A stretch of DNA of 64,000 nt from the IMG/VR virus record IMGVR_UViG_3300044645_000935, one strand, 5' to 3'. The notes below the pieces were generated by a model. It was not told where the DNA came from. It searched no databases and saw nothing but the letters and a program-made list of their open reading frames with translations. Position numbers and translations under genes: made by a program. This document shows, in pieces, positions 1-64,000 of the stretch (positions within the stretch are counted from its first letter, which is position 1; every line of letters begins with the position of its first letter). Source of the DNA: an uncultured virus (IMG/VR IMGVR_UViG_3300044645_000935) (taxonomy: Duplodnaviria; Heunggongvirae; Uroviricota; Caudoviricetes; Crassvirales).

Positions 1-127
1 TATGGGAAAGTTAGGCGGATTAGCTACATTTAAACAGAAATACAAAGAGTACTAATATTTAAAACTTCAAAACAAAAACAAAAATGAAAAAGGACATTCC
101 AAATCTCCCTGCATCTTCCAAGTTGCA
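1..127 (+). repeat. Exact 127-bp repeat of 62685-62811 (divergent homology continues to ~890)
   Basis: Base-by-base identity 1-127 vs 62685-62811; first mismatch at 128 (g vs a). Confidence 0.95.
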
Positions 128-260
128 GCCACCATCAGGTGGAGGACCATCAATTAAAAATGCATTGAAAGCAAAGCCGTTGGCTATGTCAGGTGGTGTA
201 CCATCTAAAGGTGCTAAGTCTGTAGTAGGTAAAAGCAAACCTAAACTAGGTAAGAAATAA
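84..260 (+). CDS. Small basic protein, 58 aa (MKKDIPNLP...KLGKK)
   Basis: Read manually; second copy at 62768-62944 differs only by synonymous changes. Confidence 0.9.
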   Translation: MKKDIPNLPASSKLQPPSGGGPSIKNALKAKPLAMSGGVPSKGAKSVVGKSKPKLGKK

Positions 261-520
261 TGAAAGGTAAAATGACAGGTGGAGGACGTAAATCTACATT
301 AGGTCCTTCCAAAGATGGAAACGTCTATAGAAAGTTTAAAGGAAAAGAAGATGGTTCTTACTCTAAAGTAAAAGACATTTCTAAAGAAAAATTTGATAGA
401 ACTTCTAAAAGATATTCTAAGCAAAAAGGCTCAGAAGTACTTGGAACTTCTACTAGTAAGGCTCAGCAATTTGTAAGTGGTAAAAACCCACGTAAATCAG
501 TTTCTACAGTTAGAAAATAA
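260..520 (+). CDS. Small lysine-rich protein
   Basis: ORF coupled by TAATG overlap; Gly-rich N-terminus MKGKMTGGG. Confidence 0.8.
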   Translation: MKGKMTGGGRKSTLGPSKDGNVYRKFKGKEDGSYSKVKDISKEKFDRTSKRYSKQKGSEVLGTSTSKAQQFVSGKNPRKSVSTVRK

Positions 521-522
521 TC

Positions 523-726
523 ATGGCAGCAATGTATGGCGGTGGCTCAGGTAAAGCTTCTGATAGAAGAGAGGCTAGAGCTGCGAAGAAGATTGACAAG
601 TTAGATACTAAAATGGCAAAGAAAGCTTTAAAGTCATCTACGCCTATATCTGCTCTTGAAAAATCATTAGCTAAGTTTGAAAAGAAATCTCAAAAAATCA
701 CAGACCGTTACAATAAAAAGAAATAA
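523..726 (+). CDS. Lysine-rich protein, MAAMYGGG family
   Basis: Near-identical counterpart at 63222-63428; shared leader. Confidence 0.9.
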   Translation: MAAMYGGGSGKASDRREARAAKKIDKLDTKMAKKALKSSTPISALEKSLAKFEKKSQKITDRYNKKK

Positions 727-728
727 TC

Positions 729-995
729 ATGGCAGCAATGTATGGTGGCGGAGGCGGCAAGGCCGCTAGAGCCGAAAAGAAAGAAAATAAAAAAGTAGCA
801 AAGGAAGCAGCTAAAACTGTTAAGTCAGTTACTAAATCTATGGCTAAACCTGCAAAACAAAAACCAATTAGTTTAAAGGAAAGAGCAGATAAAATGGCTG
901 CAGCTAAAGGACTAGCTAAACTTGATGTTCTTGAAATTCCTTTGAAGCGTAGCGCTAGAAAAGAGATGTTTAGAAATCAAAGACAAGGAAAGTAA
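729..995 (+). CDS. Lysine-rich protein, MAAMYGGG family
   Basis: Shared leader; mosaic of 63431 and 63721 ORFs. Confidence 0.9.
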   Translation: MAAMYGGGGGKAARAEKKENKKVAKEAAKTVKSVTKSMAKPAKQKPISLKERADKMAAAKGLAKLDVLEIPLKRSARKEMFRNQRQGK

Positions 996-997
996 TC

Positions 998-1483
998 ATG
1001 GCACTAGGTAAAGGAATGGGTCCGGGCGGTAGAATCGCTAGGGCTGAAAAGAAAGTAGAGAAGGCTAAAGATAAGGTAAGTAAAGTTGCAGGTAAATTTA
1101 GCCCTGCATATAGCGATGACTATCCTACTTATCTGAAAAAGAAAGAAAATGCAGCTAAAGGTGCTGCTAAAATGGAGAAAGCAAAGGATAAAGTAGACAA
1201 AGCTAAAGGTAAGTTGACTACTGCTACACGTAAAGTAGCTGAGAAAGCAGAAGCAAAATATGACAAAGCAAAGGCTAAGAAGAGTGACGCTATGCGTGAG
1301 TCTATGATTAAATTTGCTGAAGATTCTTCTAAGTTTATGAAAGAAAAAGATAAAGCTCAAGTTAAAGCAGCAAAGAATTATCTTAAAAGTAAAGTTAAAG
1401 GTAATGATGATTTGTCAAAATTAGCTAAAACTTTTGGAAAGCAACCTTTCGGAAATGTTGATAAAAGTAAAACAAAGAAATAA
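998..1483 (+). CDS. Lys/Ala-rich (histone H1-like composition) protein
   Basis: EKAKDKV repeats; same taatcATGGCA junction. Confidence 0.85.
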   Translation: MALGKGMGPGGRIARAEKKVEKAKDKVSKVAGKFSPAYSDDYPTYLKKKENAAKGAAKMEKAKDKVDKAKGKLTTATRKVAEKAEAKYDKAKAKKSDAMRESMIKFAEDSSKFMKEKDKAQVKAAKNYLKSKVKGNDDLSKLAKTFGKQPFGNVDKSKTKK

Positions 1484-1485
1484 TC

Positions 1486-1635
1486 ATGTCAAAGAATAAA
1501 GAAGTAAAGTCAGGACTTGTTGAGGTTGAGAAATCTCACGAGTCTCCTGCTGCTCCAAAGGCAGCTCCTGTTATTGAGCAAGCTCCTGAGGTAGCACCAA
1601 CTCCCGGACATTCAACTAGAGCGTTTAGAGGATAA
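1486..1635 (+). CDS. Small hypothetical protein, 49 aa
   Basis: Read manually; fills gap, taatcATG junction. Confidence 0.65.
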   Translation: MSKNKEVKSGLVEVEKSHESPAAPKAAPVIEQAPEVAPTPGHSTRAFRG

Positions 1636-1640
1636 TCAAA

Positions 1641-1931
1641 ATGGCTGACAAGTCAAAGATGCCATGTAACCGTCCTGTTGCTTCGGACCGTCCGGGGAAG
1701 AAGAAGATGGTTAAAGCCTGTTCCAATGGGGAGGAGAAGCTCCTCCACTTTGGAGCAAAGGGCTATGGTCATAACTATAGTTCTGCTGCTCGTAAGAGTT
1801 TTAAAGCAAGGCATAGTTGTGACACAGCAACAGACAAGTTAACCCCAAGATATTGGGCTTGTAAGAATCTATGGGCCGGACCGGGTGGTTCAACCAAGTC
1901 ATCACCAAAAGGACGCAGAGGAAAATACTAA
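1641..1931 (+). CDS. Conserved basic phage protein (RKSFKARHxC...RYWAC type)
   Basis: Motif recognised from small basic phage proteins. Confidence 0.8.
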   Translation: MADKSKMPCNRPVASDRPGKKKMVKACSNGEEKLLHFGAKGYGHNYSSAARKSFKARHSCDTATDKLTPRYWACKNLWAGPGGSTKSSPKGRRGKY

Positions 1932-1932
1932 T

Positions 1933-2196
1933 ATGGCAACTCAGAAGTTTATGGGTAGAGGTCAGTTACTTGAACGGCTTACAGCCCAAGTAGGTGACAG
2001 GAAACTAGCTATAGGTATTTTACAAAAGCGTGGCCATCTGAAAGCTGATGGCAAGACATATACTCAGTCGGGTATGAAAAGGAATTCAATGACTGCTGAA
2101 GAAAGAGCTAAAGACAGGGCTTCAAAATCAACAGGTCGCTCAAAAGGTGATTTCAAGTACAACCCAAAAACAAATAGTGTTAGGTTAAAGAAATGA
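1933..2196 (+). CDS. Small basic hypothetical protein (start MATQKF)
   Basis: ATG 2 nt after previous stop preferred over 1885. Confidence 0.75.
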   Translation: MATQKFMGRGQLLERLTAQVGDRKLAIGILQKRGHLKADGKTYTQSGMKRNSMTAEERAKDRASKSTGRSKGDFKYNPKTNSVRLKK

Positions 2197-2486
2197 AAAA
2201 GGGTAACGGAAAAATTTCTGTAGATTCAACAAGAAGAAGTGCCAACAAGAATGGTAAGTTCACCTCCATTCATACGATAGACATAACTACCGATGACACT
2301 AAAATGATTTCTCAGAACAAAGTTAAAGGAGACAAAGGCAAGTATCGAAGTGCTTCATTGAAAAAGAATGAGGATGGGTCTGTGTCAGGAAACTTTGTTA
2401 AAGGAGAAAAGGGAAAGTATATTACAGGTAATAAAGCTGAAAGAAAGTTTTCTCGTATTTCAACTAGAATGAATAGAAAGAAATGA
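2193..2486 (+). CDS. Small basic hypothetical protein
   Basis: ATGA-coupled ORF. Confidence 0.7.
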   Translation: MKKGNGKISVDSTRRSANKNGKFTSIHTIDITTDDTKMISQNKVKGDKGKYRSASLKKNEDGSVSGNFVKGEKGKYITGNKAERKFSRISTRMNRKK

Positions 2487-2668
2487 GTAATTCTTGGAAG
2501 AGTAAAGGGCATTATTTAAAAGACGGTACTGAGTGGAAGGGTCATCAACACGCTAGTGGTAGTAAGATTATGACAGGTAAAACTCATACTGCTTCTAGTA
2601 AGAACCTTTATCATTTTATGGACTTGAGTGCTGAGGCTAAAAGAAAAGTATTATCTAAGAAAAAATGA
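2483..2668 (+). CDS. Small basic phage protein (MTGKTHTASSK type)
   Basis: ATGA-coupled ORF. Confidence 0.75.
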   Translation: MSNSWKSKGHYLKDGTEWKGHQHASGSKIMTGKTHTASSKNLYHFMDLSAEAKRKVLSKKK

Positions 2669-3000
2669 AAGACGCTTGTTACAAAAAAGTAAAGGCATCC
2701 TATGATGTGTTCCCCTCAGCTAGGGCATCACAGGCTATTGCAAAATGCCGAAAGGCATCCGGTAGTGTTAGGAAGTCAGAAGAAGGTACAAGCTTAAAGC
2801 GTTGGCAGAAAGAGAAGTGGCAAGATACTAAGACGGGTAAGGCTTGTGGTGCAGGAGGAAAGAACGAGTACTGCCGACCAACAACACGAGTGTCTTCAAA
2901 GACACCAAAGACTAAGAGTGAGATTAGCCCATCAAAGTTAGCTGCAAAAAAGGCTGAGAAGTCTAGAGTAGGCATGGGCAATAGAGTATCAAAAGTTTAA
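2665..3000 (+). CDS. Conserved basic phage protein (SLKRWxKEKW...YCRP type)
   Basis: Motif recognised; coupled ORF. Confidence 0.8.
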   Translation: MKDACYKKVKASYDVFPSARASQAIAKCRKASGSVRKSEEGTSLKRWQKEKWQDTKTGKACGAGGKNEYCRPTTRVSSKTPKTKSEISPSKLAAKKAEKSRVGMGNRVSKV

Positions 3001-3001
3001 T

Positions 3002-3009
3002 TATATTTG
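3002..3009 (+). promoter_or_regulatory. Bacteroidota -7 promoter element
   Basis: TATATTTG matches TAnnTTTG, intergenic just upstream of ATG 3019. Confidence 0.6.
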
Positions 3010-3018
3010 TATAAATCT

Positions 3019-3180
3019 ATGAAAAGCAAAGGACTAGGCGATACTATTGAGAAAGTCACAAAGGCTACAGGGATTAAGAAAGTCGTTGAAGCTGTTAGCG
3101 CAGCCACAGGAAAAGATTGTGGATGTAAAGCAAGAAGAGACGCATTAAATAGAGTGTTTCCATATTCAGAAAGCAAATAA
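3019..3180 (+). CDS. Small phage protein (MKSKGLGDTIEK...DCGC...LN type), 53 aa
   Basis: Read manually; recognised GLGDT/CGC motif. Confidence 0.8.
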   Translation: MKSKGLGDTIEKVTKATGIKKVVEAVSAATGKDCGCKARRDALNRVFPYSESK

Positions 3181-3185
3181 AAGAT

Positions 3186-3683
3186 ATGTCAGTTTTCAAA
3201 TCACAATTCTCACGAGCATTAAAAGTCCTAAAGAGTGACAATGCTAATGTTCCTTTTCCTGCTCCTGTAGTGTCAGGAACAAACACAAGCCTTGTGAATT
3301 TTCAGTTAGTAGACTCTAACGCAGATTTTATTAGTGCAGGTGTAAAAACAGGAGACATTGTTTATGGTAACACAGGCGGTAGTGCTGCAACTGTTGTTTC
3401 TGTAGATAGTGCAACAGTACTTGTTTTAAATACAACTATTTTTGGTTCAACAGGAGATTCTTATACTGTTTATCAGGCAAGTCCTCAAACTACTATTGGT
3501 AATCAAGGATGTAATCTTTACATTGGTAACAACGGTGGTGACCCCGTAAACGTAAAAGTTACCACTATTGGTGGTGATATTGTTACATTTTTCTTTGTTC
3601 CTGTAGGTACAGTTCTTCCTGTTCAAGTAATTAAGGTTTGGGAAACCGATACTACTGCTTCTCAAATTATAGCTCTTTGGTAA
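3186..3683 (+). CDS. Putative virion structural protein
   Basis: Beta-rich; C-terminal GTVLPVQVIKVWETDTTA motif; N-part resembles 20582 ORF insert. Confidence 0.65.
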   Translation: MSVFKSQFSRALKVLKSDNANVPFPAPVVSGTNTSLVNFQLVDSNADFISAGVKTGDIVYGNTGGSAATVVSVDSATVLVLNTTIFGSTGDSYTVYQASPQTTIGNQGCNLYIGNNGGDPVNVKVTTIGGDIVTFFFVPVGTVLPVQVIKVWETDTTASQIIALW

Positions 3684-3684
3684 G

Positions 3685-3822
3685 ATGGCAAAAGCTAAAA
3701 CTATGACCGTAAGTACCTTTGTTAAGAAACACAAGAGCAAAGGTGTAGCAGCTAAGAACAGCACTAGCTCTAGCAAGGGCAGTAAGCTATATAAGAAGCC
3801 ATATAGAGGACAGGGGAGATGA
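3685..3822 (+). CDS. Small basic protein ending KPYRGQGR, 45 aa
   Basis: Read manually; recognised C-terminal motif. Confidence 0.75.
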   Translation: MAKAKTMTVSTFVKKHKSKGVAAKNSTSSSKGSKLYKKPYRGQGR

Positions 3823-4250
3823 AATACATTCATTACATATTCGCCTCTATACTTCTTTTATTTGCTCCGATATACGGGCTATTGATAGCCGTAGCTGCAG
3901 CAATTACCCTTGATACACTTACGGGAATATTTAAGTCAATCAAACTAAATGGATTCAAAAGTATTCGTAGCAGAAAGCTTTCAAACGTGGTAAGCAAAAT
4001 GCTGCTTTATGAGATATGTGTTCTCTTTCTTTTTTTGATGGACAAGTATCTTTTGAATGAATTTGTGGTTAAGAGCTTTGGCATTGAGTTCATGTTCACC
4101 AAAATCTGTGCTATTGTTCTAATCTTCATTGAGCTAGTATCAATCAAAGAAAACGTAGAGGATTCGTTTAGCATTGAGATTTGGCCAATGATAAAGAAGT
4201 TGTTAAGCAGAGCGAAAGAATTTAAATCTGACATTGACGAAATAAAATGA
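3819..4250 (+). CDS. Holin (phage holin 4-like)
   Basis: Three hydrophobic segments, DTLTG and ELVSIKEN motifs. Confidence 0.8.
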   Translation: MKYIHYIFASILLLFAPIYGLLIAVAAAITLDTLTGIFKSIKLNGFKSIRSRKLSNVVSKMLLYEICVLFLFLMDKYLLNEFVVKSFGIEFMFTKICAIVLIFIELVSIKENVEDSFSIEIWPMIKKLLSRAKEFKSDIDEIK

Positions 4251-4780
4251 AGAATCGAAAGCAGCATTTAAAAGCTCTTGCGTTTCTTTTCCTAATCACT
4301 TTAGTCTACTCGTGTTCAAGTAAAAAGCTAACAGTATCTAAAGACGTTAGTAAAGAAAAAGTTGATAGCGCATACGTAGAGAAGAAGGACAGCACAGCGT
4401 TTGTTCAGAAAGGCGTGACTGTAACTGAAAAATTTTTTGAGATTCAGATTGAGCCTGTCGATGTCTCAAAGCCAATAATTGTTGATGGAGTTAAGTACGA
4501 GAATGCCTATTTAAAAATTAAGAAGGCAGATAAATCTATTGTAGATACTACAAAGACAGTTGTTTCTGAGGAAGTGGAGAAGGAAGTTCAGCTAGAGAAA
4601 GAAACAGAAGAAAAGAAATTTGATAAGGCATTAGTAAAGAAATCAAGTAATTATCTATATTTTTGGTTATTAGGTATTTTTCTCATCTTGTATTTAGCAT
4701 ACAAGCTTCGAAGGCTAATACCAAATCCATATTCAATTATTCGTTATATTTGTCAAACACTTAAAAATCAAATCAAATGA
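4247..4780 (+). CDS. Lipoprotein, probable unimolecular spanin
   Basis: Signal peptide with lipobox LVYSC, C-terminal TM helix, follows holin. Confidence 0.65.
   Translation: MKNRKQHLKALAFLFLITLVYSCSSKKLTVSKDVSKEKVDSAYVEKKDSTAFVQKGVTVTEKFFEIQIEPVDVSKPIIVDGVKYENAYLKIKKADKSIVDTTKTVVSEEVEKEVQLEKETEEKKFDKALVKKSSNYLYFWLLGIFLILYLAYKLRRLIPNPYSIIRYICQTLKNQIK
4745..4752 (+). promoter_or_regulatory. Bacteroidota -7 promoter element
   Basis: TATATTTG upstream of 4777 and the fibre gene. Confidence 0.55.
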
Positions 4781-5025
4781 GCAAGCAAGAAGAAACCATC
4801 AAATTAACAAGCGAAGAACTAGATTTCATCAAGAATGGAACAGCACAGTATAACGCTGTGAAATCTAAAATCGGAGACCTTGAAATTCAGAAAGCTAAAT
4901 TAATCAACGAGGCTGATGCAATTGTTAAAGCGTTCCTTATGAACGAGAAGATGTTGATTGAAAAATATGGCGAGAACGCTGTAATCAACATGGACTCCGG
5001 AGAGGTTACGCAAAAGCAAGACTGA
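4777..5025 (+). CDS. Small coiled-coil protein upstream of tail fibre
   Basis: ORF with A-rich leader. Confidence 0.75.
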   Translation: MSKQEETIKLTSEELDFIKNGTAQYNAVKSKIGDLEIQKAKLINEADAIVKAFLMNEKMLIEKYGENAVINMDSGEVTQKQD

Positions 5026-5048
5026 TGCCTCTTTAAATAAAGATACAA

Positions 5049-8000
5049 ATGCCAAAGATTAGTCAATTCACAACCGCAGCTGCGCCATCATTAAGTGACA
5101 AGCTAATTGGAACAAGCGTTAGTGGTAGCCCTACTAATCAAACAAACAACTTTACTCTTCAAGAGATTAAAGATTTGTTTGATGGTGGACCAACTCCTCC
5201 TTCTCCAACATTGCAGTCAGTATTGAATGCGGGTAATACTGCTATTCAAAACATCTACCTTACAGGTGAGCTTGAGGCTATTGACTTGACTATTGCTAAT
5301 GATGCATCCTCAAAGAATCTTTATTTAGCTGAGCGTTTTTTTGATAAAAACAATTCTGCAGGAACAAATGGGCAGTACTTAACTAGTACCGGTTCAGGAG
5401 TTCAGTGGTCAACCCTAACAATTCCAATCCCTACTTTACAGCAAGTACTTACCGCAGGTAATGTTAGTGATAAAGACATTACTACTACAGGAGACATCCA
5501 AGCTGATTCTATCCAAGGTACCAACATAACTGCTAACTCAAACCTAAGAGTAGTCGGCACACTAGCTGACTCTACAAACTCTGTTGGTGGTACAGGTCAA
5601 GTATTGTCTAGTACAGGAACAGGAACTGATTGGGTTGACCTTCCTGCTTATTCTGCTGTTTCTCCATTGATTTACAACAATGTATTGAAACAGTTTTCAA
5701 TTCAGCAGGCAACTAGTACTCAGAACGGGTATCTATCTTCTGCTGATTGGATTACTTTTGATGGAAAGCAGAATGCAGGCAACTACATTACTGCATTAAC
5801 GGGCGAAGCATCTGCTTCAGGACCCGGTTCTGTAAGCATTACATTGAATAACCTTGCTGTAATTAACAAGACCCTTACAGGATTTACTGCATTGAGTGGT
5901 TCAGTTACGGCTGCTGATAGTATTATTACTGCATTTGGTAAGCTACAGAATCAAATAAACTCAGCTACATCAGGATTATCTTATCAAGGTGTTTGGAATG
6001 CAGCTACCAATACTCCTGCACTTGCTAGTAGTATTGGCTTAAATGGTCAATACTATGTTGTAGATGTAGCAGGTAGTACCAACTTAAATGGAATTACTGA
6101 TTGGAAGGTTGGTGATTGGGCCATCTTTAATGGTAGCAGTTGGCAAAAAATTGACAACACAGATTCAGTTGTTTCAGTAAATGGTCAGATTGGAATTGTA
6201 GTTCTTAACAGTGATGACATTGCAGAGGGAACTACTAATCTTTATTATACTGATACAAGAGCTAGAAACTCTATTAGTTCACTAGCAACAGGATTGACTT
6301 ATACTGCGGGTACAGGTGTATTTAGTTTGACCACAGGATACTCTATCCCTACTATTGCTAATCAAACTGATTGGACCACAGCATACAATAACTCAATTGT
6401 AAGTGCTGCAGTTACAGGTACTACTACAAAGACATTAACTCTTACTCAGCAAGACGGTGGTACCATTACTGCCAATTGGACTGAGCCTGACTTAACAGGA
6501 TTTGTTCCTTATGTAGGGGCTACTCAAAATGTAACATTAGGATATAATTCGTTAAGTGGTGCTCATTTGCTTGTTAATGGACCTTCTGCTCCTCAAGGAG
6601 GATTCTTAGGATTTAAGCAAAGCACTAATGTAGTAACAGGTTCGGCAGGTTATACTTCAATGTATGCTGTTGGACAAACCTACCTTGGATTTGTATTTCC
6701 TCAGACTCCATCAGGATACAAGGAGTTTAGCTTTAATGCATCAGGGATTACAAATAATGTTCCGGGAGGAAGGATTTATAGTATGCCTGATGCTGATGGA
6801 ACATTAGCATTAACTAGTAATTTAACTTCGTATGTTCCTTATACAGGAGCTACATCAAATGTGAACTTGGGTGAGTATGGATTAACCACAGGTTTCTTAG
6901 GGTTTGACTTAACTCCTACAGCTACACCTACTACTGTAGGTACGATGTATTGGGATACTGCATATAGAACTGCATCATTAGTCGCAGGAGTAGGTACGAA
7001 TACACTTCAGATAGGACAAGAAGAGGTATTGTTGGTACACAACAATACAGGTTCTGCTTTAACTAATGGACAGGTTGTTTATGTTACAGGTTCAACAGGA
7101 GAATTGCCAAGTATATCTTTGGCTGATGCATCTTCAGAAAGTACCTCAGCTGCTACATTAGGTGTAGTTAGTGAATCAATTGCTAATGGTGCTGATGGAT
7201 TTGTTACTGTAAGTGGCATTGTTCATGGTATTAATACTCTTGCATACAATGAAGGAGATATTCTTTGGTTAAGCGAAACAGCAGGACAGTTTACAACTGT
7301 AAAACCTATTTCTCCTGCACACTTAGTTTTGATTGGATATGTGATTAAGAAGTCGGGAGGCAATGGTTCAATCTTAGTTAAGATTCAAAATACTCAAGAG
7401 TTAGAAGAGTCTTCAGATGTGTTGATTAGTGCTCCTAAACTTGATGGTCAGGGATTATTTTTACAGACTGTATCAGGAACTCAACTATGGAGAAACAGAA
7501 GCATTTCTGATGTGCTTGGATACACTCCTGCTAATGCGGCTACAGCAATTACATCACTTACAGGTGAGGCTACAGCTACAGGTCCCGGAGCATCAAGTGT
7601 AACATTATCAAACTCTGCTGTAACAGGGAAAGTATTGACAGGACTAAATGTAACAGGAAATGCAATTCTTGCTACTGATAGTGTATTGAGTGCATTTGGT
7701 AAACTTCAGAATCAAGTCAATCAACTTATTGGTGGCTTGCAGTATGAAGGCACTTGGAATGCTTCGACAAATACTCCTGCTATTACTTCAGGTGTTGGCA
7801 CTGACGGTACTTTCTATATTGTAAGTGTAGCGGGTAGCACAAATATTGACGGTATTACTGATTGGCAAGTAGGTGATTGGATTGTTTTTCATACTCCTAC
7901 TTGGCAAAAGGTTGACAATACTGACTCGGTAAATAGTGTATTTGGAAGAGTTGGTGTAGTTACTGCTGCTAGTGGTGATTATAACACTTCACAAGTAACT

Positions 8001-10127
8001 GAAAGCGGAAACTTGTATTATACAGACGCAAGGTCTCGTGCTGCATTGTCATTTGCTGCAGGTAGTGGCGCATATGATAACATCACAGGTGTAATTACCA
8101 TACCAACTAATAATAATCAAATTACTAATGGTGCAGGATATATAACTAGTGCTGCTTTGGGTGCTTACCTTCCTTTAACAGGTGGTACTTTGACAGGTGC
8201 TTTGAACGGGACTAGTGCTAGTTTTAGCGGTACAGTTACAACTCCTTTTATCGGTGTTACAGGTTCTACAGGTCAAATAGGAAATATCAATTCTACCAAT
8301 GCAAATGGTGGATATATTACATGGCAGACAAGCGGTACTACTATTGCGGATTTAGGTTCTGCACAGCAAATATTTGGAGCAGGAGGAAGTGATACCTTTG
8401 GTATAAATGCAAGAGGTGCTAGGTCTTTGATGCTAGGTACAAATGATACTACTAGACTCACCATCTCCTCCACAGGAGCAGCTACATTCAGCAGTAGTGT
8501 TAGTGCTGCTAGTTTATCAGGTGCTTTTGCTACTTTGTCAAATTATGGTAGTGCAACAAGTACTGTATTACAATTAGGTGATGCTAATAATGGTTTATTC
8601 AGACCTGCTTTAAACTCTGTTGCAATTGCTACAAATGGTGCTGCTGCCCTTACCATAGCCTCCACAGGAGCAGCGACCTTCAGCAGTAGTGTGACGGCTA
8701 CAAGTTTTAATTTAGGCAATGGTCAATTCTTGAGGCTAACTAGAACTAGCGGTGGATTGCAATACGATGCACTTGGAATAGTTGCAGGGACAGACAATAC
8801 AAGGCTAATTTCTACGGGTGATTTTGATATTGTCAATGGTGCATTAACTTCTTATTTTAAAGTATCCTCCACAGGAGCAGCGACCTTTAGCGGTAGAGTT
8901 GGAGTAGGTGGTGCATCCGCTACTTATTCGTTAACTGCTTACAATGCAAGTAATGGTACAACTGCTGCATTTGGAGGTACTGCAAGGGGAATAAGAATAG
9001 ATAACGATGGAGCATTTAGCAGTGGTAGAAGCACTATATTTGGAGTTGATAGTACTTTTTATGGATCTTATCAACCTTTAAGCATTGAGGCTTCTTCACT
9101 TGCCTTACAAGCAGTTACAGGAGGCAATGTAGGCATCGGCACTTCTTCGCCATCCTATAAACTCGATGTAAATGGAAATATTAGAGGTATTGAGTCTTTA
9201 TATTTAGCATTACCATTTGGTCCAAATAATTTTAATGCGTATAGATTGTGGGCTGACCCACTTACTGAGGACTTTATTATTACAAATACGTTTTCTAATT
9301 CAAATAACTTTAGGATATCGTATGGAGGAAATGTCTTGATTGGAACATCAACGGATTTAGGATTCAGAACAGATTCAAGAGATAGTTTAATTATAAGCAA
9401 TACTCAACCTGCAAGTAACTTTAGTTCTAATACAGGTGAATTCTATATAAGAGGCGAGGTTAGGTATGATATGGGTCCAACCATTAACTACTACCCATCT
9501 CTTTGGAGACAGCGTCTTGAAAATATTGGTGTATTTAGTGGTACTTCTAATTTAGTTTGGACAATGTCCGCTAATGGGGGTGCTTACACAGAGTACATGA
9601 GATTAAGAACTGATTCTTTGGAAGCACCTGCATTTGTCCCTACAGGTACTTCAGGTGGTGGATATAATGGGATTGTTCTTTCTACATCAAGCGGAGGATT
9701 ATTATTTAATTCAACAGGTGCTGCTAGACAAGATTTTGATGGAAATGGTCATGCTCGATTTAAGACAAGTAACTTCTATCAAAACGAGGAGAAAAAGCGA
9801 ACAATATTTGGTAACGCTAACATTGCACCTAGTGGTAGTATTACAGTGAATGTTACATTTGCAGCATCATGTTATGTTAGTATTTGCGCTAGAGCAGGAG
9901 GACTTTCATTTGGAGGACAGTTCAACGCAATGACATTATTTGGCATTGATACAACCAACTCAAGTGTTGCTTCTTCAAGCCCTGCTTCAAGTGGGTATAT
10001 GCAATGGACAGCAACACAAGTTAGCAGTACAAGTTGGAATATAACACTAACTAATTGGAGTGGTGGAACAACTGCAAGAGTAGCATACGAAATAGAAATA
10101 AACGCTTCAAATACTATAACGAACTAA
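5049..10127 (+). CDS. Tail fibre / receptor-binding protein, 1692 aa
   Basis: Gly/Thr/Ser-rich; YLPLTGGTLTG and GNVGIGTSSPSYKLDVNG fibre motifs; internal duplications. Confidence 0.85.
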   Translation: MPKISQFTTAAAPSLSDKLIGTSVSGSPTNQTNNFTLQEIKDLFDGGPTPPSPTLQSVLNAGNTAIQNIYLTGELEAIDLTIANDASSKNLYLAERFFDKNNSAGTNGQYLTSTGSGVQWSTLTIPIPTLQQVLTAGNVSDKDITTTGDIQADSIQGTNITANSNLRVVGTLADSTNSVGGTGQVLSSTGTGTDWVDLPAYSAVSPLIYNNVLKQFSIQQATSTQNGYLSSADWITFDGKQNAGNYITALTGEASASGPGSVSITLNNLAVINKTLTGFTALSGSVTAADSIITAFGKLQNQINSATSGLSYQGVWNAATNTPALASSIGLNGQYYVVDVAGSTNLNGITDWKVGDWAIFNGSSWQKIDNTDSVVSVNGQIGIVVLNSDDIAEGTTNLYYTDTRARNSISSLATGLTYTAGTGVFSLTTGYSIPTIANQTDWTTAYNNSIVSAAVTGTTTKTLTLTQQDGGTITANWTEPDLTGFVPYVGATQNVTLGYNSLSGAHLLVNGPSAPQGGFLGFKQSTNVVTGSAGYTSMYAVGQTYLGFVFPQTPSGYKEFSFNASGITNNVPGGRIYSMPDADGTLALTSNLTSYVPYTGATSNVNLGEYGLTTGFLGFDLTPTATPTTVGTMYWDTAYRTASLVAGVGTNTLQIGQEEVLLVHNNTGSALTNGQVVYVTGSTGELPSISLADASSESTSAATLGVVSESIANGADGFVTVSGIVHGINTLAYNEGDILWLSETAGQFTTVKPISPAHLVLIGYVIKKSGGNGSILVKIQNTQELEESSDVLISAPKLDGQGLFLQTVSGTQLWRNRSISDVLGYTPANAATAITSLTGEATATGPGASSVTLSNSAVTGKVLTGLNVTGNAILATDSVLSAFGKLQNQVNQLIGGLQYEGTWNASTNTPAITSGVGTDGTFYIVSVAGSTNIDGITDWQVGDWIVFHTPTWQKVDNTDSVNSVFGRVGVVTAASGDYNTSQVTESGNLYYTDARSRAALSFAAGSGAYDNITGVITIPTNNNQITNGAGYITSAALGAYLPLTGGTLTGALNGTSASFSGTVTTPFIGVTGSTGQIGNINSTNANGGYITWQTSGTTIADLGSAQQIFGAGGSDTFGINARGARSLMLGTNDTTRLTISSTGAATFSSSVSAASLSGAFATLSNYGSATSTVLQLGDANNGLFRPALNSVAIATNGAAALTIASTGAATFSSSVTATSFNLGNGQFLRLTRTSGGLQYDALGIVAGTDNTRLISTGDFDIVNGALTSYFKVSSTGAATFSGRVGVGGASATYSLTAYNASNGTTAAFGGTARGIRIDNDGAFSSGRSTIFGVDSTFYGSYQPLSIEASSLALQAVTGGNVGIGTSSPSYKLDVNGNIRGIESLYLALPFGPNNFNAYRLWADPLTEDFIITNTFSNSNNFRISYGGNVLIGTSTDLGFRTDSRDSLIISNTQPASNFSSNTGEFYIRGEVRYDMGPTINYYPSLWRQRLENIGVFSGTSNLVWTMSANGGAYTEYMRLRTDSLEAPAFVPTGTSGGGYNGIVLSTSSGGLLFNSTGAARQDFDGNGHARFKTSNFYQNEEKKRTIFGNANIAPSGSITVNVTFAASCYVSICARAGGLSFGGQFNAMTLFGIDTTNSSVASSSPASSGYMQWTATQVSSTSWNITLTNWSGGTTARVAYEIEINASNTITN
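5787..8039 (+). repeat. Internal ~160-aa duplication in fibre (5787-6266 and 7548-8039)
   Basis: ITALTGEA..AFGKLQNQ..YQGVWNA..WQKIDNTD..NLYYTD occurs twice. Confidence 0.85.
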
Positions 10128-10129
10128 AA

Positions 10130-10489
10130 ATGAAAACTTGGTTAGTAAATTCACTACAGGTTAAACCATCAGAAAATGGGTTAACTAATATTGTTAAGAA
10201 AGTACATTGGCACAGAGCTATATGGGAAGTAGTTGATGGTAAAGATTACTATGTATCAAAAGAAGGAGTTCTTGATTTACCTGATGCAGACCCATCATTG
10301 TTTTTAGACTACTACAGTCTAAAACCTGAAGATGTTTATGGATGGTTAGAGTCTATACTAGATGTTGCTAAAATAGATTCTGATTTAGAGGAAGAGATGC
10401 AAGCAAAGCAAAACCCTCCTCTTGTAAAATTAGAATTACCTTGGTTGGCAAAACAAGAAACAGTTGTTGTAGAAAATATAGTAATCTAA
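10130..10489 (+). CDS. Probable tail-fibre-associated/assembly protein
   Basis: Follows fibre; start MKTWLV 3 nt after fibre stop; ends LELPW-type motif. Confidence 0.7.
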   Translation: MKTWLVNSLQVKPSENGLTNIVKKVHWHRAIWEVVDGKDYYVSKEGVLDLPDADPSLFLDYYSLKPEDVYGWLESILDVAKIDSDLEEEMQAKQNPPLVKLELPWLAKQETVVVENIVI

Positions 10490-10501
10490 AATAAAAATAA
10501 A

Positions 10502-10645
10502 ATGGAAATCAAACTTAATGAAGAGCAAATCAAGATGCTTGAAGCATGGGCACAAGAACTTCCTACTAAGTACGGAATGTCTTTTATTCAATTTCTAGCA
10601 CAGCAAGTAAAAGAACAAAATCCTAAACCTGTAGAAGCAGAATAA
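10502..10645 (+). CDS. Small hypothetical protein, 47 aa
   Basis: Read manually; A-rich leader. Confidence 0.65.
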   Translation: MEIKLNEEQIKMLEAWAQELPTKYGMSFIQFLAQQVKEQNPKPVEAE

Positions 10646-10649
10646 TAAT

Positions 10650-10892
10650 ATGTCACTTATTAGTTCATACCCAAACGATACCACTCCATCCTATGATGAT
10701 AGACTAATTGGTACTGATGCTCAAGATGCAAGTGCTACCAAGAACTTTACTATTGGAGCACTTCTATCAATGCCTCTTCCTAGCGTGCCTGTATTTGCAA
10801 ACAATGCAGCCGCTATTGCAGGAGGTCTAGCAGTAGGTCGTGTGTACAGAATCACAGGTACAGGTCAGCTAGGAATAGTATATACTCCTTAA
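10650..10892 (+). CDS. Small paralog of the fibre N-terminal attachment segment
   Basis: MSLISSYP..DRLIGT..TKNFT resembles MPKISQF..DKLIGT..TNNFT. Confidence 0.7.
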   Translation: MSLISSYPNDTTPSYDDRLIGTDAQDASATKNFTIGALLSMPLPSVPVFANNAAAIAGGLAVGRVYRITGTGQLGIVYTP

Positions 10893-10896
10893 TTAA

Positions 10897-11124
10897 ATGG
10901 ACATTAGAAAGATTTCAATAGGCCCCGATTACAAGGGCAGTGCTATGCACTACATTGTTGGTCAACGCATCTTAGGAGATACGAATGAAATTCATTTGAT
11001 TAAATTCGATGAAATTAAAAATTCTTTTAAGATATTTATAATCAACAACAAGTCAGAGATTGTACTTTGGAAAGAGTTCAACTCGACAATACCTATTGCA
11101 ATCGAATACAATATCAATATCTAA
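10897..11124 (+). CDS. Conserved hypothetical phage protein
   Basis: ORF coupled to next gene. Confidence 0.75.
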   Translation: MDIRKISIGPDYKGSAMHYIVGQRILGDTNEIHLIKFDEIKNSFKIFIINNKSEIVLWKEFNSTIPIAIEYNINI

Positions 11125-11687
11125 TGAAATCCCCATTTTACTTTATTGCCAAGCCCGTTGATGGAAAGAGGTATGCAAATACCAAAGAGATAGCAGGAGT
11201 AGAATTAATAGTCAGCACATCTGAAGAGGACCACAAGTTCTCAAACAGATTTGCTGAGGTGGTAGAAACACCTCTAGGATATAAAGGTCCAATTGAACCC
11301 GGAGACATTTTACTTGTACACCACAATGTGTTCAAGTTTTACAATGATATGAAGGGCCGTCAAAAAAGCGGTCGTTCTTTTTTTAAGGACGATTTATTTT
11401 TTATAGAGACTGAGCAGTTCTATATGTTCAAGAAGAACAATGTTTGGAATTCATACAGCAGGTATTGCTTTGTCAAACCAATTAAAACAACAGATAGCTA
11501 CATCAAGAAGCCTTTTACTGAAGAGCCTCTAATGGGGATTATGAAGTACCCTAACGAGTACCTCTTATCACAAGGCATTAAAGAAGGTGACCTAGTTTGT
11601 TTTAGTCCTGACAGCGAATATGAGTTTACTGTTGACGATGAGAAGCTGTATCGAATGTATGACCACCAAATAACAATCAAATTATGA
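11124..11687 (+). CDS. GroES-like (tandem Cpn10-fold) protein
   Basis: IEPGDILLV and IKEGDLVCF motifs resemble Cpn10 VKVGDxV; start at TAATG overlap. Confidence 0.55.
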   Translation: MKSPFYFIAKPVDGKRYANTKEIAGVELIVSTSEEDHKFSNRFAEVVETPLGYKGPIEPGDILLVHHNVFKFYNDMKGRQKSGRSFFKDDLFFIETEQFYMFKKNNVWNSYSRYCFVKPIKTTDSYIKKPFTEEPLMGIMKYPNEYLLSQGIKEGDLVCFSPDSEYEFTVDDEKLYRMYDHQITIKL

Positions 11688-12160
11688 ATCTACTTGTAGT
11701 CGAAGATGTATTAAAATATCCAAATGAATATGTATCAGACATTCACCTACACGGATTTGAAGACTTGGCAGACGGAGAACACGTATTCAGAAACATACAA
11801 CCTCGTGGGAATAACGATGACTTTGCCAAACTTGTCCTTGAACTATTTCCTGATTACGGGATAGCATTTAACTTTGTAAGGAAGTCACCATTAAATCAAG
11901 AGGAGCCAAATTTTATCCATAGTGATGAGATGATGGGTGACATTACTTGTATATTGTATCTCAATGAGATGTCTCCTGTTGAAGACGGTACTACAATATA
12001 TGATGACGAAAAGAATCCTTCAGTAAAAATTTATTCGAAGTACAATAGAATGGTTGCATTTGATTCAGATGTGTTGCATTCTAGAAATATATTTGAAAAC
12101 TTTGGTGAAGGAGATACATCTAGATTGATTCAAGTAATTTTCTTAAAGGCTAAGGAATGA
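11684..12160 (+). CDS. 2OG-Fe(II) dioxygenase-like protein
   Basis: HxD (IHSD), ILYLN, GTTIY, NRMVAFDS, distal H (LHS), RLIQVIF. Confidence 0.75.
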   Translation: MNLLVVEDVLKYPNEYVSDIHLHGFEDLADGEHVFRNIQPRGNNDDFAKLVLELFPDYGIAFNFVRKSPLNQEEPNFIHSDEMMGDITCILYLNEMSPVEDGTTIYDDEKNPSVKIYSKYNRMVAFDSDVLHSRNIFENFGEGDTSRLIQVIFLKAKE

Positions 12161-12447
12161 AAGAAGTAAAAGAAATTAAGCTCAGAATTATTGCCGCAGG
12201 ATACAAAGCCGTTGATGAATTAATAAAGGTTGCCGAGGAGAATGTGGTAAAGAGCGGAGATGTAGAAGGCGAGCTTGCGGCTGATAGATTAAAGAATGCT
12301 GCGGCAACTAAGAAGCTTGCCATATTTGATGCCTTTGAGATTCTAAATAGAATAGAAGCAGAGAAGGAGAGTCTTGAGGCAGTAGAAAGAGGAGTAAGTA
12401 AAACAGATACCAAACAAGGATTTGCAGAACGAAGGTCAAAACAATAG
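12157..12447 (+). CDS. Probable terminase small subunit
   Basis: Helical 96 aa directly upstream of and overlapping TerL. Confidence 0.6.
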   Translation: MKEVKEIKLRIIAAGYKAVDELIKVAEENVVKSGDVEGELAADRLKNAAATKKLAIFDAFEILNRIEAEKESLEAVERGVSKTDTKQGFAERRSKQ

Positions 12448-14671
12448 TTTATGCCGAGTCCTAAAGGACCAAATACCGGCAGCCGTAATCTCTAATAAGA
12501 ATAGAGTACGGTCTTGGCTGTATGGGTATAATGAGCAGTATGATGTTGTTGTGATATCTAAGAGTGGTCAGATAGGTCAGATAATAGAGATATCAGGACT
12601 AAAGATTGCATTGCCTGCAGCCCCTGATAAATGCTTTGCAAGGGATTCAAAGCCATCAGAGCAATATTGGGAGAGACAGGATATCCCTAGAGACTTAGCA
12701 AAGATTCAATCTATATTCCAATGGAATGAAAAGCCAAAGGAGTTTAAGGATAGATGGGTTGATTACATCGAGCAGGAGTTCGACTACAGAGAGCAGGGCT
12801 ATTGGTTTATGAACAACGGTGTGAAGACCTATATTACAGGCTCACACTATATGTATCTTCAATGGTCTAGTATTGACGTAGGATATCCTGACTTCCGTGA
12901 GGCTAACCGTATCTATTGGATATTTTGGGAAGCGTGCAGAGCAGACCCTAGAAGCTTTGGAATGGTATATCTAAAAATTAGACGTTCAGGTTTCTCTTTT
13001 ATGTCATCTTCAGAGTGCGTGAATATAGGAACACTTGCACGTGATTCTCGTATTGGTATTCTGTCTAAGACAGGTGCCGATGCTAAGAAGATGTTTACTG
13101 ATAAGGTTGTACCTATCAATAGTCGTCTTCCTTTCTTCTTTAAGCCTATCATGGATGGTATGGACAAACCAAAGACTGAGCTTGCGTTCAGGGTTCCTGC
13201 TGCCAAGATTACAAAGAAGAATATGTATGAATCAGATGATTCACAAATAGAAGGTCTTGATACTACAATAGATTGGAAGAATACAGAAGACAACTCTTAC
13301 GATGGTGAGAAGCTATTGTTCTTGGCACATGACGAATCAGGAAAGTGGACTAAGCCTGTAAACATCAAGGAGAATTGGCGTGTAACTAAAACCTGTCTTC
13401 GCTTGGGTAGCAAGATTATCGGTAAATGCATGATGGGTTCTACTTCCAACGCCTTGAATAAAGGTGGTCAGAACTTCAAAGACATTTACGAAGAGTCAAA
13501 TGTAAAGCATAGAAACGCAAACGGTCAAACCAAAAGTGGTTTGTACGCAATATTTATTCCTATGGAATGGAACATGGAAGGGTTCATTGATATTTATGGA
13601 CACCCTGTGTTTAACAAGCCAAAAGAAAAGATACGAGGAGTAGATGGAAATTGGATTACGAATGGAGCGATTGATTATTGGGAGGCGGAAGTTGAGTCAT
13701 TAAAGAATGACCCTGATGCGTTAAATGAATTCTATCGTCAGTTTCCACGAAGTGAGTCCCATGCTTTCCGTGATGAGAGTAAGTCATCTTTATTTAACTT
13801 GACTAAAATCTATCAGCAGATTGACTACAACGACTCAATGATTAAGGAGCATTACCTTACTCGTGGGTCTTTCTCTTGGAAGGATGGGATTAAAGATACT
13901 CAAGTAATATGGACTCCTGACCCAAGGGGCAGGTTTTTGGTAAGTTGGTTCCCTCCTAAACATATGCAAAATAATGTACATATTAGGAATGGAATTAAGT
14001 ATCCCGGCAATGAACATATTGGGTCATTTGGATGTGATTCATACGATATATCTGCTGTGGTTGGCGGACGTGGTTCTAACGGGGCATTACATGGAATGAC
14101 CAAGTTCCACATGGATGATGCACCTGTTAATGAGTTCTTTTTAGAATACATTGCAAGACCACAGACCGCTGAGATATTCTTTGAAGAAGTATTGATGGCT
14201 TGTGTGTTTTATGGTATGCCAATCTTGGTTGAAAACAACAAGCCACGTTTGCTGTATCATTTAAAAAATAGAGGGTACAGAGGCTTCTCTATCAATAGAC
14301 CTGACAAACAGTTTGCGAAACTGACAAAGACTGAACGAGAGTTAGGCGGAATACCTAACTCATCAGAAGATGTGAAGCAATCACACGCTTCAGCTATTGA
14401 GTCGTACATTGAGAAGTTTGTTGGCCTTGACCTAGAGGGTAAATATAGAGATGCTGACCTAATGGGTACGATGCCATTCACTAGAACACTTGAGGATTGG
14501 GCTAAATTTGACATCAATGACAGAACAAAATTTGATGCTTGTATTAGCTCAGGACTAGCAATAATGGCTAATCAGAAGCACCTATATGTGCCTGAAAAAA
14601 AAGAATCGAAATTAATTATTAACTTCGCTAAATATAAGAACGAAGGGGTAATCAGTCAATTAGACAAATGA
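12422..14671 (+). CDS. terL: Terminase large subunit
   Basis: KIRRSGFS Walker A, LAHDESGK Walker B, GST motif III, GCDSYD nuclease, ENN. Confidence 0.9.
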   Translation: MQNEGQNNSLCRVLKDQIPAAVISNKNRVRSWLYGYNEQYDVVVISKSGQIGQIIEISGLKIALPAAPDKCFARDSKPSEQYWERQDIPRDLAKIQSIFQWNEKPKEFKDRWVDYIEQEFDYREQGYWFMNNGVKTYITGSHYMYLQWSSIDVGYPDFREANRIYWIFWEACRADPRSFGMVYLKIRRSGFSFMSSSECVNIGTLARDSRIGILSKTGADAKKMFTDKVVPINSRLPFFFKPIMDGMDKPKTELAFRVPAAKITKKNMYESDDSQIEGLDTTIDWKNTEDNSYDGEKLLFLAHDESGKWTKPVNIKENWRVTKTCLRLGSKIIGKCMMGSTSNALNKGGQNFKDIYEESNVKHRNANGQTKSGLYAIFIPMEWNMEGFIDIYGHPVFNKPKEKIRGVDGNWITNGAIDYWEAEVESLKNDPDALNEFYRQFPRSESHAFRDESKSSLFNLTKIYQQIDYNDSMIKEHYLTRGSFSWKDGIKDTQVIWTPDPRGRFLVSWFPPKHMQNNVHIRNGIKYPGNEHIGSFGCDSYDISAVVGGRGSNGALHGMTKFHMDDAPVNEFFLEYIARPQTAEIFFEEVLMACVFYGMPILVENNKPRLLYHLKNRGYRGFSINRPDKQFAKLTKTERELGGIPNSSEDVKQSHASAIESYIEKFVGLDLEGKYRDADLMGTMPFTRTLEDWAKFDINDRTKFDACISSGLAIMANQKHLYVPEKKESKLIINFAKYKNEGVISQLDK

Positions 14672-17103
14672 AGAATATAACAATCGAAATCAATGCGGTA
14701 TCGTTCCCTAGTCAGTTGGCTACGGATGCTGAGAAAGCATCTGATACCTTTGGTTTGCAGGTTGGTCAGGCTATTCAATATGAGTGGTTCCGTAAGGATG
14801 GTAACTCATGTAGATACTATGGCCAATGGCAAGACTTTAGAAGACTTAGACTATATGCCCGTGGAGAACAGCCCATTGGTAAATATAAGAATGAATTAGC
14901 AATTGATGGAGATTTATCTTATTTAAATCTTGATTGGACTCCTGTTCCTATTCTTCCTAAGTTCATTGACATTGTAGTAAATGGTATGTCTGACCGATTA
15001 TTTAAGGTTAAGGCGTATGCTCAAGATGCAATGTCTCAAGCAAAGAGAAGTAAGTATCAAGACCTTATTGAAGCTCAAATGATAGCTAAGCCTGTGCTTG
15101 AAATTATTCAAGAAGAGACAGGTGCTAATCCTTTTATGATGGAGCCTGATGAGCTTCCTGAAACTGATGAGGAGCTATCACTATATATGCAGCTTAACTA
15201 TAAGCCTGCTATTGAAATCGCTGAAGAAGAAGCTATCAATACTATTTTTGATGAGAACCATTACGATGATATCAGAAGAAGAATTGATTATGATATTACA
15301 GTAATTGGGATTGGTATTGCTAAGCATGAGTTCTTACAAGGAACAGGTGTTAAGCTTTCTTATGTAGACCCCGCTAATGTAATCTATAGTTATACTGAGG
15401 ACCCATACTTCAAAGATTGTTTTTATTGGGGAGAGATTAAGACTGTTCCTATCACTGAGCTAATGAAGATAGACCAATCGCTCACGAAAGAAGACCTTCA
15501 GCAAATTACTCAGTACAGTCAATCATGGTATGATTATTATAACGTAGCTCAGTTCTATGAGAACAGTATGTTCTACAGAGATACTTGTACGTTGTTGTAC
15601 TTTAATTACAAGACCACTAAGAAGATTGTTTACAAGAAGAAGAATCTTGAAGGCGGTGGGTCTAGAGTAATTGAGAAAGACGAAAACTTTAATCCTCCTG
15701 CTGAAATGATGGAGGAAGGAAACTTTGAAAAGATTGAAAAGACTATTGATGTATGGTATGAAGGCATCATGGTTATGGGTACAAATATCCTTTTGCAATG
15801 GAAAATGTCTGAGAATATGGTTCGTCCTAAATCAGCATCTCAACACGCTTTACCAAACTATGTGGCAGTAGCTCCACGAATGTATAAAGGAGTTATTGAA
15901 TCATTGTGCAGAAGAATGATTCCTTTTGCTGACTTGATTCAGATTACCCACTTAAAGTTACAGCAGGTTATTGCTCGTACGGTACCTGATGGTGTATTTA
16001 TTGATGCTGATGGATTGAATGAGATTGACTTGGGAACAGGTCAGGCATATAGTCCTGAGGATGCATTAAGACTATACTTCCAAACAGGTTCTGTTATTGG
16101 ACGTAGCTATACTCAGGATGGTGAATTCAATAATGCACGAGTTCCTATTCAGCAGCTTACATCCAATTCAGGGGCATCTAAGACGCAGATGTTGATTACT
16201 AATATGAATCATTACATTGATATGATTCGTTCTGTAACGGGACTTAATGAAGCTAGAGACGGTTCTACACCTGACCCTAATTCTTTGGTTGGTATACAGA
16301 AGTTAGCAGCGTTGAATTCAAATACAGCAACAAGACATATTCTAGATGGCTCATTGTATCTGTATCGTTCAATGGCTGAAGCTTTGACATATAGAGTTGC
16401 TGACATTTTGGAATACTCTGACTTTGCTGACGAGTTTGCAAATCAAATTGGTAAATACAATGTATCTATCCTTAATGAAATTAAGGACCTATACATTTAT
16501 GACTTTGGTATTTTTATTGAAGTATCTCCTGATGAAGAGCAGAAGGCTCAGCTAGAAGCTAATATTCAGATGGCTTTGTCTAAAGGTGACATTAACCTTG
16601 AAGATGCAATTGACATTCGTGAGATTAGAAATCTAAAGCTTGCTAATCAATTGCTCAAGATGAAGCGAATGAAGACGCAGGAGCGTGCAGAAAAAATGGC
16701 TATGCAGCAACAAGCAATGCAAGCACAGCAGCAAATGCAGATTCAACAAATGGCTTCTGAAACAGCAATGCAAAAGATACAGTTAGAGACTCAAGCTAAG
16801 ATGCAGTTGAAGCAAGCTGAAATTGCATTTGATATTGAGAAAAGCAAAAACGAAGCTATGTTGAAATCTCAATTGATGAGAGAAGAGTTTGAGTATAATA
16901 TGCAATTGAGAAACATGGAAGTTGGTAGCTTGACTGAAAGAGAAAAAATGAAGGAAGAAGCCAAAGCAAAAAGAATTAGTCAACAGAATAGCGAGCAATC
17001 TAAGTTGATTAATCAACGCAAGAATAATCTTCCTCCTTTGAATTTTGAATCTAATGAGGATAGCCTAGATGGATTTGATTTAGCTGAATTTGAGCCTCGA
17101 TAA
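14668..17103 (+). CDS. Portal protein
   Basis: Follows TerL; 811 aa; C-terminal Q-rich coiled coil. Confidence 0.85.
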   Translation: MKNITIEINAVSFPSQLATDAEKASDTFGLQVGQAIQYEWFRKDGNSCRYYGQWQDFRRLRLYARGEQPIGKYKNELAIDGDLSYLNLDWTPVPILPKFIDIVVNGMSDRLFKVKAYAQDAMSQAKRSKYQDLIEAQMIAKPVLEIIQEETGANPFMMEPDELPETDEELSLYMQLNYKPAIEIAEEEAINTIFDENHYDDIRRRIDYDITVIGIGIAKHEFLQGTGVKLSYVDPANVIYSYTEDPYFKDCFYWGEIKTVPITELMKIDQSLTKEDLQQITQYSQSWYDYYNVAQFYENSMFYRDTCTLLYFNYKTTKKIVYKKKNLEGGGSRVIEKDENFNPPAEMMEEGNFEKIEKTIDVWYEGIMVMGTNILLQWKMSENMVRPKSASQHALPNYVAVAPRMYKGVIESLCRRMIPFADLIQITHLKLQQVIARTVPDGVFIDADGLNEIDLGTGQAYSPEDALRLYFQTGSVIGRSYTQDGEFNNARVPIQQLTSNSGASKTQMLITNMNHYIDMIRSVTGLNEARDGSTPDPNSLVGIQKLAALNSNTATRHILDGSLYLYRSMAEALTYRVADILEYSDFADEFANQIGKYNVSILNEIKDLYIYDFGIFIEVSPDEEQKAQLEANIQMALSKGDINLEDAIDIREIRNLKLANQLLKMKRMKTQERAEKMAMQQQAMQAQQQMQIQQMASETAMQKIQLETQAKMQLKQAEIAFDIEKSKNEAMLKSQLMREEFEYNMQLRNMEVGSLTEREKMKEEAKAKRISQQNSEQSKLINQRKNNLPPLNFESNEDSLDGFDLAEFEPR

Positions 17104-17121
17104 AATGTCGAAATAATTAAT

Positions 17122-17129
17122 TAAGTTTG
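17122..17129 (+). promoter_or_regulatory. Bacteroidota -7 promoter element
   Basis: TAAGTTTG intergenic before scaffold/capsid. Confidence 0.55.
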
Positions 17130-17149
17130 TACAAATAAAATCTAATAAA

Positions 17150-18244
17150 ATGGAATTGAAAGTAAGAGCACTAGACGTAATCGAACCAAAAGGGGTTCGA
17201 GAGTTAGAGAATGAATTAGTTGAGAAACATGAGCAGTCACTAAATAGTGACAACAACGAATATGCATCTGAAGGTGCAGTTCCCGTTGAAGATTCTGAGG
17301 CTGCTGAGTTTAATTTCAAAGATGAGGATGTTCTCTCATATATTGGTAAAAGATATAATAAGCAGATTAATTCATTGGATGATTTGGTTGCTGAGCGTCA
17401 AAACTCCGAACAATTGCCTGAAGATGTAGCTGCTTATTTGAAATACAAAAAAGAAACAGGTAGAGGATTTGAGGATTTCTTGCAATTGAAGAAAGACTTT
17501 GATTCAATGAATCCCGATGACCTACTTAAAAATTACCTTACTGCCACTCAAGAAGGATTGGATAGTGAGGATATTGAGGCTTTAATGGATGAGTATTCAT
17601 ACGATGAAGATTTGGATGATGAATCAACTATTAAGAAAGCCAAAATAGCTAGAAAGAAAATTATTGCTGAAGCTAAAAAGTACTTCAACAATCAGAAGGA
17701 AAAATATAAGCTCCCGCTTGAGTCAAGTACGGGGTTTGTTTCCGATGAAGAGAAGGAGTTGTACGAAAGCTACAAGCAGTATGTTCAAGAGGCTAAGACT
17801 ATCGAAGAGGAGACGAATCGAAAGCGTAGATGGTTTGACCAAAAGACAGATGAGGTCTTTAGTAAAGACTTCAAAGGATTTGAGTTCAATGTCAACGATA
17901 AAAGAATCTCGTTTTCTCCGGGTGATGCTAATGAGTTGAAAAGACTTCAGGCTACTCCCCAAAACTTTATTAACAAGTTTTTGGACGAGAGCGGAATGAT
18001 TAAGGACGCAGCAGGTTATCACAGGTCACTAGCCGTAGCAATGAACCCTGAAAAGTTTGCCAAGTTCTTCTACGAGCAAGGCATGGCTGATGCTACTGAT
18101 GACGTTACACGTAAAATCAAAAACATCAACATGACTGAGCGTAGAGCTCCTGAAGTAGGCAAGCCAACAGGAGGAATGCAGGTGAGAGCGGTAAACCCTG
18201 ATTCAGGTAGAAACCTGAAAATCCGCAGCGCAAAAAAAATGTAA
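17150..18244 (+). CDS. Probable scaffolding protein
   Basis: Acidic, helical; between portal and capsid. Confidence 0.65.
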   Translation: MELKVRALDVIEPKGVRELENELVEKHEQSLNSDNNEYASEGAVPVEDSEAAEFNFKDEDVLSYIGKRYNKQINSLDDLVAERQNSEQLPEDVAAYLKYKKETGRGFEDFLQLKKDFDSMNPDDLLKNYLTATQEGLDSEDIEALMDEYSYDEDLDDESTIKKAKIARKKIIAEAKKYFNNQKEKYKLPLESSTGFVSDEEKELYESYKQYVQEAKTIEEETNRKRRWFDQKTDEVFSKDFKGFEFNVNDKRISFSPGDANELKRLQATPQNFINKFLDESGMIKDAAGYHRSLAVAMNPEKFAKFFYEQGMADATDDVTRKIKNINMTERRAPEVGKPTGGMQVRAVNPDSGRNLKIRSAKKM

Positions 18245-18264
18245 AACTTAAAAACTAAAAAACA

Positions 18265-19683
18265 ATGGCAAGTGCTTTATTGGCGAATCCTACCTACCAA
18301 TTGCAGCCAAGTGCTGAACAGGTGGCTTTGCAAACCAACTACATTACCAACTTCAACTTCTTGAATCAGTATCTTCCTGATACTTACGAGAAAGAATTTG
18401 AGCGTTATGGTAACAGAACCATCGCTTCTTTCCTACGAATGGTAGGAGCTGAGATGCCTTCTAACTCTGACCAAATCAAATGGGCTGAACAAGGCCGTTT
18501 GCACATTAAGTACACCAACGTAACTTCAGCTGCTGCTGCAGGTTCCGCTACAGCTACTTTCACAGTTGCTGACTCAGGTGTTACTTACATCGCAATCCGT
18601 GTTGGTCAAACTGTAATGATTCAGAACAACACTTCAGGTGTGTTCAACAAGGCAATCGTTACTGCTGTACCTTCTGCTACTACCTTCACTGTTGCTTTCT
18701 ACGAAGCTGCAGGTCAGGCTTTCGCAGTATCTACTCAGTGTACTGTATTCATCTACGGTTCTGAGTTTAAGAAAGGAACTAACGGAATGGTTGGTTCTTT
18801 GGAATCTGAAGACGAAATCTTCTCTAATAACCCTATTATCATCAAAGATAAGTATGCGGTTAACGGTTCTGACATGGCTCAAATCGGTTGGGTTGAGGTT
18901 ACTACCGAGAATGGTGCTACAGGTTATTTGTGGTATTTGAAGTCTGAGCACGAGACTCGTCTTCGTTTCGAAGATTATCTTGAGACTGCAATGATTGAAG
19001 CAGTTCCTGCTGCTACAGGTTCAGGTGCTAAAGTTGCCGGAATGATGGGTTCTGAAGGTATCTTCTATGTTGTTAACAACAGAGGTAACGTATGGGGCGG
19101 TGGAACTCCAACCACTCTTTCTGATTGGGATACTATCGTTTCTCGTCTTGACAAGCAAGGAGCTATCGAAGAGAACGTAATCTTCGTTAACCGTGGATTG
19201 TCTTTCGACATCGACAATATGTTGGCTCAGTTGAACGGATATACCTCAGGTGGTGTAGCTCAGTCTGCATCCTTCGGTTTGTTCGACAACGATGTTGACA
19301 TGGCGTTGAACCTTGGATTCACAGGATTCCGTAGAGGTTATGACTTCTACAAGTCTGATTGGAAGTACTTGAACGACCCAACTATGCGTGGTGGTCTTAA
19401 CACTACTGCTGCTACTGCTACCGGTACTATCACAGGTTTGATGGTTCCTGCAGGTTCCACTTCTGTGTATGACCAAATCATGGGTAAGAACGCTAAGCGT
19501 CCATTCTTGCACGTACGTTATAGAGCTTCTGAAGCTGAAGACAGACGTTACAAGACTTGGATTACAGGTTCTGCAGGTGGCGCAGCTACTAGCGACCTTG
19601 ATGCAATGGAGGTTAACTTCCTATCTGAGCGTTGTGTTTGTACCTTGGGTGCTAACAACTTCGTATTGTTCAGATACGGATGA
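18265..19683 (+). CDS. Major capsid protein
   Basis: Position, size, strong high-expression codon bias, followed by terminator. Confidence 0.85.
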   Translation: MASALLANPTYQLQPSAEQVALQTNYITNFNFLNQYLPDTYEKEFERYGNRTIASFLRMVGAEMPSNSDQIKWAEQGRLHIKYTNVTSAAAAGSATATFTVADSGVTYIAIRVGQTVMIQNNTSGVFNKAIVTAVPSATTFTVAFYEAAGQAFAVSTQCTVFIYGSEFKKGTNGMVGSLESEDEIFSNNPIIIKDKYAVNGSDMAQIGWVEVTTENGATGYLWYLKSEHETRLRFEDYLETAMIEAVPAATGSGAKVAGMMGSEGIFYVVNNRGNVWGGGTPTTLSDWDTIVSRLDKQGAIEENVIFVNRGLSFDIDNMLAQLNGYTSGGVAQSASFGLFDNDVDMALNLGFTGFRRGYDFYKSDWKYLNDPTMRGGLNTTAATATGTITGLMVPAGSTSVYDQIMGKNAKRPFLHVRYRASEAEDRRYKTWITGSAGGAATSDLDAMEVNFLSERCVCTLGANNFVLFRYG

Positions 19684-19696
19684 TAAGTAAATAGAT

Positions 19697-19729
19697 GGGG
19701 GGTGTCTTTAAAGACACTCTCCTCTTTTT
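19697..19729 (+). terminator. Intrinsic terminator
   Basis: GGGGGGTGTCTT-TA-AAGACACTCTCC then T run. Confidence 0.8.
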
Positions 19730-19761
19730 AAAATTAAGAATCGAATTAAATCAAATAACAA

Positions 19762-20502
19762 ATGGCAAAGAATATCCCTGTAGACAAGGTCTACAAATTA
19801 AAAAACGGCACACCACTTTCTTATACTCTAGCATCTAGAAACCACCCAAGATTCCCCCTTATGTGGTTTGATGAGAAGAACAATGTTAATAGAGCATTGA
19901 GATACGCTACAAATCAAAAGTCTCCTTTTGAGGATGAGCAAGACGGAAACGCAATTATTGAGCCTATCATTTTTGAAGACGGCTTCTTGAGAGTTCCAAA
20001 AAATAATCCTGTACTACAACAGTTTCTACACTATCACCCATTGAATGGCGTAGTGTTCTCTGAGGTTGACAAAGAGAAAGAAGCAGCTGAAGAGGTTGAG
20101 GATTTGAATCTAGAAGTTGAAGCTTTGATTGAAGCTAGACAACTAAGCATTGACCAAATTGAAACTCTTACTAGAGTAATGTTTGGCAAAGACCCATCAA
20201 CTGTGTCTACCGCTGAGCTAAAGCGTGACATCTTGGTCTTTGCTAAGACTGACCCTAGAGAGTTCTTAAACATATTGAATGACCCTGAGTTAAAGTTCCA
20301 AGCCAAGGTTAGGATGTTCTTTGAGAACAAGCTGTTGGTATTGAGAAACAATGACAAGGAGATTTGGTTTAACACAGCAACTAACAAAAAGAAGATGATG
20401 TCTGTCCCTTACGGTGAAGACCCTTACGAAATGGCAGGAGGATTCTTGCAGAGTGATGAGGGAATCGACTCATTGAAGATGTTAGAAGCAATCTTATCTT
20501 AA
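19762..20502 (+). CDS. Conserved hypothetical protein downstream of capsid
   Basis: Long ORF with A-rich leader. Confidence 0.85.
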   Translation: MAKNIPVDKVYKLKNGTPLSYTLASRNHPRFPLMWFDEKNNVNRALRYATNQKSPFEDEQDGNAIIEPIIFEDGFLRVPKNNPVLQQFLHYHPLNGVVFSEVDKEKEAAEEVEDLNLEVEALIEARQLSIDQIETLTRVMFGKDPSTVSTAELKRDILVFAKTDPREFLNILNDPELKFQAKVRMFFENKLLVLRNNDKEIWFNTATNKKKMMSVPYGEDPYEMAGGFLQSDEGIDSLKMLEAILS

Positions 20503-20524
20503 AATGATTGATTGATTGGTTAAT

Positions 20525-20555
20525 AAGGGGGGCATTGATATGCCTCCTTTTTTTT
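20525..20555 (+). terminator. Intrinsic terminator
   Basis: AAGGGGGGCAT-TGAT-ATGCCTCCTT then T run. Confidence 0.8.
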
Positions 20556-20558
20556 GTT

Positions 20559-20566
20559 TATATTTG
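20559..20566 (+). promoter_or_regulatory. Bacteroidota -7 promoter element
   Basis: TATATTTG upstream of 20582. Confidence 0.55.
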
Positions 20567-20581
20567 TAAAAAGGCGAAAAA

Positions 20582-21520
20582 ATGATAAACTCTGTTAGGA
20601 ATACGGTACTATCCGTTTTGAACAAGAACAACTACGGCTACATTTCCCCGTCAGATTTTAATTTGTTTGCGGCAAATGCACAGATGCAAATCTTTGAGGA
20701 GTATTTCGACAGCTATAACAAAGTTATAAATGCCGAGAATGCTAGAATGGCAGGCACAGATTATGCTGATTTAGAGCAGCCAATGTCTGAGACAATTGAA
20801 ACATTTCTTAGGACAGATTACTTGACTAAAATTTCTGCTAATAAATTCTCAGCTCCATCACTTACCACTACAGGATTTAATTCTTACTATATTTTAGATG
20901 TTGTATGTAAGCCTGTGATTTTAGCTATAGGTACAAACACATCAGTATCGTCAGGTCAGCTAGTAAATACAGCAGGAGCATTCTTGTCTAAAGGAATTGT
21001 TCCCGGGGATATTGTCACCAATCTTACTACAGGATTGGTATCTGTGGTTGTATCAGTATTGAATAATACAACTATTCAACTAGAGTCAAACATATTCTTG
21101 GCATCAGGTAATTCCTATGGAATATTTTCATCTGCATCTTTGGTTGAGGCTGAGAAGGTGAGCAATGGAAATATTAATTTGTTGAACAACTCAAATCTTA
21201 CCGCTCCTACAATTCAGTTTCCTGCTTACACATTGAAGGGAGATGTTATTACGATTTATCCTACATCTATTCAAAATAAGGGTCAGGTTGAATGTACATA
21301 CTTTAGATTTCCTAAAACGCCAAAATGGACTTACCTTACTTTGTCTAGCGGAGAACCTGTATTTGACCAATCACAGTCCGATTATCAGGATTTTGAATTA
21401 CCACAGGAAGACGAATACAAATTAGTAACTAGAATATTGCAGTACTGCGGGGTGTCAATTAGAGAAACTGAGGTTACTCAGTTTAGTATGGCAAAAGAAC
21501 AGCAGGAGGAAAATCCATAA
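20582..21520 (+). CDS. Probable head-tail adaptor / tail tubular protein
   Basis: Position; YFRFPKTPKW and FELP motifs. Confidence 0.6.
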   Translation: MINSVRNTVLSVLNKNNYGYISPSDFNLFAANAQMQIFEEYFDSYNKVINAENARMAGTDYADLEQPMSETIETFLRTDYLTKISANKFSAPSLTTTGFNSYYILDVVCKPVILAIGTNTSVSSGQLVNTAGAFLSKGIVPGDIVTNLTTGLVSVVVSVLNNTTIQLESNIFLASGNSYGIFSSASLVEAEKVSNGNINLLNNSNLTAPTIQFPAYTLKGDVITIYPTSIQNKGQVECTYFRFPKTPKWTYLTLSSGEPVFDQSQSDYQDFELPQEDEYKLVTRILQYCGVSIRETEVTQFSMAKEQQEENP

Positions 21521-21531
21521 ACAATTAAGAC

Positions 21532-22455
21532 ATGGCATACATATCACAGTATCAATACTACGAAAACAATGGAGCTTCTCCTGAGAATGAAAATTGGGGG
21601 TCTTATCAATATGTAAGTCTTCAGGACATTGTCAACAATTTTATGTTGATGTATGCAGGAAACCATTCATTGGTAAACAACGAGGAGCGATACAAAATAT
21701 TGTTTCACGCAAAGCGTGCTATTCAAGAGCTTAACTATGATGCATTCAAGGAGGTTAAGGTTCTTCAGCTTACAGTTCCTGAAAACCTGATATTTGTTTT
21801 ACCATCTGACTATGTCAATTGGGTTAGGATATCTATGTACAAGGACGGATGGCTTAGACCTTTGACTGAAAACATTCAGACATTGTCTTCTATTGCTTAC
21901 CTTCAGGACAACAATGGTCGTATTATTTTTGATGAAGAAGGAAATGCTTTATCCCCTGAGTACTCTAGCATGGTATATGATAACATTACCAAGATTAAGA
22001 AGAGTATCTACCTAAACAAAGACAATCAATTTGATGGCAATGAAGGGTGGAACTACGATGGTATGTGGTACTTTGAAGGAAACATTGGTGCAGCTTATGG
22101 ACTAGATACTGAGACCGCAAACTTTAATCCTACTTTCAACATCAATAGAAAGGCAGGAGTGATTAACTTTGATTCACCTATGGCGGGTCAGCAATGTGTT
22201 CTTGAATACATTTCTGATGGAATGGAGCAAGGAGATAATTCTAAGATTACCGTTAATAAGTTATTTGAAAAGTACATTTATGCTTACATTCAGTATGAAA
22301 TTCTGAATAGCAAGCTAGGAGTTCAAGAATATATTGTGGCACGTGCTCGAAAGGAAAAGTCAGCATTGCTTAGAAATGCAAAGATTAGAATAAGCAACAT
22401 CCATCCCGGAAGATTGTTGATGAACTTGAGAGGATTAGACAAGCAAATTAAATAA
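21532..22455 (+). CDS. Probable tail tubular/structural protein
   Basis: LPSDYVNWVRIS motif typical of adaptor-type proteins; position. Confidence 0.6.
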   Translation: MAYISQYQYYENNGASPENENWGSYQYVSLQDIVNNFMLMYAGNHSLVNNEERYKILFHAKRAIQELNYDAFKEVKVLQLTVPENLIFVLPSDYVNWVRISMYKDGWLRPLTENIQTLSSIAYLQDNNGRIIFDEEGNALSPEYSSMVYDNITKIKKSIYLNKDNQFDGNEGWNYDGMWYFEGNIGAAYGLDTETANFNPTFNINRKAGVINFDSPMAGQQCVLEYISDGMEQGDNSKITVNKLFEKYIYAYIQYEILNSKLGVQEYIVARARKEKSALLRNAKIRISNIHPGRLLMNLRGLDKQIK

Positions 22456-22456
22456 G

Positions 22457-25400
22457 ATGGTAAAGATTAGCAGAAGCTTCACGGCAGGGAGGATGAATAA
22501 AGTCTATGACGAAAGAGTCATCCCTGATGGAGAATACATTGATGCCATGAATGTTCGGATGGGTTCCACGGAACAATCTGAGATTGGTGTAATTGAGAAC
22601 ACTAAAGGCAACTTGCCTTTGACTGCATTGTCATATATTGATGGTACTCCACTTAGTGCTTCTGCTAGATGTATTGGTGCAATTGAGAACAGCTTTACTG
22701 AAACTATTTATTGGTTTGTTCACGACCCTAATTTTCCTGTAGGTGCTACAGGTAAGCTAGACTTGATAGTATCGTTTGACGTTAGCACCAAGATATTGAC
22801 ATACCATGTTATTTCAATTAACGATGGTGGTGGTATTAATACCACTTTGAATTTCAATCCGAACTATTTGATTACAGGGGTAGATATCTTGGACAACAAG
22901 TTGTTGTTTTTCACAGATGATTACAATGCTCCACGATTTATAAATGTTACTAGAAACTATCCTAACCCCATATCAAACATTGATGAGGTTAGTGCTGAGT
23001 CTCTATTGGTGATTAAGAAGCCACCTGTAGAGTCTCCCGCTGTACAGCCAATTGTAAACAATGGTCAAGAGAATTATTTAGAAACTAGATTTATTTGCTT
23101 TGCATACAGATATAAATATGAAGACGGTGAATATAGTGCAACTTCTCAATGGTCTGCTCCTGCTTTTGCTCCTAAGCCTTTTAGTTTTAGTACTGACAGT
23201 TTCTTAAATGAGGGGATGACCAACTTCTTTAACTCTGCAATTATCACATATAATTCAGGGGGACCATTAGTAGTTGGAATTGACCTATTGTTTAAGAAAG
23301 CTGATGGTAATATCATCCGTGTAATTGAGAAGCTAGATAAGCAGAACTTAGGATTGATTGATAACACAGATTATCAATACACATTTACAAACAGCAAGAT
23401 ATTTACAATCTTGTCTGAGTCAGAACTGCTAAGACTGTACGATAACGTACCTCGATTTGCAAAGGCTCAGACTATCATGGGTAACCGATTAATGTACGGT
23501 AACTATGTAGAAGGGTATGACCTTATTGATGATGTCGGTGAGCCACTAATGTTTGAATATCAAACATCATTGGTTTCTTCTGATATTGGGCTTACTACAA
23601 CGGATACAACTGTCTCTTCAGGCAACTATTCTATTGATGGAGCACTATCAATAGCTGACTCAGTTGTATACATTGATTTAGATGGTAAGGATTTGAATGA
23701 AGGCTCTGCATTTAGTTTAGAAATAACTTTAATGCATGGTCAATTTTCAGGAGACACTCCTTTCCCTACTGAGACTACTGAAAATGTCAGACTAGAATTT
23801 GCATTTTTCTTATCAAAGAGCTATAACTCTGTATATGAGTTAGCTACTAGTGTAGAGTTTCAAGAAGCTATAGGAACAGCTTTTAACATTGAGCCATTGG
23901 CTAACGCTTGTAATGGTATCACATTTACAGACCAATTCAATTGTGCTATCCCAAATAACTTGGGAACCTTGAATAAGGTAGGTAGTGGTATTGCTACGCT
24001 TAATCAGCCTATAGCTATATTTACTTCTCCTGCTAGTAATCAAATTGGTTTGCAGATTCCTGCGATGAAATTTGTAGATAACCCTACAACTCCAACTCAG
24101 GAGGTATATGAGTACTACAATATTTCATTTGCTCAAGCTACATTTCAAGAGATTGCCAATACTCAAAGCCTTCATAGCAATAGAGACTATGAGATTGGTA
24201 TTGTCTATATGGATGATTTTAACAGGGCTACAACAGCTTTAGTTAGTCCTAACAATACTGAGCACATCCCATGCGGATTGTCCTCTAAGAAGAACTCTAT
24301 ATATGTCACAATACCTCCTCAGCAAAGACCTCCTTATTGGGCTACTAGATACAAATTTGTAATCAAGCCTGATGAAGCTAATTATGAAACAATCTATTGC
24401 AGCATATTCTTTGAGGACCCTGAAAGTAATAATGCTTACTTCCTGTTGGAAGGAGAGAATTCTAGAAAGGTTGAGGTAGGAGATAGATTAATAGTTAAGG
24501 CAGATTCTGAAGGTCCTACTGCAAATTGCGTGTATGCTACTGTTCTTGAGAAATCATCTCAAGCTTCAGGGTTTATTGAGATTCCAAGTCAGGATGACCC
24601 AACGGTTTTGATTCCTGTACCTGCAGGAGTATATGTTAAGATTAATCCAAACAGCTTTAATATTGTTAAGGAAGAAAATACCATTGTGGCTCCGGGGACT
24701 ATTACGGTAAAAGAAAAGCAAGGAGGAGATTATCCTATCTTGTTTTATCCAATGAACGTATTTAATGGTACTACTTGGGTTGATTACGATGTTCCTGCAG
24801 GAAGTAGAATTGTAATGTCAATAAAGCAGTTTAGAGCAGGAGCAAATAAAGCGTGTGAAGAAAGACGTTATACTCTTGAAAAAACTTTTGTATCTGCAAA
24901 CTCATACGATAATATGTATGATTGGTTTGTTGGTGAAAATATTGAGCAATATTTAAATGATGGGATAAAAATTGTAGGTGATGATGCTTGTGAAATTCAA
25001 AATGTTTTTGAAGGTTTTACGGACATAACTCCTCCAACTATTTCTACATCTGTATGTACAAACTATTATAAGTTTTATAGAAATACGACAACCAATCAAC
25101 TTTCTTTGATGGTGACAGGAACCGAGTCTTGTACAGGAGCAGGATTAAAGCCAAGAAACAGAGACTCAAATGTTCAGGTAAACATCACTGTCTTTAGAGC
25201 AGACAATGTTATTATCTTTGAAACTCAACCATCTGATGCTTTGCCTGATGTGTTCTTTGAGAATGATTTGTCATTCCCTATTGTTAATGGGAATCACTAT
25301 GGCAACATTCAAAATCAAGACATCAATACTAACGTACCTGCAATTATCGATACCAAGTTCTTTAACTGCTTTGCATTTGGTAATGGAGCTGAGAGCTACA

Positions 25401-26947
25401 AGATTCGTGACTCAATTATTGGAGCTCAGTTTAATCTTGGTAACAGAGTAACTAGTGTTTCAACTCAAGACTATAAAGCGGCAGATAGATATTCTGACAT
25501 CACCTATAGTGGTGTATATAGCGCAGAATCAAATGTCAATAAATTAAATGAGTTCAACCTTGGCTTATTAAATTACAAAGTTCTTGAGCCATCATTTGGA
25601 GACATCTATGTTTTGGATGGTAGAGAAACTGACGTCCTAGTTTTACAGGAAGATAAGATTTCTTACGTACTAGCAAGCAAGAACTTGATATCTGACTCCA
25701 CAGGTGGTGGTGTTATCTCTTCTGTACCTGAGGTATTGGGTACACAGATTGCAAGAACAGAGAAGTATGGTATCAGCTTTAACCCTGAGAGCTATGTTCA
25801 ATGGGGATTCAATAGATTCTTTACAGATGTAAAGAGAGGAGCTGTTATTCAGATGGTAGGTAATTCTACAGGTAGTGACCAATTGGCTGTCATTTCAGAA
25901 TTAGGTATGCGTACTTGGTTTAGAGATGAGTTCAACAGGTCTTATGCTACACAAAAGCTTGGTGGGTTTGACCCATATATGAATGAATATGTGTTGTCTA
26001 CTAATGATATTGATTTGCCTTTGAATCCTGAGTGCTTGGCTTGTGGCGTACTTCAGACATTTACTCTTAGTACAGTAGCTGCAGAGACTAAGACATTCCA
26101 ATATTGTGTAGACTTGGGACCTATTGTTGGTTCATCAGACATTGACTATACTGTTAATACAATTAGTGCAGGGGCTTCATTCAAGATTACTGTAAATTAC
26201 AATGGAACAAATTACACGTCAGGTACTGTAACAACTAGCGGAAGCCTAACGATTGCTAAGAATAACATATCTGTTGAAACTGCTACAGTGACGATAGAAT
26301 ATACAGGAGATATTTCTCTTTCTATTCTTGCAGGATGTACCACGGTAAATGGTCTTACAATTGTTCAGGTAGTTGTTACCAACAACTTTGAAGCAGGTCA
26401 GACTATTCATACTGAGTACAGATATACCAATGGAACCTATAACTCTCCATTGCAATCTGTGCTTACTACCTTTGCTACATCTTCAAACAATCCATTGGTA
26501 TCTAGATACAGTTCATTGACAGGACCTGTAGGGTCAGGAGCATTCCCTCCTGTAGGAAGTACTCTTAGAATCATAGCAAATAAATTCTCAACAGATACAT
26601 TTGTATTTAATCCTGCTACTGACAAGTTCAAGTACTTGATGACTAATACATTTTATCCTAACACTCCTGCTACCATTAGCACGCTTTTGGGATTAGCTAC
26701 TACGGCAACACCAAATCAAGGGGGAGGAAATAATAATTATGCTCAGTTTACAGTTCCTGCTTTGCAAGATTACTTGTATCTTATTTGGGATTTCAGAGAT
26801 TCATCACCAATAGAATTATGTTATTCAAGTACAACTCCATTTGATGCTTGTTGCGGCTGTGAGCCTACACCTGCACCTCCAACAGTATTATGTTATTCAA
26901 CCACAAGTAGCCTAGACGCTTGTTGCGGCTGCGAAGAACCTTCCTAA
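22457..26947 (+). CDS. Tail stabilisation / nozzle protein (P22 gp10-like role)
   Basis: FTAGRMNK..GEYIDAMN N-terminus, NRLMYGNY, YEIGIVY; 1496 aa. Confidence 0.7.
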   Translation: MVKISRSFTAGRMNKVYDERVIPDGEYIDAMNVRMGSTEQSEIGVIENTKGNLPLTALSYIDGTPLSASARCIGAIENSFTETIYWFVHDPNFPVGATGKLDLIVSFDVSTKILTYHVISINDGGGINTTLNFNPNYLITGVDILDNKLLFFTDDYNAPRFINVTRNYPNPISNIDEVSAESLLVIKKPPVESPAVQPIVNNGQENYLETRFICFAYRYKYEDGEYSATSQWSAPAFAPKPFSFSTDSFLNEGMTNFFNSAIITYNSGGPLVVGIDLLFKKADGNIIRVIEKLDKQNLGLIDNTDYQYTFTNSKIFTILSESELLRLYDNVPRFAKAQTIMGNRLMYGNYVEGYDLIDDVGEPLMFEYQTSLVSSDIGLTTTDTTVSSGNYSIDGALSIADSVVYIDLDGKDLNEGSAFSLEITLMHGQFSGDTPFPTETTENVRLEFAFFLSKSYNSVYELATSVEFQEAIGTAFNIEPLANACNGITFTDQFNCAIPNNLGTLNKVGSGIATLNQPIAIFTSPASNQIGLQIPAMKFVDNPTTPTQEVYEYYNISFAQATFQEIANTQSLHSNRDYEIGIVYMDDFNRATTALVSPNNTEHIPCGLSSKKNSIYVTIPPQQRPPYWATRYKFVIKPDEANYETIYCSIFFEDPESNNAYFLLEGENSRKVEVGDRLIVKADSEGPTANCVYATVLEKSSQASGFIEIPSQDDPTVLIPVPAGVYVKINPNSFNIVKEENTIVAPGTITVKEKQGGDYPILFYPMNVFNGTTWVDYDVPAGSRIVMSIKQFRAGANKACEERRYTLEKTFVSANSYDNMYDWFVGENIEQYLNDGIKIVGDDACEIQNVFEGFTDITPPTISTSVCTNYYKFYRNTTTNQLSLMVTGTESCTGAGLKPRNRDSNVQVNITVFRADNVIIFETQPSDALPDVFFENDLSFPIVNGNHYGNIQNQDINTNVPAIIDTKFFNCFAFGNGAESYKIRDSIIGAQFNLGNRVTSVSTQDYKAADRYSDITYSGVYSAESNVNKLNEFNLGLLNYKVLEPSFGDIYVLDGRETDVLVLQEDKISYVLASKNLISDSTGGGVISSVPEVLGTQIARTEKYGISFNPESYVQWGFNRFFTDVKRGAVIQMVGNSTGSDQLAVISELGMRTWFRDEFNRSYATQKLGGFDPYMNEYVLSTNDIDLPLNPECLACGVLQTFTLSTVAAETKTFQYCVDLGPIVGSSDIDYTVNTISAGASFKITVNYNGTNYTSGTVTTSGSLTIAKNNISVETATVTIEYTGDISLSILAGCTTVNGLTIVQVVVTNNFEAGQTIHTEYRYTNGTYNSPLQSVLTTFATSSNNPLVSRYSSLTGPVGSGAFPPVGSTLRIIANKFSTDTFVFNPATDKFKYLMTNTFYPNTPATISTLLGLATTATPNQGGGNNNYAQFTVPALQDYLYLIWDFRDSSPIELCYSSTTPFDACCGCEPTPAPPTVLCYSTTSSLDACCGCEEPS

Positions 26948-26948
26948 T

Positions 26949-27428
26949 ATGGCAACATCATCAACATTTTATTTAAACGGCCCATCTCTTGCTTCTGCGA
27001 CAGCAGTATACACAAATGCTTCGTTAACAACGCTCGCACCTAACGGGTATTATTCTGACGGTACCATTGTTAGACAGCAGTCATCGGGCTCTTTATTACC
27101 TCAAAGCACTTGTCCGTCTTGTGCACCTACTCAGTCTTTCACCATATACTTTGATGTGACAACTAGTCCTAATACATACGGATGGAGTAACTCATCGGCT
27201 GCTTGTGCAGGCACAGGTACTCCTTTGACGGTGTACATCATTGGTACTGCAACTGATTTGTATGATGCAGTTGTGACTCAAGGTAAAGCTCTGTACATAA
27301 ACTCAACTACAACTACACTTCTTGATGGCAACAACACTTGGTATAAGACTGTTTCTGCTCCTGCAAGCGGTCAAAGTTTTCAGGTAGGTACATCAGGAGA
27401 TACATCATCATGGGGAGGTCCTTGTTAA
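26949..27428 (+). CDS. Putative structural protein
   Basis: Thr/Ser-rich; APNGYYSDG motif. Confidence 0.7.
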   Translation: MATSSTFYLNGPSLASATAVYTNASLTTLAPNGYYSDGTIVRQQSSGSLLPQSTCPSCAPTQSFTIYFDVTTSPNTYGWSNSSAACAGTGTPLTVYIIGTATDLYDAVVTQGKALYINSTTTTLLDGNNTWYKTVSAPASGQSFQVGTSGDTSSWGGPC

Positions 27429-27431
27429 GAT

Positions 27432-28238
27432 ATGGCAAACTATACACTAACATATAGCGAAGGAGCCCCGGGGTGGGTTTCCTTCTATTCCTTTTATCCT
27501 GATTGGATGATAGGGATGAACAACTATTTCTATACGTTTAAGGGTGGTGACTTGTATAGACACAATGTTAATGAGCAAAGAAATACATTCTATAGTGCTT
27601 GGCATATAAAGAATGGTACACCAAATGACGACTTTGTTCCTACTAAAGTTCAGAGCGTATTTAATGTGTCTCCGTTAGAGAACAAGCTATTCAAGACAAT
27701 AGATTTGCAGGGAGATGCGGCTTGGTCTGCTTCACTTTATACTGACCTTCAGTTTTCAGGGTTTATTCAATCATCTTGGTTTGAGAAAAAAGAAGCAACT
27801 TGGTTTGCTTTTGTTAGAAACAATACCACGGGAGAGCTGAAGATTAGAAGTACAAGTGGTATAGGTAAAAGCAATCAGGTAGTAGGAGGGAATGTAGTTA
27901 AGTTCTCATTGAACGTATCACTTGGAAACATTATGAGTGTTGGTGATTTGTTATACTTCTTAACACCACCTTATTCAGGTCAGCCGCTTTTAGCAGGAAA
28001 AATCACAGCGATAACCGTTGACTTTCCAAATGGAATTAATCAAATTACTATTGATACAACTATACCCGGGACAGTTCCTATACCAATTCAGGACGCATAC
28101 TTCTTGTATACTAAGAACTCAGTAGCTGAGTCTCATGGAGTGCTCGGACACTACTGCGTATTTACTGTTGAGAACGGAGATGATACCAAAGTAGAGTTGT
28201 TTGCTGTTGAGTCTGACGTGATGAAAAGTTTCCCTTAA
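27432..28238 (+). CDS. Putative tail protein
   Basis: GWVSFYSFYPDWM, KLFKTI motifs; position. Confidence 0.7.
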   Translation: MANYTLTYSEGAPGWVSFYSFYPDWMIGMNNYFYTFKGGDLYRHNVNEQRNTFYSAWHIKNGTPNDDFVPTKVQSVFNVSPLENKLFKTIDLQGDAAWSASLYTDLQFSGFIQSSWFEKKEATWFAFVRNNTTGELKIRSTSGIGKSNQVVGGNVVKFSLNVSLGNIMSVGDLLYFLTPPYSGQPLLAGKITAITVDFPNGINQITIDTTIPGTVPIPIQDAYFLYTKNSVAESHGVLGHYCVFTVENGDDTKVELFAVESDVMKSFP

Positions 28239-28244
28239 AATTAA

Positions 28245-28252
28245 TATCTTTG
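28245..28252 (+). promoter_or_regulatory. Bacteroidota -7 promoter element
   Basis: TATCTTTG intergenic. Confidence 0.55.
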
Positions 28253-28259
28253 TTATAGC

Positions 28260-28670
28260 ATGACACTAAAGATACGAGAGTTAAACGATAGCGATTACGA
28301 AGACATTCTTGTAGGATGGTGGAAAGATTGGGGATGGGAGCCTCCACAAAAAGATTTGCTTCCTGATGATGGTAAGGGTGGGATTATAATTTACGATGGA
28401 GATGTTCCTATTTGCGCAGGCTTTATGTATCTTAGTAATTCCAAGCTTGCATGGGTTGAATGGATAGTATCCAACAAAAGATATACCAACAGAATACTAA
28501 GAAAAGACGCTATGACTTTATTGGTATCAAGACTGACTGAGATATGCAAGTTAGTTGGATGCAAGTATGTGTATGCTTTAATTAAGCATCCTAATTTAAT
28601 AAATACGTATGAGGGTCTTGGCTATATCAAGGGAGACTCTTACACAAGCGAAATGATAAAAGTCTTATAA
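28260..28670 (+). CDS. GNAT-fold acetyltransferase-like protein
   Basis: MTLKIRELN, YEGLGY end motif; position typical of podoviruses. Confidence 0.65.
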   Translation: MTLKIRELNDSDYEDILVGWWKDWGWEPPQKDLLPDDGKGGIIIYDGDVPICAGFMYLSNSKLAWVEWIVSNKRYTNRILRKDAMTLLVSRLTEICKLVGCKYVYALIKHPNLINTYEGLGYIKGDSYTSEMIKVL

Positions 28671-28671
28671 T

Positions 28672-29502
28672 ATGGCAATGTTCACAACTATAGCGGCAGC
28701 AACAAGCTTAGCAGCAACAGCCGCAACAACAGGTATGTCATTTGCTCAAGCGGGCAAACAGCGTAAGCTTATGAGAAAAGCTGAAGCTGAGGCAGATGCC
28801 GCAATGCAACAAGCTCGTAAAAAGCTAGAGGTAAATCAATTTGACAAGTTAGCTATTAATAAAGAACCTTATGAGTTAGCTAGAGAAGCTTTGTTGGCTC
28901 AAGGAGCTCAGGGGATTCAAGCAGGTGTAGAGAGTGAAAGAGGAGCTGCTGCTACAGCAGGTCGTATTCAGATGGCTCAACAAGAAGGGCAAGCTGCTAT
29001 TAGAGGTCAGATGGGACAGGAGATGCAACAGCTTGAAATGCTTAGTGCACAAGAGGATGCAAGACTACAAGACATTGGTGTTCAGCTAGACCTTGAAGAA
29101 GTAGCAGGTGCGCAGCTTGCTGCTGCTAACGCTCAAGAGTTGGCTGCTAATGCTACTGCTCAGGGCATGGAAGGACTAACTAGTTTAGGAAGTCAACTAG
29201 CTGAGAAGGCTCCATTGTTTGAGAAGAATAGAGCTGCTGAACAAAAAGCTTTAGGAAATATGAGTCTTAATACTCAACAGTTTCAAGATATTGGTAATAT
29301 TTCTCAGAAAGGAGGATTAGGTGCAGAGCAAACAGGAGATTTTACAAACTTAGATTTACAAGCAGTAAGTAAAATGAGTCCTCAACAATATAGAAAGTTT
29401 AGGAAAGCACTTACTCCTACACAAAGACAATTGATATTTGGAGCTGACCAATTTCAAACACTTTATAATCAATACGCCCCCGTTACATCACTATCTAGAT
29501 AA
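28672..29502 (+). CDS. Probable internal virion/ejection protein
   Basis: Ala/Gln-rich helical with hydrophobic N-terminus. Confidence 0.6.
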   Translation: MAMFTTIAAATSLAATAATTGMSFAQAGKQRKLMRKAEAEADAAMQQARKKLEVNQFDKLAINKEPYELAREALLAQGAQGIQAGVESERGAAATAGRIQMAQQEGQAAIRGQMGQEMQQLEMLSAQEDARLQDIGVQLDLEEVAGAQLAAANAQELAANATAQGMEGLTSLGSQLAEKAPLFEKNRAAEQKALGNMSLNTQQFQDIGNISQKGGLGAEQTGDFTNLDLQAVSKMSPQQYRKFRKALTPTQRQLIFGADQFQTLYNQYAPVTSLSR

Positions 29503-31307
29503 TGGCTACATATTACAAATATGCTGAACGTAGTGCTGAGTCTCAGGTAAATTGGGCTGAGATAGGCAAGAACATGACCGATATGCTTCGTCAAGAAGTT
29601 CAGGTCAGAGAGCAAAAGAAAGCGGCTTTAGATGAAGCAACTCGTCAAGCTGCTGAACAAATATCAAATGCCCCTCAGGGTCAACACGTAGATGCGAAAG
29701 CAGAAGCCATAAGACTTGCTGACCAAGCAAGTAAATATTTGCTTATGCAAAATAGGCTTATGAAGCAAGGCATCCTAGACCCTAAAGATTACATGATTGC
29801 TAATCAGAATTTAACTGATGACATAAGAACAGCATATTCATCAATGAAGGCTTTTCAAGAGAACTATGGGAAGCTTATGGAGCGTGCTCAAAAAGATGAG
29901 TCGTCTGCAATTGAATTAGCTAGACTAGAAAAGATTCAAGGATACGGTAACTTTAGACAGTCAGGATTTTTTATTGATGCCCCTACAGGAAAACTAAATG
30001 TTGGCCTAAAAGAGGAACAGATAATTGATGGCGAGAAAGTAATTGGTTTGAAGAAAGGAAGTACCGTTGGTATGCAGTATATTGATGGTGCAATCTATGG
30101 TCAGATTGATAAATATAAGTATCGAGAACCATTGAAAGAAATGGCTACTAGTCTTGGTAAATTTATCACATCTGATGTTACTAGAGGTACTTTAAATAGT
30201 ATAGGATATGTTACCTCAATATCTGATGCTAGACGGAGAATTGATGAGACAAAGATTGGCTCAGATGACAAGAAAATATTATATGATTTTTATGCGTCAT
30301 CATTTGATGCTATAGAATCTATGTTGGCTAATGAAAACCATAAAGCTTCTATACTTGTGGATGCAATGGCATCTAAAGGATACTTTTGGACAGACGACCC
30401 TGACGTGGCAGCTAAGAATCCAAAGGCTGTACTTGAGGTAATAGACCCAAATACAGGTAGGGGAGTTATGACATTTACAAAGGAGCAGGACCAAGCTGCT
30501 TCTGAATTTATGATGCAGCAGTTCTTAGGCATGATAGATATTACTGAAGAACAAAAGTCAACAGGTCAAATTCAAAGACAAGACCCATCTGCTGCTGTTC
30601 TTGATAGAGTTGATAAAGTAGAAGAAGCTAAAAACTTTGGTAGACAGTTAGGTGCAGCATTGAAGAGTGGTGATGATACAGAAGTTGCAAATGCTATTAT
30701 ATACTTGGCTCAAAAGGCAGGAAAAAGAGTCAACAAAGACGGTGCTACAATTACAATTTCCAACATGGATGGAACAGGACTGTCTACATTTGATTTAAAT
30801 AATGACCCTGATAAAATAGCTAGTTCAATGATTAGTGCTTTTGGTACAAAATTACCTGAAGATACTATTCTTAAATTTACTAGAGAGACATATAAAGGTA
30901 ATCCTGCCAACAAAACAGCTACAGCAAGTGGTTTTGAAGATGAAGATGTAGAAGAAACTGAATCTCCTTACCAACGCCTTAACACTTTTGTCGATGAAAA
31001 TACAGCTACAGCAATTATTGATGTTGGTGATATAGAAGATGAAGGGCTAGTTGCAGATAAGCTTAATGAAATGTATGGTCCAAATTTAGGAGTTGAATTT
31101 AAAGTTGGAAATACATTGGCTAATTCTATTTATGTTGTTGTTAATGGAAAAGAATCTCCTAACTATGACGTAGGAGCAGGGAAGAATGCAGCTGCTATAA
31201 GGCAAATGAAGAAATTTATTTTGAATGCTTATGCTCCGGGAGCTTCATTGACTGAAAGAGATTTGGCTGCGGAAACAGCATTAGCAGACCTTGGAATTTT
31301 AGATTAA
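29502..31307 (+). CDS. Probable internal virion/ejection protein
   Basis: Position between small and giant ejection-type genes. Confidence 0.6.
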   Translation: MATYYKYAERSAESQVNWAEIGKNMTDMLRQEVQVREQKKAALDEATRQAAEQISNAPQGQHVDAKAEAIRLADQASKYLLMQNRLMKQGILDPKDYMIANQNLTDDIRTAYSSMKAFQENYGKLMERAQKDESSAIELARLEKIQGYGNFRQSGFFIDAPTGKLNVGLKEEQIIDGEKVIGLKKGSTVGMQYIDGAIYGQIDKYKYREPLKEMATSLGKFITSDVTRGTLNSIGYVTSISDARRRIDETKIGSDDKKILYDFYASSFDAIESMLANENHKASILVDAMASKGYFWTDDPDVAAKNPKAVLEVIDPNTGRGVMTFTKEQDQAASEFMMQQFLGMIDITEEQKSTGQIQRQDPSAAVLDRVDKVEEAKNFGRQLGAALKSGDDTEVANAIIYLAQKAGKRVNKDGATITISNMDGTGLSTFDLNNDPDKIASSMISAFGTKLPEDTILKFTRETYKGNPANKTATASGFEDEDVEETESPYQRLNTFVDENTATAIIDVGDIEDEGLVADKLNEMYGPNLGVEFKVGNTLANSIYVVVNGKESPNYDVGAGKNAAAIRQMKKFILNAYAPGASLTERDLAAETALADLGILD

Positions 31308-31312
31308 CTTTG
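31305..31312 (+). promoter_or_regulatory. Bacteroidota -7 promoter element
   Basis: TAACTTTG upstream of giant ORF. Confidence 0.5.
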
Positions 31313-31327
31313 AATAAATAGTATACC

Positions 31328-34300
31328 ATGGACGAATTAAAAAAGTTATACAACACATTAGTCCTGAAGGGACGTTACAATAAATCTTTTGAGGATTTCC
31401 AATCTGAATGGCAGAACCCTCAATATCAGAATCAGGTTTATGACGATGTCTCTAAACTAAGACTGTATACCAAGGACAGAGATACGTTCATGAAAAAATA
31501 TGCAGGGTCTGCTCCTGCTCCTGCTGCTGTAGAAACTCCTACTGCTGTTGAAGAAGAGGCTGTGGAACAACAGCCAAAAAAAAAAGATACTACGGTATTA
31601 CCTTCGGGAGTTGGTTCTTCGGCTTCGTCCGTATTAGCTCCTGACGATGAAACAAAAGCTTTATTTAAAAAGTATGCAGAAGAGTCTTCTTCAAGGAAGA
31701 CTTTTGCTGATAGAATAATACCAACTACACCTGCAACGAGTCCTGAGTTTCAAAAAGAATTAAAAAAAGTAGAGCAAAATAAATCACTTGCTGAAAGTGA
31801 ATTTGATAAGCTAGGTGAAAAGCCAAAGGTAGAGCATAACAAATATCTTAATGAGCAGTTAGCTCAAATTAATAAAGACCTTATTGATAAGAATGAAGAA
31901 TTTGTTGTCCCCGAAATGGAATACCGTTTTGGCGGATTAGGATTTAAGTTTGAGGAAGCGGGGGCTACAGGAGATTGGATGGACGTAACTGCTCCTGACG
32001 GCAAAAAAATACAAATATCATTAAACAATTTTTTAGATAGTAAATCTTCAGAAGAAGCATTTAAACTTCAAAAGTTTATTCAAGACAATACACCTATGAA
32101 AGGTTTGTTTGTTCTTGAGAAGAGTTTAAAGGACCAAGAAGTTAAGATATTCAGCAATCAAAAGGAAGTTGATGATGAAGTTGCTAAAATAAATAAAGAG
32201 GCTACTGCTGTAAATCAAAAGCAAAAAGATTTTCTTTTAAGACAACAGGCTTATGAGAAGGAAGTAGATGCACTTAATTCAATTCCTGAATCTCAAAGGA
32301 ATAATCCTGAGTTTATTAAAAGGGTTGATGCTGCAGAAAAAACAAGATTGTCTTTAGTTAATGAGCTTCCAACTTTACTTAGTGAAGAACAGAAGCTTAC
32401 AAACAAGGCATCTTCTTTAGAGAAGTCTGTTGGTAGATATGTTGAAACAAAAGCACGTCAAGGGGGTTGGCTTGGTGGTGTAGGTAATTCTATTTTAGAG
32501 GGAATTAGTAGTATTGCGGCAGGTACAACAAATGTATTTGTAGATGCTACTATGGAACTTGGGTCTGCTGAATTTTTAATTAGCCCTGAAAATTTAAGAA
32601 AAGGTACAATTGAAAGAGCATCTAAAATAGGTGTTGCACCTCCATCTGAAAACCAATCTATTCAAGATTGGAAAAAGACATTGACTCCTGAGCAATTGGA
32701 TAGATGGGAAGATGAAATGGATGACTTCGGTAAAAAGCTTGTAAAAGCTGATATCATGCCATACATAAGAGAAGGTCTTAGAATAAGAAGAGGTGATGAA
32801 AATACTACTATTGAATGGACTAATCTAAAACAAGAAGGTTTTTGGGGAGGAGCTATATTAGGTTTAGCAAAATCATTGCCTGCTATGATTGGTAGCTCAA
32901 CCCCTGCAGGTTGGGCTCAGAGAACAGCTCAAATGTATTCTCAGATTTCAGATGGATTAATGCAAGAGATGGAAAAAGACCCTGCATTTGCAAACATATC
33001 TGAAGTTGAAAAAGCTGCAATCGTTGCTCCTATTGGAATAGCATCATCTGTTTTAGAAGCATATGGTCTTAGAAACGTATTGCAAAGTAAGGGTATAGTA
33101 ACTAACATTACTATGGCTATGTTAGGTAAGGCAGGAAGAGGAGTAGGTTATACATCACTTAGAGAATTAGCAGAGAATGAAGTAAAAAGTAAAATTGCTA
33201 GAGGGGCATTAGTTCTTACTGCTGCAGGACTTGCTGAAGGAGAGACAGGTTTTTTACAACAAGGTGTAGAGACAGGGTTCAAGGCCATATATAATGAGTA
33301 TATAAAAGGTGATAAGTATTTTCAAACTCCTGAAACTATAGAGAAAGCTGTAGGTGAAATGTTCTATGCAGGAGCTCAAGAAGCTATTGGTGGTTTCACA
33401 CTAGGAATTCCTAATGCGGTTAGTGCTGCATATAGTAAAGCAGGGTTTCTCAAAATGAATGATAAAACATTTGAGATGTTTGAGAACATGGCTAATGATG
33501 AAACCCTTCAAAGCGCATATATAACTAGTCTTAAAGAGAAAGTAGCTAGTGGTAGAATATCCCCTTCTGATGCCAAGCAAGAGGAACAAAACTATAGAAA
33601 TGCAGTTGGTATATATCGTCAGCTACCTGATGGATTAACTGTTCAGCAGAAGAAGGAGGCGATGAATCTTTTGAAAGAAAGAAAAGATTTAGAGCAATAC
33701 ATTCAAGGTAAAGATGGTGCGCTAGTTACTCCTCAAAAAAATAGAATCAATGAAATAAATCAGGAGCTTTCAAAAATAGCTGAACAAGGAGCTACTCAGA
33801 AAATTCAATCAGAGGCTGATAATGTAAAAGCTCAGAGAGCTGCTAAGATTGCTGAGTTGAGTAAGGCTATTGAGGATGACGATACAGCTACAGAGTTAAA
33901 CCTAACTACTAAGTTACCAACTGAAGAGAGACAAAGGATTGAGAAAGAACTACAGGATTTAAAAGAAGAAGAAGCCTCTGCTCAAGAGAGAGAGATGGCT
34001 AATATTCCTTTTGAGGCCCCGACATATAAAGTAAATGGGCAAGAAGTTAAGCCTGAATTTATTGACTACTTAATGAGAGAGTATAGCAAGGAAGAAATTC
34101 TTGCTATGAATATTGAAATTAGTAATAATGATAAAACAGGAGTCTTAGAAAGACTTCAAGAATTTACAGGAATTAAACCAACAGAACAAGATGCCATTCA
34201 AGAGCAAGCAGCAGGTCAAGTACCTGTACAGCCAACAGCCGGAGTTGGCCAAGAAGTGGAGCAAGGAGTATCCCAAGCAGAACCTCAAGTCACTGCCGAA

Positions 34301-37300
34301 GCGGGTATCCAAGAAGAAGTAGCCCCTAAAGTTGAGCTAACCGATGACCAAATCGTTGAGTACAATCCTACCGAAGAAGTATCAGATAAGAATAATGAGG
34401 TACTTGGTAAGGTGTTACAATCAAAGAAATTTGAGCCACAGGCAGAGCCACAAAGAACAGACCTTGGTGACTCAGTTGTATTTGAATACAACAACTTTGA
34501 TGATAATGAGACAAGAACTCGATTTACTTTTAATAAGAAAAAAGATGGAACTATTACAGGTGTTGGTGTAAAAGTAGAAAGAAATGTAGGAGATATTCGT
34601 AATACTGATTTATTCAGAAACTATGTAAACTCTAAGAGAGCAGAAGCAGAAGCACAGCCTGAGGTGACCGCTCAACCTACTGTAGCACCTCAACCTACTA
34701 CCCTTACTGAAGCAGAACAGCTTGCTAAAATGGAGGAGATGTTTGCGCAGGAAGAAGCTCCTGTCACTCCTACTGAACCCGCTAGAACTTCAGGAGTAAC
34801 TGTTGCTGACCCAATAGGAATGGACTCTTTGAGAAATAGAGTGAAGGACAACGCCAAGAAACAAGTTATTGACTTCGCTCAGAAGACATTGACTACATTG
34901 AAGTCTGTGCTTCCTGACTTTGAAATCGTAATACACGATGATGAGAACAGCTACAGAAATGCAATGGCTTCTATCAATGGTCCCGCTGAATCAGCAGGGT
35001 ACTTTTCTTATGTTCAAAGACCTAATGGTACTTATGTTGGCAAGATTGACATCAACCTTAACGTGGCTGATAATACAACAATTGCTCATGAGGTTGCGCA
35101 TGGTATAATGCGTAAAACATTTGGTGAGAACACAGAAGCTTTTAAGACTTTTAAGAATAGAGTTGCAGCAGCAATAAATAGAAAAGGTAATAAAGCATTA
35201 ACCGAATTTGCAAGTCAATATGAGGAGAATGATTCATACGAAGAGTACATAGTTGAGTTAGCTGCTAGGCTTTCTCAATCAGATAAAAATATATCTTCTA
35301 GTCTGTTACAGGATATTGCTTTAATAATAAATGACTTTGTATCTAGGATTACTAATGGAGCATTTGTTCCATTTCAAAATGCTAGAGATGCCAAGCAGGC
35401 TATTGATTTCCTTAGAAACATATCAGAGTCTATTAAGAAGGGTGAAGCAATTAACCCTGCTGACATTACAGCTATTCAGGAAAACCTATCTGCTCCTATT
35501 GGTACCCCAAGCGAAATCAATCCTGCCCCTAAGGGTAAGGCTTCTTTGAATTTCCCTAAGACTCCGCTTCCATTATCATTCGTTACCGAAGCAGATAAGA
35601 TTGACATCGAGGCTTTAATCGATGACATCGTAGCTAAGAAGCAGAAGGTATGGTTTTGGATGGCTGACCAACTAGGTCGTGGAAACTACTTTGATGAAGT
35701 GGTTGGTGATACGCATTACCTAGATGCGGGACCAAGCTTTGCACTAGACCCTGCCAACCGAAGCAAAGGAATCCTTTGGGCTAGTGGTCTACCTGAGAAA
35801 ACTTTGACGAATCAAATCAATCAGGCTGACTATATATTCTTTATTAGTGGCTCTCCTGAAAAGGCTAAGCTATTTAACAAAAGGGTATTAGACTTATTGG
35901 CTGAAAGAGTCAATAAGACATCAGACTTTAATAAGTTCAGAGAAGCTCTCAACAACTTTGAAAAAGAAACAGTAGAACTAAGAACTCTTAGAGACGCACT
36001 TAATGGAGTTAACTCATTCAAAGAGTTGGCTGATAGTCCAAAGAGAAAGCCATTTCTTATAGCACTTGGTCAAATAGGTGCATTGAAGACTGCACCTAAA
36101 GGTTCATTAAAAGAACTGCTAGGTTCATTCAATGCATTCATTGACTACAATGAATTGAGAGATGGTTTCTACAAAGAAAATGGATTCGGTCAAAACGATA
36201 TCATGCTTGTTGGTAAACCAACAGCAGTCTCAGGCAAAGCCCCTCACTCTACTTACGAGTTTGCTATTAGCGGTGAAGTAGTTGGTGTACCTGATAAGAA
36301 GATTGACTCTTGGGATATCATGCCTGAGTCAATCAAAGAAAAGTATAAGGATGTAATTGGCGGTAGAGAAGAAAAGACCAAGCCAATGCAGACTAAAGTT
36401 ATTGCTGCCGAGACAGGTGTAATTAGAGAGCTTGAGCCAAGAATGAAAGGTAAGGCTCAGCTGATTGGTAAAAAGGCTAGATTAGCAGGAGTAGTATTAC
36501 AAGATTATAATACAGCTCAAATATTAGAAAAGGAAGGAAAGTCACCTTTAGAAATCAGAAGAGCTACAGGTTGGGAAAGAGGAATAGATAAGAAGTGGAG
36601 ATATGAAATCCCTGATGGCAAATTTAAAAAATTTGAACTTGAAGATTTAAAGGAAGCAAAAGACTCTGATGGCGCTCAAATAAGAGTAGCTAAAATAACA
36701 GACATATTTGATTCTCCTGAATTGTATGAAGCATATCCATTTATCAAAAACTATAGGATAGTTTTTAAGGATATGCCTGAAAACAAGCATGGAAAACATA
36801 GTTCTTCTGCAAAGAAGATTACCATCAATAGCAAAAACTATATAGACCCCGATAAAAGAAGCGAGGCTGAGCTAACTATTATTCATGAACTTCAACACGC
36901 AATTCAGTATGAAGAATTATTTGAAAGAGGGGCAAGTACTAAGACCGCTAAAATTATTTTTGATGGGTTATTAAAGAATGCAAAAAATAATGTAGAAAGA
37001 AAAACACTTTTGCATGAAGCTGCAAGAAAACTTTTCCCTAATAGCGAAAGATTACAAAAGCCTACTAAAGATTTACTTCAGGATGCATTAAATAAATATG
37101 CTATTCTAGAACTATTAAGTTATAAGAAAGAAACAAAAGAGATAAAAAAGGAACTCGAAGAGTTACTAAAAGAATACAAAGAAGAACTTGATAAAGAAGT
37201 CTTTGAAAAACTTAAATCTAGAGTTGAATTTACACCTGCTGACGCTTACAATATTTATTACAGAGTTGCAGGAGAAGTTGAGGCAAGAAATGTTGAGTTC

Positions 37301-40300
37301 AGAAGAAGTCTTACTGAAGAACAAAGAAGAAATACATTATTATCTGAGACTGAAAATATCGATAGAGCTGACCAAATTCTTTTTGACAATCCCAAACTAA
37401 TGTTTGAAGGGGTTGAAGAATCAACTCAGAAGGTAAAAGGGAAAGCTCAACTTAGCAGTGATGCCAAAGCAATAAATGTTGTAAAGCAGGCACGTGCTCA
37501 GGGATTTTCTGAGAATGCAATTAGACAATTCCTTCAAGGAAAAGGTCTTACTGAAGAGGCTATAAATAAGGCAATGGCTACAGATATTCCTGCAGCAGGA
37601 AAAATCACGTTGTCCGAAGAGACTCTTAGTGGTTATGATTCTTTGATGAAGAAGCTAGGGAATCTAGCTGCGAAAGGAATGCCGCTTACTGAAGTAATTA
37701 AAAAGCTAAAGAACTCAAAAGCATACAAAGATTCTACTGACGTACAAAAAGAAAAGCTAGTACGTGAGGTTCGAAAGATGTTTGGAGCTAGAGAGAAGTC
37801 AGCTCCAAAAGCAGGTAGACTTATTGGCATCGTCAATGATGTCACTAAGATTACCATGACTGAAAAGGAAATCCTAAATAAAAGATTAAAGGACCTAGCA
37901 GAAGGAGCGAAGGATGCAGTAAAAGCTTGGAGAAAAATCACAGCTGATTTAGGTAAGGAAATTAAGGAACTAGCTTCAACAGGCAAGCTTACTTCAAAGC
38001 AAGTAACTAGAGTAACAACTAGGCTGTTAAACATAAATGCGTTCAATGAAAAGTCAGTAAAAGACTTCATTGACTACATGGCAAATGTATTTGCTGACGC
38101 TGAGTACCGTGATATAATAGATGGACTAAGAGGAAAGATAGCTAACGCTAAGAAAAACATTACCTCTAAGATTGGTATTGCTGATACGTTGCGAGGGCCA
38201 TTGAACAAATTGCTTTCAATAAATCCTTTGCTTATCCCTGACGCATACCTAGACAGATATGCTGAGATAGTTGAGATGCTTGGAGCTAGTCAGCAAGTTC
38301 TTCCACTAGAGCAGTATGATGTAGTAAAGAGTGATACTGAAGCCATCTTGCGTGCTGTTAATGACGAGCAGTCAAGAGCTTACGAGTTGGCTGATATCCT
38401 AGAAAATTCAGAGAACAAAGTTTTCACCAAGGGTGGTGAATTAGATTACGCTGCTACCTTAAAAGAAATGGTTAAGCAGGGTGAGATAACTGAGGAGGAT
38501 GCAGACCTTATGCGCAAGTATAAGAAAGAGATTGTGCCTCAGGATGAAAAGCAAAAGATGTCTGAAGAAGAAATAGAGGAGAAGAAGAAAGAAGCAATTG
38601 ACAAAATCAAAGCTTCAAAGATAACAGGCATTGATGGACTTCCTTCTCAAGAAGAGAAAGCTTTTGCTGAGAAATTTGCTGAGCTCATCAAAAATGTTTC
38701 TGAAGAAACTTTAATGAAGTTGGGACTTAATGATTTGACAAACCTATCCAAGGTAATTGACAACATTAACAAAAACTATCTTCCTAGTTTTGCTTATCAA
38801 GTATACCTAAAAATAGATGGTATAAATGATGGAAAGATTATTGAAGATGCTACAAGTAATGTTTCGCTTCCAAAGATTTCTACTGCGATAGGTAAAATTA
38901 AAAACCTAGTTACTAAGGAAGGTGCATTGTATGAAGCAGTCAAAAGAATACCTCTTTTCTTTATTGACCAAGCCCTTGGTCTTAAAAATAAAAAAGTATT
39001 TAATGCGTTGCTTTTAAAGACAGCTCAAGCTGAAGCGAAGTACAAAGCAGAACTGAAAAGAATCAATTCAGCATTAGAGAAAGCAGAGCAAAAGGTTGCT
39101 AGTTCATTTTCTTTTAACGAAGAAAAGTTAGCTCTATCTAAGATGAAGATGATGACTTATCTACGTCAACTTGAATTCGAATCAAATCAAGGTAACGAGC
39201 AAGTAAATCCTGCATTGGATTACATCAATAAAACCATAGAGCACATTGAGAAACAAAGAGCTGCTAAAAAGTATGGTAAAACTGACTTAGAAAACTTGAA
39301 GTTTATACGCTCGATGTATCAAATAGATGGGCAGATTAACCTTGAAAAATTGTACAATTCTTTTAATCAAGCTGAGAAGGATGCCATCAATGATATTCAA
39401 AAGATAAATGAAAGCCTTAGAAGTAAGGCTGAGTTTACTTCTAATGTCATGAGAGGTCAGGTATTTAATGGTTTGAATAATTACTTGCACCTAATTGTAT
39501 TAGGTGATGGTAAGAAGGGTGATATTAAATCAGCAACAGATATTACAAACAGAGCTGATAACAATATGAGACCATCAACAAAGGCTAAATCTTTGGAAGA
39601 AAGAACCAAGGGAGCGAAGCCTATTAACTTTGATGTATTTGCTTCAGCAAGTCGTGGTGCTAAGTATGTGTTGTTGGATTACAATCTTACAGGACCAATT
39701 AAAACTGCTAGAATTGCATTGAATCAACTTGAGAAAACTTTAGATGAAAGAAAGAATGTAACTAAAGTTCAAAGAGAAGTATCCAATACATTAACTAAAG
39801 CATACGAAGAGGCCGTAGATAATTTGCTTGTCAACAACATCATGGATGATACGACAGCAGACATAATCGTGGAATACATCAAAAGAATGGGATATCGTTC
39901 TGTGCTTGCAGGTACAGGAAGATTTACAGCTGAATTAGCCTCTAACATATCCTTTGCTTTTCTTGCTGAACCAAAAGCATTCACGTTAGGAACTAAATAT
40001 GCTAACATTATCATGTCTCCACTTGGACCATCCGTATTGGAGAACCTAAATAGTACTCAGATAAATAGAATATTCCCTGAGGATAGCCTATCAGGAAACT
40101 TCATGGACACTAGTGCTATGAAACAGAGAGTTGGCGGGGGTAAGCTATCTGATTCTCGTGTGATTAATAAAATTCAGCAGCTTTGGAATCTTACAGGTAA
40201 AAGATATACCAATGGGGTTGAGGTATTGTCAGATAACCTTATTTCAACTCCTGATAAAATTGTAATTAGAGCACTTTGGTTTGGCTCATTTGCTCAGGAG

Positions 40301-41641
40301 TTTAAGAAGGTATCAGGCAAGGATGTTGACTTTAAATTAATTGGCGAGAACAATAAGGAATATTTAAAAGAAAATAAGGAAGCCATCGATAAAGCAACAG
40401 AAATTGCTGACAGAACTTCTGTTCAAGCAGGTGCCACGGACAATACGTTCATGGGTATTCTTAAAGGAGCATCTAAACCGAATCAAACAATACCTACTAA
40501 GATTTACAATAACTTCAATAGTTACATGACTAGGTTCTTGATATTCGAATTTATGAGTGCGAGAACAGGTGTGTATGCAATGATGGGTGACGGACCAATG
40601 AGTAGAACTAAGGGAGCCATGTTGTTGGGTGCTGTTGCTACACGTATGACTGTATACTCTATGTTAAGCAAGATGCTTGCAGGTGGTATAATAGAATTGG
40701 CTGCTCCATTATTTGGTGTAGAAGATGAAGAAGAAGAGGAGGACGATAAAACATTCCTTCAAAGTCTAGGCCAAGCATTTATAGGTACGGTTGGCTCTTT
40801 GTTCTTTGGTCGAGACTTTGGTAACGCAGTAAAAATGTTTGTAAACTTTGGTCTAGAGAAGTTTAATCAAGAGTATCTTGACTTCCTAAGGGATGGAGAA
40901 TACGACCAATATGAAGATGCAATAGCGTATTCTATCATTCCACAAGGAAAAGAAGATAAGCAAAGCATAGATGATGTGCTATTTAAATTAGGAGGTTCTT
41001 TTGGTCCTGCTGTACAAACAGCAAGACTAGTAGGTGAGAACATATTGTCAGGTTCAGTACAGGCTGTGCTATCAGGAGATACTACTAAGAAAGAAGCAGA
41101 CGCTATAGAGCGTGAGAGAAGAGTAGTAACTCAGAGAATACCTCTAGAGATTCTAGGTAACGCAGGATTTATTCCTTTGTACAAAGATGTAAGGACAGTA
41201 GTGAACAAATCAATCTACGCAGACCTTAAAAATAAAAAGTCAAAAGCTGCTGAGCCGGGGGCTGCAAAAGAAAAGTTTGATAAGTTAGAAGACTTGAATG
41301 AATTAAAGAAGAAGACTACAAACAAAGATGAGCGGAAGGCTATCGACCAAAAGATTCTTGAGATTGTAGGAAGTGAAGAGGCTAAAGCTTCAGTTGATAA
41401 ACAGAAAGAAGCATTGAAGGCAAAGAAAGAATCTCTTCTTTATGACTCAAGCAAAGGTATTAGATATCGTAATGAGTCCACAATGAAGCGTCAGAATCCT
41501 GCTTTGTGGAGAAAAAGATTTGGACCTAATTCTGATTGGGATAAACAAACTAAAGCATCAGAATCTGTTGATAGTAAACTAAGAAAGGTTAGGGAGAAAA
41601 GAGAGGACAAGGAATACAAAGAAAAAACTAAGAGAAAATAA
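31328..41641 (+). CDS. Giant polyvalent ejection-type protein, 3437 aa (two HExxH zincin-like modules, LPD23-like segment)
   Basis: AHEVAH; TGWERGIDKKWRYEIPD; IHELQHAIQ...GEVEAR. Confidence 0.8.
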   Translation: MDELKKLYNTLVLKGRYNKSFEDFQSEWQNPQYQNQVYDDVSKLRLYTKDRDTFMKKYAGSAPAPAAVETPTAVEEEAVEQQPKKKDTTVLPSGVGSSASSVLAPDDETKALFKKYAEESSSRKTFADRIIPTTPATSPEFQKELKKVEQNKSLAESEFDKLGEKPKVEHNKYLNEQLAQINKDLIDKNEEFVVPEMEYRFGGLGFKFEEAGATGDWMDVTAPDGKKIQISLNNFLDSKSSEEAFKLQKFIQDNTPMKGLFVLEKSLKDQEVKIFSNQKEVDDEVAKINKEATAVNQKQKDFLLRQQAYEKEVDALNSIPESQRNNPEFIKRVDAAEKTRLSLVNELPTLLSEEQKLTNKASSLEKSVGRYVETKARQGGWLGGVGNSILEGISSIAAGTTNVFVDATMELGSAEFLISPENLRKGTIERASKIGVAPPSENQSIQDWKKTLTPEQLDRWEDEMDDFGKKLVKADIMPYIREGLRIRRGDENTTIEWTNLKQEGFWGGAILGLAKSLPAMIGSSTPAGWAQRTAQMYSQISDGLMQEMEKDPAFANISEVEKAAIVAPIGIASSVLEAYGLRNVLQSKGIVTNITMAMLGKAGRGVGYTSLRELAENEVKSKIARGALVLTAAGLAEGETGFLQQGVETGFKAIYNEYIKGDKYFQTPETIEKAVGEMFYAGAQEAIGGFTLGIPNAVSAAYSKAGFLKMNDKTFEMFENMANDETLQSAYITSLKEKVASGRISPSDAKQEEQNYRNAVGIYRQLPDGLTVQQKKEAMNLLKERKDLEQYIQGKDGALVTPQKNRINEINQELSKIAEQGATQKIQSEADNVKAQRAAKIAELSKAIEDDDTATELNLTTKLPTEERQRIEKELQDLKEEEASAQEREMANIPFEAPTYKVNGQEVKPEFIDYLMREYSKEEILAMNIEISNNDKTGVLERLQEFTGIKPTEQDAIQEQAAGQVPVQPTAGVGQEVEQGVSQAEPQVTAEAGIQEEVAPKVELTDDQIVEYNPTEEVSDKNNEVLGKVLQSKKFEPQAEPQRTDLGDSVVFEYNNFDDNETRTRFTFNKKKDGTITGVGVKVERNVGDIRNTDLFRNYVNSKRAEAEAQPEVTAQPTVAPQPTTLTEAEQLAKMEEMFAQEEAPVTPTEPARTSGVTVADPIGMDSLRNRVKDNAKKQVIDFAQKTLTTLKSVLPDFEIVIHDDENSYRNAMASINGPAESAGYFSYVQRPNGTYVGKIDINLNVADNTTIAHEVAHGIMRKTFGENTEAFKTFKNRVAAAINRKGNKALTEFASQYEENDSYEEYIVELAARLSQSDKNISSSLLQDIALIINDFVSRITNGAFVPFQNARDAKQAIDFLRNISESIKKGEAINPADITAIQENLSAPIGTPSEINPAPKGKASLNFPKTPLPLSFVTEADKIDIEALIDDIVAKKQKVWFWMADQLGRGNYFDEVVGDTHYLDAGPSFALDPANRSKGILWASGLPEKTLTNQINQADYIFFISGSPEKAKLFNKRVLDLLAERVNKTSDFNKFREALNNFEKETVELRTLRDALNGVNSFKELADSPKRKPFLIALGQIGALKTAPKGSLKELLGSFNAFIDYNELRDGFYKENGFGQNDIMLVGKPTAVSGKAPHSTYEFAISGEVVGVPDKKIDSWDIMPESIKEKYKDVIGGREEKTKPMQTKVIAAETGVIRELEPRMKGKAQLIGKKARLAGVVLQDYNTAQILEKEGKSPLEIRRATGWERGIDKKWRYEIPDGKFKKFELEDLKEAKDSDGAQIRVAKITDIFDSPELYEAYPFIKNYRIVFKDMPENKHGKHSSSAKKITINSKNYIDPDKRSEAELTIIHELQHAIQYEELFERGASTKTAKIIFDGLLKNAKNNVERKTLLHEAARKLFPNSERLQKPTKDLLQDALNKYAILELLSYKKETKEIKKELEELLKEYKEELDKEVFEKLKSRVEFTPADAYNIYYRVAGEVEARNVEFRRSLTEEQRRNTLLSETENIDRADQILFDNPKLMFEGVEESTQKVKGKAQLSSDAKAINVVKQARAQGFSENAIRQFLQGKGLTEEAINKAMATDIPAAGKITLSEETLSGYDSLMKKLGNLAAKGMPLTEVIKKLKNSKAYKDSTDVQKEKLVREVRKMFGAREKSAPKAGRLIGIVNDVTKITMTEKEILNKRLKDLAEGAKDAVKAWRKITADLGKEIKELASTGKLTSKQVTRVTTRLLNINAFNEKSVKDFIDYMANVFADAEYRDIIDGLRGKIANAKKNITSKIGIADTLRGPLNKLLSINPLLIPDAYLDRYAEIVEMLGASQQVLPLEQYDVVKSDTEAILRAVNDEQSRAYELADILENSENKVFTKGGELDYAATLKEMVKQGEITEEDADLMRKYKKEIVPQDEKQKMSEEEIEEKKKEAIDKIKASKITGIDGLPSQEEKAFAEKFAELIKNVSEETLMKLGLNDLTNLSKVIDNINKNYLPSFAYQVYLKIDGINDGKIIEDATSNVSLPKISTAIGKIKNLVTKEGALYEAVKRIPLFFIDQALGLKNKKVFNALLLKTAQAEAKYKAELKRINSALEKAEQKVASSFSFNEEKLALSKMKMMTYLRQLEFESNQGNEQVNPALDYINKTIEHIEKQRAAKKYGKTDLENLKFIRSMYQIDGQINLEKLYNSFNQAEKDAINDIQKINESLRSKAEFTSNVMRGQVFNGLNNYLHLIVLGDGKKGDIKSATDITNRADNNMRPSTKAKSLEERTKGAKPINFDVFASASRGAKYVLLDYNLTGPIKTARIALNQLEKTLDERKNVTKVQREVSNTLTKAYEEAVDNLLVNNIMDDTTADIIVEYIKRMGYRSVLAGTGRFTAELASNISFAFLAEPKAFTLGTKYANIIMSPLGPSVLENLNSTQINRIFPEDSLSGNFMDTSAMKQRVGGGKLSDSRVINKIQQLWNLTGKRYTNGVEVLSDNLISTPDKIVIRALWFGSFAQEFKKVSGKDVDFKLIGENNKEYLKENKEAIDKATEIADRTSVQAGATDNTFMGILKGASKPNQTIPTKIYNNFNSYMTRFLIFEFMSARTGVYAMMGDGPMSRTKGAMLLGAVATRMTVYSMLSKMLAGGIIELAAPLFGVEDEEEEEDDKTFLQSLGQAFIGTVGSLFFGRDFGNAVKMFVNFGLEKFNQEYLDFLRDGEYDQYEDAIAYSIIPQGKEDKQSIDDVLFKLGGSFGPAVQTARLVGENILSGSVQAVLSGDTTKKEADAIERERRVVTQRIPLEILGNAGFIPLYKDVRTVVNKSIYADLKNKKSKAAEPGAAKEKFDKLEDLNELKKKTTNKDERKAIDQKILEIVGSEEAKASVDKQKEALKAKKESLLYDSSKGIRYRNESTMKRQNPALWRKRFGPNSDWDKQTKASESVDSKLRKVREKREDKEYKEKTKRK
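34191..34322 (+). CDS. Overprinted 43-aa basic protein MPFKSKQQVKYLYSQQPELAKKW...KKK (+1 frame)
   Basis: ATG after A-rich leader; resembles recalled MPFKS..PE.AK.W small phage proteins. Confidence 0.7.
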   Translation: MPFKSKQQVKYLYSQQPELAKKWSKEYPKQNLKSLPKRVSKKK

Positions 41642-41642
41642 G

Positions 41643-42056
41643 TTAAGTAAACCTTACGTACTTCATGGTCCTTTGCTTATCGTAGTACACCATCATCTCA
41701 GCATCGTTGTATGAACCATCACGGGGAGGGCGACCTCCCCACTTTATTTGTCCCACCAACTTGTTTGCCTGAGCGTAGATGATACCATCCTCGCAGGCCC
41801 ATACAATCACAGGGTTGAGACGCTTGTCAATTAATTTAACTAGCTTAGCTGCAGAGATTGGTAGTGGATATGCGGCATTCATTGTGCGTATCCTTCCCTT
41901 CACCTCAACGTAGGCGATGAGATTATTGTCTTTATCGAATACTTTGTAGTCAATATCGAATGGGTCAAGCTTCTTGTATGACCCTTTGAATATACTTACG
42001 AACAATTCAATGGCTTTTCTTTCTCGTACTAGGTCTGTCTCAGTTTCAAAAATCAT
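41643..42056 (-). CDS. PD-(D/E)XK nuclease-like protein
   Basis: IDY...YVEVKGR. Confidence 0.65.
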   Translation of the reverse strand: MIFETETDLVRERKAIELFVSIFKGSYKKLDPFDIDYKVFDKDNNLIAYVEVKGRIRTMNAAYPLPISAAKLVKLIDKRLNPVIVWACEDGIIYAQANKLVGQIKWGGRPPRDGSYNDAEMMVYYDKQRTMKYVRFT

Positions 42057-42240
42057 CTTCCTCTATTGATTTTAGCATCATCCTGAGGTCGAATATAACT
42101 TCCCTCAAGTCTTTCTCTGCTTGTTTCCAATCCCTATCTACTAGGTTCTCATAAATGTTTGATAAGAGCACGTGATTCATGCTCAGTCTAAGAGCTATTC
42201 TTCCTGCTCTAGCGTTTTCTCTGTCTATTTTTTTCTCCAT
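42046..42240 (-). CDS. Small hypothetical protein (start MEKKID)
   Basis: Internal ATG gives usual short overlaps. Confidence 0.6.
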   Translation of the reverse strand: MEKKIDRENARAGRIALRLSMNHVLLSNIYENLVDRDWKQAEKDLREVIFDLRMMLKSIEEDDF

Positions 42241-42742
42241 CGTCTGATAATTTTTCAAAGACGTGGACCAACTTTTCAAATACAAAATCCTCTTTGCCCA
42301 CGGGGGTATTGAAATCAATAAGTTGAATAATATTTTTGATACGTTCATACTTATCTTCTACTTTGTTTAAGGATTCTTTGTCCCAAACCGAATAGTTTAA
42401 TTTGTTTCCTGTACCGATAACATATTCTTTTTCGTCTTGATTCACTCCCCTTACAGTAATGAAAAATAATTCCTTACACTTCAGGTATTTCTCATTTATG
42501 TCAGGATTAAACTTGAGTAGAGAGTCTACATCTTTCAAGTAATAATTGTGAATAGTTAGGGTCCTTCTCATAAAGTCACAGACATCGTGAGGATTAAACC
42601 CTGTATCATTTAATATTTTGCAGAATACTTTTCTTGCGTCTACATACTCTTGCTTCTTTGTAAACTTATGAAGCACTACTCCAAATTCTCTGTCAACTAT
42701 TTGAGACAGAGCCTCCATCTTTAATTCTTTACTTAGTATCAT
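42209..42742 (-). CDS. Protein with DnaA domain-IV-like N-terminus
   Basis: TKKQEYVDARKVFCKIL resembles DnaA C-terminal basic loop/helix. Confidence 0.5.
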   Translation of the reverse strand: MILSKELKMEALSQIVDREFGVVLHKFTKKQEYVDARKVFCKILNDTGFNPHDVCDFMRRTLTIHNYYLKDVDSLLKFNPDINEKYLKCKELFFITVRGVNQDEKEYVIGTGNKLNYSVWDKESLNKVEDKYERIKNIIQLIDFNTPVGKEDFVFEKLVHVFEKLSDDGEKNRQRKR

Positions 42743-42989
42743 TTGATTCGATTCCTTTATGAACTTCTACTTTTATTCCATGATTTCTTAATTCTTTTAA
42801 TCTGTACTCTTGCAACTTTGATGTCTTGCCATTTGGTTTTTTTACTTCGTAGAACTCAACGTCAGAGTCTTTAGGTATCGCTATCAGGTCAGGGATTCCA
42901 TTCTTGTTGGTGTTTATCAACTTGATGACATAGTATCCCTGTCCTTCTAGCTCTTTAATTAACTTGGTTTGTATCTGCTGCTCGGTCAT
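42729..42989 (-). CDS. VRR-NUC nuclease
   Basis: TEQQIQ, GIPDL, FYEVKKPNGKTSKLQ. Confidence 0.85.
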   Translation of the reverse strand: MTEQQIQTKLIKELEGQGYYVIKLINTNKNGIPDLIAIPKDSDVEFYEVKKPNGKTSKLQEYRLKELRNHGIKVEVHKGIESNDTK

Positions 42990-43144
42990 TCAAGTATCAG
43001 GTTAACGGTTCCGTTAACTTCATACGCATCTCCAATCTCAAAGTATCCAAATTGGAATCCATACCTGCGCATGACTTTCATTATTTGATTGTTGAGTCTG
43101 TCCATGTCATGAAACTTCTCTCCGTGTACTTTAAATGTCATCAT
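42986..43144 (-). CDS. Small hypothetical protein, 52 aa
   Basis: Read manually; overlaps both neighbours. Confidence 0.55.
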   Translation of the reverse strand: MMTFKVHGEKFHDMDRLNNQIMKVMRRYGFQFGYFEIGDAYEVNGTVNLILE

Positions 43145-43343
43145 ATTTATAAGGTCTAAAGTTTTTCTTTGCTATCTGTAATGCTTCTGCTTCGCTGTCA
43201 GCGACACCTGTGTCGTAGGTGAATCCATTATTGAACCAATACACCCAATCACCGCCTATGCATTGGAACACGCCTATTGATTCAATGGGAACTTCCCTCA
43301 TGTAGAATAGGCTCTTTGCTTGTTGTCCTAGATAGATGTTCAT
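43131..43343 (-). CDS. Hypothetical protein
   Basis: Coupled ORF. Confidence 0.65.
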   Translation of the reverse strand: MNIYLGQQAKSLFYMREVPIESIGVFQCIGGDWVYWFNNGFTYDTGVADSEAEALQIAKKNFRPYKYDDI

Positions 43344-43564
43344 CCGTTTTCTATGTTTATATCGTTATCGTATAGAATTTCTCTCAATCTGTTTCTGCAA
43401 CTCTGATAGGTTTGGTACTGCTCGTCAGTCAGGTCCTCGTACTTTATCTTACTTCTTAACCATTGGTCGTACTCCCATAGAGTTGAGCGCATATTCGCTC
43501 CATCTATGGAATTCTTCCACTCATGGTAATCCTCAGGTAAATTAAAGATTAGTTTTGCTTTCAT
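43340..43564 (-). CDS. Conserved hypothetical phage protein (MKAKLIFNLPED type)
   Basis: Recognised motif; coupled. Confidence 0.75.
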   Translation of the reverse strand: MKAKLIFNLPEDYHEWKNSIDGANMRSTLWEYDQWLRSKIKYEDLTDEQYQTYQSCRNRLREILYDNDINIENG

Positions 43565-44745
43565 AAAAGTCTTTTTTAAAGTGATTGATAGTGTAGTCTT
43601 TCTTCTTTGTTACTGCCTTGTATATGTCCCGTTCAATACCTCCTTCTGAGAATATCCAATAGACCTTATTATCTAGTCTCTCCTTGGTTGTCATCCTGTC
43701 CTTGCTCTGCCAATAACTCGTGGCACTAAAGTCAATGTTGTAATACACCAAGTAGTCAGCCTGACGTAGGGATATCCCTTCTCTGCCCGACACAATCTGT
43801 AAAGCAATGTGCTTATTAGTGTCTTCGAACACGCTCAGCTCATTAGTCAGCTCATCACCAAACACTTGCTTCAAGGCGTTATACTCTTCTTTAAATTTAT
43901 AGAATATCCCTATCTTACTTCCTTGAAATTTTTGTTTAATGAACTCCGCCTTGGTGGTGTCCAAAACCATGCTGTTCCCACTCTCAAACTTAATTGTCCC
44001 ACTAGATATCTGATGTACCTTCATCATTAATTTCACGGGAGTGTCTGCTAGTATGGTCTCTTCCTTCCCCTCTACCACTAAGTCACGCTTCAGTTTGTCA
44101 ATCAACCTGTAGGTTGACTCTTTCATGGGGACATATAAAACTTCCTCCTCAACTTGCGTTACAAAACCTGCCTCAGACTGCGTGTAGTTTATGGTGTATG
44201 GTTTCATTGCCTCAACAATAGACTCAAGCCCATGGCTGTAGTCATTCATCAGCAGTCCATTGATTTTCTTTTGCTTCACATTAACATACTTGTCGCAGAA
44301 TCTGTAGAAGTTTGAGAACTCATCGAATGGATTGTTTGGTATGGCATACACCTGATGGTACATCTGAGAATAACTTTCTTATTACTTGAGCCACCAATAA
44401 AGCTCTGCCGCTAGGCTTAGGGAAAGCCCCCATGCTGTGTGCCTCATCGCAGATAATTAGGTCCCACTTCTCATTGTCCATCACCAAGTGAAGGCTCTCG
44501 TAGTTAATCACAGTCAGATGATAATATGGTTTCAATACTTTGTAGTCTGCTTCAATCGTACTAATTGCTTTTTTCTTAGTAACGAACAGCACCCGCTCAG
44601 CCTCTATCCTTTCTGCAATACCTAGACTCGTGAGAGTCTTGCCTGTCCTTACCTCCATTGCTAGATATAAGAACCCATGCTCGTTTAGAATACGGGAGCC
44701 TTTCTCAATTATATCGGTTTGGTAATCCCTGAAATTGAATTTCAT
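43542..44745 (-). pseudogene. SNF2-type (SF2) helicase interrupted by a deletion/frameshift near 44375
   Basis: RDYQ, MEVRTGKT, CDEAH in one frame; ESYSQMYHQ..GREGISL..QSKDR in another; motif III (SGTP) missing. Confidence 0.75.
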
Positions 44746-44958
44746 TTGATTTAATTTTTTGTAGTGTTCGCAGCTGCGCAATATTTTATCTAGAACGTCT
44801 TGGTCTACTTTGTACTTTGGCACCTTGATAGTCTCTACCTTCTTGCCTCGACCAATCTTAGTGTCGTTGGTCTGAGTAATTATTGATTTCAAAGTTTCAC
44901 AATAGTGCAACATTGCCTCGTTACTATATCCTGCAATCCGCTCTACTATATTTTTCAT
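44746..44958 (-). CDS. Hypothetical segment in frame with the helicase N-terminus
   Basis: No stop before MKFNFRDYQ; may be a fusion. Confidence 0.5.
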
Positions 44959-45290
44959 TTACGTAGTCTCAATTTACAACCACCACAAACCATATTTGGG
45001 GAGTACTCCTCGATGACAGGGTAATCGCAATCGCATCTCTCAAATTTCTCTGAACCATCCTCATTGAAGTTGTCTTCCATGTACTTCAACAACTCAATAC
45101 ATTTCTCGAACATCTCAATCTCAGAGAAGTAATGAAGCATATCCTCCAATGTATCAAAGTCAGGCTCCCTGTCAGGGATGTGAGCAAAGTACCCAATCCC
45201 TGATGACATCACCTCGTATACGGTATTCCTTTGGGTGATTATATTGAAGGAGTTAATCATCCCGATATGTACTTGTTGTTGCTCAGTCAT
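44955..45290 (-). CDS. Hypothetical protein with C-terminal CxC..CxxC
   Basis: ORF track; coupled. Confidence 0.7.
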   Translation of the reverse strand: MTEQQQVHIGMINSFNIITQRNTVYEVMSSGIGYFAHIPDREPDFDTLEDMLHYFSEIEMFEKCIELLKYMEDNFNEDGSEKFERCDCDYPVIEEYSPNMVCGGCKLRLRK

Positions 45291-45445
45291 TGTCCTTTAT
45301 CCTTTTGATTAATTCATCTAGGTTCTCGTCACTCATGAATACATCCTTCTCAACATTCCAATAATCAAGGTACTTGTCCCTATGTACAGCATACCACTTG
45401 CCTGTGTACTCATTCCAATGGAACACGTAGTTCCAAATAATCAGA

Positions 45446-47854
45446 TTACTCTTCATCTTGTTTTTTGCTTTTAATGATTATCCATCTACCCTGTTGGTCT
45501 CTGTCCTCCTCAGGCATGGTCCCCTCTTTGTAAATAGCATAGGAGACTAACCATCTGTAGAACTTTGTCCTGCTGATACTCATTCGTCCTCTAGGTCCGT
45601 AGTCAGGATACTCCTCCACGAAGTTGTAGTAGAGTTCATTCTTGTAAAGCCTAGTGTCTGTCTGTAGCACCACGTTACGCTCGTTGCTGTCAACCAATCC
45701 GCACCACTCGATAAACTCATGGCAGGTCTCTGCGGACAGCTGTCTGATTTTTAAGTTAACAAATTTACTCTTAACCAAACCTGTCTTGAGGTAAGATTTT
45801 AAACAGCCAATCATGTAGTTGTCAAACTCGCACCAATCATCATCGTTCCAATCACCGAACATCAACTTTCCAAACTCATCCAATGGAGTGAACTCCTTGT
45901 TGTAGTACTGATGCAACTCCAACTCCCACTTACGTCTTGCGAATGAATTGCCGGCACCTTTGATGGCGTAGTTAGTAGTGAGTGCAATCTTTGGCGACTT
46001 GCTGAACGGAATCTTGATTGCATCCTTATTCTTTTTCTCTAGAGTCAAACCTTCAGTTATCACACTGAACAATCGCTCGAAGTCAAAGTGCTTTCTCACA
46101 TCATCAAAGCATAATATCTGTGTATCTGCTGACACCAACTGATAAGCGAAGCTTCGCTCGAATGCAAATGACTTGCCGTCAATCACCACGAGTTTCTTCA
46201 TCTTGCTTAGCGCATTCATAAGCAATCCCTTTCCCGTTCCTCCCTCAGGGTTGTCGCTGATTACCTCATCGTTTAGAATCACAGCAGGACAGAACGATAA
46301 GTTCTTGTATCCATGCATCAAGAATCCAATGGTGCTCTCCATTGATTTGATTCTACCTTCGTCACCACCATTGATGTTGCTTACAAACTTTCTGAAGTCA
46401 CATCTCTCGGTCACCCCACAGAGCGTGAAGTTGCGGTCAATCACATGGTCCTTCCAAACATACCCGCCAAGGTCAAGGTAGTCTAGCGTGCTGATTGAAT
46501 CCTTGGTAATCTTTACAGCGCAGTTCTTGTAGTACAGGTATGCGGCATCCTTGGTATCAGCAATGAAGTAAATATCAATGGTTGATAGCATGGACAGGAA
46601 TTCCTCCTTAAAGAATCGTGTGTTGTCTGCGAAGTAATTGTATACCCCGATGTCATCCAACTCTAGCAGGTGGTTCAGGACGAAGTCCTTGATTTCTTTC
46701 TCTGAGGTGTGGTCTATCAGGTTGTTGGTAACCTTTACGAATACATAGTTCTTTCCTCCCTCAGGGCAGTACTTGTAAAAGCCTGAGTCTTCAAGGAACT
46801 GCTTGAACTGAATGTGTACTACTCTGATGACTCCCTTCTCGTTTCTGTCCCAAAAAGTCTGCTTCGCATTCTCCTCTTCTACCTTGTTGAGTACTGATTC
46901 GATAGTATCGCTGTCCAAGTTGGAGTCCTGCAGTTGGAAGCGAATCTCTTTTTTTGATACACCACGTCTGAGTTTGGCACGAATCTGATTGATACGCTCC
47001 TCGTCTTCGTAGTACTTGGTACCGAAGTTTGCGGTGTGCTTGTATGCTGAGTCAATCGTGTTAGAAATTTCACGAGTTGTAAAGTCCTCAGAGGCGTACT
47101 GATTCAGGACATAGGATGCAAGACCCTTGTTGATGCCGAAGTCATTGAACGCCATCGCTAGGACGTAGCAGTTCTGATTGCGCTGTCCCTCCATCATTGG
47201 GTATTTCTTTGTCCACCACTTGACAAGTATGTCCACTATCTTATTCTCATCTGTGATTGGAATGGTAGGGCTGTCCTTAACCTTGCTTACCTCTGTGTAC
47301 TCAGGCTCCTCGATTACATCCCATACAGATGAGTTCTCATTGATGTATAGCAATGGGTCATAAGACTCGTAGCATACACGAGACAGGTTCTTGCTAGTCT
47401 TATCAAAGTAGGGGCTGTTAAAGTATTTCTCTAGGCTGTTAAAGTAGTTGGTATGGTTCTCTGCATCTGCAGGAATCTTTACGATTACCTTCAGACCATT
47501 TCCCGATGGAGAAATAAATACTGAGAAAACATACTTGTTCTTGGTCAGGTTCTCTTTGTCATGTAGCAGTTCCTTCTGCTTCTCATATCCATCAAAGTCT
47601 AGGCAGATAAACCCTGAGTGCTGAATCAGAGATGCATCTGTACGCTTGTTGAATGTACCGCTGAAGCAGATGGCAGGAAGTTCCTTCTTTAATTCCTGTC
47701 GCTCAGGCTTGCGCTTCTCTGCACGAATCTTCTTTACCAATTCCTTGGTTGTCTCTGAACCATCCTTGATTCTGAGAAGAATCAGACGTATGTCCCTGAA
47801 GAACGGAGTGTCAGTATCCTTGATGCTCTTGAAAATTGTTACGTTCTGTGTCAT
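45446..47854 (-). CDS. Primase-helicase (VirE-N/BT4734-like + PriCT-like + SF3 helicase)
   Basis: HSGFICLDFD, FISPSGNGLK, EGQRN, GGTGKG, CFDD, TTN. Confidence 0.85.
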   Translation of the reverse strand: MTQNVTIFKSIKDTDTPFFRDIRLILLRIKDGSETTKELVKKIRAEKRKPERQELKKELPAICFSGTFNKRTDASLIQHSGFICLDFDGYEKQKELLHDKENLTKNKYVFSVFISPSGNGLKVIVKIPADAENHTNYFNSLEKYFNSPYFDKTSKNLSRVCYESYDPLLYINENSSVWDVIEEPEYTEVSKVKDSPTIPITDENKIVDILVKWWTKKYPMMEGQRNQNCYVLAMAFNDFGINKGLASYVLNQYASEDFTTREISNTIDSAYKHTANFGTKYYEDEERINQIRAKLRRGVSKKEIRFQLQDSNLDSDTIESVLNKVEEENAKQTFWDRNEKGVIRVVHIQFKQFLEDSGFYKYCPEGGKNYVFVKVTNNLIDHTSEKEIKDFVLNHLLELDDIGVYNYFADNTRFFKEEFLSMLSTIDIYFIADTKDAAYLYYKNCAVKITKDSISTLDYLDLGGYVWKDHVIDRNFTLCGVTERCDFRKFVSNINGGDEGRIKSMESTIGFLMHGYKNLSFCPAVILNDEVISDNPEGGTGKGLLMNALSKMKKLVVIDGKSFAFERSFAYQLVSADTQILCFDDVRKHFDFERLFSVITEGLTLEKKNKDAIKIPFSKSPKIALTTNYAIKGAGNSFARRKWELELHQYYNKEFTPLDEFGKLMFGDWNDDDWCEFDNYMIGCLKSYLKTGLVKSKFVNLKIRQLSAETCHEFIEWCGLVDSNERNVVLQTDTRLYKNELYYNFVEEYPDYGPRGRMSISRTKFYRWLVSYAIYKEGTMPEEDRDQQGRWIIIKSKKQDEE

Positions 47855-47865
47855 AAATGTTAATT

Positions 47866-48012
47866 CGGTGTCGGTTTAATGTCGTGTAAGTTACTGATAA
47901 TCAATCTGCTGTCAATAATGTCAATTTTATTCTTAAAATTTAATCAGAAAAAAAAGAAAGAAAGAATAATTATATATAGAAAATATAGGGAAATGAGTTT
48001 GACATTTTCGTC
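47866..48012. other. Origin-like module upstream of primase
   Basis: TGTCG/TGTCA repeats, TGATAATCAA, purine-rich AT tract, inverted GACAT. Confidence 0.5.
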
Positions 48013-48025
48013 AGGCAAAAAGGCT

Positions 48026-48054
48026 AAAAAAAAGGGAGAGATTTTCTCCCCCTT
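48026..48054 (-). terminator. Intrinsic terminator after ssb
   Basis: AAGGGGGAGA-AAA-TCTCTCCCTT then T run on - strand. Confidence 0.75.
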
Positions 48055-48064
48055 AGTTTGCCTA

Positions 48065-48364
48065 TTAGAACGGCAGGTCACCATCATCCTCGGGCTCGGG
48101 TAGTACTACCTTTGCTTGTGGCTTTGGTGCCGCTTTGCTAGGAGCTTGCTGTGTTGTTGGCTCGTAGGTATCGAGTTCAACATAGTGGTTACCACTTCTA
48201 GCGGTCTTGATGTTTAGGTTCACCCAACCATTCTTCTGATGGTCTTTAATGAATGCTACCGCATCATCAACCTTTAGTGATAGTCTCCCTACTACAAAGT
48301 CAGGAGCCTTTTCGTTTCTCTTGAAGGAGAAACCTTCTGCAAAGATTTTTTCATCTTGTGCCAT
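48065..48364 (-). CDS. Probable single-stranded DNA-binding protein
   Basis: KAPDFVVG; acidic tail EDDGDLPF; next to SSAP/exonuclease. Confidence 0.7.
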   Translation of the reverse strand: MAQDEKIFAEGFSFKRNEKAPDFVVGRLSLKVDDAVAFIKDHQKNGWVNLNIKTARSGNHYVELDTYEPTTQQAPSKAAPKPQAKVVLPEPEDDGDLPF

Positions 48365-48385
48365 AGTGTAAATTGTTTTTAGTAT

Positions 48386-48438
48386 GCCTCAGTCTATTTG
48401 AACCAACCACCTACCTCTAAGGCTAAGCAGATGATTGG
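48386..48438 (-). promoter_or_regulatory. Predicted H-type pseudoknot in ssb leader
   Basis: 14-bp GU-containing stem; loop GCCUUAG pairs with downstream CUGAGGC. Confidence 0.6.
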
Positions 48439-48484
48439 ATATTTATCCAAATCGTGCATTAAATTACACTTTTGGCAATTTATG

Positions 48485-48560
48485 TAGTCAGGGCAGGACT
48501 CGAACCTGATAAGCAACCTCAAAGGATTTGGCTACCTTGCCGCATTACGCCCACCTGACT
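48485..48560 (-). ncRNA. tRNA-like RNA with non-canonical D and anticodon arms
   Basis: Acceptor AGUCAGG/CCUGACU, T-arm CAGG-UUCGAGU-CCUG; 11-nt central loop; no CCA. Confidence 0.65.
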
Positions 48561-48567
48561 AGTACTC

Positions 48568-49338
48568 TTAAATTAGGAACTCATCAATGAAGTAATTATC
48601 AATGTTGTCCGTAGGCTTGCTCCCGAAGTACTTAGAGAAGACTTCTATGGCTCGGGCTACCTTACGCTCACCTGACTCGATAAACTCGGGAGATGGCTTA
48701 AAAATACCTAGAACTCCTGTTGTCTTGTCAATGGCATAGAACACCAAAGGCTTACCAAATAATTGCTGATAAATATAACACTGCGAATCGTAGTTGTATG
48801 CCTTCGCTGAGTATTTAAATTTCTGAATGTCGCCTGTGGTCTTCAAGTCAATCAAGAAATCCTTACCAACGATGTCAGCCTTACCCTTCCACATCATCCC
48901 TTGAATCTGTCCCACAGCGGGAACCTCAAACTGATTACCCTCTCTGTAAATCTCATCGTAAAATGTGATATTGCTTTTCATAATACTAACCAACTCCCTC
49001 ACCTCATCCTGCTCTTTCTTTAGCATACAGAACGGAAGGTTATTTGTCTCGCAGTAGTTCTTGTACTCCTTGGTATTCCTAGTGCTCACATCAACGAAAG
49101 GTGTAGCCTCTGCCTTCTCAGGCTCAAGCAACAACTGATGGAAGAATCGCCCATCCATGAAAGCCTTGCTATCCTCTCTTGACTTACCGAATTCCTTCGG
49201 GTTTGTAAGCAAGGTCCCAATGTCTGAGTTTGATAGGTAGTTCTTGCCTACCCCACCATAGTACTCTTTGTCATCATTAAGGAGAGCCAAGATATTTGGC
49301 TCCCCTGTTAGGTCAATTGTCTCTAGCAATGTCTTCAT
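48568..49338 (-). CDS. RecE-like PD-(D/E)XK exonuclease (DUF3799-like)
   Basis: LSNSDI, WKGKAD, IDLKTT, YDSQCYIY. Confidence 0.8.
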   Translation of the reverse strand: MKTLLETIDLTGEPNILALLNDDKEYYGGVGKNYLSNSDIGTLLTNPKEFGKSREDSKAFMDGRFFHQLLLEPEKAEATPFVDVSTRNTKEYKNYCETNNLPFCMLKKEQDEVRELVSIMKSNITFYDEIYREGNQFEVPAVGQIQGMMWKGKADIVGKDFLIDLKTTGDIQKFKYSAKAYNYDSQCYIYQQLFGKPLVFYAIDKTTGVLGIFKPSPEFIESGERKVARAIEVFSKYFGSKPTDNIDNYFIDEFLI

Positions 49339-49970
49339 TACTTCAACAAGTCTACAACTGCCTGCTTAACTTCATTGGTCATGCTGTACTTTCTGTTTAA
49401 CTGCTGACCAATCTTTCCAATGCCCAACTCTTTGTTGGCATTCACATACTTCACTACGCTCTTCCAATTGTCTGAGCCAATAACCAACTCAATCAACTCT
49501 GCGCTAGGCTTAGCCTTGGCAGGAGCAGGAGCAGGTGCTGATGTCTCAACCTCAGGCAAGTCCTCTCCTGCAAATATGTAGATGCCCAATCCAAACATGG
49601 CTAGGTTCTTAACCAAGCATCGCATGATGGTCTTGTTGATGTCGAATGTAGTTGCCGCTTCAACACTCTTTACCCCATACTTGGTGGTGTACTCATAAGA
49701 ATGTTTCTTCATGGACTTATTCTTGCCGTCCATCACAGGCAACCACATCTCTAGGGTCTGCCCTTCAATGGTTACTTGAGTGTGGCACATGAATCCTAGA
49801 GCCTCATCGTAATCTGTAGGCAGGATTTGATAGGATGCATCGGGACATTCTTTCTTTACAACGGACCAAGCCCATGCCCATGATAGGTAGGTAAGTCCGT
49901 CTTTCTTTTCAACGTACTCATTTACATTGATGGCTGATAGCCTTTCGAAAACTGATTTGTTTTGTGTCAT
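49338..49970 (-). CDS. Sak/Rad52-like single-strand annealing protein (DUF1071-like)
   Basis: LTYLSWAWAW, MWLPVMD, MRCLVKNLAMFGLGIYIFAGEDLP. Confidence 0.85.
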   Translation of the reverse strand: MTQNKSVFERLSAINVNEYVEKKDGLTYLSWAWAWSVVKKECPDASYQILPTDYDEALGFMCHTQVTIEGQTLEMWLPVMDGKNKSMKKHSYEYTTKYGVKSVEAATTFDINKTIMRCLVKNLAMFGLGIYIFAGEDLPEVETSAPAPAPAKAKPSAELIELVIGSDNWKSVVKYVNANKELGIGKIGQQLNRKYSMTNEVKQAVVDLLK

Positions 49971-49983
49971 TTGATTTGATTGA

Positions 49984-50244
49984 TTAAAGTAATTCTAAGA
50001 TGTATTCGGTAATGTAGTATTTCATGTCATCGTCAAGAAGGATGTCTTCGTATTCTCCCTCCTCATTTGTTTTAAGAAACGCTGTAGTGTGAATCAATTT
50101 CACCTTTGTTTCTCCCCAAGGTGGGCTGTCGTAGTCTCCGTCCTCATCAAAGGATTCAACTCTGTAGTCGCCTTCCCAAATGTAATCTGAGTCCCCGTAA
50201 CTGAACTCAATTGATTGGTCGTAAAACTCTTCTGATGTGTACAT
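49984..50244 (-). CDS. Acidic hypothetical protein
   Basis: ORF; GDYDSPP motif. Confidence 0.7.
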   Translation of the reverse strand: MYTSEEFYDQSIEFSYGDSDYIWEGDYRVESFDEDGDYDSPPWGETKVKLIHTTAFLKTNEEGEYEDILLDDDMKYYITEYILELL

Positions 50245-50255
50245 ACTAGATTGGA

Positions 50256-50558
50256 TTAAATAAATACTGCACGCTCTACTTCCTTGACTACTGATACGTA
50301 GTCCTTATCCTCTGCGATTCGTTTCTCGACCGCAGATATCCCATGAATAATTGAAGGATGCGAAATGCTGTACCCTGCATCATTCATGTACCGCTCGATG
50401 TAAGTAATTTGCATCGGTCTCTTGGCACATAGGTAGTAGACCAATTGTCTAGCGTCTACTATGGCCCGCTTCTTTGTCTTGGAGAAGAAGTCCTCCTTGG
50501 TAATACCGAACAGGTCCACGACCCGCTCTACGTACTGATTAAACACTTCATGTTTCAT
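50256..50558 (-). CDS. DnaA C-terminal-domain-like HTH protein
   Basis: SKTKKRAIVDARQLVYYL...SHPSIIHGI. Confidence 0.75.
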   Translation of the reverse strand: MKHEVFNQYVERVVDLFGITKEDFFSKTKKRAIVDARQLVYYLCAKRPMQITYIERYMNDAGYSISHPSIIHGISAVEKRIAEDKDYVSVVKEVERAVFI

Positions 50559-50583
50559 GGATGTAAATATATTAAATTGTTAA

Positions 50584-50829
50584 TTACTTGTATATTTTTT
50601 GCTCGACTTTTTTTAAATAAAGTTCCATCTCAACAAGTTCTAGGTGCTTGCTTCGGTTGGTGTTGCATTCGTAGAATGTCCCATCGAAAAGAACTTGGAT
50701 GTAGTTTCCGTCATTGTAAAGCAATACATCATCACAAGCACCTTTTAATTCTGCGTTTGGATGTAGTTTCTTGAATTCATTTCTAGTGTAGGACTTTTTT
50801 GAGTCCAACCAATCTTTAAGTTTTCCCAT
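50584..50829 (-). CDS. Hypothetical protein
   Basis: ORF track. Confidence 0.65.
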   Translation of the reverse strand: MGKLKDWLDSKKSYTRNEFKKLHPNAELKGACDDVLLYNDGNYIQVLFDGTFYECNTNRSKHLELVEMELYLKKVEQKIYK

Positions 50830-50841
50830 AATTTAATTAGA

Positions 50842-51156
50842 TTATTTCTCGTTCAATTCTGATTTCAATTTTTGGATGTACAACGTAGCGTCCATCAGTT
50901 CCTCCTGTAGATGATTAAGCCACTCAATTAGAGTGGCCTTATTATCCTCAAGCGTGGTCCCATACTTTAGAATCCCAACCCTAGACCTAGTGTCAAACTT
51001 GTTGACCACTTGCTCTACAATTGGGTCATGGTATTCTCTTATGGTCTTGGCTTCATTTAGATACACGTCCAAGTCCTTCTCAGATAGTTTGAATCCATCC
51101 TCCAAGTGATGTCTTATCCTGCTTGCAAACCAATCAATTTGCGTTAGCCTACCCAT
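50842..51156 (-). CDS. MazG-like / dNTP pyrophosphohydrolase-like helical protein
   Basis: GILKYGTTL..WLNHLQEELMDATLY. Confidence 0.6.
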   Translation of the reverse strand: MGRLTQIDWFASRIRHHLEDGFKLSEKDLDVYLNEAKTIREYHDPIVEQVVNKFDTRSRVGILKYGTTLEDNKATLIEWLNHLQEELMDATLYIQKLKSELNEK

Positions 51157-51535
51157 AGACTACCTCCCCCAACGCTAGGTATTGAAACACGACATCTGCC
51201 GACTCTGAATCCCCGTTCTCCTCCATGTGAGCAATTAGGTAGTGACGCTCATCGCTAGTCGCTAACTTGCTTAGCCTGTCTGCCATTGTCTCTAGGCTTA
51301 TTAAACCAATCTGCTCCTCGATATCCTCTGCGTCATGGATAGGGACCTCAACTCCTTTCATTACAGCCTTAAATGTGGCTACAGATAGGCAAGACTCCTC
51401 TTCTCTAGGGACAGCATTTCTTATCAATCCTACGGCATTTCTGCTTAGGTGGTACCAATAGTTGCTGCCGCCCTCGATGGCTGTTACGAATACGTCCTCT
51501 AGGACTGACTCGTCAATTTCAATTTGAATTTTCAT
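51149..51535 (-). CDS. Conserved hypothetical phage protein (TAIEGGSNYW type)
   Basis: Recognised motif; ends GEVVYG. Confidence 0.75.
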   Translation of the reverse strand: MKIQIEIDESVLEDVFVTAIEGGSNYWYHLSRNAVGLIRNAVPREEESCLSVATFKAVMKGVEVPIHDAEDIEEQIGLISLETMADRLSKLATSDERHYLIAHMEENGDSESADVVFQYLALGEVVYG

Positions 51536-51542
51536 ATTGATA

Positions 51543-51887
51543 TTATTTTTGTTCTACTTTAAGACTTAATCCATGTTCATCAAGAAAAGTTATCACTTCA
51601 AGCAATCCCTTTTTACCAAAATTTCTTATTTTAATTAGGTCCCTTTCTGAGCGTTGAATTAAGTCCTCTAGTGTTCGTATATCATTGGCTTTAAAACAAT
51701 TGTACGTTCTAACAGAGAAATCTAATTTATAGATAGGGGTTTTAAGGAAGTCGTTTATTTCAAAAAACTTCTTTCTTTTTTCTTGATTACCATGGAATAG
51801 CATTATATCTATTACTTTTTCTGCTATTTTTTCAACTAATGTATCTACATCAACAGATGTAAATACTAAATTTTCAGTTCTGTTCAT
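51543..51887 (-). CDS. RNA polymerase alpha C-terminal domain homolog
   Basis: LDFSVRTYNCFKANDI..LIKIRNFGKKGLLEV matches alpha-CTD. Confidence 0.85.
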   Translation of the reverse strand: MNRTENLVFTSVDVDTLVEKIAEKVIDIMLFHGNQEKRKKFFEINDFLKTPIYKLDFSVRTYNCFKANDIRTLEDLIQRSERDLIKIRNFGKKGLLEVITFLDEHGLSLKVEQK

Positions 51888-52164
51888 TCTCTACTTGCTT
51901 TTTGATTTTTTGAATTAATTTGATTACTAAGTCCTGCTCTTTTGAAGTTATGTTGTCAGCATAGTACAACGCATCAGATACTGATTCTAGGGTGTGCTCG
52001 AGGTCCATGTTATCGGGCACCTCGATTGTGATTGTTACTTTCATTTGAATTTTTTGTAGATGATGTAAAATAAAAGACCTATGTGAAGGCCGATGTAAAT
52101 GGTAATGGCCAAGGGGACCGACACAAAAAAGAATTTTGCTAGGTCCCCCAAGATTGCCATGAAC

Positions 52165-52386
52165 CTATTCATCTTGCCCCCTATTTACCATAAACTCACT
52201 CTCGATATCAAAATTATCTAGGTCATGCTCGCTGACCATACCTCTGATTAAATACACGTCAGAGTTACCCGTAGTCCTAGCGTAAAACTCATTAGTTTTA
52301 AGTAGTTCATTCCACTCGTTTGCTAACTCTGTCGCATCCTGCGGTGTCCCCACAAAGAATGTAGATACTTCGATGTTCTTTTCCAT
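52165..52386 (-). CDS. Hypothetical protein
   Basis: Coupled ORF. Confidence 0.65.
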   Translation of the reverse strand: MEKNIEVSTFFVGTPQDATELANEWNELLKTNEFYARTTGNSDVYLIRGMVSEHDLDNFDIESEFMVNRGQDE

Positions 52387-52829
52387 TAGATTACAATTTT
52401 TTTAGGTTGTACTTCAATTATAATATTCTCTTGATACACGTACTCAAGTTCATCCACTAGTCTAGCGTTGTCATACTCCTCATCAAACTCACGCTCTCGC
52501 ATGACAATGGGTGTAATCACCTCAACTATTTGACTCTCGGTCAAGTCTGTCGCAATCACGAAGTTCTCTTCATTAAATGCTGTGGTGCTGATTTCAAATG
52601 AATTGAATCTTCTAGGGTCATTTAGCGACACGTAGCCAACCTCTATTCCTATCTCAAGGCCATGCTTCTCTACTATCTCAAGTGCGGTGTCAATCCCGTA
52701 CCCGTAAACCGAAGCCTCAGAGCCGTCATCGTATATGATAAACAACTCAAACAGGTCAGAAGCCCATATCTCTCTTGCTTTGTGGGTTACAATTAACCAC
52801 ACGAATCCGTCAATAATTCTAATGTCCAT
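52386..52829 (-). CDS. Hypothetical acidic protein
   Basis: Coupled ORF. Confidence 0.7.
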   Translation of the reverse strand: MDIRIIDGFVWLIVTHKAREIWASDLFELFIIYDDGSEASVYGYGIDTALEIVEKHGLEIGIEVGYVSLNDPRRFNSFEISTTAFNEENFVIATDLTESQIVEVITPIVMREREFDEEYDNARLVDELEYVYQENIIIEVQPKKIVI

Positions 52830-52831
52830 GT

Positions 52832-53197
52832 CTAGAAGGATTTTTTAACTTTTAACAATCTGTGAGCAAATAGGCCATGATTACCGCATCCAATATAATT
52901 TGACTCTTGGTCAATAAGCGCGGTAACTTTTAAGACATCGCCTCTTTTTGGTGGGTTCTCTACGAGTTCTGTGTCGTCTAGAACCACGACAATGTCTCCA
53001 ACGCAAAGCGGGTTTCCATCGAAGTCATGGAATTGCAGGTCGATTAACAGGTCGCTGATTTCATCAATGTCGTGGTCATCTGCCCACCTGTTAAGGATTA
53101 CTTCTAGTATGTCCCTGTCGGATAAAGTACTAGATACTCTGTTGAAGTGTGTAACTACCCCGAAGTCGTGGCCATTACGTGTGTCTAATTGAATCAT
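52832..53197 (-). CDS. Hypothetical protein
   Basis: ORF with AAAACACC leader. Confidence 0.7.
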   Translation of the reverse strand: MIQLDTRNGHDFGVVTHFNRVSSTLSDRDILEVILNRWADDHDIDEISDLLIDLQFHDFDGNPLCVGDIVVVLDDTELVENPPKRGDVLKVTALIDQESNYIGCGNHGLFAHRLLKVKKSF

Positions 53198-53231
53198 TGG
53201 TGTTTTGGTTAGGATTTAAACTAATTGTATT

Positions 53232-53262
53232 CGAAAGTAATTCGAGAAATATACTTATCAAA
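53232..53262 (-). promoter_or_regulatory. Bacteroidota sigma-A-type promoter
   Basis: TTTG-N19-TACTTTCG. Confidence 0.65.
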
Positions 53263-53428
53263 ATAAATTGAATTATTTTTTTACTCTAGCAAGTAATTCG
53301 CTACGTTTTATTGGATGGACGTACTTTGCGCACGCCCTGTCAATTGCCTCGAATGTGGAGGATGCTATGCCCTCCCAAATCAATTCCTTGCTTATCCACA
53401 CGGAGTAATAATTTTTCTTTTCCACGGC

Positions 53429-53713
53429 CTATTTTGTTTTAGTTAGATTAAATGGTACCCCATCCAAGCCCAACTCAAAGGTATATCCCTTGGATTCTAG
53501 AATCTGTAGGTACTTGGCGCCCGTCTCGTAGTCGTATCCTTCACGCTCAAATTGGCTCAGCACATTTTGAATGCACAGCGGGAGCGTTTCGATTGTTTCG
53601 AATAGGTCCACATCTTTACAATTACCGCAAAGGTCCCCTTCAAACCACATATCATGGCGTCCCTGTGGGTGCCCACATTCTGAGCAGGTCCACACATCAT
53701 TTGGCTTAGTCAT
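53429..53713 (-). CDS. Hypothetical protein with CxxC..CxxC
   Basis: Start MTKPND. Confidence 0.65.
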   Translation of the reverse strand: MTKPNDVWTCSECGHPQGRHDMWFEGDLCGNCKDVDLFETIETLPLCIQNVLSQFEREGYDYETGAKYLQILESKGYTFELGLDGVPFNLTKTK

Positions 53714-53909
53714 TTGGTCTCTTGGTGAATAGTAAAACAAAAGCCATCACAGACAGAAAACTAAGCAGGAACCCAACGAATACTAGGTCCACAACCGCAC
53801 TAAAAGTGAACTCGGGAGTGTCCATGAGTAACTTGGTATACAATTTAATCGATGCACCTATAGTGAACAGGTAGCAAAGGGTAAGCAAAACTTTTTCAAC
53901 TTTTTTCAT
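53706..53909 (-). CDS. Small two-TM membrane protein (start MKKVEK)
   Basis: Two hydrophobic helices; ATG downstream of hammerhead. Confidence 0.65.
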   Translation of the reverse strand: MKKVEKVLLTLCYLFTIGASIKLYTKLLMDTPEFTFSAVVDLVFVGFLLSFLSVMAFVLLFTKRPND

Positions 53910-53936
53910 GGTATTAAAATTTGCAGATTTATAATG

Positions 53937-53985
53937 CCGTTTCATCCTTTTGGAATCTTCAGTCGGGACACCCATCCCGATACGG
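53937..53985 (-). ncRNA. Type III hammerhead ribozyme
   Basis: CCG-UA^-UCGGGA-UGGGUG-UCCCGA-CUGAAGA-UUCC-AAAA-GGAU-GAAA-CGG. Confidence 0.8.
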
Positions 53986-54010
53986 GGGAGCCCATGCAGG
54001 GCCCCCGACC

Positions 54011-54211
54011 TTAGCCTTTCTTTAGATTTAAGTTAGTTGGATAATAGCGCACGCCAATGGCGTCCGTCTCGGAATTGATGTTGAATTTCTCATGCAGGGC
54101 CTCAAGTTCCTGCAGGTATTGAGCGCCTTGCTCAGCATCCAATCGGGTTAGGCGGTCGATTACTTCTTGAATCAAAACACGTCTCTTTTCATAATTAACT
54201 TGGTAAAACAT
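54011..54211 (-). CDS. Hypothetical early protein
   Basis: ORF track. Confidence 0.65.
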   Translation of the reverse strand: MFYQVNYEKRRVLIQEVIDRLTRLDAEQGAQYLQELEALHEKFNINSETDAIGVRYYPTNLNLKKG

Positions 54212-54229
54212 AGTAGTAAGGGGTTTTGG

Positions 54230-54436
54230 TTATTTGTTTATTTTTAAGTCCTCATTATACAACCAATCGCCTGTCTTTAGGCCATTGGCAATCTCTTCGG
54301 CATACATATACTCGTAGGTAACCTTGCCGACCTTTACGTGGTATGTCTTACGACCTTCCACCTCACCTGCATTCTGAATCACAACCTTTTTTTGGTCGCA
54401 TCCAAATAGACATAAGAAAATTAGTAGTGCTTTCAT
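54230..54436 (-). CDS. Small putative lipoprotein
   Basis: MKALLIFLCLFGC short lipobox-like leader. Confidence 0.55.
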   Translation of the reverse strand: MKALLIFLCLFGCDQKKVVIQNAGEVEGRKTYHVKVGKVTYEYMYAEEIANGLKTGDWLYNEDLKINK

Positions 54437-54439
54437 GGC

Positions 54440-54649
54440 TCAGATATTATTTTGGTAGCAAAAGTTGTCAAAGTAGGCGTTCTCTTGAGCCTCCACATAG
54501 GCCAATTCAAGGGGCCTGTCGGCAATCCTGTAGTACTTTGAATCCTTGCAGTACGCCTTACCTTCAAAGTAAAATCGGTCGCCTTTGTTGATTGTTTGGC
54601 CCGTCTCAGCGCACTTGCTTTTGAATCGAGCAGTTAGGAATCGTCCCAT
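54440..54649 (-). CDS. Small conserved phage protein (TARFKSKCAETG type)
   Basis: Recognised motif. Confidence 0.7.
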   Translation of the reverse strand: MGRFLTARFKSKCAETGQTINKGDRFYFEGKAYCKDSKYYRIADRPLELAYVEAQENAYFDNFCYQNNI

Positions 54650-54671
54650 AGTTTTAGTTGTTTTAATATAT

Positions 54672-54968
54672 TTATATAGTTATATACTTTTTATAATCTA
54701 GTACTTCGTTATCGTCCATGTACCAAATCTTTTCACACTCGTTGAATGTCTTGAAATAGTAAACATCTTCCAATCTTGCACACATAAATATTGGCCGCTC
54801 AATTCCTTGATACATCATGTATGTTAATTCAATGCCATCCATGACTATCCAACATTGATTTTCCGATTCAGCCGTGTACTCAATTTTTCTTCCATTACAT
54901 TGCTGATAATAGATTTCAAACAATATCCGCATTTTTTGTTCGCTTGACATTTTATTAAAATTTTGCAT
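54672..54968 (-). CDS. Hypothetical early protein
   Basis: ORF track. Confidence 0.65.
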   Translation of the reverse strand: MQNFNKMSSEQKMRILFEIYYQQCNGRKIEYTAESENQCWIVMDGIELTYMMYQGIERPIFMCARLEDVYYFKTFNECEKIWYMDDNEVLDYKKYITI

Positions 54969-54976
54969 AGTTTTAG

Positions 54977-55246
54977 TTATTTTAAATAGCCTTCAATTTG
55001 TTTTAATACATTCCATGCCCCGCCATAACTTCGGTCTTTTTTGCCCGTATCTTGGCTGTATTTATGGTTGAAAAATACCTCAGCATTTTCATCTTGCCCA
55101 TAGACCATAAAGTTGTAATACACATGGGAATTTTTGCGATTCAACTTGAATCCAAATATTCTAAAGCCGTTATTTAAATCGGCCCAATGTATTCCCGTAA
55201 ATTTAGGATTACTACGTACGGATTTTTCTAATTCAAATAGTTTCAT
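54977..55246 (-). CDS. Hypothetical early protein
   Basis: Conserved leader AAACACCTAAAA. Confidence 0.7.
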   Translation of the reverse strand: MKLFELEKSVRSNPKFTGIHWADLNNGFRIFGFKLNRKNSHVYYNFMVYGQDENAEVFFNHKYSQDTGKKDRSYGGAWNVLKQIEGYLK

Positions 55247-55261
55247 GATTTTTTAGGTGTT

Positions 55262-55837
55262 TTAGTTATGGTATTTTAAAATGATTTTGCTAGAAATATT
55301 TGTCCCATTTAGGTAATTGGTACCAAAGGTTGAATCGAATTCATTAAGCAGGTCGTATACTTGGTCCTTAGTCCTGCAGGTACCAATCAAAAATGAGTTA
55401 GGGAATTTCATCTCCCAATCACTTCTTGGTGTATACTTTGTACATCTATGAGGGCCCCATAGGAAATATGGCTCGCAATTATATCCCTCATATACATCGA
55501 AGGCTTCTTGTTCCTCAGAATTAAGCAAAAGGATTACTTCAATTTCAGTTACATTTTGATTGATGCTTTTATAAAAATCAATCTTCCAAATTAGGAATTT
55601 CCATACTGCTTGATATACATCTTCTATGTAACCAAATGGGAGCACATTTTCTAACTGCTTTATGTACTCGGGAGCCAATGTAAACCATTTTTCTTCTCGC
55701 ATGATTTTAGCCACTACGGGCATAAGCCAATCCCATGATTCATGGTATTTTAATGCAGAGATTGAATCTTCTTTTGGCTTCATAAAATCAGCGATAACTA
55801 AGTTTTTTTGCTGAATACTGAATAGATTTTCGGTCAT
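55262..55837 (-). CDS. Hypothetical early protein (YHESWDWLMPVV motif)
   Basis: Recognised phage motif; conserved leader. Confidence 0.75.
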   Translation of the reverse strand: MTENLFSIQQKNLVIADFMKPKEDSISALKYHESWDWLMPVVAKIMREEKWFTLAPEYIKQLENVLPFGYIEDVYQAVWKFLIWKIDFYKSINQNVTEIEVILLLNSEEQEAFDVYEGYNCEPYFLWGPHRCTKYTPRSDWEMKFPNSFLIGTCRTKDQVYDLLNEFDSTFGTNYLNGTNISSKIILKYHN

Positions 55838-55877
55838 AATTTTAGGTGTTTAAGTTGATTAAATTGATTTAAAATTG

Positions 55878-55919
55878 CACCCTTTCGCAATCAAATGCCA
55901 CGCTCATAGGCGAAGGGTG
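55878..55919 (-). ncRNA. Three-way-junction motif, copy 1
   Basis: CACCCUU-[CGC CUAUGA GCG]-UG-[GCA UUUGAU UGC]-GA-AAGGGUG. Confidence 0.65.
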
Positions 55920-55924
55920 TATAC

Positions 55925-56152
55925 TTATTTTGCGACCTTCTCCAATTCCTCAATTAAATCCATTTTCCAATATCCGCACATATTTTCAACACCAAATATG
56001 GTCATTGCAAGGTCTTGAATCCCATAGGCTTTCCCCCTATAATGAGCCGACATTTTTTCGTCATTTTTTGAATCGAAATAATCGACCATGGTTGAATAAA
56101 CTCTAAGAGAACTTGCTAGTTCTTTTGCCAATGTTTTTTTGTTTACTTTCAT
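55925..56152 (-). CDS. Hypothetical early protein (start MKVNKK)
   Basis: ATG follows conserved leader. Confidence 0.7.
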   Translation of the reverse strand: MKVNKKTLAKELASSLRVYSTMVDYFDSKNDEKMSAHYRGKAYGIQDLAMTIFGVENMCGYWKMDLIEELEKVAK

Positions 56153-56187
56153 GATTTTTAGGTGTTTAAGTTGATAAATAAAGTTTG

Positions 56188-56231
56188 AACCAATGGAGGG
56201 ATTCGAACCCTCCTTAATTCCAAAATTGGTT
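56188..56231 (-). ncRNA. tRNA minihelix-like element (acceptor-like stem + T-arm)
   Basis: AACCAAU-11 nt-GGAGGG-UUCGAAU-CCCUCC-AUUGGUU. Confidence 0.65.
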
Positions 56232-56423
56232 TTATAAATTGACCTTGTTTGCAAGCCATAATTCATGGCCTGCAGTTATTAAGGAATCGGCCTGCCTAGT
56301 GGTAAGGCCAAGTTCTAGACCTATGCTTCGGGCTCCGTTACCAACTACATAGTTTAGATGGAAGCATTTTATTACTAGGTCTATGCCCCATTTTTTGATG
56401 GCGATTTTTGATTTGTTAGTCAT
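56232..56423 (-). CDS. Small HTH-like early protein
   Basis: ARSIGLELGLTTRQAD. Confidence 0.65.
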   Translation of the reverse strand: MTNKSKIAIKKWGIDLVIKCFHLNYVVGNGARSIGLELGLTTRQADSLITAGHELWLANKVNL

Positions 56424-56446
56424 GTTTTTTGGTGTTTAAGTTTAAA

Positions 56447-57157
56447 TTAATGCTCCAATATTTGGATATTTTTGGTGCCCTTTCTATGGCCACTGCAAAG
56501 GCCACATTTCTCGCACGTAGACTTGAAGCCCGCCTCTTTACTTGCAGGGCAAACTACAGCACCTACCAAGGGCTTGTCCGTAGCAATAAACGAACGGAAG
56601 CCTAGATTTTTTGCTTGGTTGGATTGGATTTCGCTGTGAGTCGAAGCCATGAAGTATACAGAGTAGTCGGGCTTTTTGGCCCATTGGTGAGTATATCCTG
56701 TATGGCTTTTGCTCGCTTTAACCATGTCAGATACTAGGTCCAATGGCACCAAAGTAGGCTCTCCATAGGTCCCAAATCGAATGTACTTGCCTGCAGACAT
56801 TTCAACTATTTTGCTTTCTAGCAAGTGCACAGAAGGGATTTCCTGCACGTTTTGAAACTCACGTGCAATTGATTTAAGCATAGAAACGAAGCCCGAATAC
56901 TGCTGATATTTATGGGTATAACATTTCAAGTAGGCTCTAAATGGGCAATCAAAACATACAGAGTCGGCAAGGTCAAAAAACGTTTTAGGCTCAATTTTTT
57001 TGCCGTTTTTTACCGACTCAGATACGTAGTTGAATTGAGAATCTGAGAAACTATATACCTGCAAAATTTTCTCTGTGCCATTTGAAATTTTGGCATTGGT
57101 GGTCCTGTCTAGTTTAAATACTAAAATGGCGCCATTTACTTTCGTAGTTACTCGCAT
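56447..57157 (-). CDS. Cys-rich Fe-S/radical-SAM-like (Gp88-like) protein (start MRVTTK)
   Basis: CFDCP..CY, IRFGTYGEP, TGYTHQW, CPA..CEKCGLC. Confidence 0.6.
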   Translation of the reverse strand: MRVTTKVNGAILVFKLDRTTNAKISNGTEKILQVYSFSDSQFNYVSESVKNGKKIEPKTFFDLADSVCFDCPFRAYLKCYTHKYQQYSGFVSMLKSIAREFQNVQEIPSVHLLESKIVEMSAGKYIRFGTYGEPTLVPLDLVSDMVKASKSHTGYTHQWAKKPDYSVYFMASTHSEIQSNQAKNLGFRSFIATDKPLVGAVVCPASKEAGFKSTCEKCGLCSGHRKGTKNIQILEH

Positions 57158-57187
57158 AGGTGTTTTGGTTTTGGTTAAATTAAAGTT

Positions 57188-57231
57188 TGGTTCCCGCTCG
57201 CAATCGAATGCCACATCTTAAATGGCGGGAA
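57188..57231 (-). ncRNA. Three-way-junction motif, copy 2 (ends in CCA)
   Basis: UUCCCGC-[CAUU UAA GAUG]-UG-[GCA UUCGAU UGC]-GA-GCGGGAA-CCA. Confidence 0.65.
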
Positions 57232-57238
57232 TATTTTT

Positions 57239-57457
57239 CTAGGCTAATCTAGGCACGAAGTGGTCGCAATCACTTCGCAGGCCATTATAGTCGTGCAGGA
57301 TTGTTTCAGCAACTTGGTAAGGAGCCAACACGTCAAGCAGGGCCAATTTTTCATAGTATGGCTCCAACTCCATGGCCATAAATGTGCACTCCCATGCACT
57401 TTTAGTTGATTTAAAATACTTCTCAATAATCAAGGCGGTCGCTAGTAAATTAGTCAT
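57239..57457 (-). CDS. Hypothetical early protein (start MTNLLA)
   Basis: ATG follows conserved leader. Confidence 0.65.
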   Translation of the reverse strand: MTNLLATALIIEKYFKSTKSAWECTFMAMELEPYYEKLALLDVLAPYQVAETILHDYNGLRSDCDHFVPRLA

Positions 57458-57476
57458 GTTTTTAGATGTTTTAGGG

Positions 57477-57581
57477 TTATTTTTTCTTTTGAGTGAGTGC
57501 TGTATGGATAAATCCAAAAGCGAAAATGAATGCTGTGCCAATTGCAATGATGATTAGGTCTTGAATGATGTAAGGATTCAT
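57477..57581 (-). CDS. 34-aa single-TM peptide
   Basis: MNPYIIQDLIIIAIGTAFIFAFGFIHTALTQKKK, read manually. Confidence 0.6.
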   Translation of the reverse strand: MNPYIIQDLIIIAIGTAFIFAFGFIHTALTQKKK

Positions 57582-57607
57582 AGTTTTTTTTTGTTTATGG
57601 TTATAGA

Positions 57608-57916
57608 TTATTTAACTGCTTTTTTAAATGCTTTTAGGATAATGTTTAACGTGTAGTTTAAATGCTTACTGCCGTAATCATCACATACATCTTTTTTGTT
57701 CATGTTGTATCTTTCCTTAGTTTCAAAATAGGTGCTGTATTTAGATGCATCATCTGAAGGGCGAATGGTTACGAATTGGTTCTTTACTTCAATGGGCTTG
57801 ATTTGTACGTAGTGAGGCCAAGTCCCACCTGCATAGGTCAAAGGGATTTCGTCAGCATTGTTGACAGCCTCAAGCATGGAGTTGATTTCTTCGATTTTTT
57901 TAAGTAGTGCTTTCAT
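57608..57916 (-). CDS. First gene of - strand arm, hypothetical
   Basis: ORF after predicted promoter. Confidence 0.7.
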   Translation of the reverse strand: MKALLKKIEEINSMLEAVNNADEIPLTYAGGTWPHYVQIKPIEVKNQFVTIRPSDDASKYSTYFETKERYNMNKKDVCDDYGSKHLNYTLNIILKAFKKAVK

Positions 57917-57982
57917 GTGTGTAAGTTGTTGATTTGTAGATAGTTAGATGATTTCTCGTATATCGGGCGTTTCCCGCATGTA

Positions 57983-58013
57983 CAATAGTAGTACTTTTCT
58001 TTATTCTGTGCAA
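57983..58013 (-). promoter_or_regulatory. Putative early promoter
   Basis: TTGC-N19-TACTATTG. Confidence 0.55.
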
Positions 58014-58059
58014 GTAGTGGCGCATTTTTTTTTCAATATCCCTGCAATTTTTTTTCTGT

Positions 58060-58400
58060 CAGTTAGTTAGTGCACTAACTATTGGGGCGCAAAGTTTATG
58101 CAGGACAGGGAAGGGAAGGGTATAAAGAGAAGCCTGCTTTCTTCTCGCTCTGTTCTGTATGGAGCGCAGGAGCGGGAGCGGGCATGAGTAATGAAGGGCC
58201 CGTAGTGGTGCCATGGACGTGGGACGTGGTGCCTGTGGTCCTGCAGACATGGGGCCTGCATGGGGCTCAAGGTCGCCATGGGAAAAGCCAAAAAATCTGC
58301 CATGCGCCAAGGGAATCGCACCCCCCCCCCTTCAAAAAAAAAGTCGTTTCCGCCACAGGCCCGGCTGCGCAGAACCGCTACCGAACCCCCACACTCTAAT
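58060..58400. other. GC-rich non-coding divergence region, candidate genome terminus/packaging site
   Basis: Between divergent arms; palindrome, CATG clusters, C and A runs. Confidence 0.45.
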
Positions 58401-58452
58401 TATCTAGTAAAATTTTTTACCTTTACGTAGTTGCAACTTAAACAAACTAGTT

Positions 58453-58686
58453 ATGAAAGGATTAAAGCTTAGTAACTCCATTTATTCAAAGATGAATATT
58501 GGTGGAGGATTAGATGTGAAGAACGGGAGGTTGATTAACAATCGTCCTGACGGTATGACGGGCCTTGCTCAGATGGCTGCTAATAAGAAGATTATGAAGC
58601 GCATTGACAAGGTTGGTATGATTGCTGAGGGTGTATCTATGGGATACATGAGAGCTGAGATGATGGAAGGTCCTGAAGAAATGTAA
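58453..58686 (+). CDS. Hypothetical protein
   Basis: First + strand ORF; A-rich leader. Confidence 0.75.
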   Translation: MKGLKLSNSIYSKMNIGGGLDVKNGRLINNRPDGMTGLAQMAANKKIMKRIDKVGMIAEGVSMGYMRAEMMEGPEEM

Positions 58687-58688
58687 TT

Positions 58689-59339
58689 ATGAACTTACTT
58701 CAGGTTGATTTTCCATCTAGTCAATACATAGCGGAGGAGCATCCTAAAAAACAAATTTACCTACATCATACGGCAGGAAGTCCTAATGGTGTAGGTACTT
58801 TTGGTTGGTGGGCATCCAATACTGAGAGGGTAGCTACGTGTGTTTCTATTTCGGGTATTGGTAAGGGATGTGTTGACGGTCAGATTGTGCAAGGGTTTAG
58901 CTCGAAGTTTTGGGCTTATCATTTAGGATTGCAGAAGATTACGTTTAGTAGTCGCAAGATTCCTTTTCAGCAGTTGGACAAGATTAGCATTGGTATTGAG
59001 ATATGCAATTGGGGTAATCTTCGTGAGGCCAATGGTAAGTTTTACAATTACGTTGGTCGGGAGATGGACAAGGGAATCATTAAGTTGGACAAACCTTACA
59101 AGGGGTTTCAGTATTTCCATGATTACACGGATGCTCAGATTGAATCGGTAAAGGATTTGCTTTTACTTTGGAACAAGAGGTATGGTATTCCGTTAGAATA
59201 TCATGAAGATATTTGGGATATTACTCCAAGAGCTTTGAGAGGTGAGGCAGGTGTGTATACTCACAACTCTGTACGTAAGGATAAGATTGACATCTACCCT
59301 CATCCTAGAATGATTGAGATGTTGAAAAGTTTGACTTAG
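58689..59339 (+). CDS. N-acetylmuramoyl-L-alanine amidase (endolysin)
   Basis: IYLHHTAG, WAYHLG, SIGIEI, YTDAQ, THN..KID..P. Confidence 0.9.
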   Translation: MNLLQVDFPSSQYIAEEHPKKQIYLHHTAGSPNGVGTFGWWASNTERVATCVSISGIGKGCVDGQIVQGFSSKFWAYHLGLQKITFSSRKIPFQQLDKISIGIEICNWGNLREANGKFYNYVGREMDKGIIKLDKPYKGFQYFHDYTDAQIESVKDLLLLWNKRYGIPLEYHEDIWDITPRALRGEAGVYTHNSVRKDKIDIYPHPRMIEMLKSLT

Positions 59340-59415
59340 CAATTCGGAAGTTATCCGAATTACAATTCTTTTTATTACATTTGAATACATAGATAATTCG
59401 GGTGTTTTGTGTTTT

Positions 59416-59447
59416 AAAGGAGGGCTCACATTGGGTCCTCTTTTTTT
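59416..59447 (+). terminator. Intrinsic terminator
   Basis: GAGGGCTCA-CAT-TGGGTCCTC then T run. Confidence 0.65.
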
Positions 59448-59493
59448 ATTCCTAGTTTTATTTTTGCCCAATAGAAATCCTACAATCTGCACA

Positions 59494-59768
59494 ATATCGA
59501 CATTTCTGTCACGGTTTATGTCGATTTTTATGTCGATTTTTTTTTCTTAACTTATTGATTATTAATACTTTATTTTTTTTATGTCGAAAATGTCGATTTT
59601 AAAGAGAGAATATAATAGGAAAAAAAATAAAAGGAGGGAAATATATATATAGTAGTATAGGGGGAAAAATGTGTCATTTCCGACAATGACTTGATAATCA
59701 AGTCATTAATCGACATGAATCCTAAAAACATGGCATTAAAACCGACATGGCTTAAAAAACCGACATTT
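59494..59768. repeat. Iteron-like TGTCG/CGACA cluster, origin-like
   Basis: About nine copies in both orientations around an AT/purine tract; perfect inverted repeat 59685-59707. Confidence 0.65.
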
Positions 59769-59802
59769 ATTATTGATTGCGTAGCAATTAATCCAAAAAT
59801 CC

Positions 59803-59810
59803 TATATTTG
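59803..59810 (+). promoter_or_regulatory. Bacteroidota -7 promoter element for groEL
   Basis: TATATTTG. Confidence 0.55.
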
Positions 59811-59860
59811 CATTATACCATCACAAGGGGTGGTATATTGGAAAATCAAAATCAAATCAA

Positions 59861-61489
59861 ATGGTAGAGACATCAGGATTGGGCTATTCGCCCAAGGACT
59901 TAAAGTTTGGTACTGAAGGCAGGACCAAATTGATTAACGGCATTGTAAAGATGTCGAAGGCTGTAAAGTCAACTCTCGGCCCTTCGGGTAACACGGTATT
60001 AATCGAGAGTGCAAACCACACACATGGTGTTACTGTTACTAAGGATGGCGTTACTGTCGCCAAGTCAATTGACTTGATTGACCCGGTAGAGAACCTTGCG
60101 GTTCGCATGATGAAGGAGGCGGCCGATAAGACTGCTACATCTGCGGGTGATGGTACGACTACTGCAATCGTGCTTACAGAGGGCTTGGTGCTTGGTGGGC
60201 TTGAGCGCATTACTGAGGACATGAACAGGACTGCTGTGTTGAGACACATGGTGGACATCAGTAACAAGGTGGTGGACAACTTAAGAAAGAAGAGCAAGAA
60301 GGTAACGACATCTATGTTAGTAGATGTGGCCGCTATTTCAGCAAACAATGACCGTGAGATTGGTAAGATTATTTCTGATGTATACAAAGAGGTTGGTAAG
60401 AACGGTGTTGTAACTGTAGAGAGAAGCCAAACGAATGAGACATACTCTGAGACCACCAAGGGATTGCAGATTAATAGGGGTTATTTGAGCCCATTGTTCA
60501 TCAATGATGCAAAAAAAGACGAGTGTATCTTTGATGATGTGATGGTATTGGTAGCTGACATTGAGATTGCCAACATTTTGCAGATTGAGAACGTGCTAAA
60601 ACCAATAATTTCAGAGGGAAAGAAGCTTTTGATTATTTCTCCATGCAATGTGAATGTGATTAACACGCTTGCGGCTAACAGTGTGAAGGGGAATTTGAAG
60701 GTTTGTGCTGTTCCTCCGCCAAATTTCGGATACAAGCAGCATGAATTGATGCAAGATATTGCGTTGAGTGTAGGAGCTACCTACTTTAGTGAGAAGACGG
60801 GTGATGATTTGAGTCGAATCAACTACGGTGACTTGGGTCATGCGGCAAAAGTTATTGTCAGCAAGGACAAAACCATCATTATTCGCAGTAACGCAAAAGT
60901 TGACCAAGGGTCAATTGACGAAAGGGTCAAGCAATTGTGGCAAGCACATGAGCAAGCTACTCGTAAGGCTGACAAAGACTTCATCTTGGAGCGTATTGCC
61001 TCACTTACAGGTGGCATTGGTGTTATTTTTGTAGGTGGTCAGACTGACATTGAGCAGAAAGAGTTGTATGACCGTGTTGATGACGCTGTGTGTGCGGTTC
61101 GTTCAGCTCTTGAGGAGGGTATATTGCCGGGGGCAGGAGTAGCATTGCTTAATGAGAGTGCTGAGATTCCATCTGTTCAGCATCCTCTTACTCATCCAAG
61201 CAAAGAGTATGTCGCTGCAGTAAGCATTGTCACTGAGGCATTGATGGCTCCGTTCCAACAGATACTTGCTAACGCAGGGTTAAAGCCAAGTGAAGTGTAT
61301 AAGATGGATATACCTATAGGTTACGGCTACAATGTCAAGACAGGACAGATGGGTGACCTTATTGAGATGGGTGTCATTGACCCGTTTAAGGTAACACGTA
61401 GCGCATTGCAAAACGCTGTCAGCGTGGCAACAACTATTCTATCAACTAACGCCATCATCACAATGGCACGGAGCTATGAGCAACAATAA
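59861..61489 (+). CDS. groEL: Chaperonin GroEL (phage-encoded)
   Basis: TLGPSG, TKDGVTVAK, AGDGTTTA, GILPGAG, GVIDP..V.RSAL. Confidence 0.95.
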   Translation: MVETSGLGYSPKDLKFGTEGRTKLINGIVKMSKAVKSTLGPSGNTVLIESANHTHGVTVTKDGVTVAKSIDLIDPVENLAVRMMKEAADKTATSAGDGTTTAIVLTEGLVLGGLERITEDMNRTAVLRHMVDISNKVVDNLRKKSKKVTTSMLVDVAAISANNDREIGKIISDVYKEVGKNGVVTVERSQTNETYSETTKGLQINRGYLSPLFINDAKKDECIFDDVMVLVADIEIANILQIENVLKPIISEGKKLLIISPCNVNVINTLAANSVKGNLKVCAVPPPNFGYKQHELMQDIALSVGATYFSEKTGDDLSRINYGDLGHAAKVIVSKDKTIIIRSNAKVDQGSIDERVKQLWQAHEQATRKADKDFILERIASLTGGIGVIFVGGQTDIEQKELYDRVDDAVCAVRSALEEGILPGAGVALLNESAEIPSVQHPLTHPSKEYVAAVSIVTEALMAPFQQILANAGLKPSEVYKMDIPIGYGYNVKTGQMGDLIEMGVIDPFKVTRSALQNAVSVATTILSTNAIITMARSYEQQ

Positions 61490-61727
61490 TATTCAACAAA
61501 TAATTGAGATGTATCCTGAAGAGACATTTCTTGTTGCTGATGGTTTTGATGATGCCATCATTGGCATTGACGAGGAGAACGGGAAGATTGTGTATGACAT
61601 TGACAAAGTCATCACAATACTGATGAGGGATGACATGAGCATGGACGAGGCTTATGAATTCTATTACTACAATATTGTTGGCTCTTATGTTGGCGACAAT
61701 ACTCCTATCTTTATAAGAACACTATGA
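61476..61727 (+). CDS. Conserved acidic phage protein (ADGFDDAIIG type)
   Basis: Recognised motif; between groEL and groES. Confidence 0.8.
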   Translation: MSNNNIQQIIEMYPEETFLVADGFDDAIIGIDEENGKIVYDIDKVITILMRDDMSMDEAYEFYYYNIVGSYVGDNTPIFIRTL

Positions 61728-61981
61728 GACCAATAGGGAAATACATTGTCGTTAGAGACATACAAGAAGAGGTTCGGACCGAGAGTGGTCTGATACTGTC
61801 GGGAGAAGATACCAATCAGCTAAGGTATAAGAGAGCTGAGGTGATAGCCCCGGGTACTGATGTTGATGTGATTGACGAGGGTGATGAGCTGTACTACGAC
61901 AAGGCACACAGCTTCACCATGTTGATTGACGATACGCAGTATACGATTATTCAAGAGAGAGATGTAGTAGTGGTGATTTAA
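61724..61981 (+). CDS. groES: Co-chaperonin GroES
   Basis: MRPIGKYIVV, TESGLIL mobile loop, EGD, ERDVVVVI. Confidence 0.9.
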   Translation: MRPIGKYIVVRDIQEEVRTESGLILSGEDTNQLRYKRAEVIAPGTDVDVIDEGDELYYDKAHSFTMLIDDTQYTIIQERDVVVVI

Positions 61982-62427
61982 TCATCACTACTATTCTTTT
62001 GCTTCTGCTCTCTGTAGTAGGCATTCATCTGCAGAATCATATTGCGATATACCTTGTCGTTGTATGAGACATTTTTTAAGAACATTGAGTTGTAGGACAG
62101 GCTTGTTGGAATTTCTTCGCCTTCAAGCTTTCTGTAGATGTCCCTAATTACTCGTTTGGCTTTGTCGCTAAGACAGTACAGAGCTTTCCCATCTGACCCT
62201 TTTCTTCTGAAACGCTCGAGCCATGCTCTTCTTAGGAGTGAGTCGAATCGGTCCTTATCCCAACTTACGAGTTCTGAGAAGTAGTCAAACTTCTCCTTTC
62301 CAAAATATCCTTCTGAGTACAGAAATAGCAGTATGTCAAGGTCTGCTTGACTCAGTTCGTGCTTGGCTTTCATGTAATATCTGATTACACGCCAAAACTT
62401 TAGGTAGTCACTTGGTGTTGATTTCAT
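61978..62427 (-). CDS. Winged-helix (MarR-like) protein (start MKSTPS)
   Basis: LSQADLDILLFL..YCLSDKAK. Confidence 0.6.
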   Translation of the reverse strand: MKSTPSDYLKFWRVIRYYMKAKHELSQADLDILLFLYSEGYFGKEKFDYFSELVSWDKDRFDSLLRRAWLERFRRKGSDGKALYCLSDKAKRVIRDIYRKLEGEEIPTSLSYNSMFLKNVSYNDKVYRNMILQMNAYYREQKQKNSSDD

Positions 62428-62441
62428 TAATTTTATTTTAT

Positions 62442-62449
62442 TACATTTG
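62442..62449 (+). promoter_or_regulatory. Bacteroidota -7 promoter element for basic-protein array
   Basis: TACATTTG upstream of 62476. Confidence 0.55.
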
Positions 62450-62475
62450 TAAAGCAAAGGTAAAAAATTTATAAT

Positions 62476-62739
62476 ATGGCAGAGCCTAAGAAGTCCGAGA
62501 GCAAAAAGGAAGAAAAGTCTGTTGAGAAAGAACTGAAAAACTTTCGAAACGAACTTGACATGATTACCTTTAAGAATGAGCAAGCTAAAAGGATTAAGGC
62601 TATGCAGGAAGGTAAGGAGAAACTCAAAGAAAAACTTGGCAGTAATCGTAAGAGAAGGATATCTGCATCTACCCGAGTTTCAGGTATGGGAAAGTTAGGC
62701 GGATTAGCTACATTTAAACAGAAATACAAAGAGTACTAA
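62476..62739 (+). CDS. Lysine-rich protein (3' end also at 1-55)
   Basis: ORF track. Confidence 0.8.
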   Translation: MAEPKKSESKKEEKSVEKELKNFRNELDMITFKNEQAKRIKAMQEGKEKLKEKLGSNRKRRISASTRVSGMGKLGGLATFKQKYKEY

Positions 62740-62767
62740 TATTTAAAACTTCAAAACAAAAACAAAA

Positions 62768-62944
62768 ATGAAAAAGGACATTCCAAATCTCCCTGCATCT
62801 TCCAAGTTGCAACCACCTTCAGGTGGAGGTCCATCAATTAAAAATGCATTGAAGGCAAAGCCTTTGGCTATGTCAGGTGGCGTACCTTCTAAAGGTGCTA
62901 AGTCTGTAGTAGGTAAAAGCAAACCTAAACTAGGAAAGAAATGA
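62768..62944 (+). CDS. Second copy of 58-aa basic protein
   Basis: Same protein as 84-260. Confidence 0.9.
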   Translation: MKKDIPNLPASSKLQPPSGGGPSIKNALKAKPLAMSGGVPSKGAKSVVGKSKPKLGKK

Positions 62945-63219
62945 TGAAGGGTAAAAATACAGGCGGAACAGGAAGCCGTAGAATCGATAGAGCAAAAGGC
63001 AAAGTCGAAAAAGCTGAAAAAAAGGCTTCTAAATTAGGAGTAGATTTTATTGGTAAAGAATTTGGAATTAATATTCCTATTAAGCCAACAAAAACAACTC
63101 CTAAAGTAGATAAAGCTCTTTCTAAAATAGACAAGGCTAAAGATAAATTGCAAAATGTTGCAGGCAAAGTAGTGTCTAAAATTGAAAAGAAAGCTATTAA
63201 ACAATTAAAAAAGAAGTAA
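62941..63219 (+). CDS. Lysine-rich protein
   Basis: Start like ORF 260, body like ORF 998. Confidence 0.8.
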   Translation: MMKGKNTGGTGSRRIDRAKGKVEKAEKKASKLGVDFIGKEFGINIPIKPTKTTPKVDKALSKIDKAKDKLQNVAGKVVSKIEKKAIKQLKKK

Positions 63220-63221
63220 TC

Positions 63222-63428
63222 ATGGCACCAATGTATGGCGGAGGTGGTTCAGGTAAAGCTTCTGATAGAAGAGAAGCTAGAGCTGCAAAGAAGATTGAAA
63301 AGTTAGATACTAGAATAGCTAAGAAAGCTTTGAAATCTTCTAATCCGATTTCTGCACTTGAAAAAGGATTAACCAAGTTTGAAAAGAAATCTCAAAAAAT
63401 CACAGACCGTTACAATAAAAAGAAATAA
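63222..63428 (+). CDS. Lysine-rich protein, MAPMYGGGG family
   Basis: Counterpart of 523-726. Confidence 0.9.
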   Translation: MAPMYGGGGSGKASDRREARAAKKIEKLDTRIAKKALKSSNPISALEKGLTKFEKKSQKITDRYNKKK

Positions 63429-63430
63429 TC

Positions 63431-63718
63431 ATGGCAACAATGTATGGTGGCGGAGGCGGCAAGGTCGCTAGAGCCGAAAAAAGAGAAAATAAAAAAGTAG
63501 CAAAGGAAGCAGCAAAAACTGTTAAGTCAGTTGTTAAATCTATGGCTGAAAAACCAAGTAAGTCTTCAAGCACTTCAGGTTCAAAGCCTATGGTAAGAGA
63601 CCTATCTTCACTTGACAAGTTTGATAAAAGAATTAAATTGCGTCAGGTCCCAAAAGAAGATAAAGCTTCTGCAAAAGCTTACAATCAAAGGCTTAAAGAA
63701 AAAAGAAAAGGAAAGTAA
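63431..63718 (+). CDS. Lysine-rich protein, MATMYGGGG family
   Basis: N-half like 729-995, new C-half. Confidence 0.9.
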   Translation: MATMYGGGGGKVARAEKRENKKVAKEAAKTVKSVVKSMAEKPSKSSSTSGSKPMVRDLSSLDKFDKRIKLRQVPKEDKASAKAYNQRLKEKRKGK

Positions 63719-63720
63719 TA

Positions 63721-64000
63721 ATGGCAGCAATGTATGGTGGTGGAGGCGGCAAGGCCGCTAGAGCCGAAAAGAAAGAAGCTAAAAAAGAGCTTAAAGAAAC
63801 TAGACAGATGATTAAAGCAGTATCTGCAAGAACTCCTGCCGTTAGAAAAGCTGAAAGAGCTATTGATAAAAGAGTTAAAGAAAACAAAAAAGAAAATAAG
63901 TCTTTTATGAAAGCTGCAGAAAAAGAGTATAAGTCATCACTAAAATCATCTCCTAAACCTGCAAAAGAAAAGGGAATCAGCTTGAAAGAGAGAGCAGATA
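63721..64000 (+). CDS. Lysine-rich protein, MAAMYGGGG family (partial)
   Basis: Read manually; open to window end; ISLKERAD shared with 729-995. Confidence 0.85.
   Translation, partial: MAAMYGGGGGKAARAEKKEAKKELKETRQMIKAVSARTPAVRKAERAIDKRVKENKKENKSFMKAAEKEYKSSLKSSPKPAKEKGISLKERAD

Follow-up and report, generated by a model that had tools for sequence, protein, structure and literature searches.

Overlapping viral genes are thought to be mostly overprinted, a new gene having arisen inside an old one, and the nested genes of phages are frequently lytic. Rz1 of phage lambda is nested within Rz and E of phiX174 within D; in both cases, as at the locus described here, a short gene lies wholly inside a longer one, on the same strand, in the +1 frame and with a start of its own. 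The excerpts of PMC8227390 that deal with this question describe the de novo frame of such a pair as the one with the narrower distribution, usually devoid of remote homologs. The present locus departs from the rule as worded in those excerpts, in that the nested frame is widespread and conserved while the host segment is new. It also differs from phiX174 E and Rz1 in that the nested gene recurs in different host genes and has a soluble, basic product, whereas those two are membrane lysis proteins. The host protein, for its part, resembles phi24B gp47, a large polyvalent protein proposed in the excerpted parts of bioRxiv 10.64898/2026.04.10.717836 to be an ejection protein: both are giant LPD-bearing virion proteins, although their LPD domains differ and the excerpted passages on gp47 mention no nested gene.

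The nested reading frame and its giant host gene

The window, a stretch of 64,000 nucleotides, stems from an Elemovirus-like Bacteroidota podophage from water. Its plus strand holds at positions 34191-34322 an ORF of 43 codons that ends in TAG and is set in the +1 frame relative to a 3437-aa ORF (31328-41641, plus strand), both frames being open; the peptide, stop codon and leader quoted in the original prediction, which had been made from the sequence alone, are all found there. The 43-aa product (5.2 kDa, pI 10.3) belongs to a family related to PHROG 1375, has 13 Lys or Arg against two Asp or Glu residues, and is predicted to form two short helices (residues 6-15 and 17-26) followed by a basic tail. 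Codons ending in G or C account for 38 of the 43, in agreement with the "nearly all" first noted, and no other site of the giant gene has 43-codon windows in which the first host codon position is G or C at least 38 times (such windows make up 0.3% of the total). The bias is partly forced, since a synonymous T at 11 of the codons would create a stop in the host frame. Length alone is not beyond chance, the giant gene containing four ATG-started +1 ORFs of at least 43 aa; tblastn on the fetched loci, a set enriched for the nested ORF by design, matched this ORF in 251 loci and the other three in four to six, and these three are not conserved.

The host gene is the last of the structural module and encodes a giant virion protein related to phrog_32588, with an LPD23 domain at 36497-36625 (plus strand; profile match, 48.5 bits against a cut-off of 27). 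The giant proteins of relatives match phi18:3 gp123, a distant homolog annotated from MS/MS. On the strength of LPD23, gene order and this virion-detected homolog, the giant protein is probably an ejection (internal) protein and, judging from gene order, forms a probable three-gene ejection cassette with the two preceding genes of 276 and 601 aa (28672-31307, plus strand). Next to these is an acetyltransferase-like gene of 136 aa (28260-28670, plus strand), used below as an independent survey marker. A gene at 17150-18244 (plus strand), labelled scaffold-like from its position between the portal and capsid genes, has no nested copy in the window, but elsewhere among the relatives homologs of it serve as the second host gene.

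The N-terminal region of the giant protein (31835-33817, plus strand; residues about 170-830) is conserved, and in most relatives the nested gene follows it directly. What the host frame encodes opposite the nested gene is an acidic, low-complexity segment of 45 aa (34190-34324, plus strand; giant residues about 955-999) with no Lys or Arg and eight Asp or Glu residues, as expected from the low-complexity linker proposed at the outset. Its open frame is kept while its amino acids are nearly neutral, and in one relative (locus L115) half of it has been removed by an in-frame deletion. Searching with the C-terminal region of the giant protein, as a single protein, retrieved the same phage only.

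Occurrence among relatives

Eighty loci were collected through the acetyltransferase-like marker. Rather than being interrupted in related genomes, the +1 frame carried the nested ORF in 48 of 56 informative giant genes, and all 48 copies start with ATG and are in the same frame. In three relatives without a nested copy the gene is free-standing directly after the giant gene. Nested copies are also found within the scaffold-like gene of other relatives, hosts that are unrelated to the giant gene. Forty virus records selected by the peptide have one full-length copy apiece, and cultured Elemovirus phages have the nested form; in MT497017.1 the ORF occupies positions 54224-54349.

The complete records of three relatives (G004, G057 and G059) gave no match to the nested gene, and no copy was found in the structural regions examined of phi38:1, phi18:3 and Panino. 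The gene is decayed in L115 and shortened to 22 aa in another locus (L314); it is dispensable in some relatives. None of 80 loci collected by the capsid gene (L169-L248) has a copy in its flanks, which mostly stop short of the giant gene. A further apparently nested copy (L345), whose open frame resembles a chance extension of a terminase gene, was kept out of the count of SD-like motifs given below, and a match in phiR1-37 is spurious.

Selection on the two frames

Frame-specific selection was assessed with a four-class substitution test, the part of the giant gene upstream of the nested ORF serving as control. Omega for the nested frame was 0.080 with 18 sequences (p 1e-31) and 0.077 with 22 (p 6e-38), p-values that overstate independence as the sequences are related; over all tests it ranged from 0.077 to 0.125, against 0.78 for the +1 frame of the control. 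The giant-gene frame gave omegas of 0.80 and 2.05 over the overlap, neither different from 1, and the control region showed the reverse pattern (+1 omega 0.78, host omega 0.12). In scaffold-like hosts the host frame is constrained as well (omega 0.34, p 0.01). Within the overlap, variation in the peptide-selected set is lowest at the third codon position of the host frame. By the synonymous-constraint check, the nested ORF is under purifying selection (omega of about 0.08) and the giant-gene frame is near neutral, and the suggestion that the nested gene shapes the host-frame linker holds.

These results bear on the possibility that a linker motif of the host frame, or an RNA or DNA element, is what is conserved and that the +1 ORF is merely its shadow. 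Host-frame identity of 50-75% over the segment between unalignable flanks, and a conserved island of DNA that starts at the nested ATG, would fit such a reading. It is nevertheless contradicted by the substitution tests, host-synonymous changes being rare and changes that are host-nonsynonymous but nested-synonymous about 10 times more frequent; besides, some giant genes have lost or lack the segment, and the frame equivalent to that of the host has stops in free-standing homologs. We regard it as hardly credible. On the comparative evidence, namely conservation and purifying selection in its own frame, the ORF at 34191-34322 is the genuine nested gene that had been proposed, one missed by annotation as had also been anticipated, and it is very probably translated.

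Start signals

A putative internal translation start region (34166-34190, plus strand) is A-rich, with A at -3 and -6 and TAAA at -17 to -14, determinants as in PMC6847099, and nearly unstructured (-1.4 kcal/mol; 95% of background starts are more structured). On a trained matrix the window's leader reached the 77th percentile and ranked 34th of 138 among +1 ATGs, a middling value. Across the family the signal is conserved: TAAA precedes 56% of the nested starts (101 examined) and 59% of the true starts of giant genes (104), as against 8% of other +1 ATGs, and the median folding energy of nested leaders is -1.4 kcal/mol, to be compared with -5.9. Nested leaders of Bacteroidota phages are A-rich and unstructured, like true starts, and SD-like motifs precede seven of seven distinct nested copies in GC-rich phages, where the background is 5-24%. 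The nested gene thus has its own start signal family-wide, the copy in the window being itself middling.

TAnnTTTG is the promoter consensus of Bacteroidota. It was found in seven of 111 nested upstream regions and in 123 of 896 background regions, and the single sigma-70-like site is at chance level, so that neither motif points to an internal promoter.

Programmed frameshifting has phage precedents in T7 10A/10B and lambda G-T, and the +1 frame could in principle be a tail that lends a basic C-terminus to a truncated giant protein. One database protein (P0013) does run in frame from 1033 giant-protein residues into the peptide; it skips, however, about 165 residues that its intact cluster mate of 3577 aa has, which indicates a deletion or misjoin. 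Conservation of the ATG in 48 of 48 nested copies, an in-frame stop at most two codons upstream in 25 of 112, start signals that track the type of host and the fact that family members nearly always start at the module all speak against a frameshift product, which we consider very improbable.

The free-standing family and a sister family

A homology search with the peptide retrieved 1772 representatives at E<=0.001, stand-alone homologs among them, and the suggested membership in a widespread free-standing family of small phage proteins proved right: members include cultured 023Pt_psg01, S-CBS2, P-RSP2 and FlowerPower. Free-standing members occur in cyanophages, actinophages and many other groups and comprise more diversity than nested ones. 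PHROG 1375, whose function is unassigned there, is the same family by profile match: 30 of 50 family members match it at E<=0.01 (best 2e-8), the match to the window peptide itself being weak (E 0.012). Mycobacteriophage Papyrus gp8, encoded directly after the portal gene, matches the family at 2e-18. Among 58 free-standing loci, 31 lie no more than 2.5 kb from a terminase, portal, scaffold or capsid gene and a further eight have other virion genes nearby; seven have DNA-metabolism or other neighbours only, and 12 none that were identified.

A sister family (PHROG 16759/25121/22033) was detected by hhalign (95%, E 1.5e-8). It has the same N- and C-terminal motifs and about 10-12 additional residues in the middle, and its members include Phabio gp376, 201phi2-1 gp383 (32 bits on the family profile) and the N-termini of 121Q gp51, CBB_322 and phAPEC6 gp161c. 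In Asteriusvirus and Mimasvirus longer virion proteins begin with the sister module, their virion status applying to the proteins as wholes; phAPEC6 gp161c, whose N-terminus is of the sister family, is listed among virion proteins. 201phi2-1 gp383 is not among the proteins noted as detected in virions by MS, whereas its neighbour is. By eye, a possible protease motif follows the module in some long family members.

Pfam has no family for the nested peptide. DUF3008 (PF11450) was matched by none of 50 members at E<=0.1; an Atlas neighbour at 0.85, with that family on 15% of members, constitutes a weak lead. Weak matches to beta-propeller repeats and kringles, summed in a PDB sequence search, were discarded as an artefact. 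Fold searches of PDB and a viral library with the 43-aa model found no match at E<=0.001, which does not imply a new fold; in a wide search the best Z was 2.2 and the top viral rows were uncharacterised family members. No description of the family or of the overlap was found in the searched literature, outside which the Elemovirus isolation papers fall.

Origin of the overlap

The nested gene was originally described as overprinted, a term usually meant for a gene newly born inside an older one. Here the polarity appears reversed, because the nested frame is widespread and conserved and the host segment new and near neutral: the nested gene would be ancestral and the acidic host linker its by-product. 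That the gene is real and its frame ancestral is, taken jointly, very likely. In classic overprinting the inner frame is narrower and lacks outside homologs, yet this one has 1772 representatives and free-standing genes; the outer frame is conserved and ancestral, yet host omegas here are 0.80 and 2.05 (0.34 in scaffold-like hosts). The peptide may still have arisen de novo in the giant gene, free-standing copies having escaped afterwards. The many nested copies in the clade are compatible with this, as is the poorly resolved peptide tree (10 of 206 branches at >=95), which has no reliable root and does not fix the number and order of embeddings. The more diverse free-standing members of cyanophages, actinophages and many other groups, the presence of the gene in two unrelated hosts and the near-neutral host segment make such an origin improbable.

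We propose instead that an old, widespread small gene became lodged in a disordered part of the giant gene, in its +1 frame, where it would be translated from an internal ribosome start on a late polycistronic mRNA. What would make embedding tolerable is that reading a Lys-rich gene from one base earlier gives a stop-free linker rich in Glu, Gln, Ala and Val, which both the giant and the scaffold-like proteins may accept. That another host gene, and phages of other groups, show the same arrangement points to embedding or relocation more than once, and a repeated origin of nesting is likely. Extending this, we lean slightly towards a mobile coding cassette that landed repeatedly in disordered parts of essential virion genes, its basic frame casting an acidic linker free of stops in the host frame and the cassette recruiting a start signal suited to the ribosomes of the host; it would represent an unannotated, widespread head component of podophages abundant in water and the first case in which an old gene became nested recurrently by embedding and not by de novo overprinting.

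Possible function

Given the lytic role of many nested genes, we considered a nested lysis gene akin to Rz1 or phiX174 E, the latter being the precedent discussed in the excerpts of PMC8227390. FlowerPower gene 48 does stand before a holin, but the peptide has no transmembrane segment (top 19-residue hydropathy -1.06), a lipobox is absent from 266 family rows and the host gene itself is not lytic; a lytic role is thus highly doubtful.

Family members are small, basic (median net charge +12) and encoded with head genes. Tentatively, and with slightly less than even confidence, the product may be a head or assembly factor that binds nucleic acid and assists in packaging or neutralising DNA. The internal proteins of T4 are small basic head proteins and, like the nested family, late and linked to head genes; this likeness is a lead as to how the product might work, no sequence or fold match to them or to other small basic head proteins having been found in the searches above. 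Rather unlikely, though of some weight, is a late factor outside the virion whose target would be RNA, the ribosome or a host protein, with a part in host takeover or counter-defence, the site among head genes setting timing and dose only. A small, basic, helical peptide, its patchy occurrence in relatives, the missing virion MS note for 201phi2-1 gp383 and the free-standing copies beside replication genes are in line with such a factor; against it are the strong link to head-assembly genes, free and nested alike, and the related module that opens virion proteins of 121Q, CBB and phAPEC6.

Implications

The locus appears to present the opposite polarity to overprinting, with an old gene inside and new sequence outside. 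The free-standing, giant-nested and scaffold-nested states all occur in one phage group, which opens the origin of a full overlap to comparison. Among the thousands of residues of a virion protein, a linker motif that looks conserved can be a shadow cast by a hidden gene. Since cultured Elemovirus phages have the nested form, a harmless laboratory host is at hand in which its expression and function are testable.

Identification of a nested gene in the giant gene

The window carries terminase, portal, capsid and tail genes; its capsid protein is 72% identical to that of MW202828, 45% to that of Elemovirus and 41% to that of Cellulophaga phi38:1, and metagenome runs containing it come from lake, river and other freshwater. 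The final gene of the structural module (31328-41641, + strand) encodes a giant protein of 3437 aa with an LPD23 domain. In searches with the giant proteins of relatives, phi18:3 gp123 was matched, whose annotation as structural comes from MS/MS; together with gene order and published passages on phi24B gp47, this match suggests that the giant gene encodes an ejection protein. Elsewhere, the window encodes both a GroES-like co-chaperonin (11067-11687, before terminase) and GroEL (59861-61489), and its helicase (phrog_62; 43542-44958, - strand) occupies two overlapping ORFs covering consecutive profile parts (685-832 and 858-1128), reflecting a frameshift, an error or a real split.

The +1 frame of the giant gene contains a 43-codon ORF (34191-34322, + strand) whose leader, G/C-ending codons (38/43) and acidic host frame are all as described in the original prediction. 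Since the giant gene holds four +1-frame ORFs of such size, size alone is unremarkable and the case for a nested gene rests on comparison, by which we consider that the nested gene is real. Among the variants listed in public contigs, those at 34208 and 34235 fall in the ORF and, from the codons read, are peptide-silent and host-changing, the stretch having 72 further variants beyond those listed. The nested segment (34180-34290) is the only part of the window over which contigs from other phages join it; it thus acts as a shared repeat and may cause chimeric metagenome assemblies.

Distribution among relatives

A search with a 12-homolog alignment matched at least 599 viral-contig stretches, of which 389 were confirmed and 80 kept. 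In this set, biased to intact peptides, 74 copies lie inside an open frame of at least 760 aa (one, L003, identical to the window), four inside a frame of 414-421 aa, and two are free-standing; the host frame always lies one base before the nested frame. Giant genes of Elemovirus and MW202828 likewise contain unannotated nested copies. Forty peptide-selected virus records have one full-length match each, two of them with an extra partial match, and at locus L020 (6001-6350) a further, start-less copy of the latter half of the nested segment lies about 260 nt downstream in the giant gene.

A second survey fetched the best 80 of 558 loci through a 136-aa acetyltransferase-like marker gene upstream of the giant gene (28260-28670, + strand); it leans to the window's clade, its alignment having been built from the window and 19 peptide-positive loci, and nine of its positives overlap the peptide-selected set. 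Exclusion of 24 loci in which the giant gene was absent or visible over less than about 900 aa left 56. The nested ORF is present in 48 of these, all with the ATG and frame conserved. Three others have a free-standing copy 1-2 bases past the giant-gene stop (two of the peptides being identical), one has lost the first half through an in-frame deletion, and four have no match in their records, one of which is complete. Decay states comprise this half-deleted segment (L115, about 14990-15120), an early stop at 22 aa (L314, 5808-5876), and deletion of the Pro2 codon with the ATG kept (L154, L161). Matches occur in two of six capsid-selected virus records, and none was found in three complete records or in the regions fetched for three cultured relatives; judging from these absences, the gene is accessory.

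Selection in the two frames

Across 68 unique ungapped peptide-selected copies, the first, second and third positions of the nested codons have entropies of 0.45, 0.24 and 0.88, so that the host wobble position is the least variable, and mean identity is 81% in the nested frame and 53% in the host frame. Substitutions along minimum-spanning-tree edges were then classed by their effect in both frames for two peptide subtypes of the marker-based set (18 and 22 sequences; eight positives that were duplicates or fitted neither ungapped pattern were left out). Per opportunity, the rates of nested-silent, host-altering changes are 0.124 and 0.121, and those of host-silent, peptide-altering ones 0.012 and 0.005. 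Omega in the nested frame is 0.08, against 0.8 and 2.0 in the host frame, where neither value differs from 1. In the part of the giant gene upstream of the ORF (26 pairs) the result is reversed, with a host omega of 0.12 and a +1-frame omega of 0.78.

Start signals

TAAA at -16 to -10 precedes 56% of nested starts (n=101), 59% of true giant starts (n=104) and 8% of other +1 ATGs; the corresponding figures for A at -3 are 81%, 76% and 37%. Folding is weaker around nested starts. Scored on a trained matrix, the window's own leader reaches only the 77th percentile. In Flavobacterium, adenines at -3, -6, -12 and -13 promote initiation, according to the sections consulted of PMC6847099. In GC-rich phages whose other genes mostly have SD-like leaders, an SD-like motif precedes 7/7 distinct nested copies, several of them related. 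A search for an internal promoter signal upstream of the nested ORFs found none, pointing to internal initiation on the late message as the way in which the nested gene would be translated.

The peptide family and its possible function

When 1.84 billion representatives were searched with a profile, 1772 matched at E<=0.001, and free-standing copies in named phages support the resemblance to a widespread small phage family noted in the original prediction. These comprise an annotated copy before GroES in 023Pt_psg01, one in FlowerPower, and three missing from GenBank annotation, in S-CBS2 (L085, 5001-5111), P-RSP2 (L086, 5001-5123) and C75C1 (L383, 4001-4105). The family matches PHROG 1375 and no Pfam family. 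Nearly all of the best 150 matches have the peptide module at their N-terminus or close to it (a simple pattern count gives 129), sometimes followed by long extensions. It starts long low-complexity proteins (P0023, P0034, P0068, P0082, P0109, P0156 and others), some with DUF6321 or DUF5661 and with repeated motifs that, on inspection by eye, resemble prohead-protease sites.

Neighbours were scanned at 58 free-standing loci, which are not independent (85/131 proteins encoded beside them, at one to three per locus, after removal of near-duplicates and of truncated nested loci). Terminase, portal, scaffold or capsid genes adjoin 31 loci, other virion genes eight, and DNA-metabolism or other genes seven; at 12 nothing was identified. 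In the structure model (pLDDT 85.5) a pair of short helices is followed by a basic tail; PDB sequence and fold searches gave no clear solved relative, and the peptide has neither a membrane segment nor a lipobox. A sister family forms the start of virion proteins in 121Q and CBB, and phAPEC6 gp161c, which starts in this way, appears in the virion table consulted in PMC7247149 (six peptides, 28.9% coverage, for the whole protein). A nucleic-acid-binding head or assembly role is a tentative possibility; that the sister-family member 201phi2-1 gp383 has no such note as a virion protein counts against a virion role and favours a non-virion late factor, which we regard as rather unlikely.

Embedding in host genes

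Nested phage genes as such are already known. Our literature search, mainly of non-subscription sources and with the Elemovirus papers outside its reach, found no account of this family or overlap. In the parts consulted of PMC8227390, an inner frame that arose de novo is described as restricted and without homologs; here the polarity is reversed, the inner frame being widespread with free-standing homologs, so that "overprinted", in the sense of a new inner gene, is not supported.

With the overlap masked, host proteins form two clusters, one of giant proteins (139 rows) and one of scaffold-like proteins (37 rows), besides a few singletons; a contig fetched more than once counts as several rows. 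The scaffold-like host is a homolog of window 17150-18244 (+ strand), so labelled from its position between portal and capsid genes. Both host genes carry, within one clade (support 95), a subtype that has two conserved cysteines and a different middle from the usual peptide (L001, 12001-12126, and 22 marker-set loci). The peptide tree is weak overall, and its starred branches require no more than 2-3 changes per state; repeated embedding, in whatever number and direction, is likely. Protein P0013 joins a giant-protein N-terminus in frame to the peptide and lacks about 165 residues that its intact cluster mate P0164 has, through deletion or misassembly.

The insert could come by recombination or by capture of an adjacent gene, as in the tandem arrangement. 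Lys codons read one base early would give Glu, Gln or Lys, so that a basic gene would cast an acidic hydrophilic linker; the sole need on the peptide would be to keep T out of some third positions (11 codons in the window), and such inserts would be tolerated where the giant and scaffold-like proteins are disordered.

What the first reader, a model, noticed from the sequence alone, without database searches (positions are those of the whole stretch)
48386..57231. Early/middle operon punctuated by different structured RNA modules at stop-codon junctions
Seen: five - strand junctions carry a compact structure starting 0-7 nt after a stop codon: three-way junctions (57188, 55878), a T-arm minihelix (56188), a hairpin plus hammerhead (53937-54010) and a tRNA-like RNA (48485). 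None has a clean terminator U-tract, and most are followed by an A-rich leader and the next ATG. Established: hammerheads self-cleave, and RNase P/Z recognise acceptor stem plus T-arm. Inference: these are interchangeable RNA cut/stabilise cassettes that segment a polycistronic early transcript, analogous to T7 RNase III sites but built from ribozymes and tRNA mimics.
Basis: partly seen in the sequence, partly recalled or inferred. Interest (0 to 1): 0.88.

Follow-up and report, generated by a model that had tools for sequence, protein, structure and literature searches.

The report
Phage mini-tRNA and hammerhead junction cassettes
A freshwater phage family places either a self-cutting hammerhead RNA or one of three stripped-down tRNA look-alikes between its early genes, probably to cut one long message into separately protected pieces; the tRNA look-alikes appear to be undescribed and their cutting is not yet shown.

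Summary
All five elements are real, lie on the coding strand 0-7 nt after stop codons, and are the only hits of their descriptors in the 64 kb. The hammerhead is a type III ribozyme about 90% identical to the Bruynoghevirus one; PaP3's copy is listed as active in Perreault 2011. The two 'three-way junctions' are a 41-nt mini-tRNA family absent from Rfam: 7-bp acceptor-like stem, 3-bp D-like hairpin, 5-bp T-like arm, with an unselected loop-loop pair that is G-C or A-U in 43 of 43 variants (the tRNA-elbow G19-C56 pair). The minihelix keeps a D-loop-like TGG (15 of 15). Relatives hold 127 distinct modules, none antisense, and one gene junction carries a hammerhead in four phages and a tRNA mimic in a fifth. 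Hammerhead processing of phage transcripts is already proposed in print; RNase P cutting of the mimics is inferred only, and no RNA data were available.

The parts
57188..57231 (-). Mini-tRNA three-way junction A (7-bp stem, 3-bp hairpin with loop ending in G, 5-pair T-like arm with loop UUCGAU), then CCA
   Evidence: (68.5 bits with model R1, which was built with it)
56185..56231 (-). T-arm minihelix C (7-bp acceptor-like stem, unpaired linker with TGG, 6-bp T stem, canonical 7-nt T loop), then CAA
   Evidence: T arm matches the tmRNA T arm
55875..55919 (-). Mini-tRNA three-way junction B (hairpin loop ends in A, T-like loop UUUGAU: the A-U version of the loop-loop pair), then CAA
53986..54006 (-). 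G+C-rich hairpin ending 5 nt before the hammerhead cut; would end the upstream RNA
53937..53985 (-). Type III hammerhead ribozyme, cut predicted between 53981 and 53980, U10.1-U11.1 mismatch in stem II
48482..48560 (-). Degenerate tRNA E: intact acceptor stem, D-like arm and T arm, broken anticodon arm; A73 then CAT
48386..48438 (-).
   Evidence: 18 distinct versions, all before this gene family
48065..48364 (-). 99-aa gene with acidic C-terminal tail ending in LPF, after Sak and exonuclease; SSB-like by inference only
   Evidence: no family or fold match
48032..48054 (-). Intrinsic terminator-like hairpin with U tract closing the unit
48568..49970 (-). Sak single-strand annealing protein and exonuclease VIII-like genes directly upstream of E
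57983..58013 (-). Bacteroidota-type promoter-like site upstream of the first early gene (consensus recalled, no shuffle control)
53232..53261 (-). Second promoter-like site in the only large gap without a module (consensus recalled, no shuffle control)

Best explanation
The modules are cis-acting RNA processing cassettes of the early/middle transcription unit of an uncultured, probably Bacteroidota-infecting podophage family. Each cassette is stop codon - structured module - A-rich leader - ATG. The hammerhead cuts itself: the upstream message then ends in the hairpin, and the downstream message starts with a 5'-OH and the stem I hairpin. The three tRNA mimics keep only the top half of tRNA (about 12 stacked pairs, T loop, D-loop/T-loop elbow, 3' N-C-N) and have lost or freed the anticodon arm, so they are most likely cut by the host's tRNA end-processing enzymes, RNase P at the 5' side first, with 3' trimming possible. 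The result is gene-sized or few-gene messages with protected ends, letting the phage tune stability and translation of small early genes that are shuffled between genomes. Shown: structures, covariation, placement, strand, swapping. Known by close analogy: self-cleavage of this hammerhead type. Inferred: RNase P/Z cleavage, stabilisation, and any effect on expression.
For: Elbow pair G-C 30, A-U 13, discordant 0 of 43 distinct 3WJ variants (26; 17 more, three of them read by eye because the script's register slipped); this pair was not part of any search pattern. T-like stem changes compensatorily in variants, and the G.G position becomes U.G or U-A in three. TGG in the linker of 15 of 15 minihelices, not required by the descriptor. 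C at position 74 in 34 of 34 tRNA-like and 16 of 16 3WJ modules. tRNA-like modules range 62-174 nt with covarying acceptor stems, so the anticodon part is free. RNase P measures 12 bp from the elbow and cuts acceptor/T-arm model substrates (PMC11143913, PMC4919913 passages). Hammerhead 93.6% identical over 47 nt to Bruynoghevirus copies; PaP3 copy has the same U.U pair and is in the figure of active variants. Extra hairpin before the cut in 53 of 53 type III, 0 of 9 type I, 17 of 275 control junctions. ATG within 50 nt after 52/53, 9/9, 16/16 and 14/15 modules. Swap: between the same two genes (67% and 80-85% identity) L158, L162, L165, L168 have hairpin+hammerhead and L164 a tRNA mimic. In five 55-68 kb records all 16 modules cluster within 11 kb on one strand.
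Against: No transcript ends were observed; the two runs found were contigs only. The 3WJ departs from tRNA: 6-nt T loop, a G.G pair, 14 rather than 16 nt from A58 to the conserved C, and CCA in only 2 of 16, so RNase P efficiency is uncertain. 0 of 16 3WJ and only 5 of 15 minihelices have a hairpin before the predicted RNase P cut, so their upstream RNAs would be unprotected. Only one swap has both flanking genes conserved; the others share one flank at 44-49% identity. 15 of 67 loci have no module. The hairpin usually contains a clade-wide palindrome that stands alone in 79 of 137 occurrences, so it may have its own role. P1/P2 and hammerhead pairing percentages are partly by selection.
Confidence: 0.6

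Rival explanations
1. The tRNA mimics are products in their own right: excised, CCA-completed small RNAs that act as decoys or ligands for host tRNA-binding factors (anticodon-nuclease or tRNA-sensing defences, Ro60-like proteins, modification enzymes); cutting the mRNA is a by-product, and hammerheads share the junctions only because that is where non-coding space is.
For: C74 kept in all classes suits trimming plus CCA completion. tRNA-like E occurs in tandem copies in L002, L004, L015, L174 and is often far from stops and starts; ARAGORN such copies tRNAs in 34 loci. YrlA Y RNAs mimic the same D/T/acceptor half and one is cut by RNase P and gets CCA (PMC4201824 passages).
Against: 3WJ and minihelix sit tightly between stop and leader like the hammerheads and one mimic replaces a hammerhead at the same junction. 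They lack the anticodon loop that anticodon nucleases attack. No Ro60-like gene among the window proteins scanned (26 and 50 proteins, not all ORFs).
Confidence: 0.15
2. The tRNA mimics are not cut; they are compact folds that stop 3'-to-5' or 5'-to-3' exonucleases, or pause, terminate or antiterminate transcription, and so give stable ends without an endonuclease.
For: The 3WJ begins 5-14 nt after most stops with no protective hairpin in front, as expected if it is itself the 3' cap of the upstream message; atypical T loop and rare CCA.
Against: A mere roadblock needs neither a fixed stem length (14 nt from A58 to C74 kept across different T-stem builds) nor C74; no U tracts; equivalence with a self-cleaving ribozyme points to cutting.
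Confidence: 0.13
3. The 3WJ is a new small self-cleaving ribozyme or ligand-binding RNA and only looks like a tRNA elbow.
For: A 16-nt core is invariant in the 26 main-set copies (by search pattern) and the motif clusters with hammerheads in L075, L090, L128, L177, L182, L195, L201, L205, L208.
Against: Model-found variants change most core bases while keeping the stem, T loop and elbow pair; the minihelix and E, plainly tRNA-like, occur in the same clusters (L086, L093, L182, L204).
Confidence: 0.07
4. The elements work at DNA level (repeats for recombinational shuffling of early genes, or att-like tRNA relics) or are neutral relics.
For: Early genes are shuffled and modules come and go at junctions; contigs of relatives join across E and from B to a later gene (single contigs, weak).
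Against: Compensatory changes and a tertiary pair are RNA-level selection; both acceptor strands covary, unlike an att remnant; strict sense orientation.
Confidence: 0.05

Closest known systems
Clustered hammerhead ribozymes flanking phage/prophage genes (Perreault et al. 2011, PMC3088659; sections 6 and 8, passages, supplement S6 read)
   Same: Hammerheads between single genes or short blocks, flanked genes not constant, proposed to process long phage transcripts; near-identical type III ribozyme with U10.1-U11.1 in PaP3.
   Different: The sections read do not mention a fixed upstream hairpin or tRNA mimics in the same slots; in Bruynoghevirus phiIBB-PAA2 the hammerhead precedes the first gene rather than following a stop codon.
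T7 and SPO1 RNase III sites in early transcripts (recalled, not read here)
   Same: Host-enzyme cut sites between early genes that leave structured ends.
   Different: Long irregular hairpins cut by RNase III; here ribozymes and tRNA-shaped substrates.
Mitochondrial tRNA punctuation and MALAT1 mascRNA/menRNA (recalled; PMC11693755 seen as listing and start of abstract only)
   Same: tRNA or tRNA-like folds used as RNase P/Z cut signals inside long transcripts; shrunken anticodon arm in mascRNA.
   Different: Eukaryotic or organellar; here a bacterial virus, 41-44 nt with no anticodon arm at all, and exchangeable with hammerheads.
Bacterial YrlA Y RNAs (PMC4201824, passages)
   Same: Mimic D arm, T arm and acceptor stem; one is cut by RNase P and gains CCA; also in phages.
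   Different: Y RNAs have a Ro60-binding stem and lie beside Ro60 genes; neither seen here, and no Rfam hit.
RNase P-processed phage RNAs: P1/P7 C4 antisense RNA, phi80 M3 RNA, T4 tRNA cluster (PMC11143913, passages)
   Same: Host RNase P cutting phage non-tRNA RNAs.
   Different: Single regulatory RNAs or true tRNAs, not repeated intergenic cassettes.
Theta ribozymes of gut phages (PMC10879173, abstract)
   Same: Phage ribozymes standing in for protein enzymes of tRNA end processing.
   Different: HDV-like, adjacent to true tRNAs and tied to recoding; here hammerheads and mimics sit at different junctions.
T4 gene 32 autoregulatory pseudoknot (PMC3014915, passages; further candidates in PMC10690425, passages)
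   Same: H-type pseudoknot followed by an A-rich unstructured leader before a putative SSB gene (element 48438-48386).
   Different: Unrelated sequence, longer first stem, and the protein is not shown to be an SSB.

Membership tests
Hammerhead ribozyme, type III | Core CUGANGA / GAAA / NUH with stems I-III, stem III open | tested here: met
   CUGAAGA, GAAA, GUA; stems 6-8, 4 and 4 pairs; the fold with stem III is within 0.3 kcal/mol of the MFE
Hammerhead ribozyme, type III | G10.1-C11.1 pair | tested here: not met
   U.U here and in 7 of 32 aligned relatives; a described natural variant that retains activity, so it does not exclude membership
Hammerhead ribozyme, type III | Covarying stems in homologues | tested here: met
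   11 of 14 pairs change on both sides, 98.2% paired, 32 of 53 sequences (those of equal length), slid controls 36-47%; set selected by a pairing descriptor
Hammerhead ribozyme, type III | Rfam RF00008 gathering score | tested here: not met
   no hit for the window copy; relatives score 24-47 bits, cut-off 48.5
Hammerhead ribozyme, type III | Self-cleavage | not testable with these tools
   near-identical PaP3 RNA is among active variants
tRNA (functional adaptor) | Cloverleaf with 5-bp anticodon stem and 7-nt loop | tested here: not met
   A, B, C have no anticodon arm; E's is broken; ARAGORN 0
RNase P substrate (tRNA top half) | About 12 stacked pairs from T loop to 5' end | tested here: met
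   A, B 7+5 including one G.G; C 7+6; E 7+5 with one mismatch
RNase P substrate (tRNA top half) | T loop and G19-C56 elbow | tested here: met
   43 of 43 Watson-Crick in 3WJ; TGG linker 15 of 15 in minihelices; the 3WJ loop is 6 nt, not 7
RNase P substrate (tRNA top half) | 3' RCCA | tested here: inconclusive
   only A has ACCA; C74 conserved, position 75 mostly A or T
RNase P substrate (tRNA top half) | Cleavage by RNase P or RNase Z | not testable with these tools
   no RNA reads
YrlA Y RNA | Ro60-binding stem, adjacent Ro60 gene, Rfam match | tested here: not met
   no Rfam hit; no Ro60 family among scanned neighbours
Intrinsic terminator | G+C hairpin followed by U tract | tested here: not met
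   one search lists none at the five modules
Gene 32-type SSB autoregulatory pseudoknot (element 48438-48386) | H-type pseudoknot plus A-rich leader | tested here: met
   18 distinct versions, stem 1 of 7-14 pairs with changing sequence, 16-22 nt before the ATG
Gene 32-type SSB autoregulatory pseudoknot (element 48438-48386) | Downstream protein is an SSB that binds it | tested here: inconclusive
   acidic LPF tail and gene order only; model pLDDT 52, best Z 6.2 (rmsd 2.9, 65 aligned) to an unrelated chain

The most novel reading that the evidence does not exclude
Bacterial viruses practise tRNA punctuation of mRNA with a graded toolkit that runs from decayed tRNA genes through minihelices to a 41-nt elbow-only mini-tRNA, all read by host RNase P, and these are drop-in alternatives to self-cleaving hammerheads. 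The choice of cassette would set the end chemistry (5'-OH versus 5'-phosphate) and hence the lifetime of each early gene's message, and mass expression of mimics could also tie up the host's tRNA maturation.
Probability: 0.5. Interest if true: 0.86.

Novelty: new variant of a known kind. Interest (0 to 1): 0.73.

Why it matters
The biological role of small ribozymes in phage genomes has been a proposal since 2011. Natural swaps between a hammerhead and a tRNA mimic at one junction point to cutting as the shared function and give a direct test. The 41-nt junction is a new, strongly covarying RNA family that shows what nature keeps when tRNA is reduced to its elbow and acceptor helix, useful for RNase P/Z recognition studies and as compact insulator parts for Bacteroidota.

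Tried and rejected
Rfam: nothing over gathering score in the window; only tRNA hits in 8 related loci; nothing for the unclassified pseudoknot-like element of L002. Folding z-scan: none of the five among the top 45 windows, so energy does not mark them. RNA evidence: no RNA holder listed; the two runs were contigs, X1 probably DNA, no end table entries; not used for or against expression. Cultured phage with the 3WJ: none, only chance-level hits; genome contigs gave 4 pattern hits; those printed (L212, L213) do not fit the structure and none of L211-L214 passed the descriptor, so no prophage host. Sigma-70 promoter scan at chance level (25 vs 26.3). Idea that the GTGTC-N6-GACAC hairpin is a dedicated 3' cap: weakened, it stands alone in 79 of 137 occurrences. 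SSB identity of the 99-aa protein: Pfam, PHROGs, ESM Atlas and fold search uninformative. No whole genome was held and earlier scan findings were not available. Literature searches listed no paper describing these mimics as phage junction cassettes; the library lacks most subscription papers, and the alignment and position files of the 10,006 viral candidate RNAs of PMC10690425 could not be read, so the 3WJ or the pseudoknot may be there as an unnamed candidate. A search for C74 as an RNase Z antideterminant gave only the general CCA rule, so no claim of RNase Z exclusion is made. Rows left out of the 43-variant count: one weak model hit (L077, E 0.014) and duplicates; 10 of 36 distinct pattern cores failed the structure filter, two of which (L091, L189) were recovered by the model as variants.


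Full report
Setting. The window is most of an uncultured podophage-like genome: terminase, portal and virion genes on the + strand, helicase, primase-like, Sak and exonuclease genes and about 25 small unknown ORFs on the - strand. The nearest named record is an uncultured spring phage (77.6% in the 802-aa primase-like protein); the nearest cultured ones are Flavobacterium elemo phages (42.7% over 35% of it). A Bacteroidota host is inferred from this and from A-rich leaders without Shine-Dalgarno motif; it is not shown.

Observation. All five elements are present as described, 7, 0, 5, 4 and 7 nt after stop codons, without terminator U tracts. Descriptors for hammerheads, the junction and T-arm/acceptor folds hit exactly these five places on both strands of 64 kb, against 0.05 per shuffle (descriptors written after seeing them). 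Folding energy alone does not single them out (z -0.45 to -2.3), and Rfam and ARAGORN miss them.

The hammerhead (D). It has the full core in type III topology, with a U.U pair at 10.1-11.1. It is 90-94% identical over 47-50 nt to a sequence in many Pseudomonas Bruynoghevirus genomes (117 records matched in all). PaP3 has the same fold and U.U pair; Perreault et al. 2011 list PaP3 among active core variants and discuss the U.U mismatch, and they already proposed that clustered hammerheads process long phage transcripts. Relatives gave 53 distinct type III and 9 type I copies; in 32 equal-length type III copies 11 of 14 pairs change on both sides. A hairpin of -8 kcal/mol or better lies in the 40 nt before the cut in 53 of 53 type III, 0 of 9 type I and 17 of 275 module-free junctions. 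This is the pattern expected if the upstream product needs a 3' hairpin, which type I supplies from its own stems. A caveat: in 41 of 53 the hairpin contains a clade-wide palindrome that also stands alone in 79 of 137 occurrences; in the window and in L002, L003, L028-L032 and L172 other hairpin sequences take the same place.

The three-way junctions (A, B). Pattern scans of viral and metagenome contigs gave 36 distinct cores, 26 of which fit one fold: 7-bp stem, 3-bp hairpin, T-like arm, then C-N-A in nearly all. Stem covariation is extensive but partly selected. Not selected is a pair between the last base of the hairpin loop and the third base of the T-like loop: G-C 20, A-U 6, no other. 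A covariance model run over 91 sources (1.02 Mb, 70 matches) added 17 distinct variants, G-C 10 and A-U 7 (three read by eye). This is the position and nature of the tRNA elbow pair G19-C56; A and B in the window are the two versions. Variants also change the T-like stem compensatorily and turn its G.G pair into U.G or U-A, so the arm is a five-pair helix stacked on the 7-bp stem, and the distance from A58 to the conserved C stays 14 nt. The element is thus a tRNA top half of 41 nt with no anticodon arm. It differs from tRNA in a 6-nt T loop and a 2-nt shorter 3' strand. It occurs in other phage groups too, some G+C-rich with a Shine-Dalgarno-like leader (L050/L094/L136), and in up to four copies per record.

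The minihelix (C) and tRNA-like RNA (E). Fifteen distinct minihelices all carry TGG in the linker, which the descriptor did not ask for, a D-loop stand-in. Thirty-four tRNA-like copies span 62-174 nt with covarying acceptor stems and a free middle; some are still real or near-real tRNAs, so E is probably a decayed tRNA gene. C74 is kept in 34 of 34, in 16 of 16 junctions and in most minihelices, while full CCA is rare. RNase P measures 12 bp from the elbow and accepts acceptor/T-arm substrates; RNase Z and the CCA enzyme read the same half. That these enzymes cut here is inference.

Interchange. In 67 loci (952 kb, some overlapping) 52 hold modules, 127 distinct, none on the opposite strand; in five 55-68 kb records all 16 lie within 11 kb on one strand. 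A stop lies within 15 nt of the cassette in 44/53, 6/9, 13/16, 10/15 but only 6/34 (tRNA-like); an ATG follows within 50 nt in 52/53, 9/9, 16/16, 14/15 and 14/34. One clean swap: between the same two genes L158, L162, L165 and L168 carry hairpin+hammerhead, L164 a tRNA mimic. Looser swaps share one flank: minihelix (L019) versus type I hammerhead (L075); hammerhead versus junction (L140). Before the homologue of window gene 54440-54649 there is nothing in the window, a type I hammerhead in L019 and a hammerhead-like variant in L002-L004, and junction B in one contig of run X1 (weak). Modules are dispensable at single junctions, and 15 loci have none.

A sixth RNA. With its A-rich leader it resembles the T4 gene 32 operator. 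The protein's SSB identity rests on its acidic tail and gene order; structure searches were uninformative. In most relatives the pseudoknot begins right after the tRNA-like module, so 3' processing there would yield a message that starts with it.

Mechanism and rivals. Most likely (0.6 overall; about 0.9 for self-cleavage of D, about 0.55-0.6 for enzyme cutting of the mimics) the cassettes cut the early transcript and leave structured ends. Rivals: released decoy RNAs (0.15), uncut stabilisers or transcription signals (0.13), a new ribozyme (0.07), DNA-level repeats or relics (0.05). No RNA data could be had.

Novelty. Processing of phage polycistrons at cis RNA sites is a known kind, and the hammerhead is a known member. 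The mini-tRNA junction and TGG minihelix are not in Rfam and were not found in eight literature searches, with the caveat that the candidate alignments of PMC10690425 could not be read. Papers seen: PMC3088659 (sections 6 and 8, passages, supplement S6, supplement search); PMC11143913, PMC4919913, PMC3161902, PMC3014915, PMC4201824, PMC10690425 (passages; part of the last one's supplements); PMC10879173 (abstract); T7/SPO1 RNase III sites, mitochondrial punctuation, the Bacteroidota promoter consensus and the SSB tail motif are recalled. Verdict: real, a new variant of a known kind, interest 0.73.

Noticed in passing
window 48438-48386 (-): Covarying H-type pseudoknot before the acidic-tailed 99-aa gene, like the T4 gene 32 operator.
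   Followed up: partly
window 2890-2905 and 19702-19717; L175 (MW202828) 10012-21421: Palindrome GTGTC-N6-GACAC is a clade-wide repeat: 137 distinct occurrences, 79 without a module, 14 copies in MW202828, mostly before early genes, where the descriptors found no module; could be an operator or an RNA signal of its own.
   Followed up: partly
L002 16845-16915; also L003, L004, L015, L019: Unclassified pseudoknot-like RNA after a stop codon near the tRNA-like module; no Rfam match. Possibly another processing module.
   Followed up: partly
L002 11471-11523, L003, L004: Type I hammerhead-like element with a C.A mismatch at the base of stem II, before the homologue of window gene 54440-54649.
   Followed up: no
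L175 about 10030-10075: T-loop-containing stem right after the palindrome in MW202828, possibly a further tRNA-mimic variant missed by the descriptors.
   Followed up: no
phage collection: The hammerhead query also matched 35 Microbacterium, 5 Enterobacter, 2 Synechococcus and 2 Halovirus records, suggesting wide spread of this ribozyme type in early regions.
   Followed up: no
window 51543-51887 and 50256-50558 (-): Early genes with an RNA polymerase alpha C-terminal domain and a DnaA C-terminal helix-turn-helix domain: candidate host-takeover factors.
   Followed up: no
window 59861-61981 (+) and 11124-11684 (+): A 542-aa GroEL-like gene with a GroES-like neighbour (annotated so in the relative MW202828) and a second GroES-family protein.
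   Followed up: no
window 44320-44958 and 43542-44363 (-): The helicase gene is in two overlapping frames here, while relatives have one ORF of about 480-500 aa; L019, L025 and L027 are also split.
   Followed up: no
window 55170-57190 (-): A leader motif resembling AACTTAAACACCTAAAA recurs before several early ATGs.
   Followed up: no

Follow-up and report, generated by a model that had tools for sequence, protein, structure and literature searches.

A type III hammerhead ribozyme of the U10.1-U11.1 variant between small genes of an uncultured tailed phage

An intergenic element of 49 nucleotides in an uncultured phage (IMG/VR record IMGVR_UViG_3300044645_000935; Crassvirales) raises the question whether a hammerhead-like RNA that departs from the consensus core is a genuine ribozyme, and what such a ribozyme would do between two small genes. 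The whole stretch of DNA that was analysed, 64,000 nucleotides long, is called the window here. A preliminary description had read the element as a type III hammerhead on the minus strand, with a GUA cleavage triplet, a U-U variant at positions 10.1/11.1 and loops suited to the known type III contact, upstream of a small membrane-protein gene. We found every element where that description had placed it, with U10.1 at 53955 and U11.1 at 53944, and the predicted cut between 53981 and 53980 agreed as well, with A17 at 53981.

Read on the minus strand, the locus contains the hammerhead core residues C3 U4 G5 A6 N7 G8 A9 and G12 A13 A14 A15.1, together with the U16.1-A15.1 pair and an H17 residue at the cleavage site; the GUA triplet occupies 53983-53981, residue 17 being its A. 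In the minimum-energy fold of the 49-mer three helices surround the core, loops I and II are closed and stem III is open (Table 1). At 10.1-11.1, where the consensus is paired (usually G-C), the window has U-U instead, which is no bar to membership because an active published exception exists. A type III descriptor scanned over both strands of the 64-kb window matched only at 53937-53985, and 300 dinucleotide-preserving shuffles of the window gave three loose sites and one equally good site in total. The layout of a retrozyme or rolling-circle element (paired same-sense ribozymes in terminal repeats, circular RNA replicon) was not found; a single copy of the family lies in the window, between phage genes of a DNA phage genome.

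Table 1. Coordinates of the ribozyme, its parts and its neighbours in the window.
Feature	Position	Strand	Remarks
Type III hammerhead ribozyme	53937..53985	-	GUA triplet, U10.1-U11.1, predicted cut between 53981 and 53980
Stem III, 5' strand CCGU	53985-53982	-	pairs with ACGG 53940-53937 (4 bp); two outer pairs covary
Stem-loop I	53963..53980	-	UCGGGA 53980-53975 / UCCCGA 53968-53963; 6 bp; 6-nt loop UGGGUG
Core strand CUGAAGA	53962-53956	-	read from sequence
U10.1 (53955), stem II UCC/GGA (3 bp) with AAAA loop, U11.1 (53944)	53944..53955	-	
Core strand GAAA	53943-53940	-	A15.1 at 53940
8-bp G+C-rich hairpin	53986..54006	-	abuts stem III, no gap; overlooked in the preliminary description
Upstream ORF, 66 aa	54011..54211	-	no PHROG family; stop codon 4 nt before hairpin
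A/U-rich leader, 27 nt	53910..53936	-	without evident Shine-Dalgarno sequence
Downstream ORF, 67 aa	53706..53909	-	hydrophobic; no PHROG family
Three-way-junction RNA, copy 1	57231-57191	-	intergenic, same operon as ribozyme
Three-way-junction RNA, copy 2	55919-55878	-	intergenic, same operon as ribozyme

The folding energy was ordinary relative to shuffled sequences (z -0.18 over 66 nt) and hence uninformative. The hammerhead is the minimum-energy structure of the isolated 49-mer with a stem III probability of 0.70-0.76, and this value falls to 0.07-0.12 when 30 nt of downstream sequence are added and to 0.01 in 189 nt. We give the low value in long context little weight, since the active ribozyme of phage PaP3 scores even worse. 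The preliminary description had proposed a search with the Rfam hammerhead models. That search found nothing, although the RNA is real: Rfam release 15 gave no match at the gathering score for any family in the whole window, none of the hammerhead models reached E<=10 in 53000-55000, and by E-value only chance-level matches to non-hammerhead families appeared in 53000-55000 and 55000-58500.

The closest known system is the type III hammerhead of PaP3 (NC_004466.2, 45419-45467, minus strand), which is identical to the window copy at 43 of 49 bases (88%). The two share topology, GUA, U10.1-U11.1, a 6-bp stem I with a U-G..U-G loop, and a 3-bp stem II with an NAAA loop. They differ at six bases: two in a compensated stem III pair, one that turns U-A into U-G in stem I, one at N7, and one in each of the two loops. 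PaP3 belongs to another phage lineage with another probable host phylum, and its setting is also unlike that of the window: next to the window copy stand a strong abutting hairpin and a 27-nt leader, whereas in PaP3 the hairpin is weak and stops 6 nt upstream, and the annotated ATG lies 2 nt downstream. The window sequence was matched by 71 Pseudomonas phage records. In the available text of Perreault et al. (2011; PMC3088659), U10.1-U11.1 is already reported: the PaP3 ribozyme stands in Fig. S6 among active ribozymes with core variations, the figure text places a U U pair under its 3-bp stem II, and in the primer table it appears as a type 3 hammerhead at the genome end. The same text terms U-U the best of the mismatches only, and gives no rate constant for PaP3. 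It was the only publication in the literature searched that named both U10.1 and U11.1; nothing relevant on 10.1/11.1 mismatches was found in the literature since 2011, and the available parts of the pairwise-mutagenesis literature do not address these positions. The ribozyme class, its phage context and the U-U variant have thus been in print since 2011, and we conclude that 53937-53985 is a genuine type III hammerhead, a further member of a described and tested U-U variant. That its RNA cleaves, as predicted, we consider highly probable.

Other known hammerheads provide looser parallels. The viroid and satellite type III prototypes have the same CUGANGA...GAAA core, NUH triplet, closed loops I and II and open stem III; they differ in having G-C where the window has U-U, and in belonging to rolling-circle RNAs rather than to a DNA phage, and the window copy falls below the Rfam thresholds. 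As described in the available parts of PMC3088659 and PMC6765202, clustered hammerheads of phages and prophages are likewise intergenic, co-oriented and flanked by changing small genes; the window, in contrast, holds one copy only of this family, and those parts of the literature on clustered phage hammerheads mention neither an abutting hairpin nor a fixed leader nor three states at 10.1/11.1. According to the available text of Perreault et al. (PMC3088659), three sets of clustered phage-type hammerheads cleave in vitro and one set does so in E. coli, long phage transcripts were proposed to be processed to shorter mRNAs, and a halovirus transcript is cited whose 5' end lies within 3 nt of the hammerhead site. 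A 2019 review states in its available text that the purpose of such ribozymes is still to be defined (PMC6765202). We also noted an unannotated type III hammerhead in ElemoA (Flavobacterium phage vB_FspP_elemoA_7-9A, NC_055852.1; 19086-19136, minus strand). This phage is related to that of the window, and its ribozyme has GUA and stands 16 nt ahead of gp62, at the head of a series of small leftward genes; it differs in its canonical G10.1-C11.1 and its longer stem-loops. Nothing was found in the literature on LUZ24 together with hammerheads, and the word 'ribozyme' does not occur in the main text of the LUZ24 transcriptome paper.

Pattern scans placed the window copy in a large family. With the U-U bases fixed and the loops left free, a first pattern gave 115 viral loci with 117 matches, 61 of which had stems. 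In a second pattern, no pairing rule was imposed and 10.1, 11.1 and residue 17 could be any base; its version for genome contigs had tighter loops. Stems were present in 139 of the 143 viral matches listed, in 123 of the 130 metagenome matches listed, and in all 142 genome-contig matches listed under the tighter loops. In an alignment of 121 sequences among the matches listed, 11 of 14 pairs change on both sides (6 in stem I, 3 in stem II, 2 in stem III), and covarying cells numbered 556, compared with 145 after shuffling and no more than 79 after sliding; the share of paired positions in these sequences is partly a matter of construction, since they had been prefiltered for stems. A model built from the 121 listed sequences, the window copy among them, scored that copy at 69.6 bits and the rest of the window at no more than 12.8. 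Short blastn matches of 18-26 nt (Microbacterium, Enterobacter, Synechococcus, Halovirus, Dulem) fell within coding genes among the rows shown, and we dismissed them as chance. Genome-bin contigs often contain the hammerhead family too, and most of the 80 titles shown are Patescibacteria (Saccharibacteria, Paceibacterota), an enrichment that holds among the matches listed and may reflect scan order. A literature search combining hammerhead ribozymes with Patescibacteria found nothing.

In type III hammerheads, the loops meet through a motif in which the 5' U of loop 1 contacts the 3' A of loop 2. All 53 distinct structured relatives from the first pattern have U as the first base of loop 1 and A as the last base of loop 2, and in 49 of them loop 1 starts with UG. 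At the level of sequence, this supports the earlier remark on a loop-loop contact. The pseudoknotted hammerheads of Perreault et al. (2011) are defined by Watson-Crick pairing that links stems I and II or involves a 3' tail. Mutual information over 353 listed sequences, with the flanks lying outside the alignment, gave an APC of 0.058 for the best loop-loop column pair, and none stood out.

The earlier account had treated U-U as a departure from the usual, and within this family it is neither new nor rare. The three free scans (viral, metagenome and genome contigs) were pooled into 353 distinct 49-mers among the matches listed, in which 10.1/11.1 is G-C in 234, U-U in 101, A-A in 12 and C-A in 3; A-C, A-U and G-U occur once each, and U-A and C-G do not occur in these 353. 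The complete viral scan for cores with 10.1 other than G and 11.1 other than U returned 34 matches, of which 23 were structured and 16 distinct, namely 15 A-A and one C-A. The 15 distinct A10.1-A11.1 type III cores (L282-L313) carry GUU in 11 cases and GUC in 4, never GUA, and stand in the same cassette. This A-A class was not found in the literature searched, outside which lie pages 999-1018 of Dataset S1 of Perreault et al. and the source data of PMC9901934. Since U-U is kept in preference to the Watson-Crick alternatives, the pattern of sequences argues for a U-U state that is held by selection rather than one that arose by decay.

The three core classes also differ in residue 17. Among the 353 listed sequences, U-U cores have A in 80, C in 11 and U in 10; G-C cores have C in 167, A in 39 and U in 28; and A-A cores have U in 8, C in 4 and A in none. 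This coupling between residue 17 and core class is the top non-helical signal of the 353 (APC 0.24, with the next at 0.11), and it persists after redundancy filtering at 80% and 70%. A strict pairing rule between residue 17 and 10.1 was rejected: all six A-A cores of the first sample had GUU, yet 4 of the 15 in the complete viral scan have GUC. When 70 disjoint close cross-class pairs were formed from the listed relatives, the complement fitted both members in 37 and residue 17 was identical in 17, and in the genome-contig set just 9 of the 18 U-U cores among the matches listed carry A. Against a functional coupling, the residue 17 pattern could stem from three founding lineages. That the three discrete cores (G-C, U-U and A-A) with their matching residue 17 form a natural tuning code of phages appears doubtful to us.

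Family members usually stand in a fixed order of hairpin, ribozyme, short leader and AUG. In the listed viral relatives, the 45 nt adjoining stem III fold at -10 kcal/mol or below in 90 of 121, compared with 25, 13 and 14 of 121 for segments farther upstream, and in 85 of 121 no more than 2 nt separate the hairpin from stem III. A stable adjacent hairpin was likewise seen in 68 of 107 listed metagenome members against 22 in upstream control segments, and in 89 of 134 listed genome members against 50. On the other side, an ORF starts 10-40 nt past the ribozyme in 111 of 121 listed viral relatives (median 24; a raw count) and in 69 of 105 listed metagenome examples (raw count), while an ATG-started ORF lies at this distance in 40 of 134 listed genome-contig examples (raw count). 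Two to five matches per record were found in 24 of the 48 records searched, each set on one strand; the 48 had been picked for holding a pattern match, one of the matches is unstructured and scores nothing, and two of the records are the same contig. In the mapped regions of nine relatives, the ribozymes sit between small co-oriented ORFs, and one genome (L574) contains all three 10.1/11.1 classes together.

In the window, the predicted cut would create a 3' end on the upstream product 5 nt past the 8-bp hairpin and make stem-loop I the 5'-terminal hairpin of the downstream mRNA. The upstream hairpin was not among the 16 terminator-like sites of a scan of 47000-59000, and has no U run. As described earlier, the ribozyme ends 27 nt before the ATG at 53909 of a small hydrophobic ORF, whose 67-aa product has a strongly hydrophobic C-terminal stretch (best 19-residue Kyte-Doolittle mean 2.76) and is probably a small membrane protein. 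Read from an ATG within loop 1 (53975), the same frame gives 89 aa. The implied tie between ribozyme and membrane-protein gene was not borne out; copies of the family stand before many different genes, and the link is therefore incidental. The 126 distinct downstream proteins of the listed relatives fall into 93 clusters, and only 14 of the 126 are hydrophobic by the same measure. Homologs of three neighbour genes of the window directly follow a hammerhead in other phages; those of the 66-aa upstream ORF do so in two relatives (L149 and L198). The element is patchily distributed: MW202828, the closest named relative, lacks it and LUZ24 lacks the type III copy, so the element is dispensable at the level of lineages. 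The commonest hairpin of the family also precedes genes that have no hammerhead, and a recurrent GTGTC...GACAC hairpin was noted in gene gaps of related phages with or without a hammerhead after it (L572-L581).

The genome around the ribozyme is that of a tailed phage. Terminase, portal, a Sak-like annealing protein, exonuclease, primase/helicase, GroEL and amidase were recognised among 28 proteins scanned. The terminase is 79.5% identical to that of a spring-water phage record and 45% identical to those of Elemovirus phages of Flavobacterium; 86 of its 87 matches carry flavobacterial host names, and the host is therefore likely a member of the Bacteroidota, judging from these names. The ribozyme lies in a run of small minus-strand genes that extends from about 57900 to the replication genes and which, from its layout, we read as an early operon. 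A scan of 47000-59000 for sigma-70 promoters alone returned 27 promoter-like sites against 30.6 expected, and the early promoter was not located. Between the diverging gene blocks, 58060-58400 is a G+C-rich segment with homopolymer runs in a genome of 39% G+C, and is possibly an origin, terminus or packaging region. Elsewhere, the window encodes a GroEL chaperonin (59861-61489, plus strand), shortly past it an 85-aa ORF (61724-61981) that looks GroES-like by eye, and a 3437-aa ORF (31328-41641, plus strand) within the structural gene block.

The same operon contains two copies of another structured RNA. It is a three-way junction made up of a 7-bp outer stem and two hairpins, one of 3-4 bp and one that is T-loop-like with the loop UUCGAU. 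An exact scan with its 17-base core found 24 viral loci. The alignment of 18 sequences combines the two from the window with 16 of the 24 loci; the other eight were omitted, two because they repeat the window copies, two as repeats of other loci and four for lack of the layout. Within it, 5 of 7 outer and 2 of 4 inner pairs covary, the third helix being fixed by the search. This RNA has no Rfam match, lies about 20-47 nt before an ATG, ahead of A-rich leaders, and occurs up to three times per genome. In two phages it adjoins type I hammerheads, of which three copies (L589) and two copies (L590) were seen in an early region shared with the three-way-junction motif; it was not found in 17 hammerhead-bearing records and two named relatives examined. 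We regard it as a candidate nuclease site, stabiliser or unknown ribozyme. From a single contig in which 54654 is linked to 55871 through 28 other letters (52 letters on the short side, 85% likeness), a related strain appears to be without the three genes that follow the second copy. A short hairpin with a tRNA T-arm-like loop was also noted at 56195-56213 (minus strand), in the gap that precedes the ORF with its start at 56152.

What, then, would the ribozyme do in this operon? RNA ends with a 2',3'-cyclic phosphate or a 5'-OH group, when accompanied by hairpins, may resist exonucleases and decay that depends on a 5'-monophosphate. We propose that an active type III hammerhead punctuates the leftward early polycistronic transcript of the phage. 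Hammerhead cleavage yields just these two ends according to the available text of PMC6765202; a cut after GUA would thus place a 2',3'-cyclic phosphate on the upstream piece, 5 nt behind the stable hairpin, and give the downstream piece a 5'-OH at the foot of stem-loop I. Both ends would be expected to resist host exonucleases and 5'-monophosphate-dependent decay, and one long message would become separately stable mRNAs with no need for a host nuclease. The cassette itself would be independent of the gene it precedes and be copied between gene junctions. We put the probability that processing of polycistronic early mRNA into pieces with protected ends is the main role at roughly 0.6. Protection of the cut end by the hairpin is putative, because hairpins also occur without a ribozyme and the hairpin of the PaP3 copy is weak and 6 nt away, with the annotated ATG 2 nt downstream; cleavage may also be partial, as U-U is described only as the best mismatch.

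Several other roles were weighed against this one. Cleavage could serve mainly to insulate translation, by stripping the upstream RNA and giving the next gene a fixed, short and unstructured leader behind a 5' hairpin, which would raise translation; the fate of the upstream piece would then be secondary, and this explanation overlaps with processing. The synthetic RiboJ insulators offer an analogy, and a search of the literature on insulators of this type found no supporting paper. The narrow spacing to the next ATG in the viral relatives suits such a role, as do leaders that are A-rich or contain a Shine-Dalgarno-like word (44 of 117 listed), and hammerheads of the eukaryotic type I in 5'-UTRs of RNA viruses are linked to translation initiation in the available text of PMC13725137. 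It leaves the hairpin that is retained on the upstream piece unexplained, however, and sits poorly with the small number of listed genome-contig examples that have an ATG-started ORF at 10-40 nt (just 40 of 134), so that we hold it unlikely, if still worth reckoning with. Alternatively, cleavage might start the decay of one piece, with slower U-U and A-A cores grading expression down the early operon. Three discrete 10.1/11.1 states, with A-U once and U-A and C-G never in the 353 listed, would be expected of such a timer, as would the genome in which all three classes occur; that U-U is called the best mismatch in the available text of Perreault et al. implies that it is slower than G-C. By eye, however, the classes follow no fixed order along the operon in the mapped regions, and both new ends would be structured, which fits protection better than decay. 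A down-tuning role seems rather improbable to us.

The remaining two explanations give the ribozyme little or no part in expression. The hairpin-ribozyme-leader unit may be a mobile junction module that spreads by repeat recombination and shuffles small genes, its cleavage being real and of little effect on expression; the neighbour-gene homologs that follow hammerheads in other phages, the patchy presence among relatives and the other motifs that fill the same slot are all in keeping with this. Stem I, however, is scrambled in sequence while its pairing and the loops are kept, an indication that fold and catalysis, rather than sequence identity, are under selection, and we think it quite improbable that mobility accounts for the element. 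As to an inactive or accidental look-alike, or a coding part of the 89-aa ORF that starts in loop 1, the lack of an Rfam match, the z-score of -0.18 and the frame open from 53975 would be compatible with it; against these stand the one equally good site in 300 shuffles, the hundreds of covarying relatives and the active PaP3 homolog at 43/49, which make this the least credible explanation, with hardly any chance of being correct.

Altogether, processing of the early transcript is the explanation that we favour, and the question of the biological job of these ribozymes is testable in cultured carriers, the Bruynoghevirus phages for the U-U form and ElemoA for the G-C form. The compact family is missed by Rfam 15 although its members, in phages and Patescibacteria genome-bin contigs, number in the hundreds, and a new covariance model is therefore warranted. 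Cheap and sharp enzymology could address both the three-state core and the way residue 17 is linked to it. If the coupling is functional and not inherited, it would point to an unrecognised long-range interaction of stem II with residue 17. Were the tuning code to hold true, it would include an A10.1-A11.1 class of ribozyme that the literature searched did not contain, and a single phage would set differing cleavage rates at the gene junctions of one transcript.

Follow-up and report, generated by a model that had tools for sequence, protein, structure and literature searches.

Two short intergenic sequences on the minus strand of an uncultured virus (IMG/VR IMGVR_UViG_3300044645_000935) can be drawn as one and the same three-way junction although their stems differ in sequence, and the question is whether they represent a functional RNA, whether it belongs to a known family and what it could do between the genes. 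A preliminary description of the locus had placed the copies at 55878-55919 and 57191-57231 and had named a minimal tRNA mimic, a protein-binding site, a new ribozyme and an ssDNA recombination site as possibilities. By the window we mean the whole stretch of 64,000 nt that was analysed.

Two copies in an array of small genes

The window represents a dsDNA phage, in which Pfam and PHROGs recognise terminase, portal, structural protein, Sak, exonuclease VIII, primase, amidase and GroEL. The 472-aa virion structural protein matched 85 records, including 68 Flavobacterium and 15 Cellulophaga phages (45% to elemo phages), and because these matches are mostly to Flavobacterium and Cellulophaga phage records, we infer that the host belongs to the Bacteroidota.

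Both copies are found among small genes of unknown function that form an array extending downwards from about 57900. Copy 2 (57191..57231) stands 7 nt after the stop codon of a 72-aa gene (57239..57457) and 33 nt before the ATG at 57157 of a 236-aa gene (56447..57157) that falls in phrog_2554, with no assigned function; the intervening leader (57158..57190) is A/C-rich. Copy 1 (55878..55919) stands 5 nt after the stop codon of a 75-aa gene (55925..56152) and 40 nt before the ATG at 55837 of a 191-aa gene (55262..55837) without a Pfam or PHROGs family. Its leader (55838..55877) is also A/C-rich, and the leader sequence recurs before several array genes (families D2-D4 and D6). All of these genes and leaders are on the minus strand.

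In copy 1 (CACCCUU CGC-CUAUGA-GCG UG GCA UUUGAU UGC GA AAGGGUG) the closing stem P1 pairs 55919-55913 with 55884-55878, the side hairpin spans 55912-55901 (A19 at 55904) and is followed by UG at 55900-55899, and the T stem pairs 55898-55896 with 55889-55887 around a T-loop at 55895-55890 (U56 at 55893); C-A-A follows at 55877-55875. In copy 2 (UUCCCGC CAU-UUAAG-AUG UG GCA UUCGAU UGC GA GCGGGAA) P1 pairs 57231-57225 with 57197-57191, the side hairpin spans 57224-57214 (G19 at 57217), the T-loop is at 57208-57203 (C56 at 57206) and C-C-A follows at 57190-57188. An in-frame GUG start within the motif holds for copy 2 only and was taken as chance.

The coordinates and pairings first given are correct, the strand being minus. 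The copies had been said to share only the core; they do share it, but both also have C3, C4 and C5 opposite G, a C-G pair at the start of the side hairpin and a C directly after the stem. The closing stems do differ and still pair, with four of the seven pairs changed on both sides between the copies. This applies to the side hairpins as well, except that the 4-bp CAUU/GAUG version of copy 2 gives way to 3 bp with a 5-6-nt loop, as the fourth pair is C.A in 17 of 66 members.

The window contains two exact copies of the 16-nt core, and allowing up to three mismatches gives four matches against 0.71 expected. A structural descriptor matched the two copies in the window and nothing in 100 shuffled windows. 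Folded singly, the copies gave no three-way junction and were not significant against shuffles (z of -1.9 and -1.6). Two copies alone are thin evidence, and the support for the fold comes from the family alignment.

A family of elements in phage and metagenome contigs

Scans with the exact core returned 38 loci in IMG/VR, 19 of them with the full architecture, and 99 loci in metagenomes, 41 of them with the full architecture; none of the 34 loci in GTDB was structured. Variants were added by relaxed patterns and by a covariance model, R1, built from 35 distinct copies, to which copies 1 and 2, both in the training set, score 65.3 and 66.6 bits. By the structural descriptor the family has at least 70 distinct members, from contigs of phages or metagenomes; read backwards over 1.96 Mb of loci, the descriptor gave none. 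Outside the descriptor and uncounted are two members with far longer side hairpins of at least 22 nt, L011 (265-330, plus strand) and L308 (5392-5459, plus strand), along with the weak case L217.

In the alignment of the 35 distinct copies 99.2% of 490 cells are paired and 11 of the 14 pairs have two-sided changes. None of 500 shuffles reached the covariation score, slid controls were 21-51% paired, and RNAalifold returned the same three stems unaided. The alignment confirms the covarying three-way junction with a T-loop that had been proposed, and the further covarying homologs that had been called for were found in viral and metagenome contigs. Judged from these sequences, the element is a selected and apparently uncatalogued phage RNA family.

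Members are 41-44 nt long and consist of a 7-bp stem, a 3-bp side hairpin and a T-loop arm, with no anticodon arm. The T arm is irregular and falls in two classes, either 3 bp with a U-G/R-N internal loop or 4 bp with a bulge, closed by a 6-nt loop; the sequence of its stem takes 11 forms in 66 elements. The classes differ in their 5' length and both keep a 12-nt 3' strand. With the spacing left free, 11 of the 12 structured distinct elements among the matches listed keep 12 nt from the T-loop to the end of the stem. At the base level, C3-G70 is present in 63 and C4-G69 in 61 of the 66 elements, and C-W-A follows the stem in 62. It should be noted that C73 was imposed in most scans; it was also present in all 12 elements of an unconstrained scan, among the matches listed. 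CCA directly after the stem, as in copy 2, occurs in 2 of 66 and was rejected as a conserved feature. The junction U-G is present in 65 of 66, a count largely imposed by the searches, and in 63 of 66 P1 runs into the side hairpin without an intervening unpaired base. The idea that U-A and G.G are invariant at the junction was rejected since the 3' junction bases vary (GA, AA, AC, AG, AU). A conserved 5' A-N-A flank was partly imposed by the search patterns and was weakened by C-rich flanks in a later set.

Members were found only in phage or metagenome contigs, and the carriers include relatives of the window phage, a distant phage (L324) with six copies within about 6.5 kb, and a gut temperate phage (at least 40 matches) with a single copy. 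The RefSeq crAss-like phages cr7_1 and cr124_1 carry the element unannotated between two genes (30.8 bits), and the crAss-like phages have single copies, in the structural module; one such variant spans 51861-51908 of NC_055899. An annotated reverse transcriptase lies at 2695-3654 in cr7_1 (L543, NC_055895.1), about 2.3 kb upstream of the motif copy, and is absent there in cr124_1. A further carrier, G006 (L537), has 55% GC and Shine-Dalgarno-like leaders, for which reasons its host probably belongs to another phylum. By eye, two more intergenic three-way-junction-like hairpins are seen on the minus strand of G006, at about 9065-9015 and 8610-8550, with a CCCCTAG stem and different loops; neither obtained a score from R1.

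No element was found by model search in 151 Bacteroidales genomes (40 candidates scored per genome), nor in 401 Bacteroidota genomes with the pattern for the 11-nt-hairpin class. The capsid relatives elemoF, Panino and MW202828 gave no motif match, and among loci with neighbours of the downstream gene the motif was present in only 2 of 15. BLASTP (E 1e-4) among five carrier phages, four of them incomplete or partial, revealed no common protein. A dedicated phage partner protein was rejected on this ground, and because these carriers share no protein in the comparison the partner of the element is probably a host factor.

The elbow pair and comparison with known RNAs

We take the last two bases of the side loop and the third base of the T-loop to be R18, R19 and Y56 of the tRNA elbow, in tRNA numbering; in the tRNA elbow the pair 19-56 (G19-C56) joins the D-loop to the T-loop. 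In 50 elements, for which position 19 was never imposed and some scans required a pyrimidine or C at position 56, the last side-loop base and T-loop base 3 are G-C in 32, A-U in 18 and mismatched in none. When both positions were left free, the pair was kept in 10 of 10 fully paired distinct matches versus 5 of 14 unstructured ones. The window itself holds both types, A-U in copy 1 and G-C in copy 2, and the elements of L183 and L027 differ solely at the two pair bases. Fisher's test gives p 5.5e-14 for the pair when the relatedness of the sequences is ignored; the counts come from related sequences, in which only two closing-stem lineages (CACCUAC and AGCCGUU) hold both pair types. A later total of 52 G-C and 18 A-U includes a scan that imposed G and C and was not relied on. 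The side-loop base before position 19 is a purine in 66 of 66, again imposed in some scans.

Going by this covariation, the loop-loop pair is the G19-C56 elbow pair of tRNA, and we infer that the element rebuilds the top half of a tRNA, with an acceptor-like stem, a T-loop arm and a mini D hairpin docked via 19-56. The early suggestion of a minimal tRNA mimic accordingly stands on the elbow pair, the 7-bp stem and the 12-nt 3' strand, while the argument from CCA falls away. New here are the compact form with a non-canonical T arm and the direct covariation of the elbow pair.

Rfam 15 gave nothing at gathering score in the window and nothing over the motif at E up to 5-10, in line with the initial failure to place it in a known family, and ARAGORN returned no tRNA genes. 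The element matches tRNA (RF00005) in its 7-bp acceptor stem, in the 12-nt 3' strand from T-loop to position 72 and, by covariation (n=50), in the 19-56 pair. On the other hand tRNA is a cloverleaf with an anticodon arm and an encoded 3' NCCA, and we rejected the identification as a tRNA since the element has no anticodon arm, no conserved CCA and no RF00005 match.

Closer to the element are the t-elements, tRNA-like non-tRNA structures at mRNA and rRNA ends that are cut by RNase P and RNase Z, as described in sections of PMC1920247, PMC4326828 and PMC6546412. The mitochondrial ones were found via a GGTTCRANYCC T arm, and those mapped are about 55-74 nt long (Forner et al. 2007, PMC1920247, in part). 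The likeness lies in a tRNA-like fold with T arm and closing stem that is not a tRNA gene. The present element is shorter and occurs in phages; its T arm is irregular, its D-like hairpin has 3 bp and shows 19-56 covariation, and it is known from sequence alone. Copies 1 and 2 have GCA-UUYGAU-UGC in place of GGTTCRANYCC, and the canonical arm is seen only in the element at 56188-56231 discussed below. The element may act like a t-element, but with this T arm we do not file it as a member.

YrlA, in the passages available from Chen et al. 2014 (PMC4201824), has a tRNA-like domain with D, T and acceptor-like stems and a Ro60-binding part, and adjoins the Ro60 gene; RNase P cuts one YrlA whose acceptor stem has 7 bp, and phages encode some of these RNAs. 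The D-, T- and acceptor-like stems are shared by our element, which has no Ro60-binding part and sits between variable small genes. No Ro60 gene was found beside the copies, whose flanking genes fall in no Pfam family at either copy and are variable across members. The Ro60-binding GNCGAAN0-1G stem is likewise absent, as the 41-44-nt element closes without one, and there was no Rfam Y RNA match. With neither the Ro60-binding stem nor a Ro60 gene as neighbour, the identification with YrlA was rejected.

In the literature searched we found no description of the element. An unnamed candidate entry, above all for the gut variant, is possible in the alignments of Fremin 2021 (PMC8040213), Fremin 2023 (PMC10690425) and Weinberg 2017 (PMC5737381), each of which entered our search in part, and a term search of the accessible portion of a 2026 preprint on intergenic features (10.64898/2026.09.15.751765) gave no mention of tRNA or phage.

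Other RNA elements occupy gaps of the same strand. A third, related element with a canonical T arm, absent from the preliminary description, lies at 56188..56231, between the stop at 56232 and the ATG at 56152. It has a 7-bp stem with C3 and C4, an 11-nt connector and a 6-bp T arm with a UUCGAAU loop, followed by C-A-A, and it matches R1 weakly (9.1 bits, E 2.9). It has at least one identical (L466) and at least one covarying relative (L485), in a scan whose other structured matches were, among those listed, mostly real tRNA 3' halves or ambiguous. In a further intergenic gap, at 53934..53988, a type III hammerhead-like ribozyme scores 24.7 bits to RF00008 (E 0.002; gathering score 48.5). It has U.U at the base of stem II and a GC-rich hairpin just upstream, and covarying homologs in three other motif-carrying phage groups (L040/L373, L171 and L183). 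Further down the strand, a gap at 48485..48560 holds a degenerate tRNA-like sequence (RF00005 19.9 bits; gathering score 29) with an enlarged anticodon loop, on which ARAGORN was negative; it is missing from a relative's contig in run X1 (joint 48438-48581).

Possible roles between genes

The placement of the element follows the genes around it. A sense ATG lies within 50 nt in 84 of 94 distinct contexts (28% at random; antisense 9) and a sense stop within 25 nt in 63 (7% at random; antisense 6), and in 55 of these 63 the element is 4-11 nt past the stop. Identical elements precede unrelated genes, as with three unrelated N-termini after one element, and in a contig of run X1, which is probably DNA, copy 1 has another leader and other flanks (joint 54654 to 55871, loose end 55922). 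These two observations indicate that the element moves with gene shuffling.

The reading that we favour, at about an even chance of being right, is that the element is a t-element-like signal which host RNase P cuts to divide polycistronic mRNA. Transcribed inside such an mRNA, it would fold as a tRNA elbow, and host RNase P would cleave it at the 5' base; past C73, processing by RNase Z or exonucleases may follow. Separated in this way from the gene before it, the downstream mRNA would begin with a structured element or a new A-rich leader, and this new 5' end would set stability and translation for each gene, a mode of action likened to that of the t-elements of plant mitochondria and Haloferax. 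According to excerpts of PMC10731613 and PMC11143913, RNase P gauges how long acceptor and T stem are together and makes contact with the T-loop, and its substrates include some mRNAs and phage RNAs. The same excerpts name tmRNA, 4.5S RNA, the phage P1/P7 C4 RNA and the phage M3 RNA as non-tRNA substrates; tmRNA has RCCA with U(-1)/G(+1), and C4 RNA has a long stem without a T-loop. The element resembles these substrates, phage RNAs among them, in its acceptor/T-like helix and differs in having a T-loop elbow, in having no RCCA and in being repeated between genes. The RNase P reading is supported by the covarying stems and 19-56 pair, the fixed 12-nt 3' strand, the placement between stop and start, the finding of no protein common to the five carriers, and the nearly universal RNase P RNA (40 of 41 Bacteroidota genomes). 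Further support comes from the equivalent gaps of this array, which are filled by the canonical-T-arm element, with the same C3, C4 and C73-A-A, and by the hammerhead-like ribozyme.

Several observations count against it. The flanks preferred by RNase P, given as RCCA, G(+1) and U(-1) in the part of PMC10731613 at hand, are absent: RCCA is missing, and G at +1 is found in 4 and U at -1 in 7 of 66 elements. The irregular T arm weighs on the same side, as does RNase Z, which was above cut-off in only 30 of 61 Bacteroidota genomes. By the rules for three-way junctions, the lack of an unpaired base between P1 and the side hairpin favours stacking of P1 on the side hairpin and not on the T arm, which would spoil a 12-bp ruler. 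Lastly, C3-G70, C4-G69 and C73-W-A are not known determinants for RNase P.

These sequence-specific bases and poor flanks would suit a reader other than RNase P, and so would the tight spacing after the stop. The element could remain uncleaved and act in cis, its elbow fold stopping exonucleases or serving as the binding site of a conserved host factor (ribosome, RNA polymerase, elongation factor or tRNA-binding protein), with the purpose of coupling translation or preventing termination between short genes. We hold this to be on the unlikely side, as it leaves both the fixed 7-bp stem with its 12-nt 3' strand and the same ends on the canonical-T-arm form unaccounted for, and no common phage protein was found. 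Alternatively, the mRNA cut may be a by-product and the main product a released mini-tRNA of 42-45 nt, a trans-acting decoy for those host enzymes or defence toxins which read the elbow or the acceptor end of tRNA. Early-type gene arrays with several divergent copies in one genome, as in L324, the conserved acceptor signature, which resembles an identity element, and the limitation to phage and metagenome contigs would agree with a decoy. Such a decoy is nevertheless improbable, since the gut temperate phage has a single copy, as have the crAss-like phages in their structural module, and since the position is tied to stop and start codons; we know of no aminoacylation identity set that fits C3-G70, C4-G69 and C73.

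A new class of small self-cleaving ribozyme built on the tRNA-elbow contact, interchangeable with hammerheads and dividing the polycistronic transcript without host enzymes, would find some support in the hammerhead-like ribozymes that fill comparable gaps in these phages. Hammerheads are typically three-way junctions docked through their loops, and the junction U-G, largely imposed as it is, would be in keeping with this. It seems quite improbable all the same: few unpaired bases beyond the T-loop are conserved, the 3' junction bases vary, the canonical-T-arm relative does without the junction, and no Rfam 15 ribozyme family matches the motif. For a DNA-level element, either a site of recombination and shuffling or a hairpin promoter/terminator cassette, one can point to the identical elements ahead of unrelated genes, to the X1 contig with its other leader and flanks, and to the Sak and exonuclease VIII encoded by the phage. 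The PeSL cassettes of T4-type phages, which combine a sigma-70 promoter with a terminator hairpin (Arbiol et al. 2010, PMC2839356, in part), are comparable as repeated intergenic cassettes past stop codons in small variable gene arrays with gene shuffling. At neither copy did a search of the minus strand for promoters or terminators give a match, a sigma-70-like promoter included; of 50 elements, one has the Bacteroidota promoter box TAnnTTTG upstream and one a U-tract downstream, and the conserved feature of the element is a tertiary RNA contact. As no sigma-70-like promoter was found at either copy, identity with PeSLs was rejected. In duplex DNA the 19-56 pair and the T-loop would have no role, the sense orientation is strict, and the shuffling would more plausibly be a by-product of repeats, so that we regard a DNA-level function as very improbable; the ssDNA recombination site proposed earlier is, as a selected function, unlikely for the same conserved loop-loop pair and orientation.

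Should the RNase P reading be right, unrelated dsDNA phages, crAss-like gut phages included, would process their mRNA by organelle-style tRNA punctuation with a host enzyme, a layer of phage gene control that annotation has overlooked. The element would then also be a very small natural mimic of the tRNA elbow, which the compensatory pair makes directly testable. Bacteroidota expression systems lack Shine-Dalgarno control, and the element is a possible 41-nt portable processing tag for them.

Some other features of the window were recorded. Minus-strand genes at 51543-51887 and 50256-50558 encode a stand-alone homolog of the RNA polymerase alpha C-terminal domain (PF03118, E 3e-21) and a protein with a DnaA C-terminal HTH (PF08299), possible regulators of host takeover. 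A 3437-aa protein on the plus strand (31328-41641) has an LPD23 domain and is otherwise mostly without family. The phage-encoded GroEL (59861-61981, plus strand) is followed by a GroES-like ORF, as seen by eye, and GroEL-like ORFs adjoin the motif array also in L308, L318 and L355. At the point where transcription diverges, 57950-58420 is a GC-rich non-coding stretch with runs of G and A; one contig of run X1 covers it at a depth of 242, compared with less than 11 elsewhere, and it is possibly a genome end or origin region common to an abundant relative.
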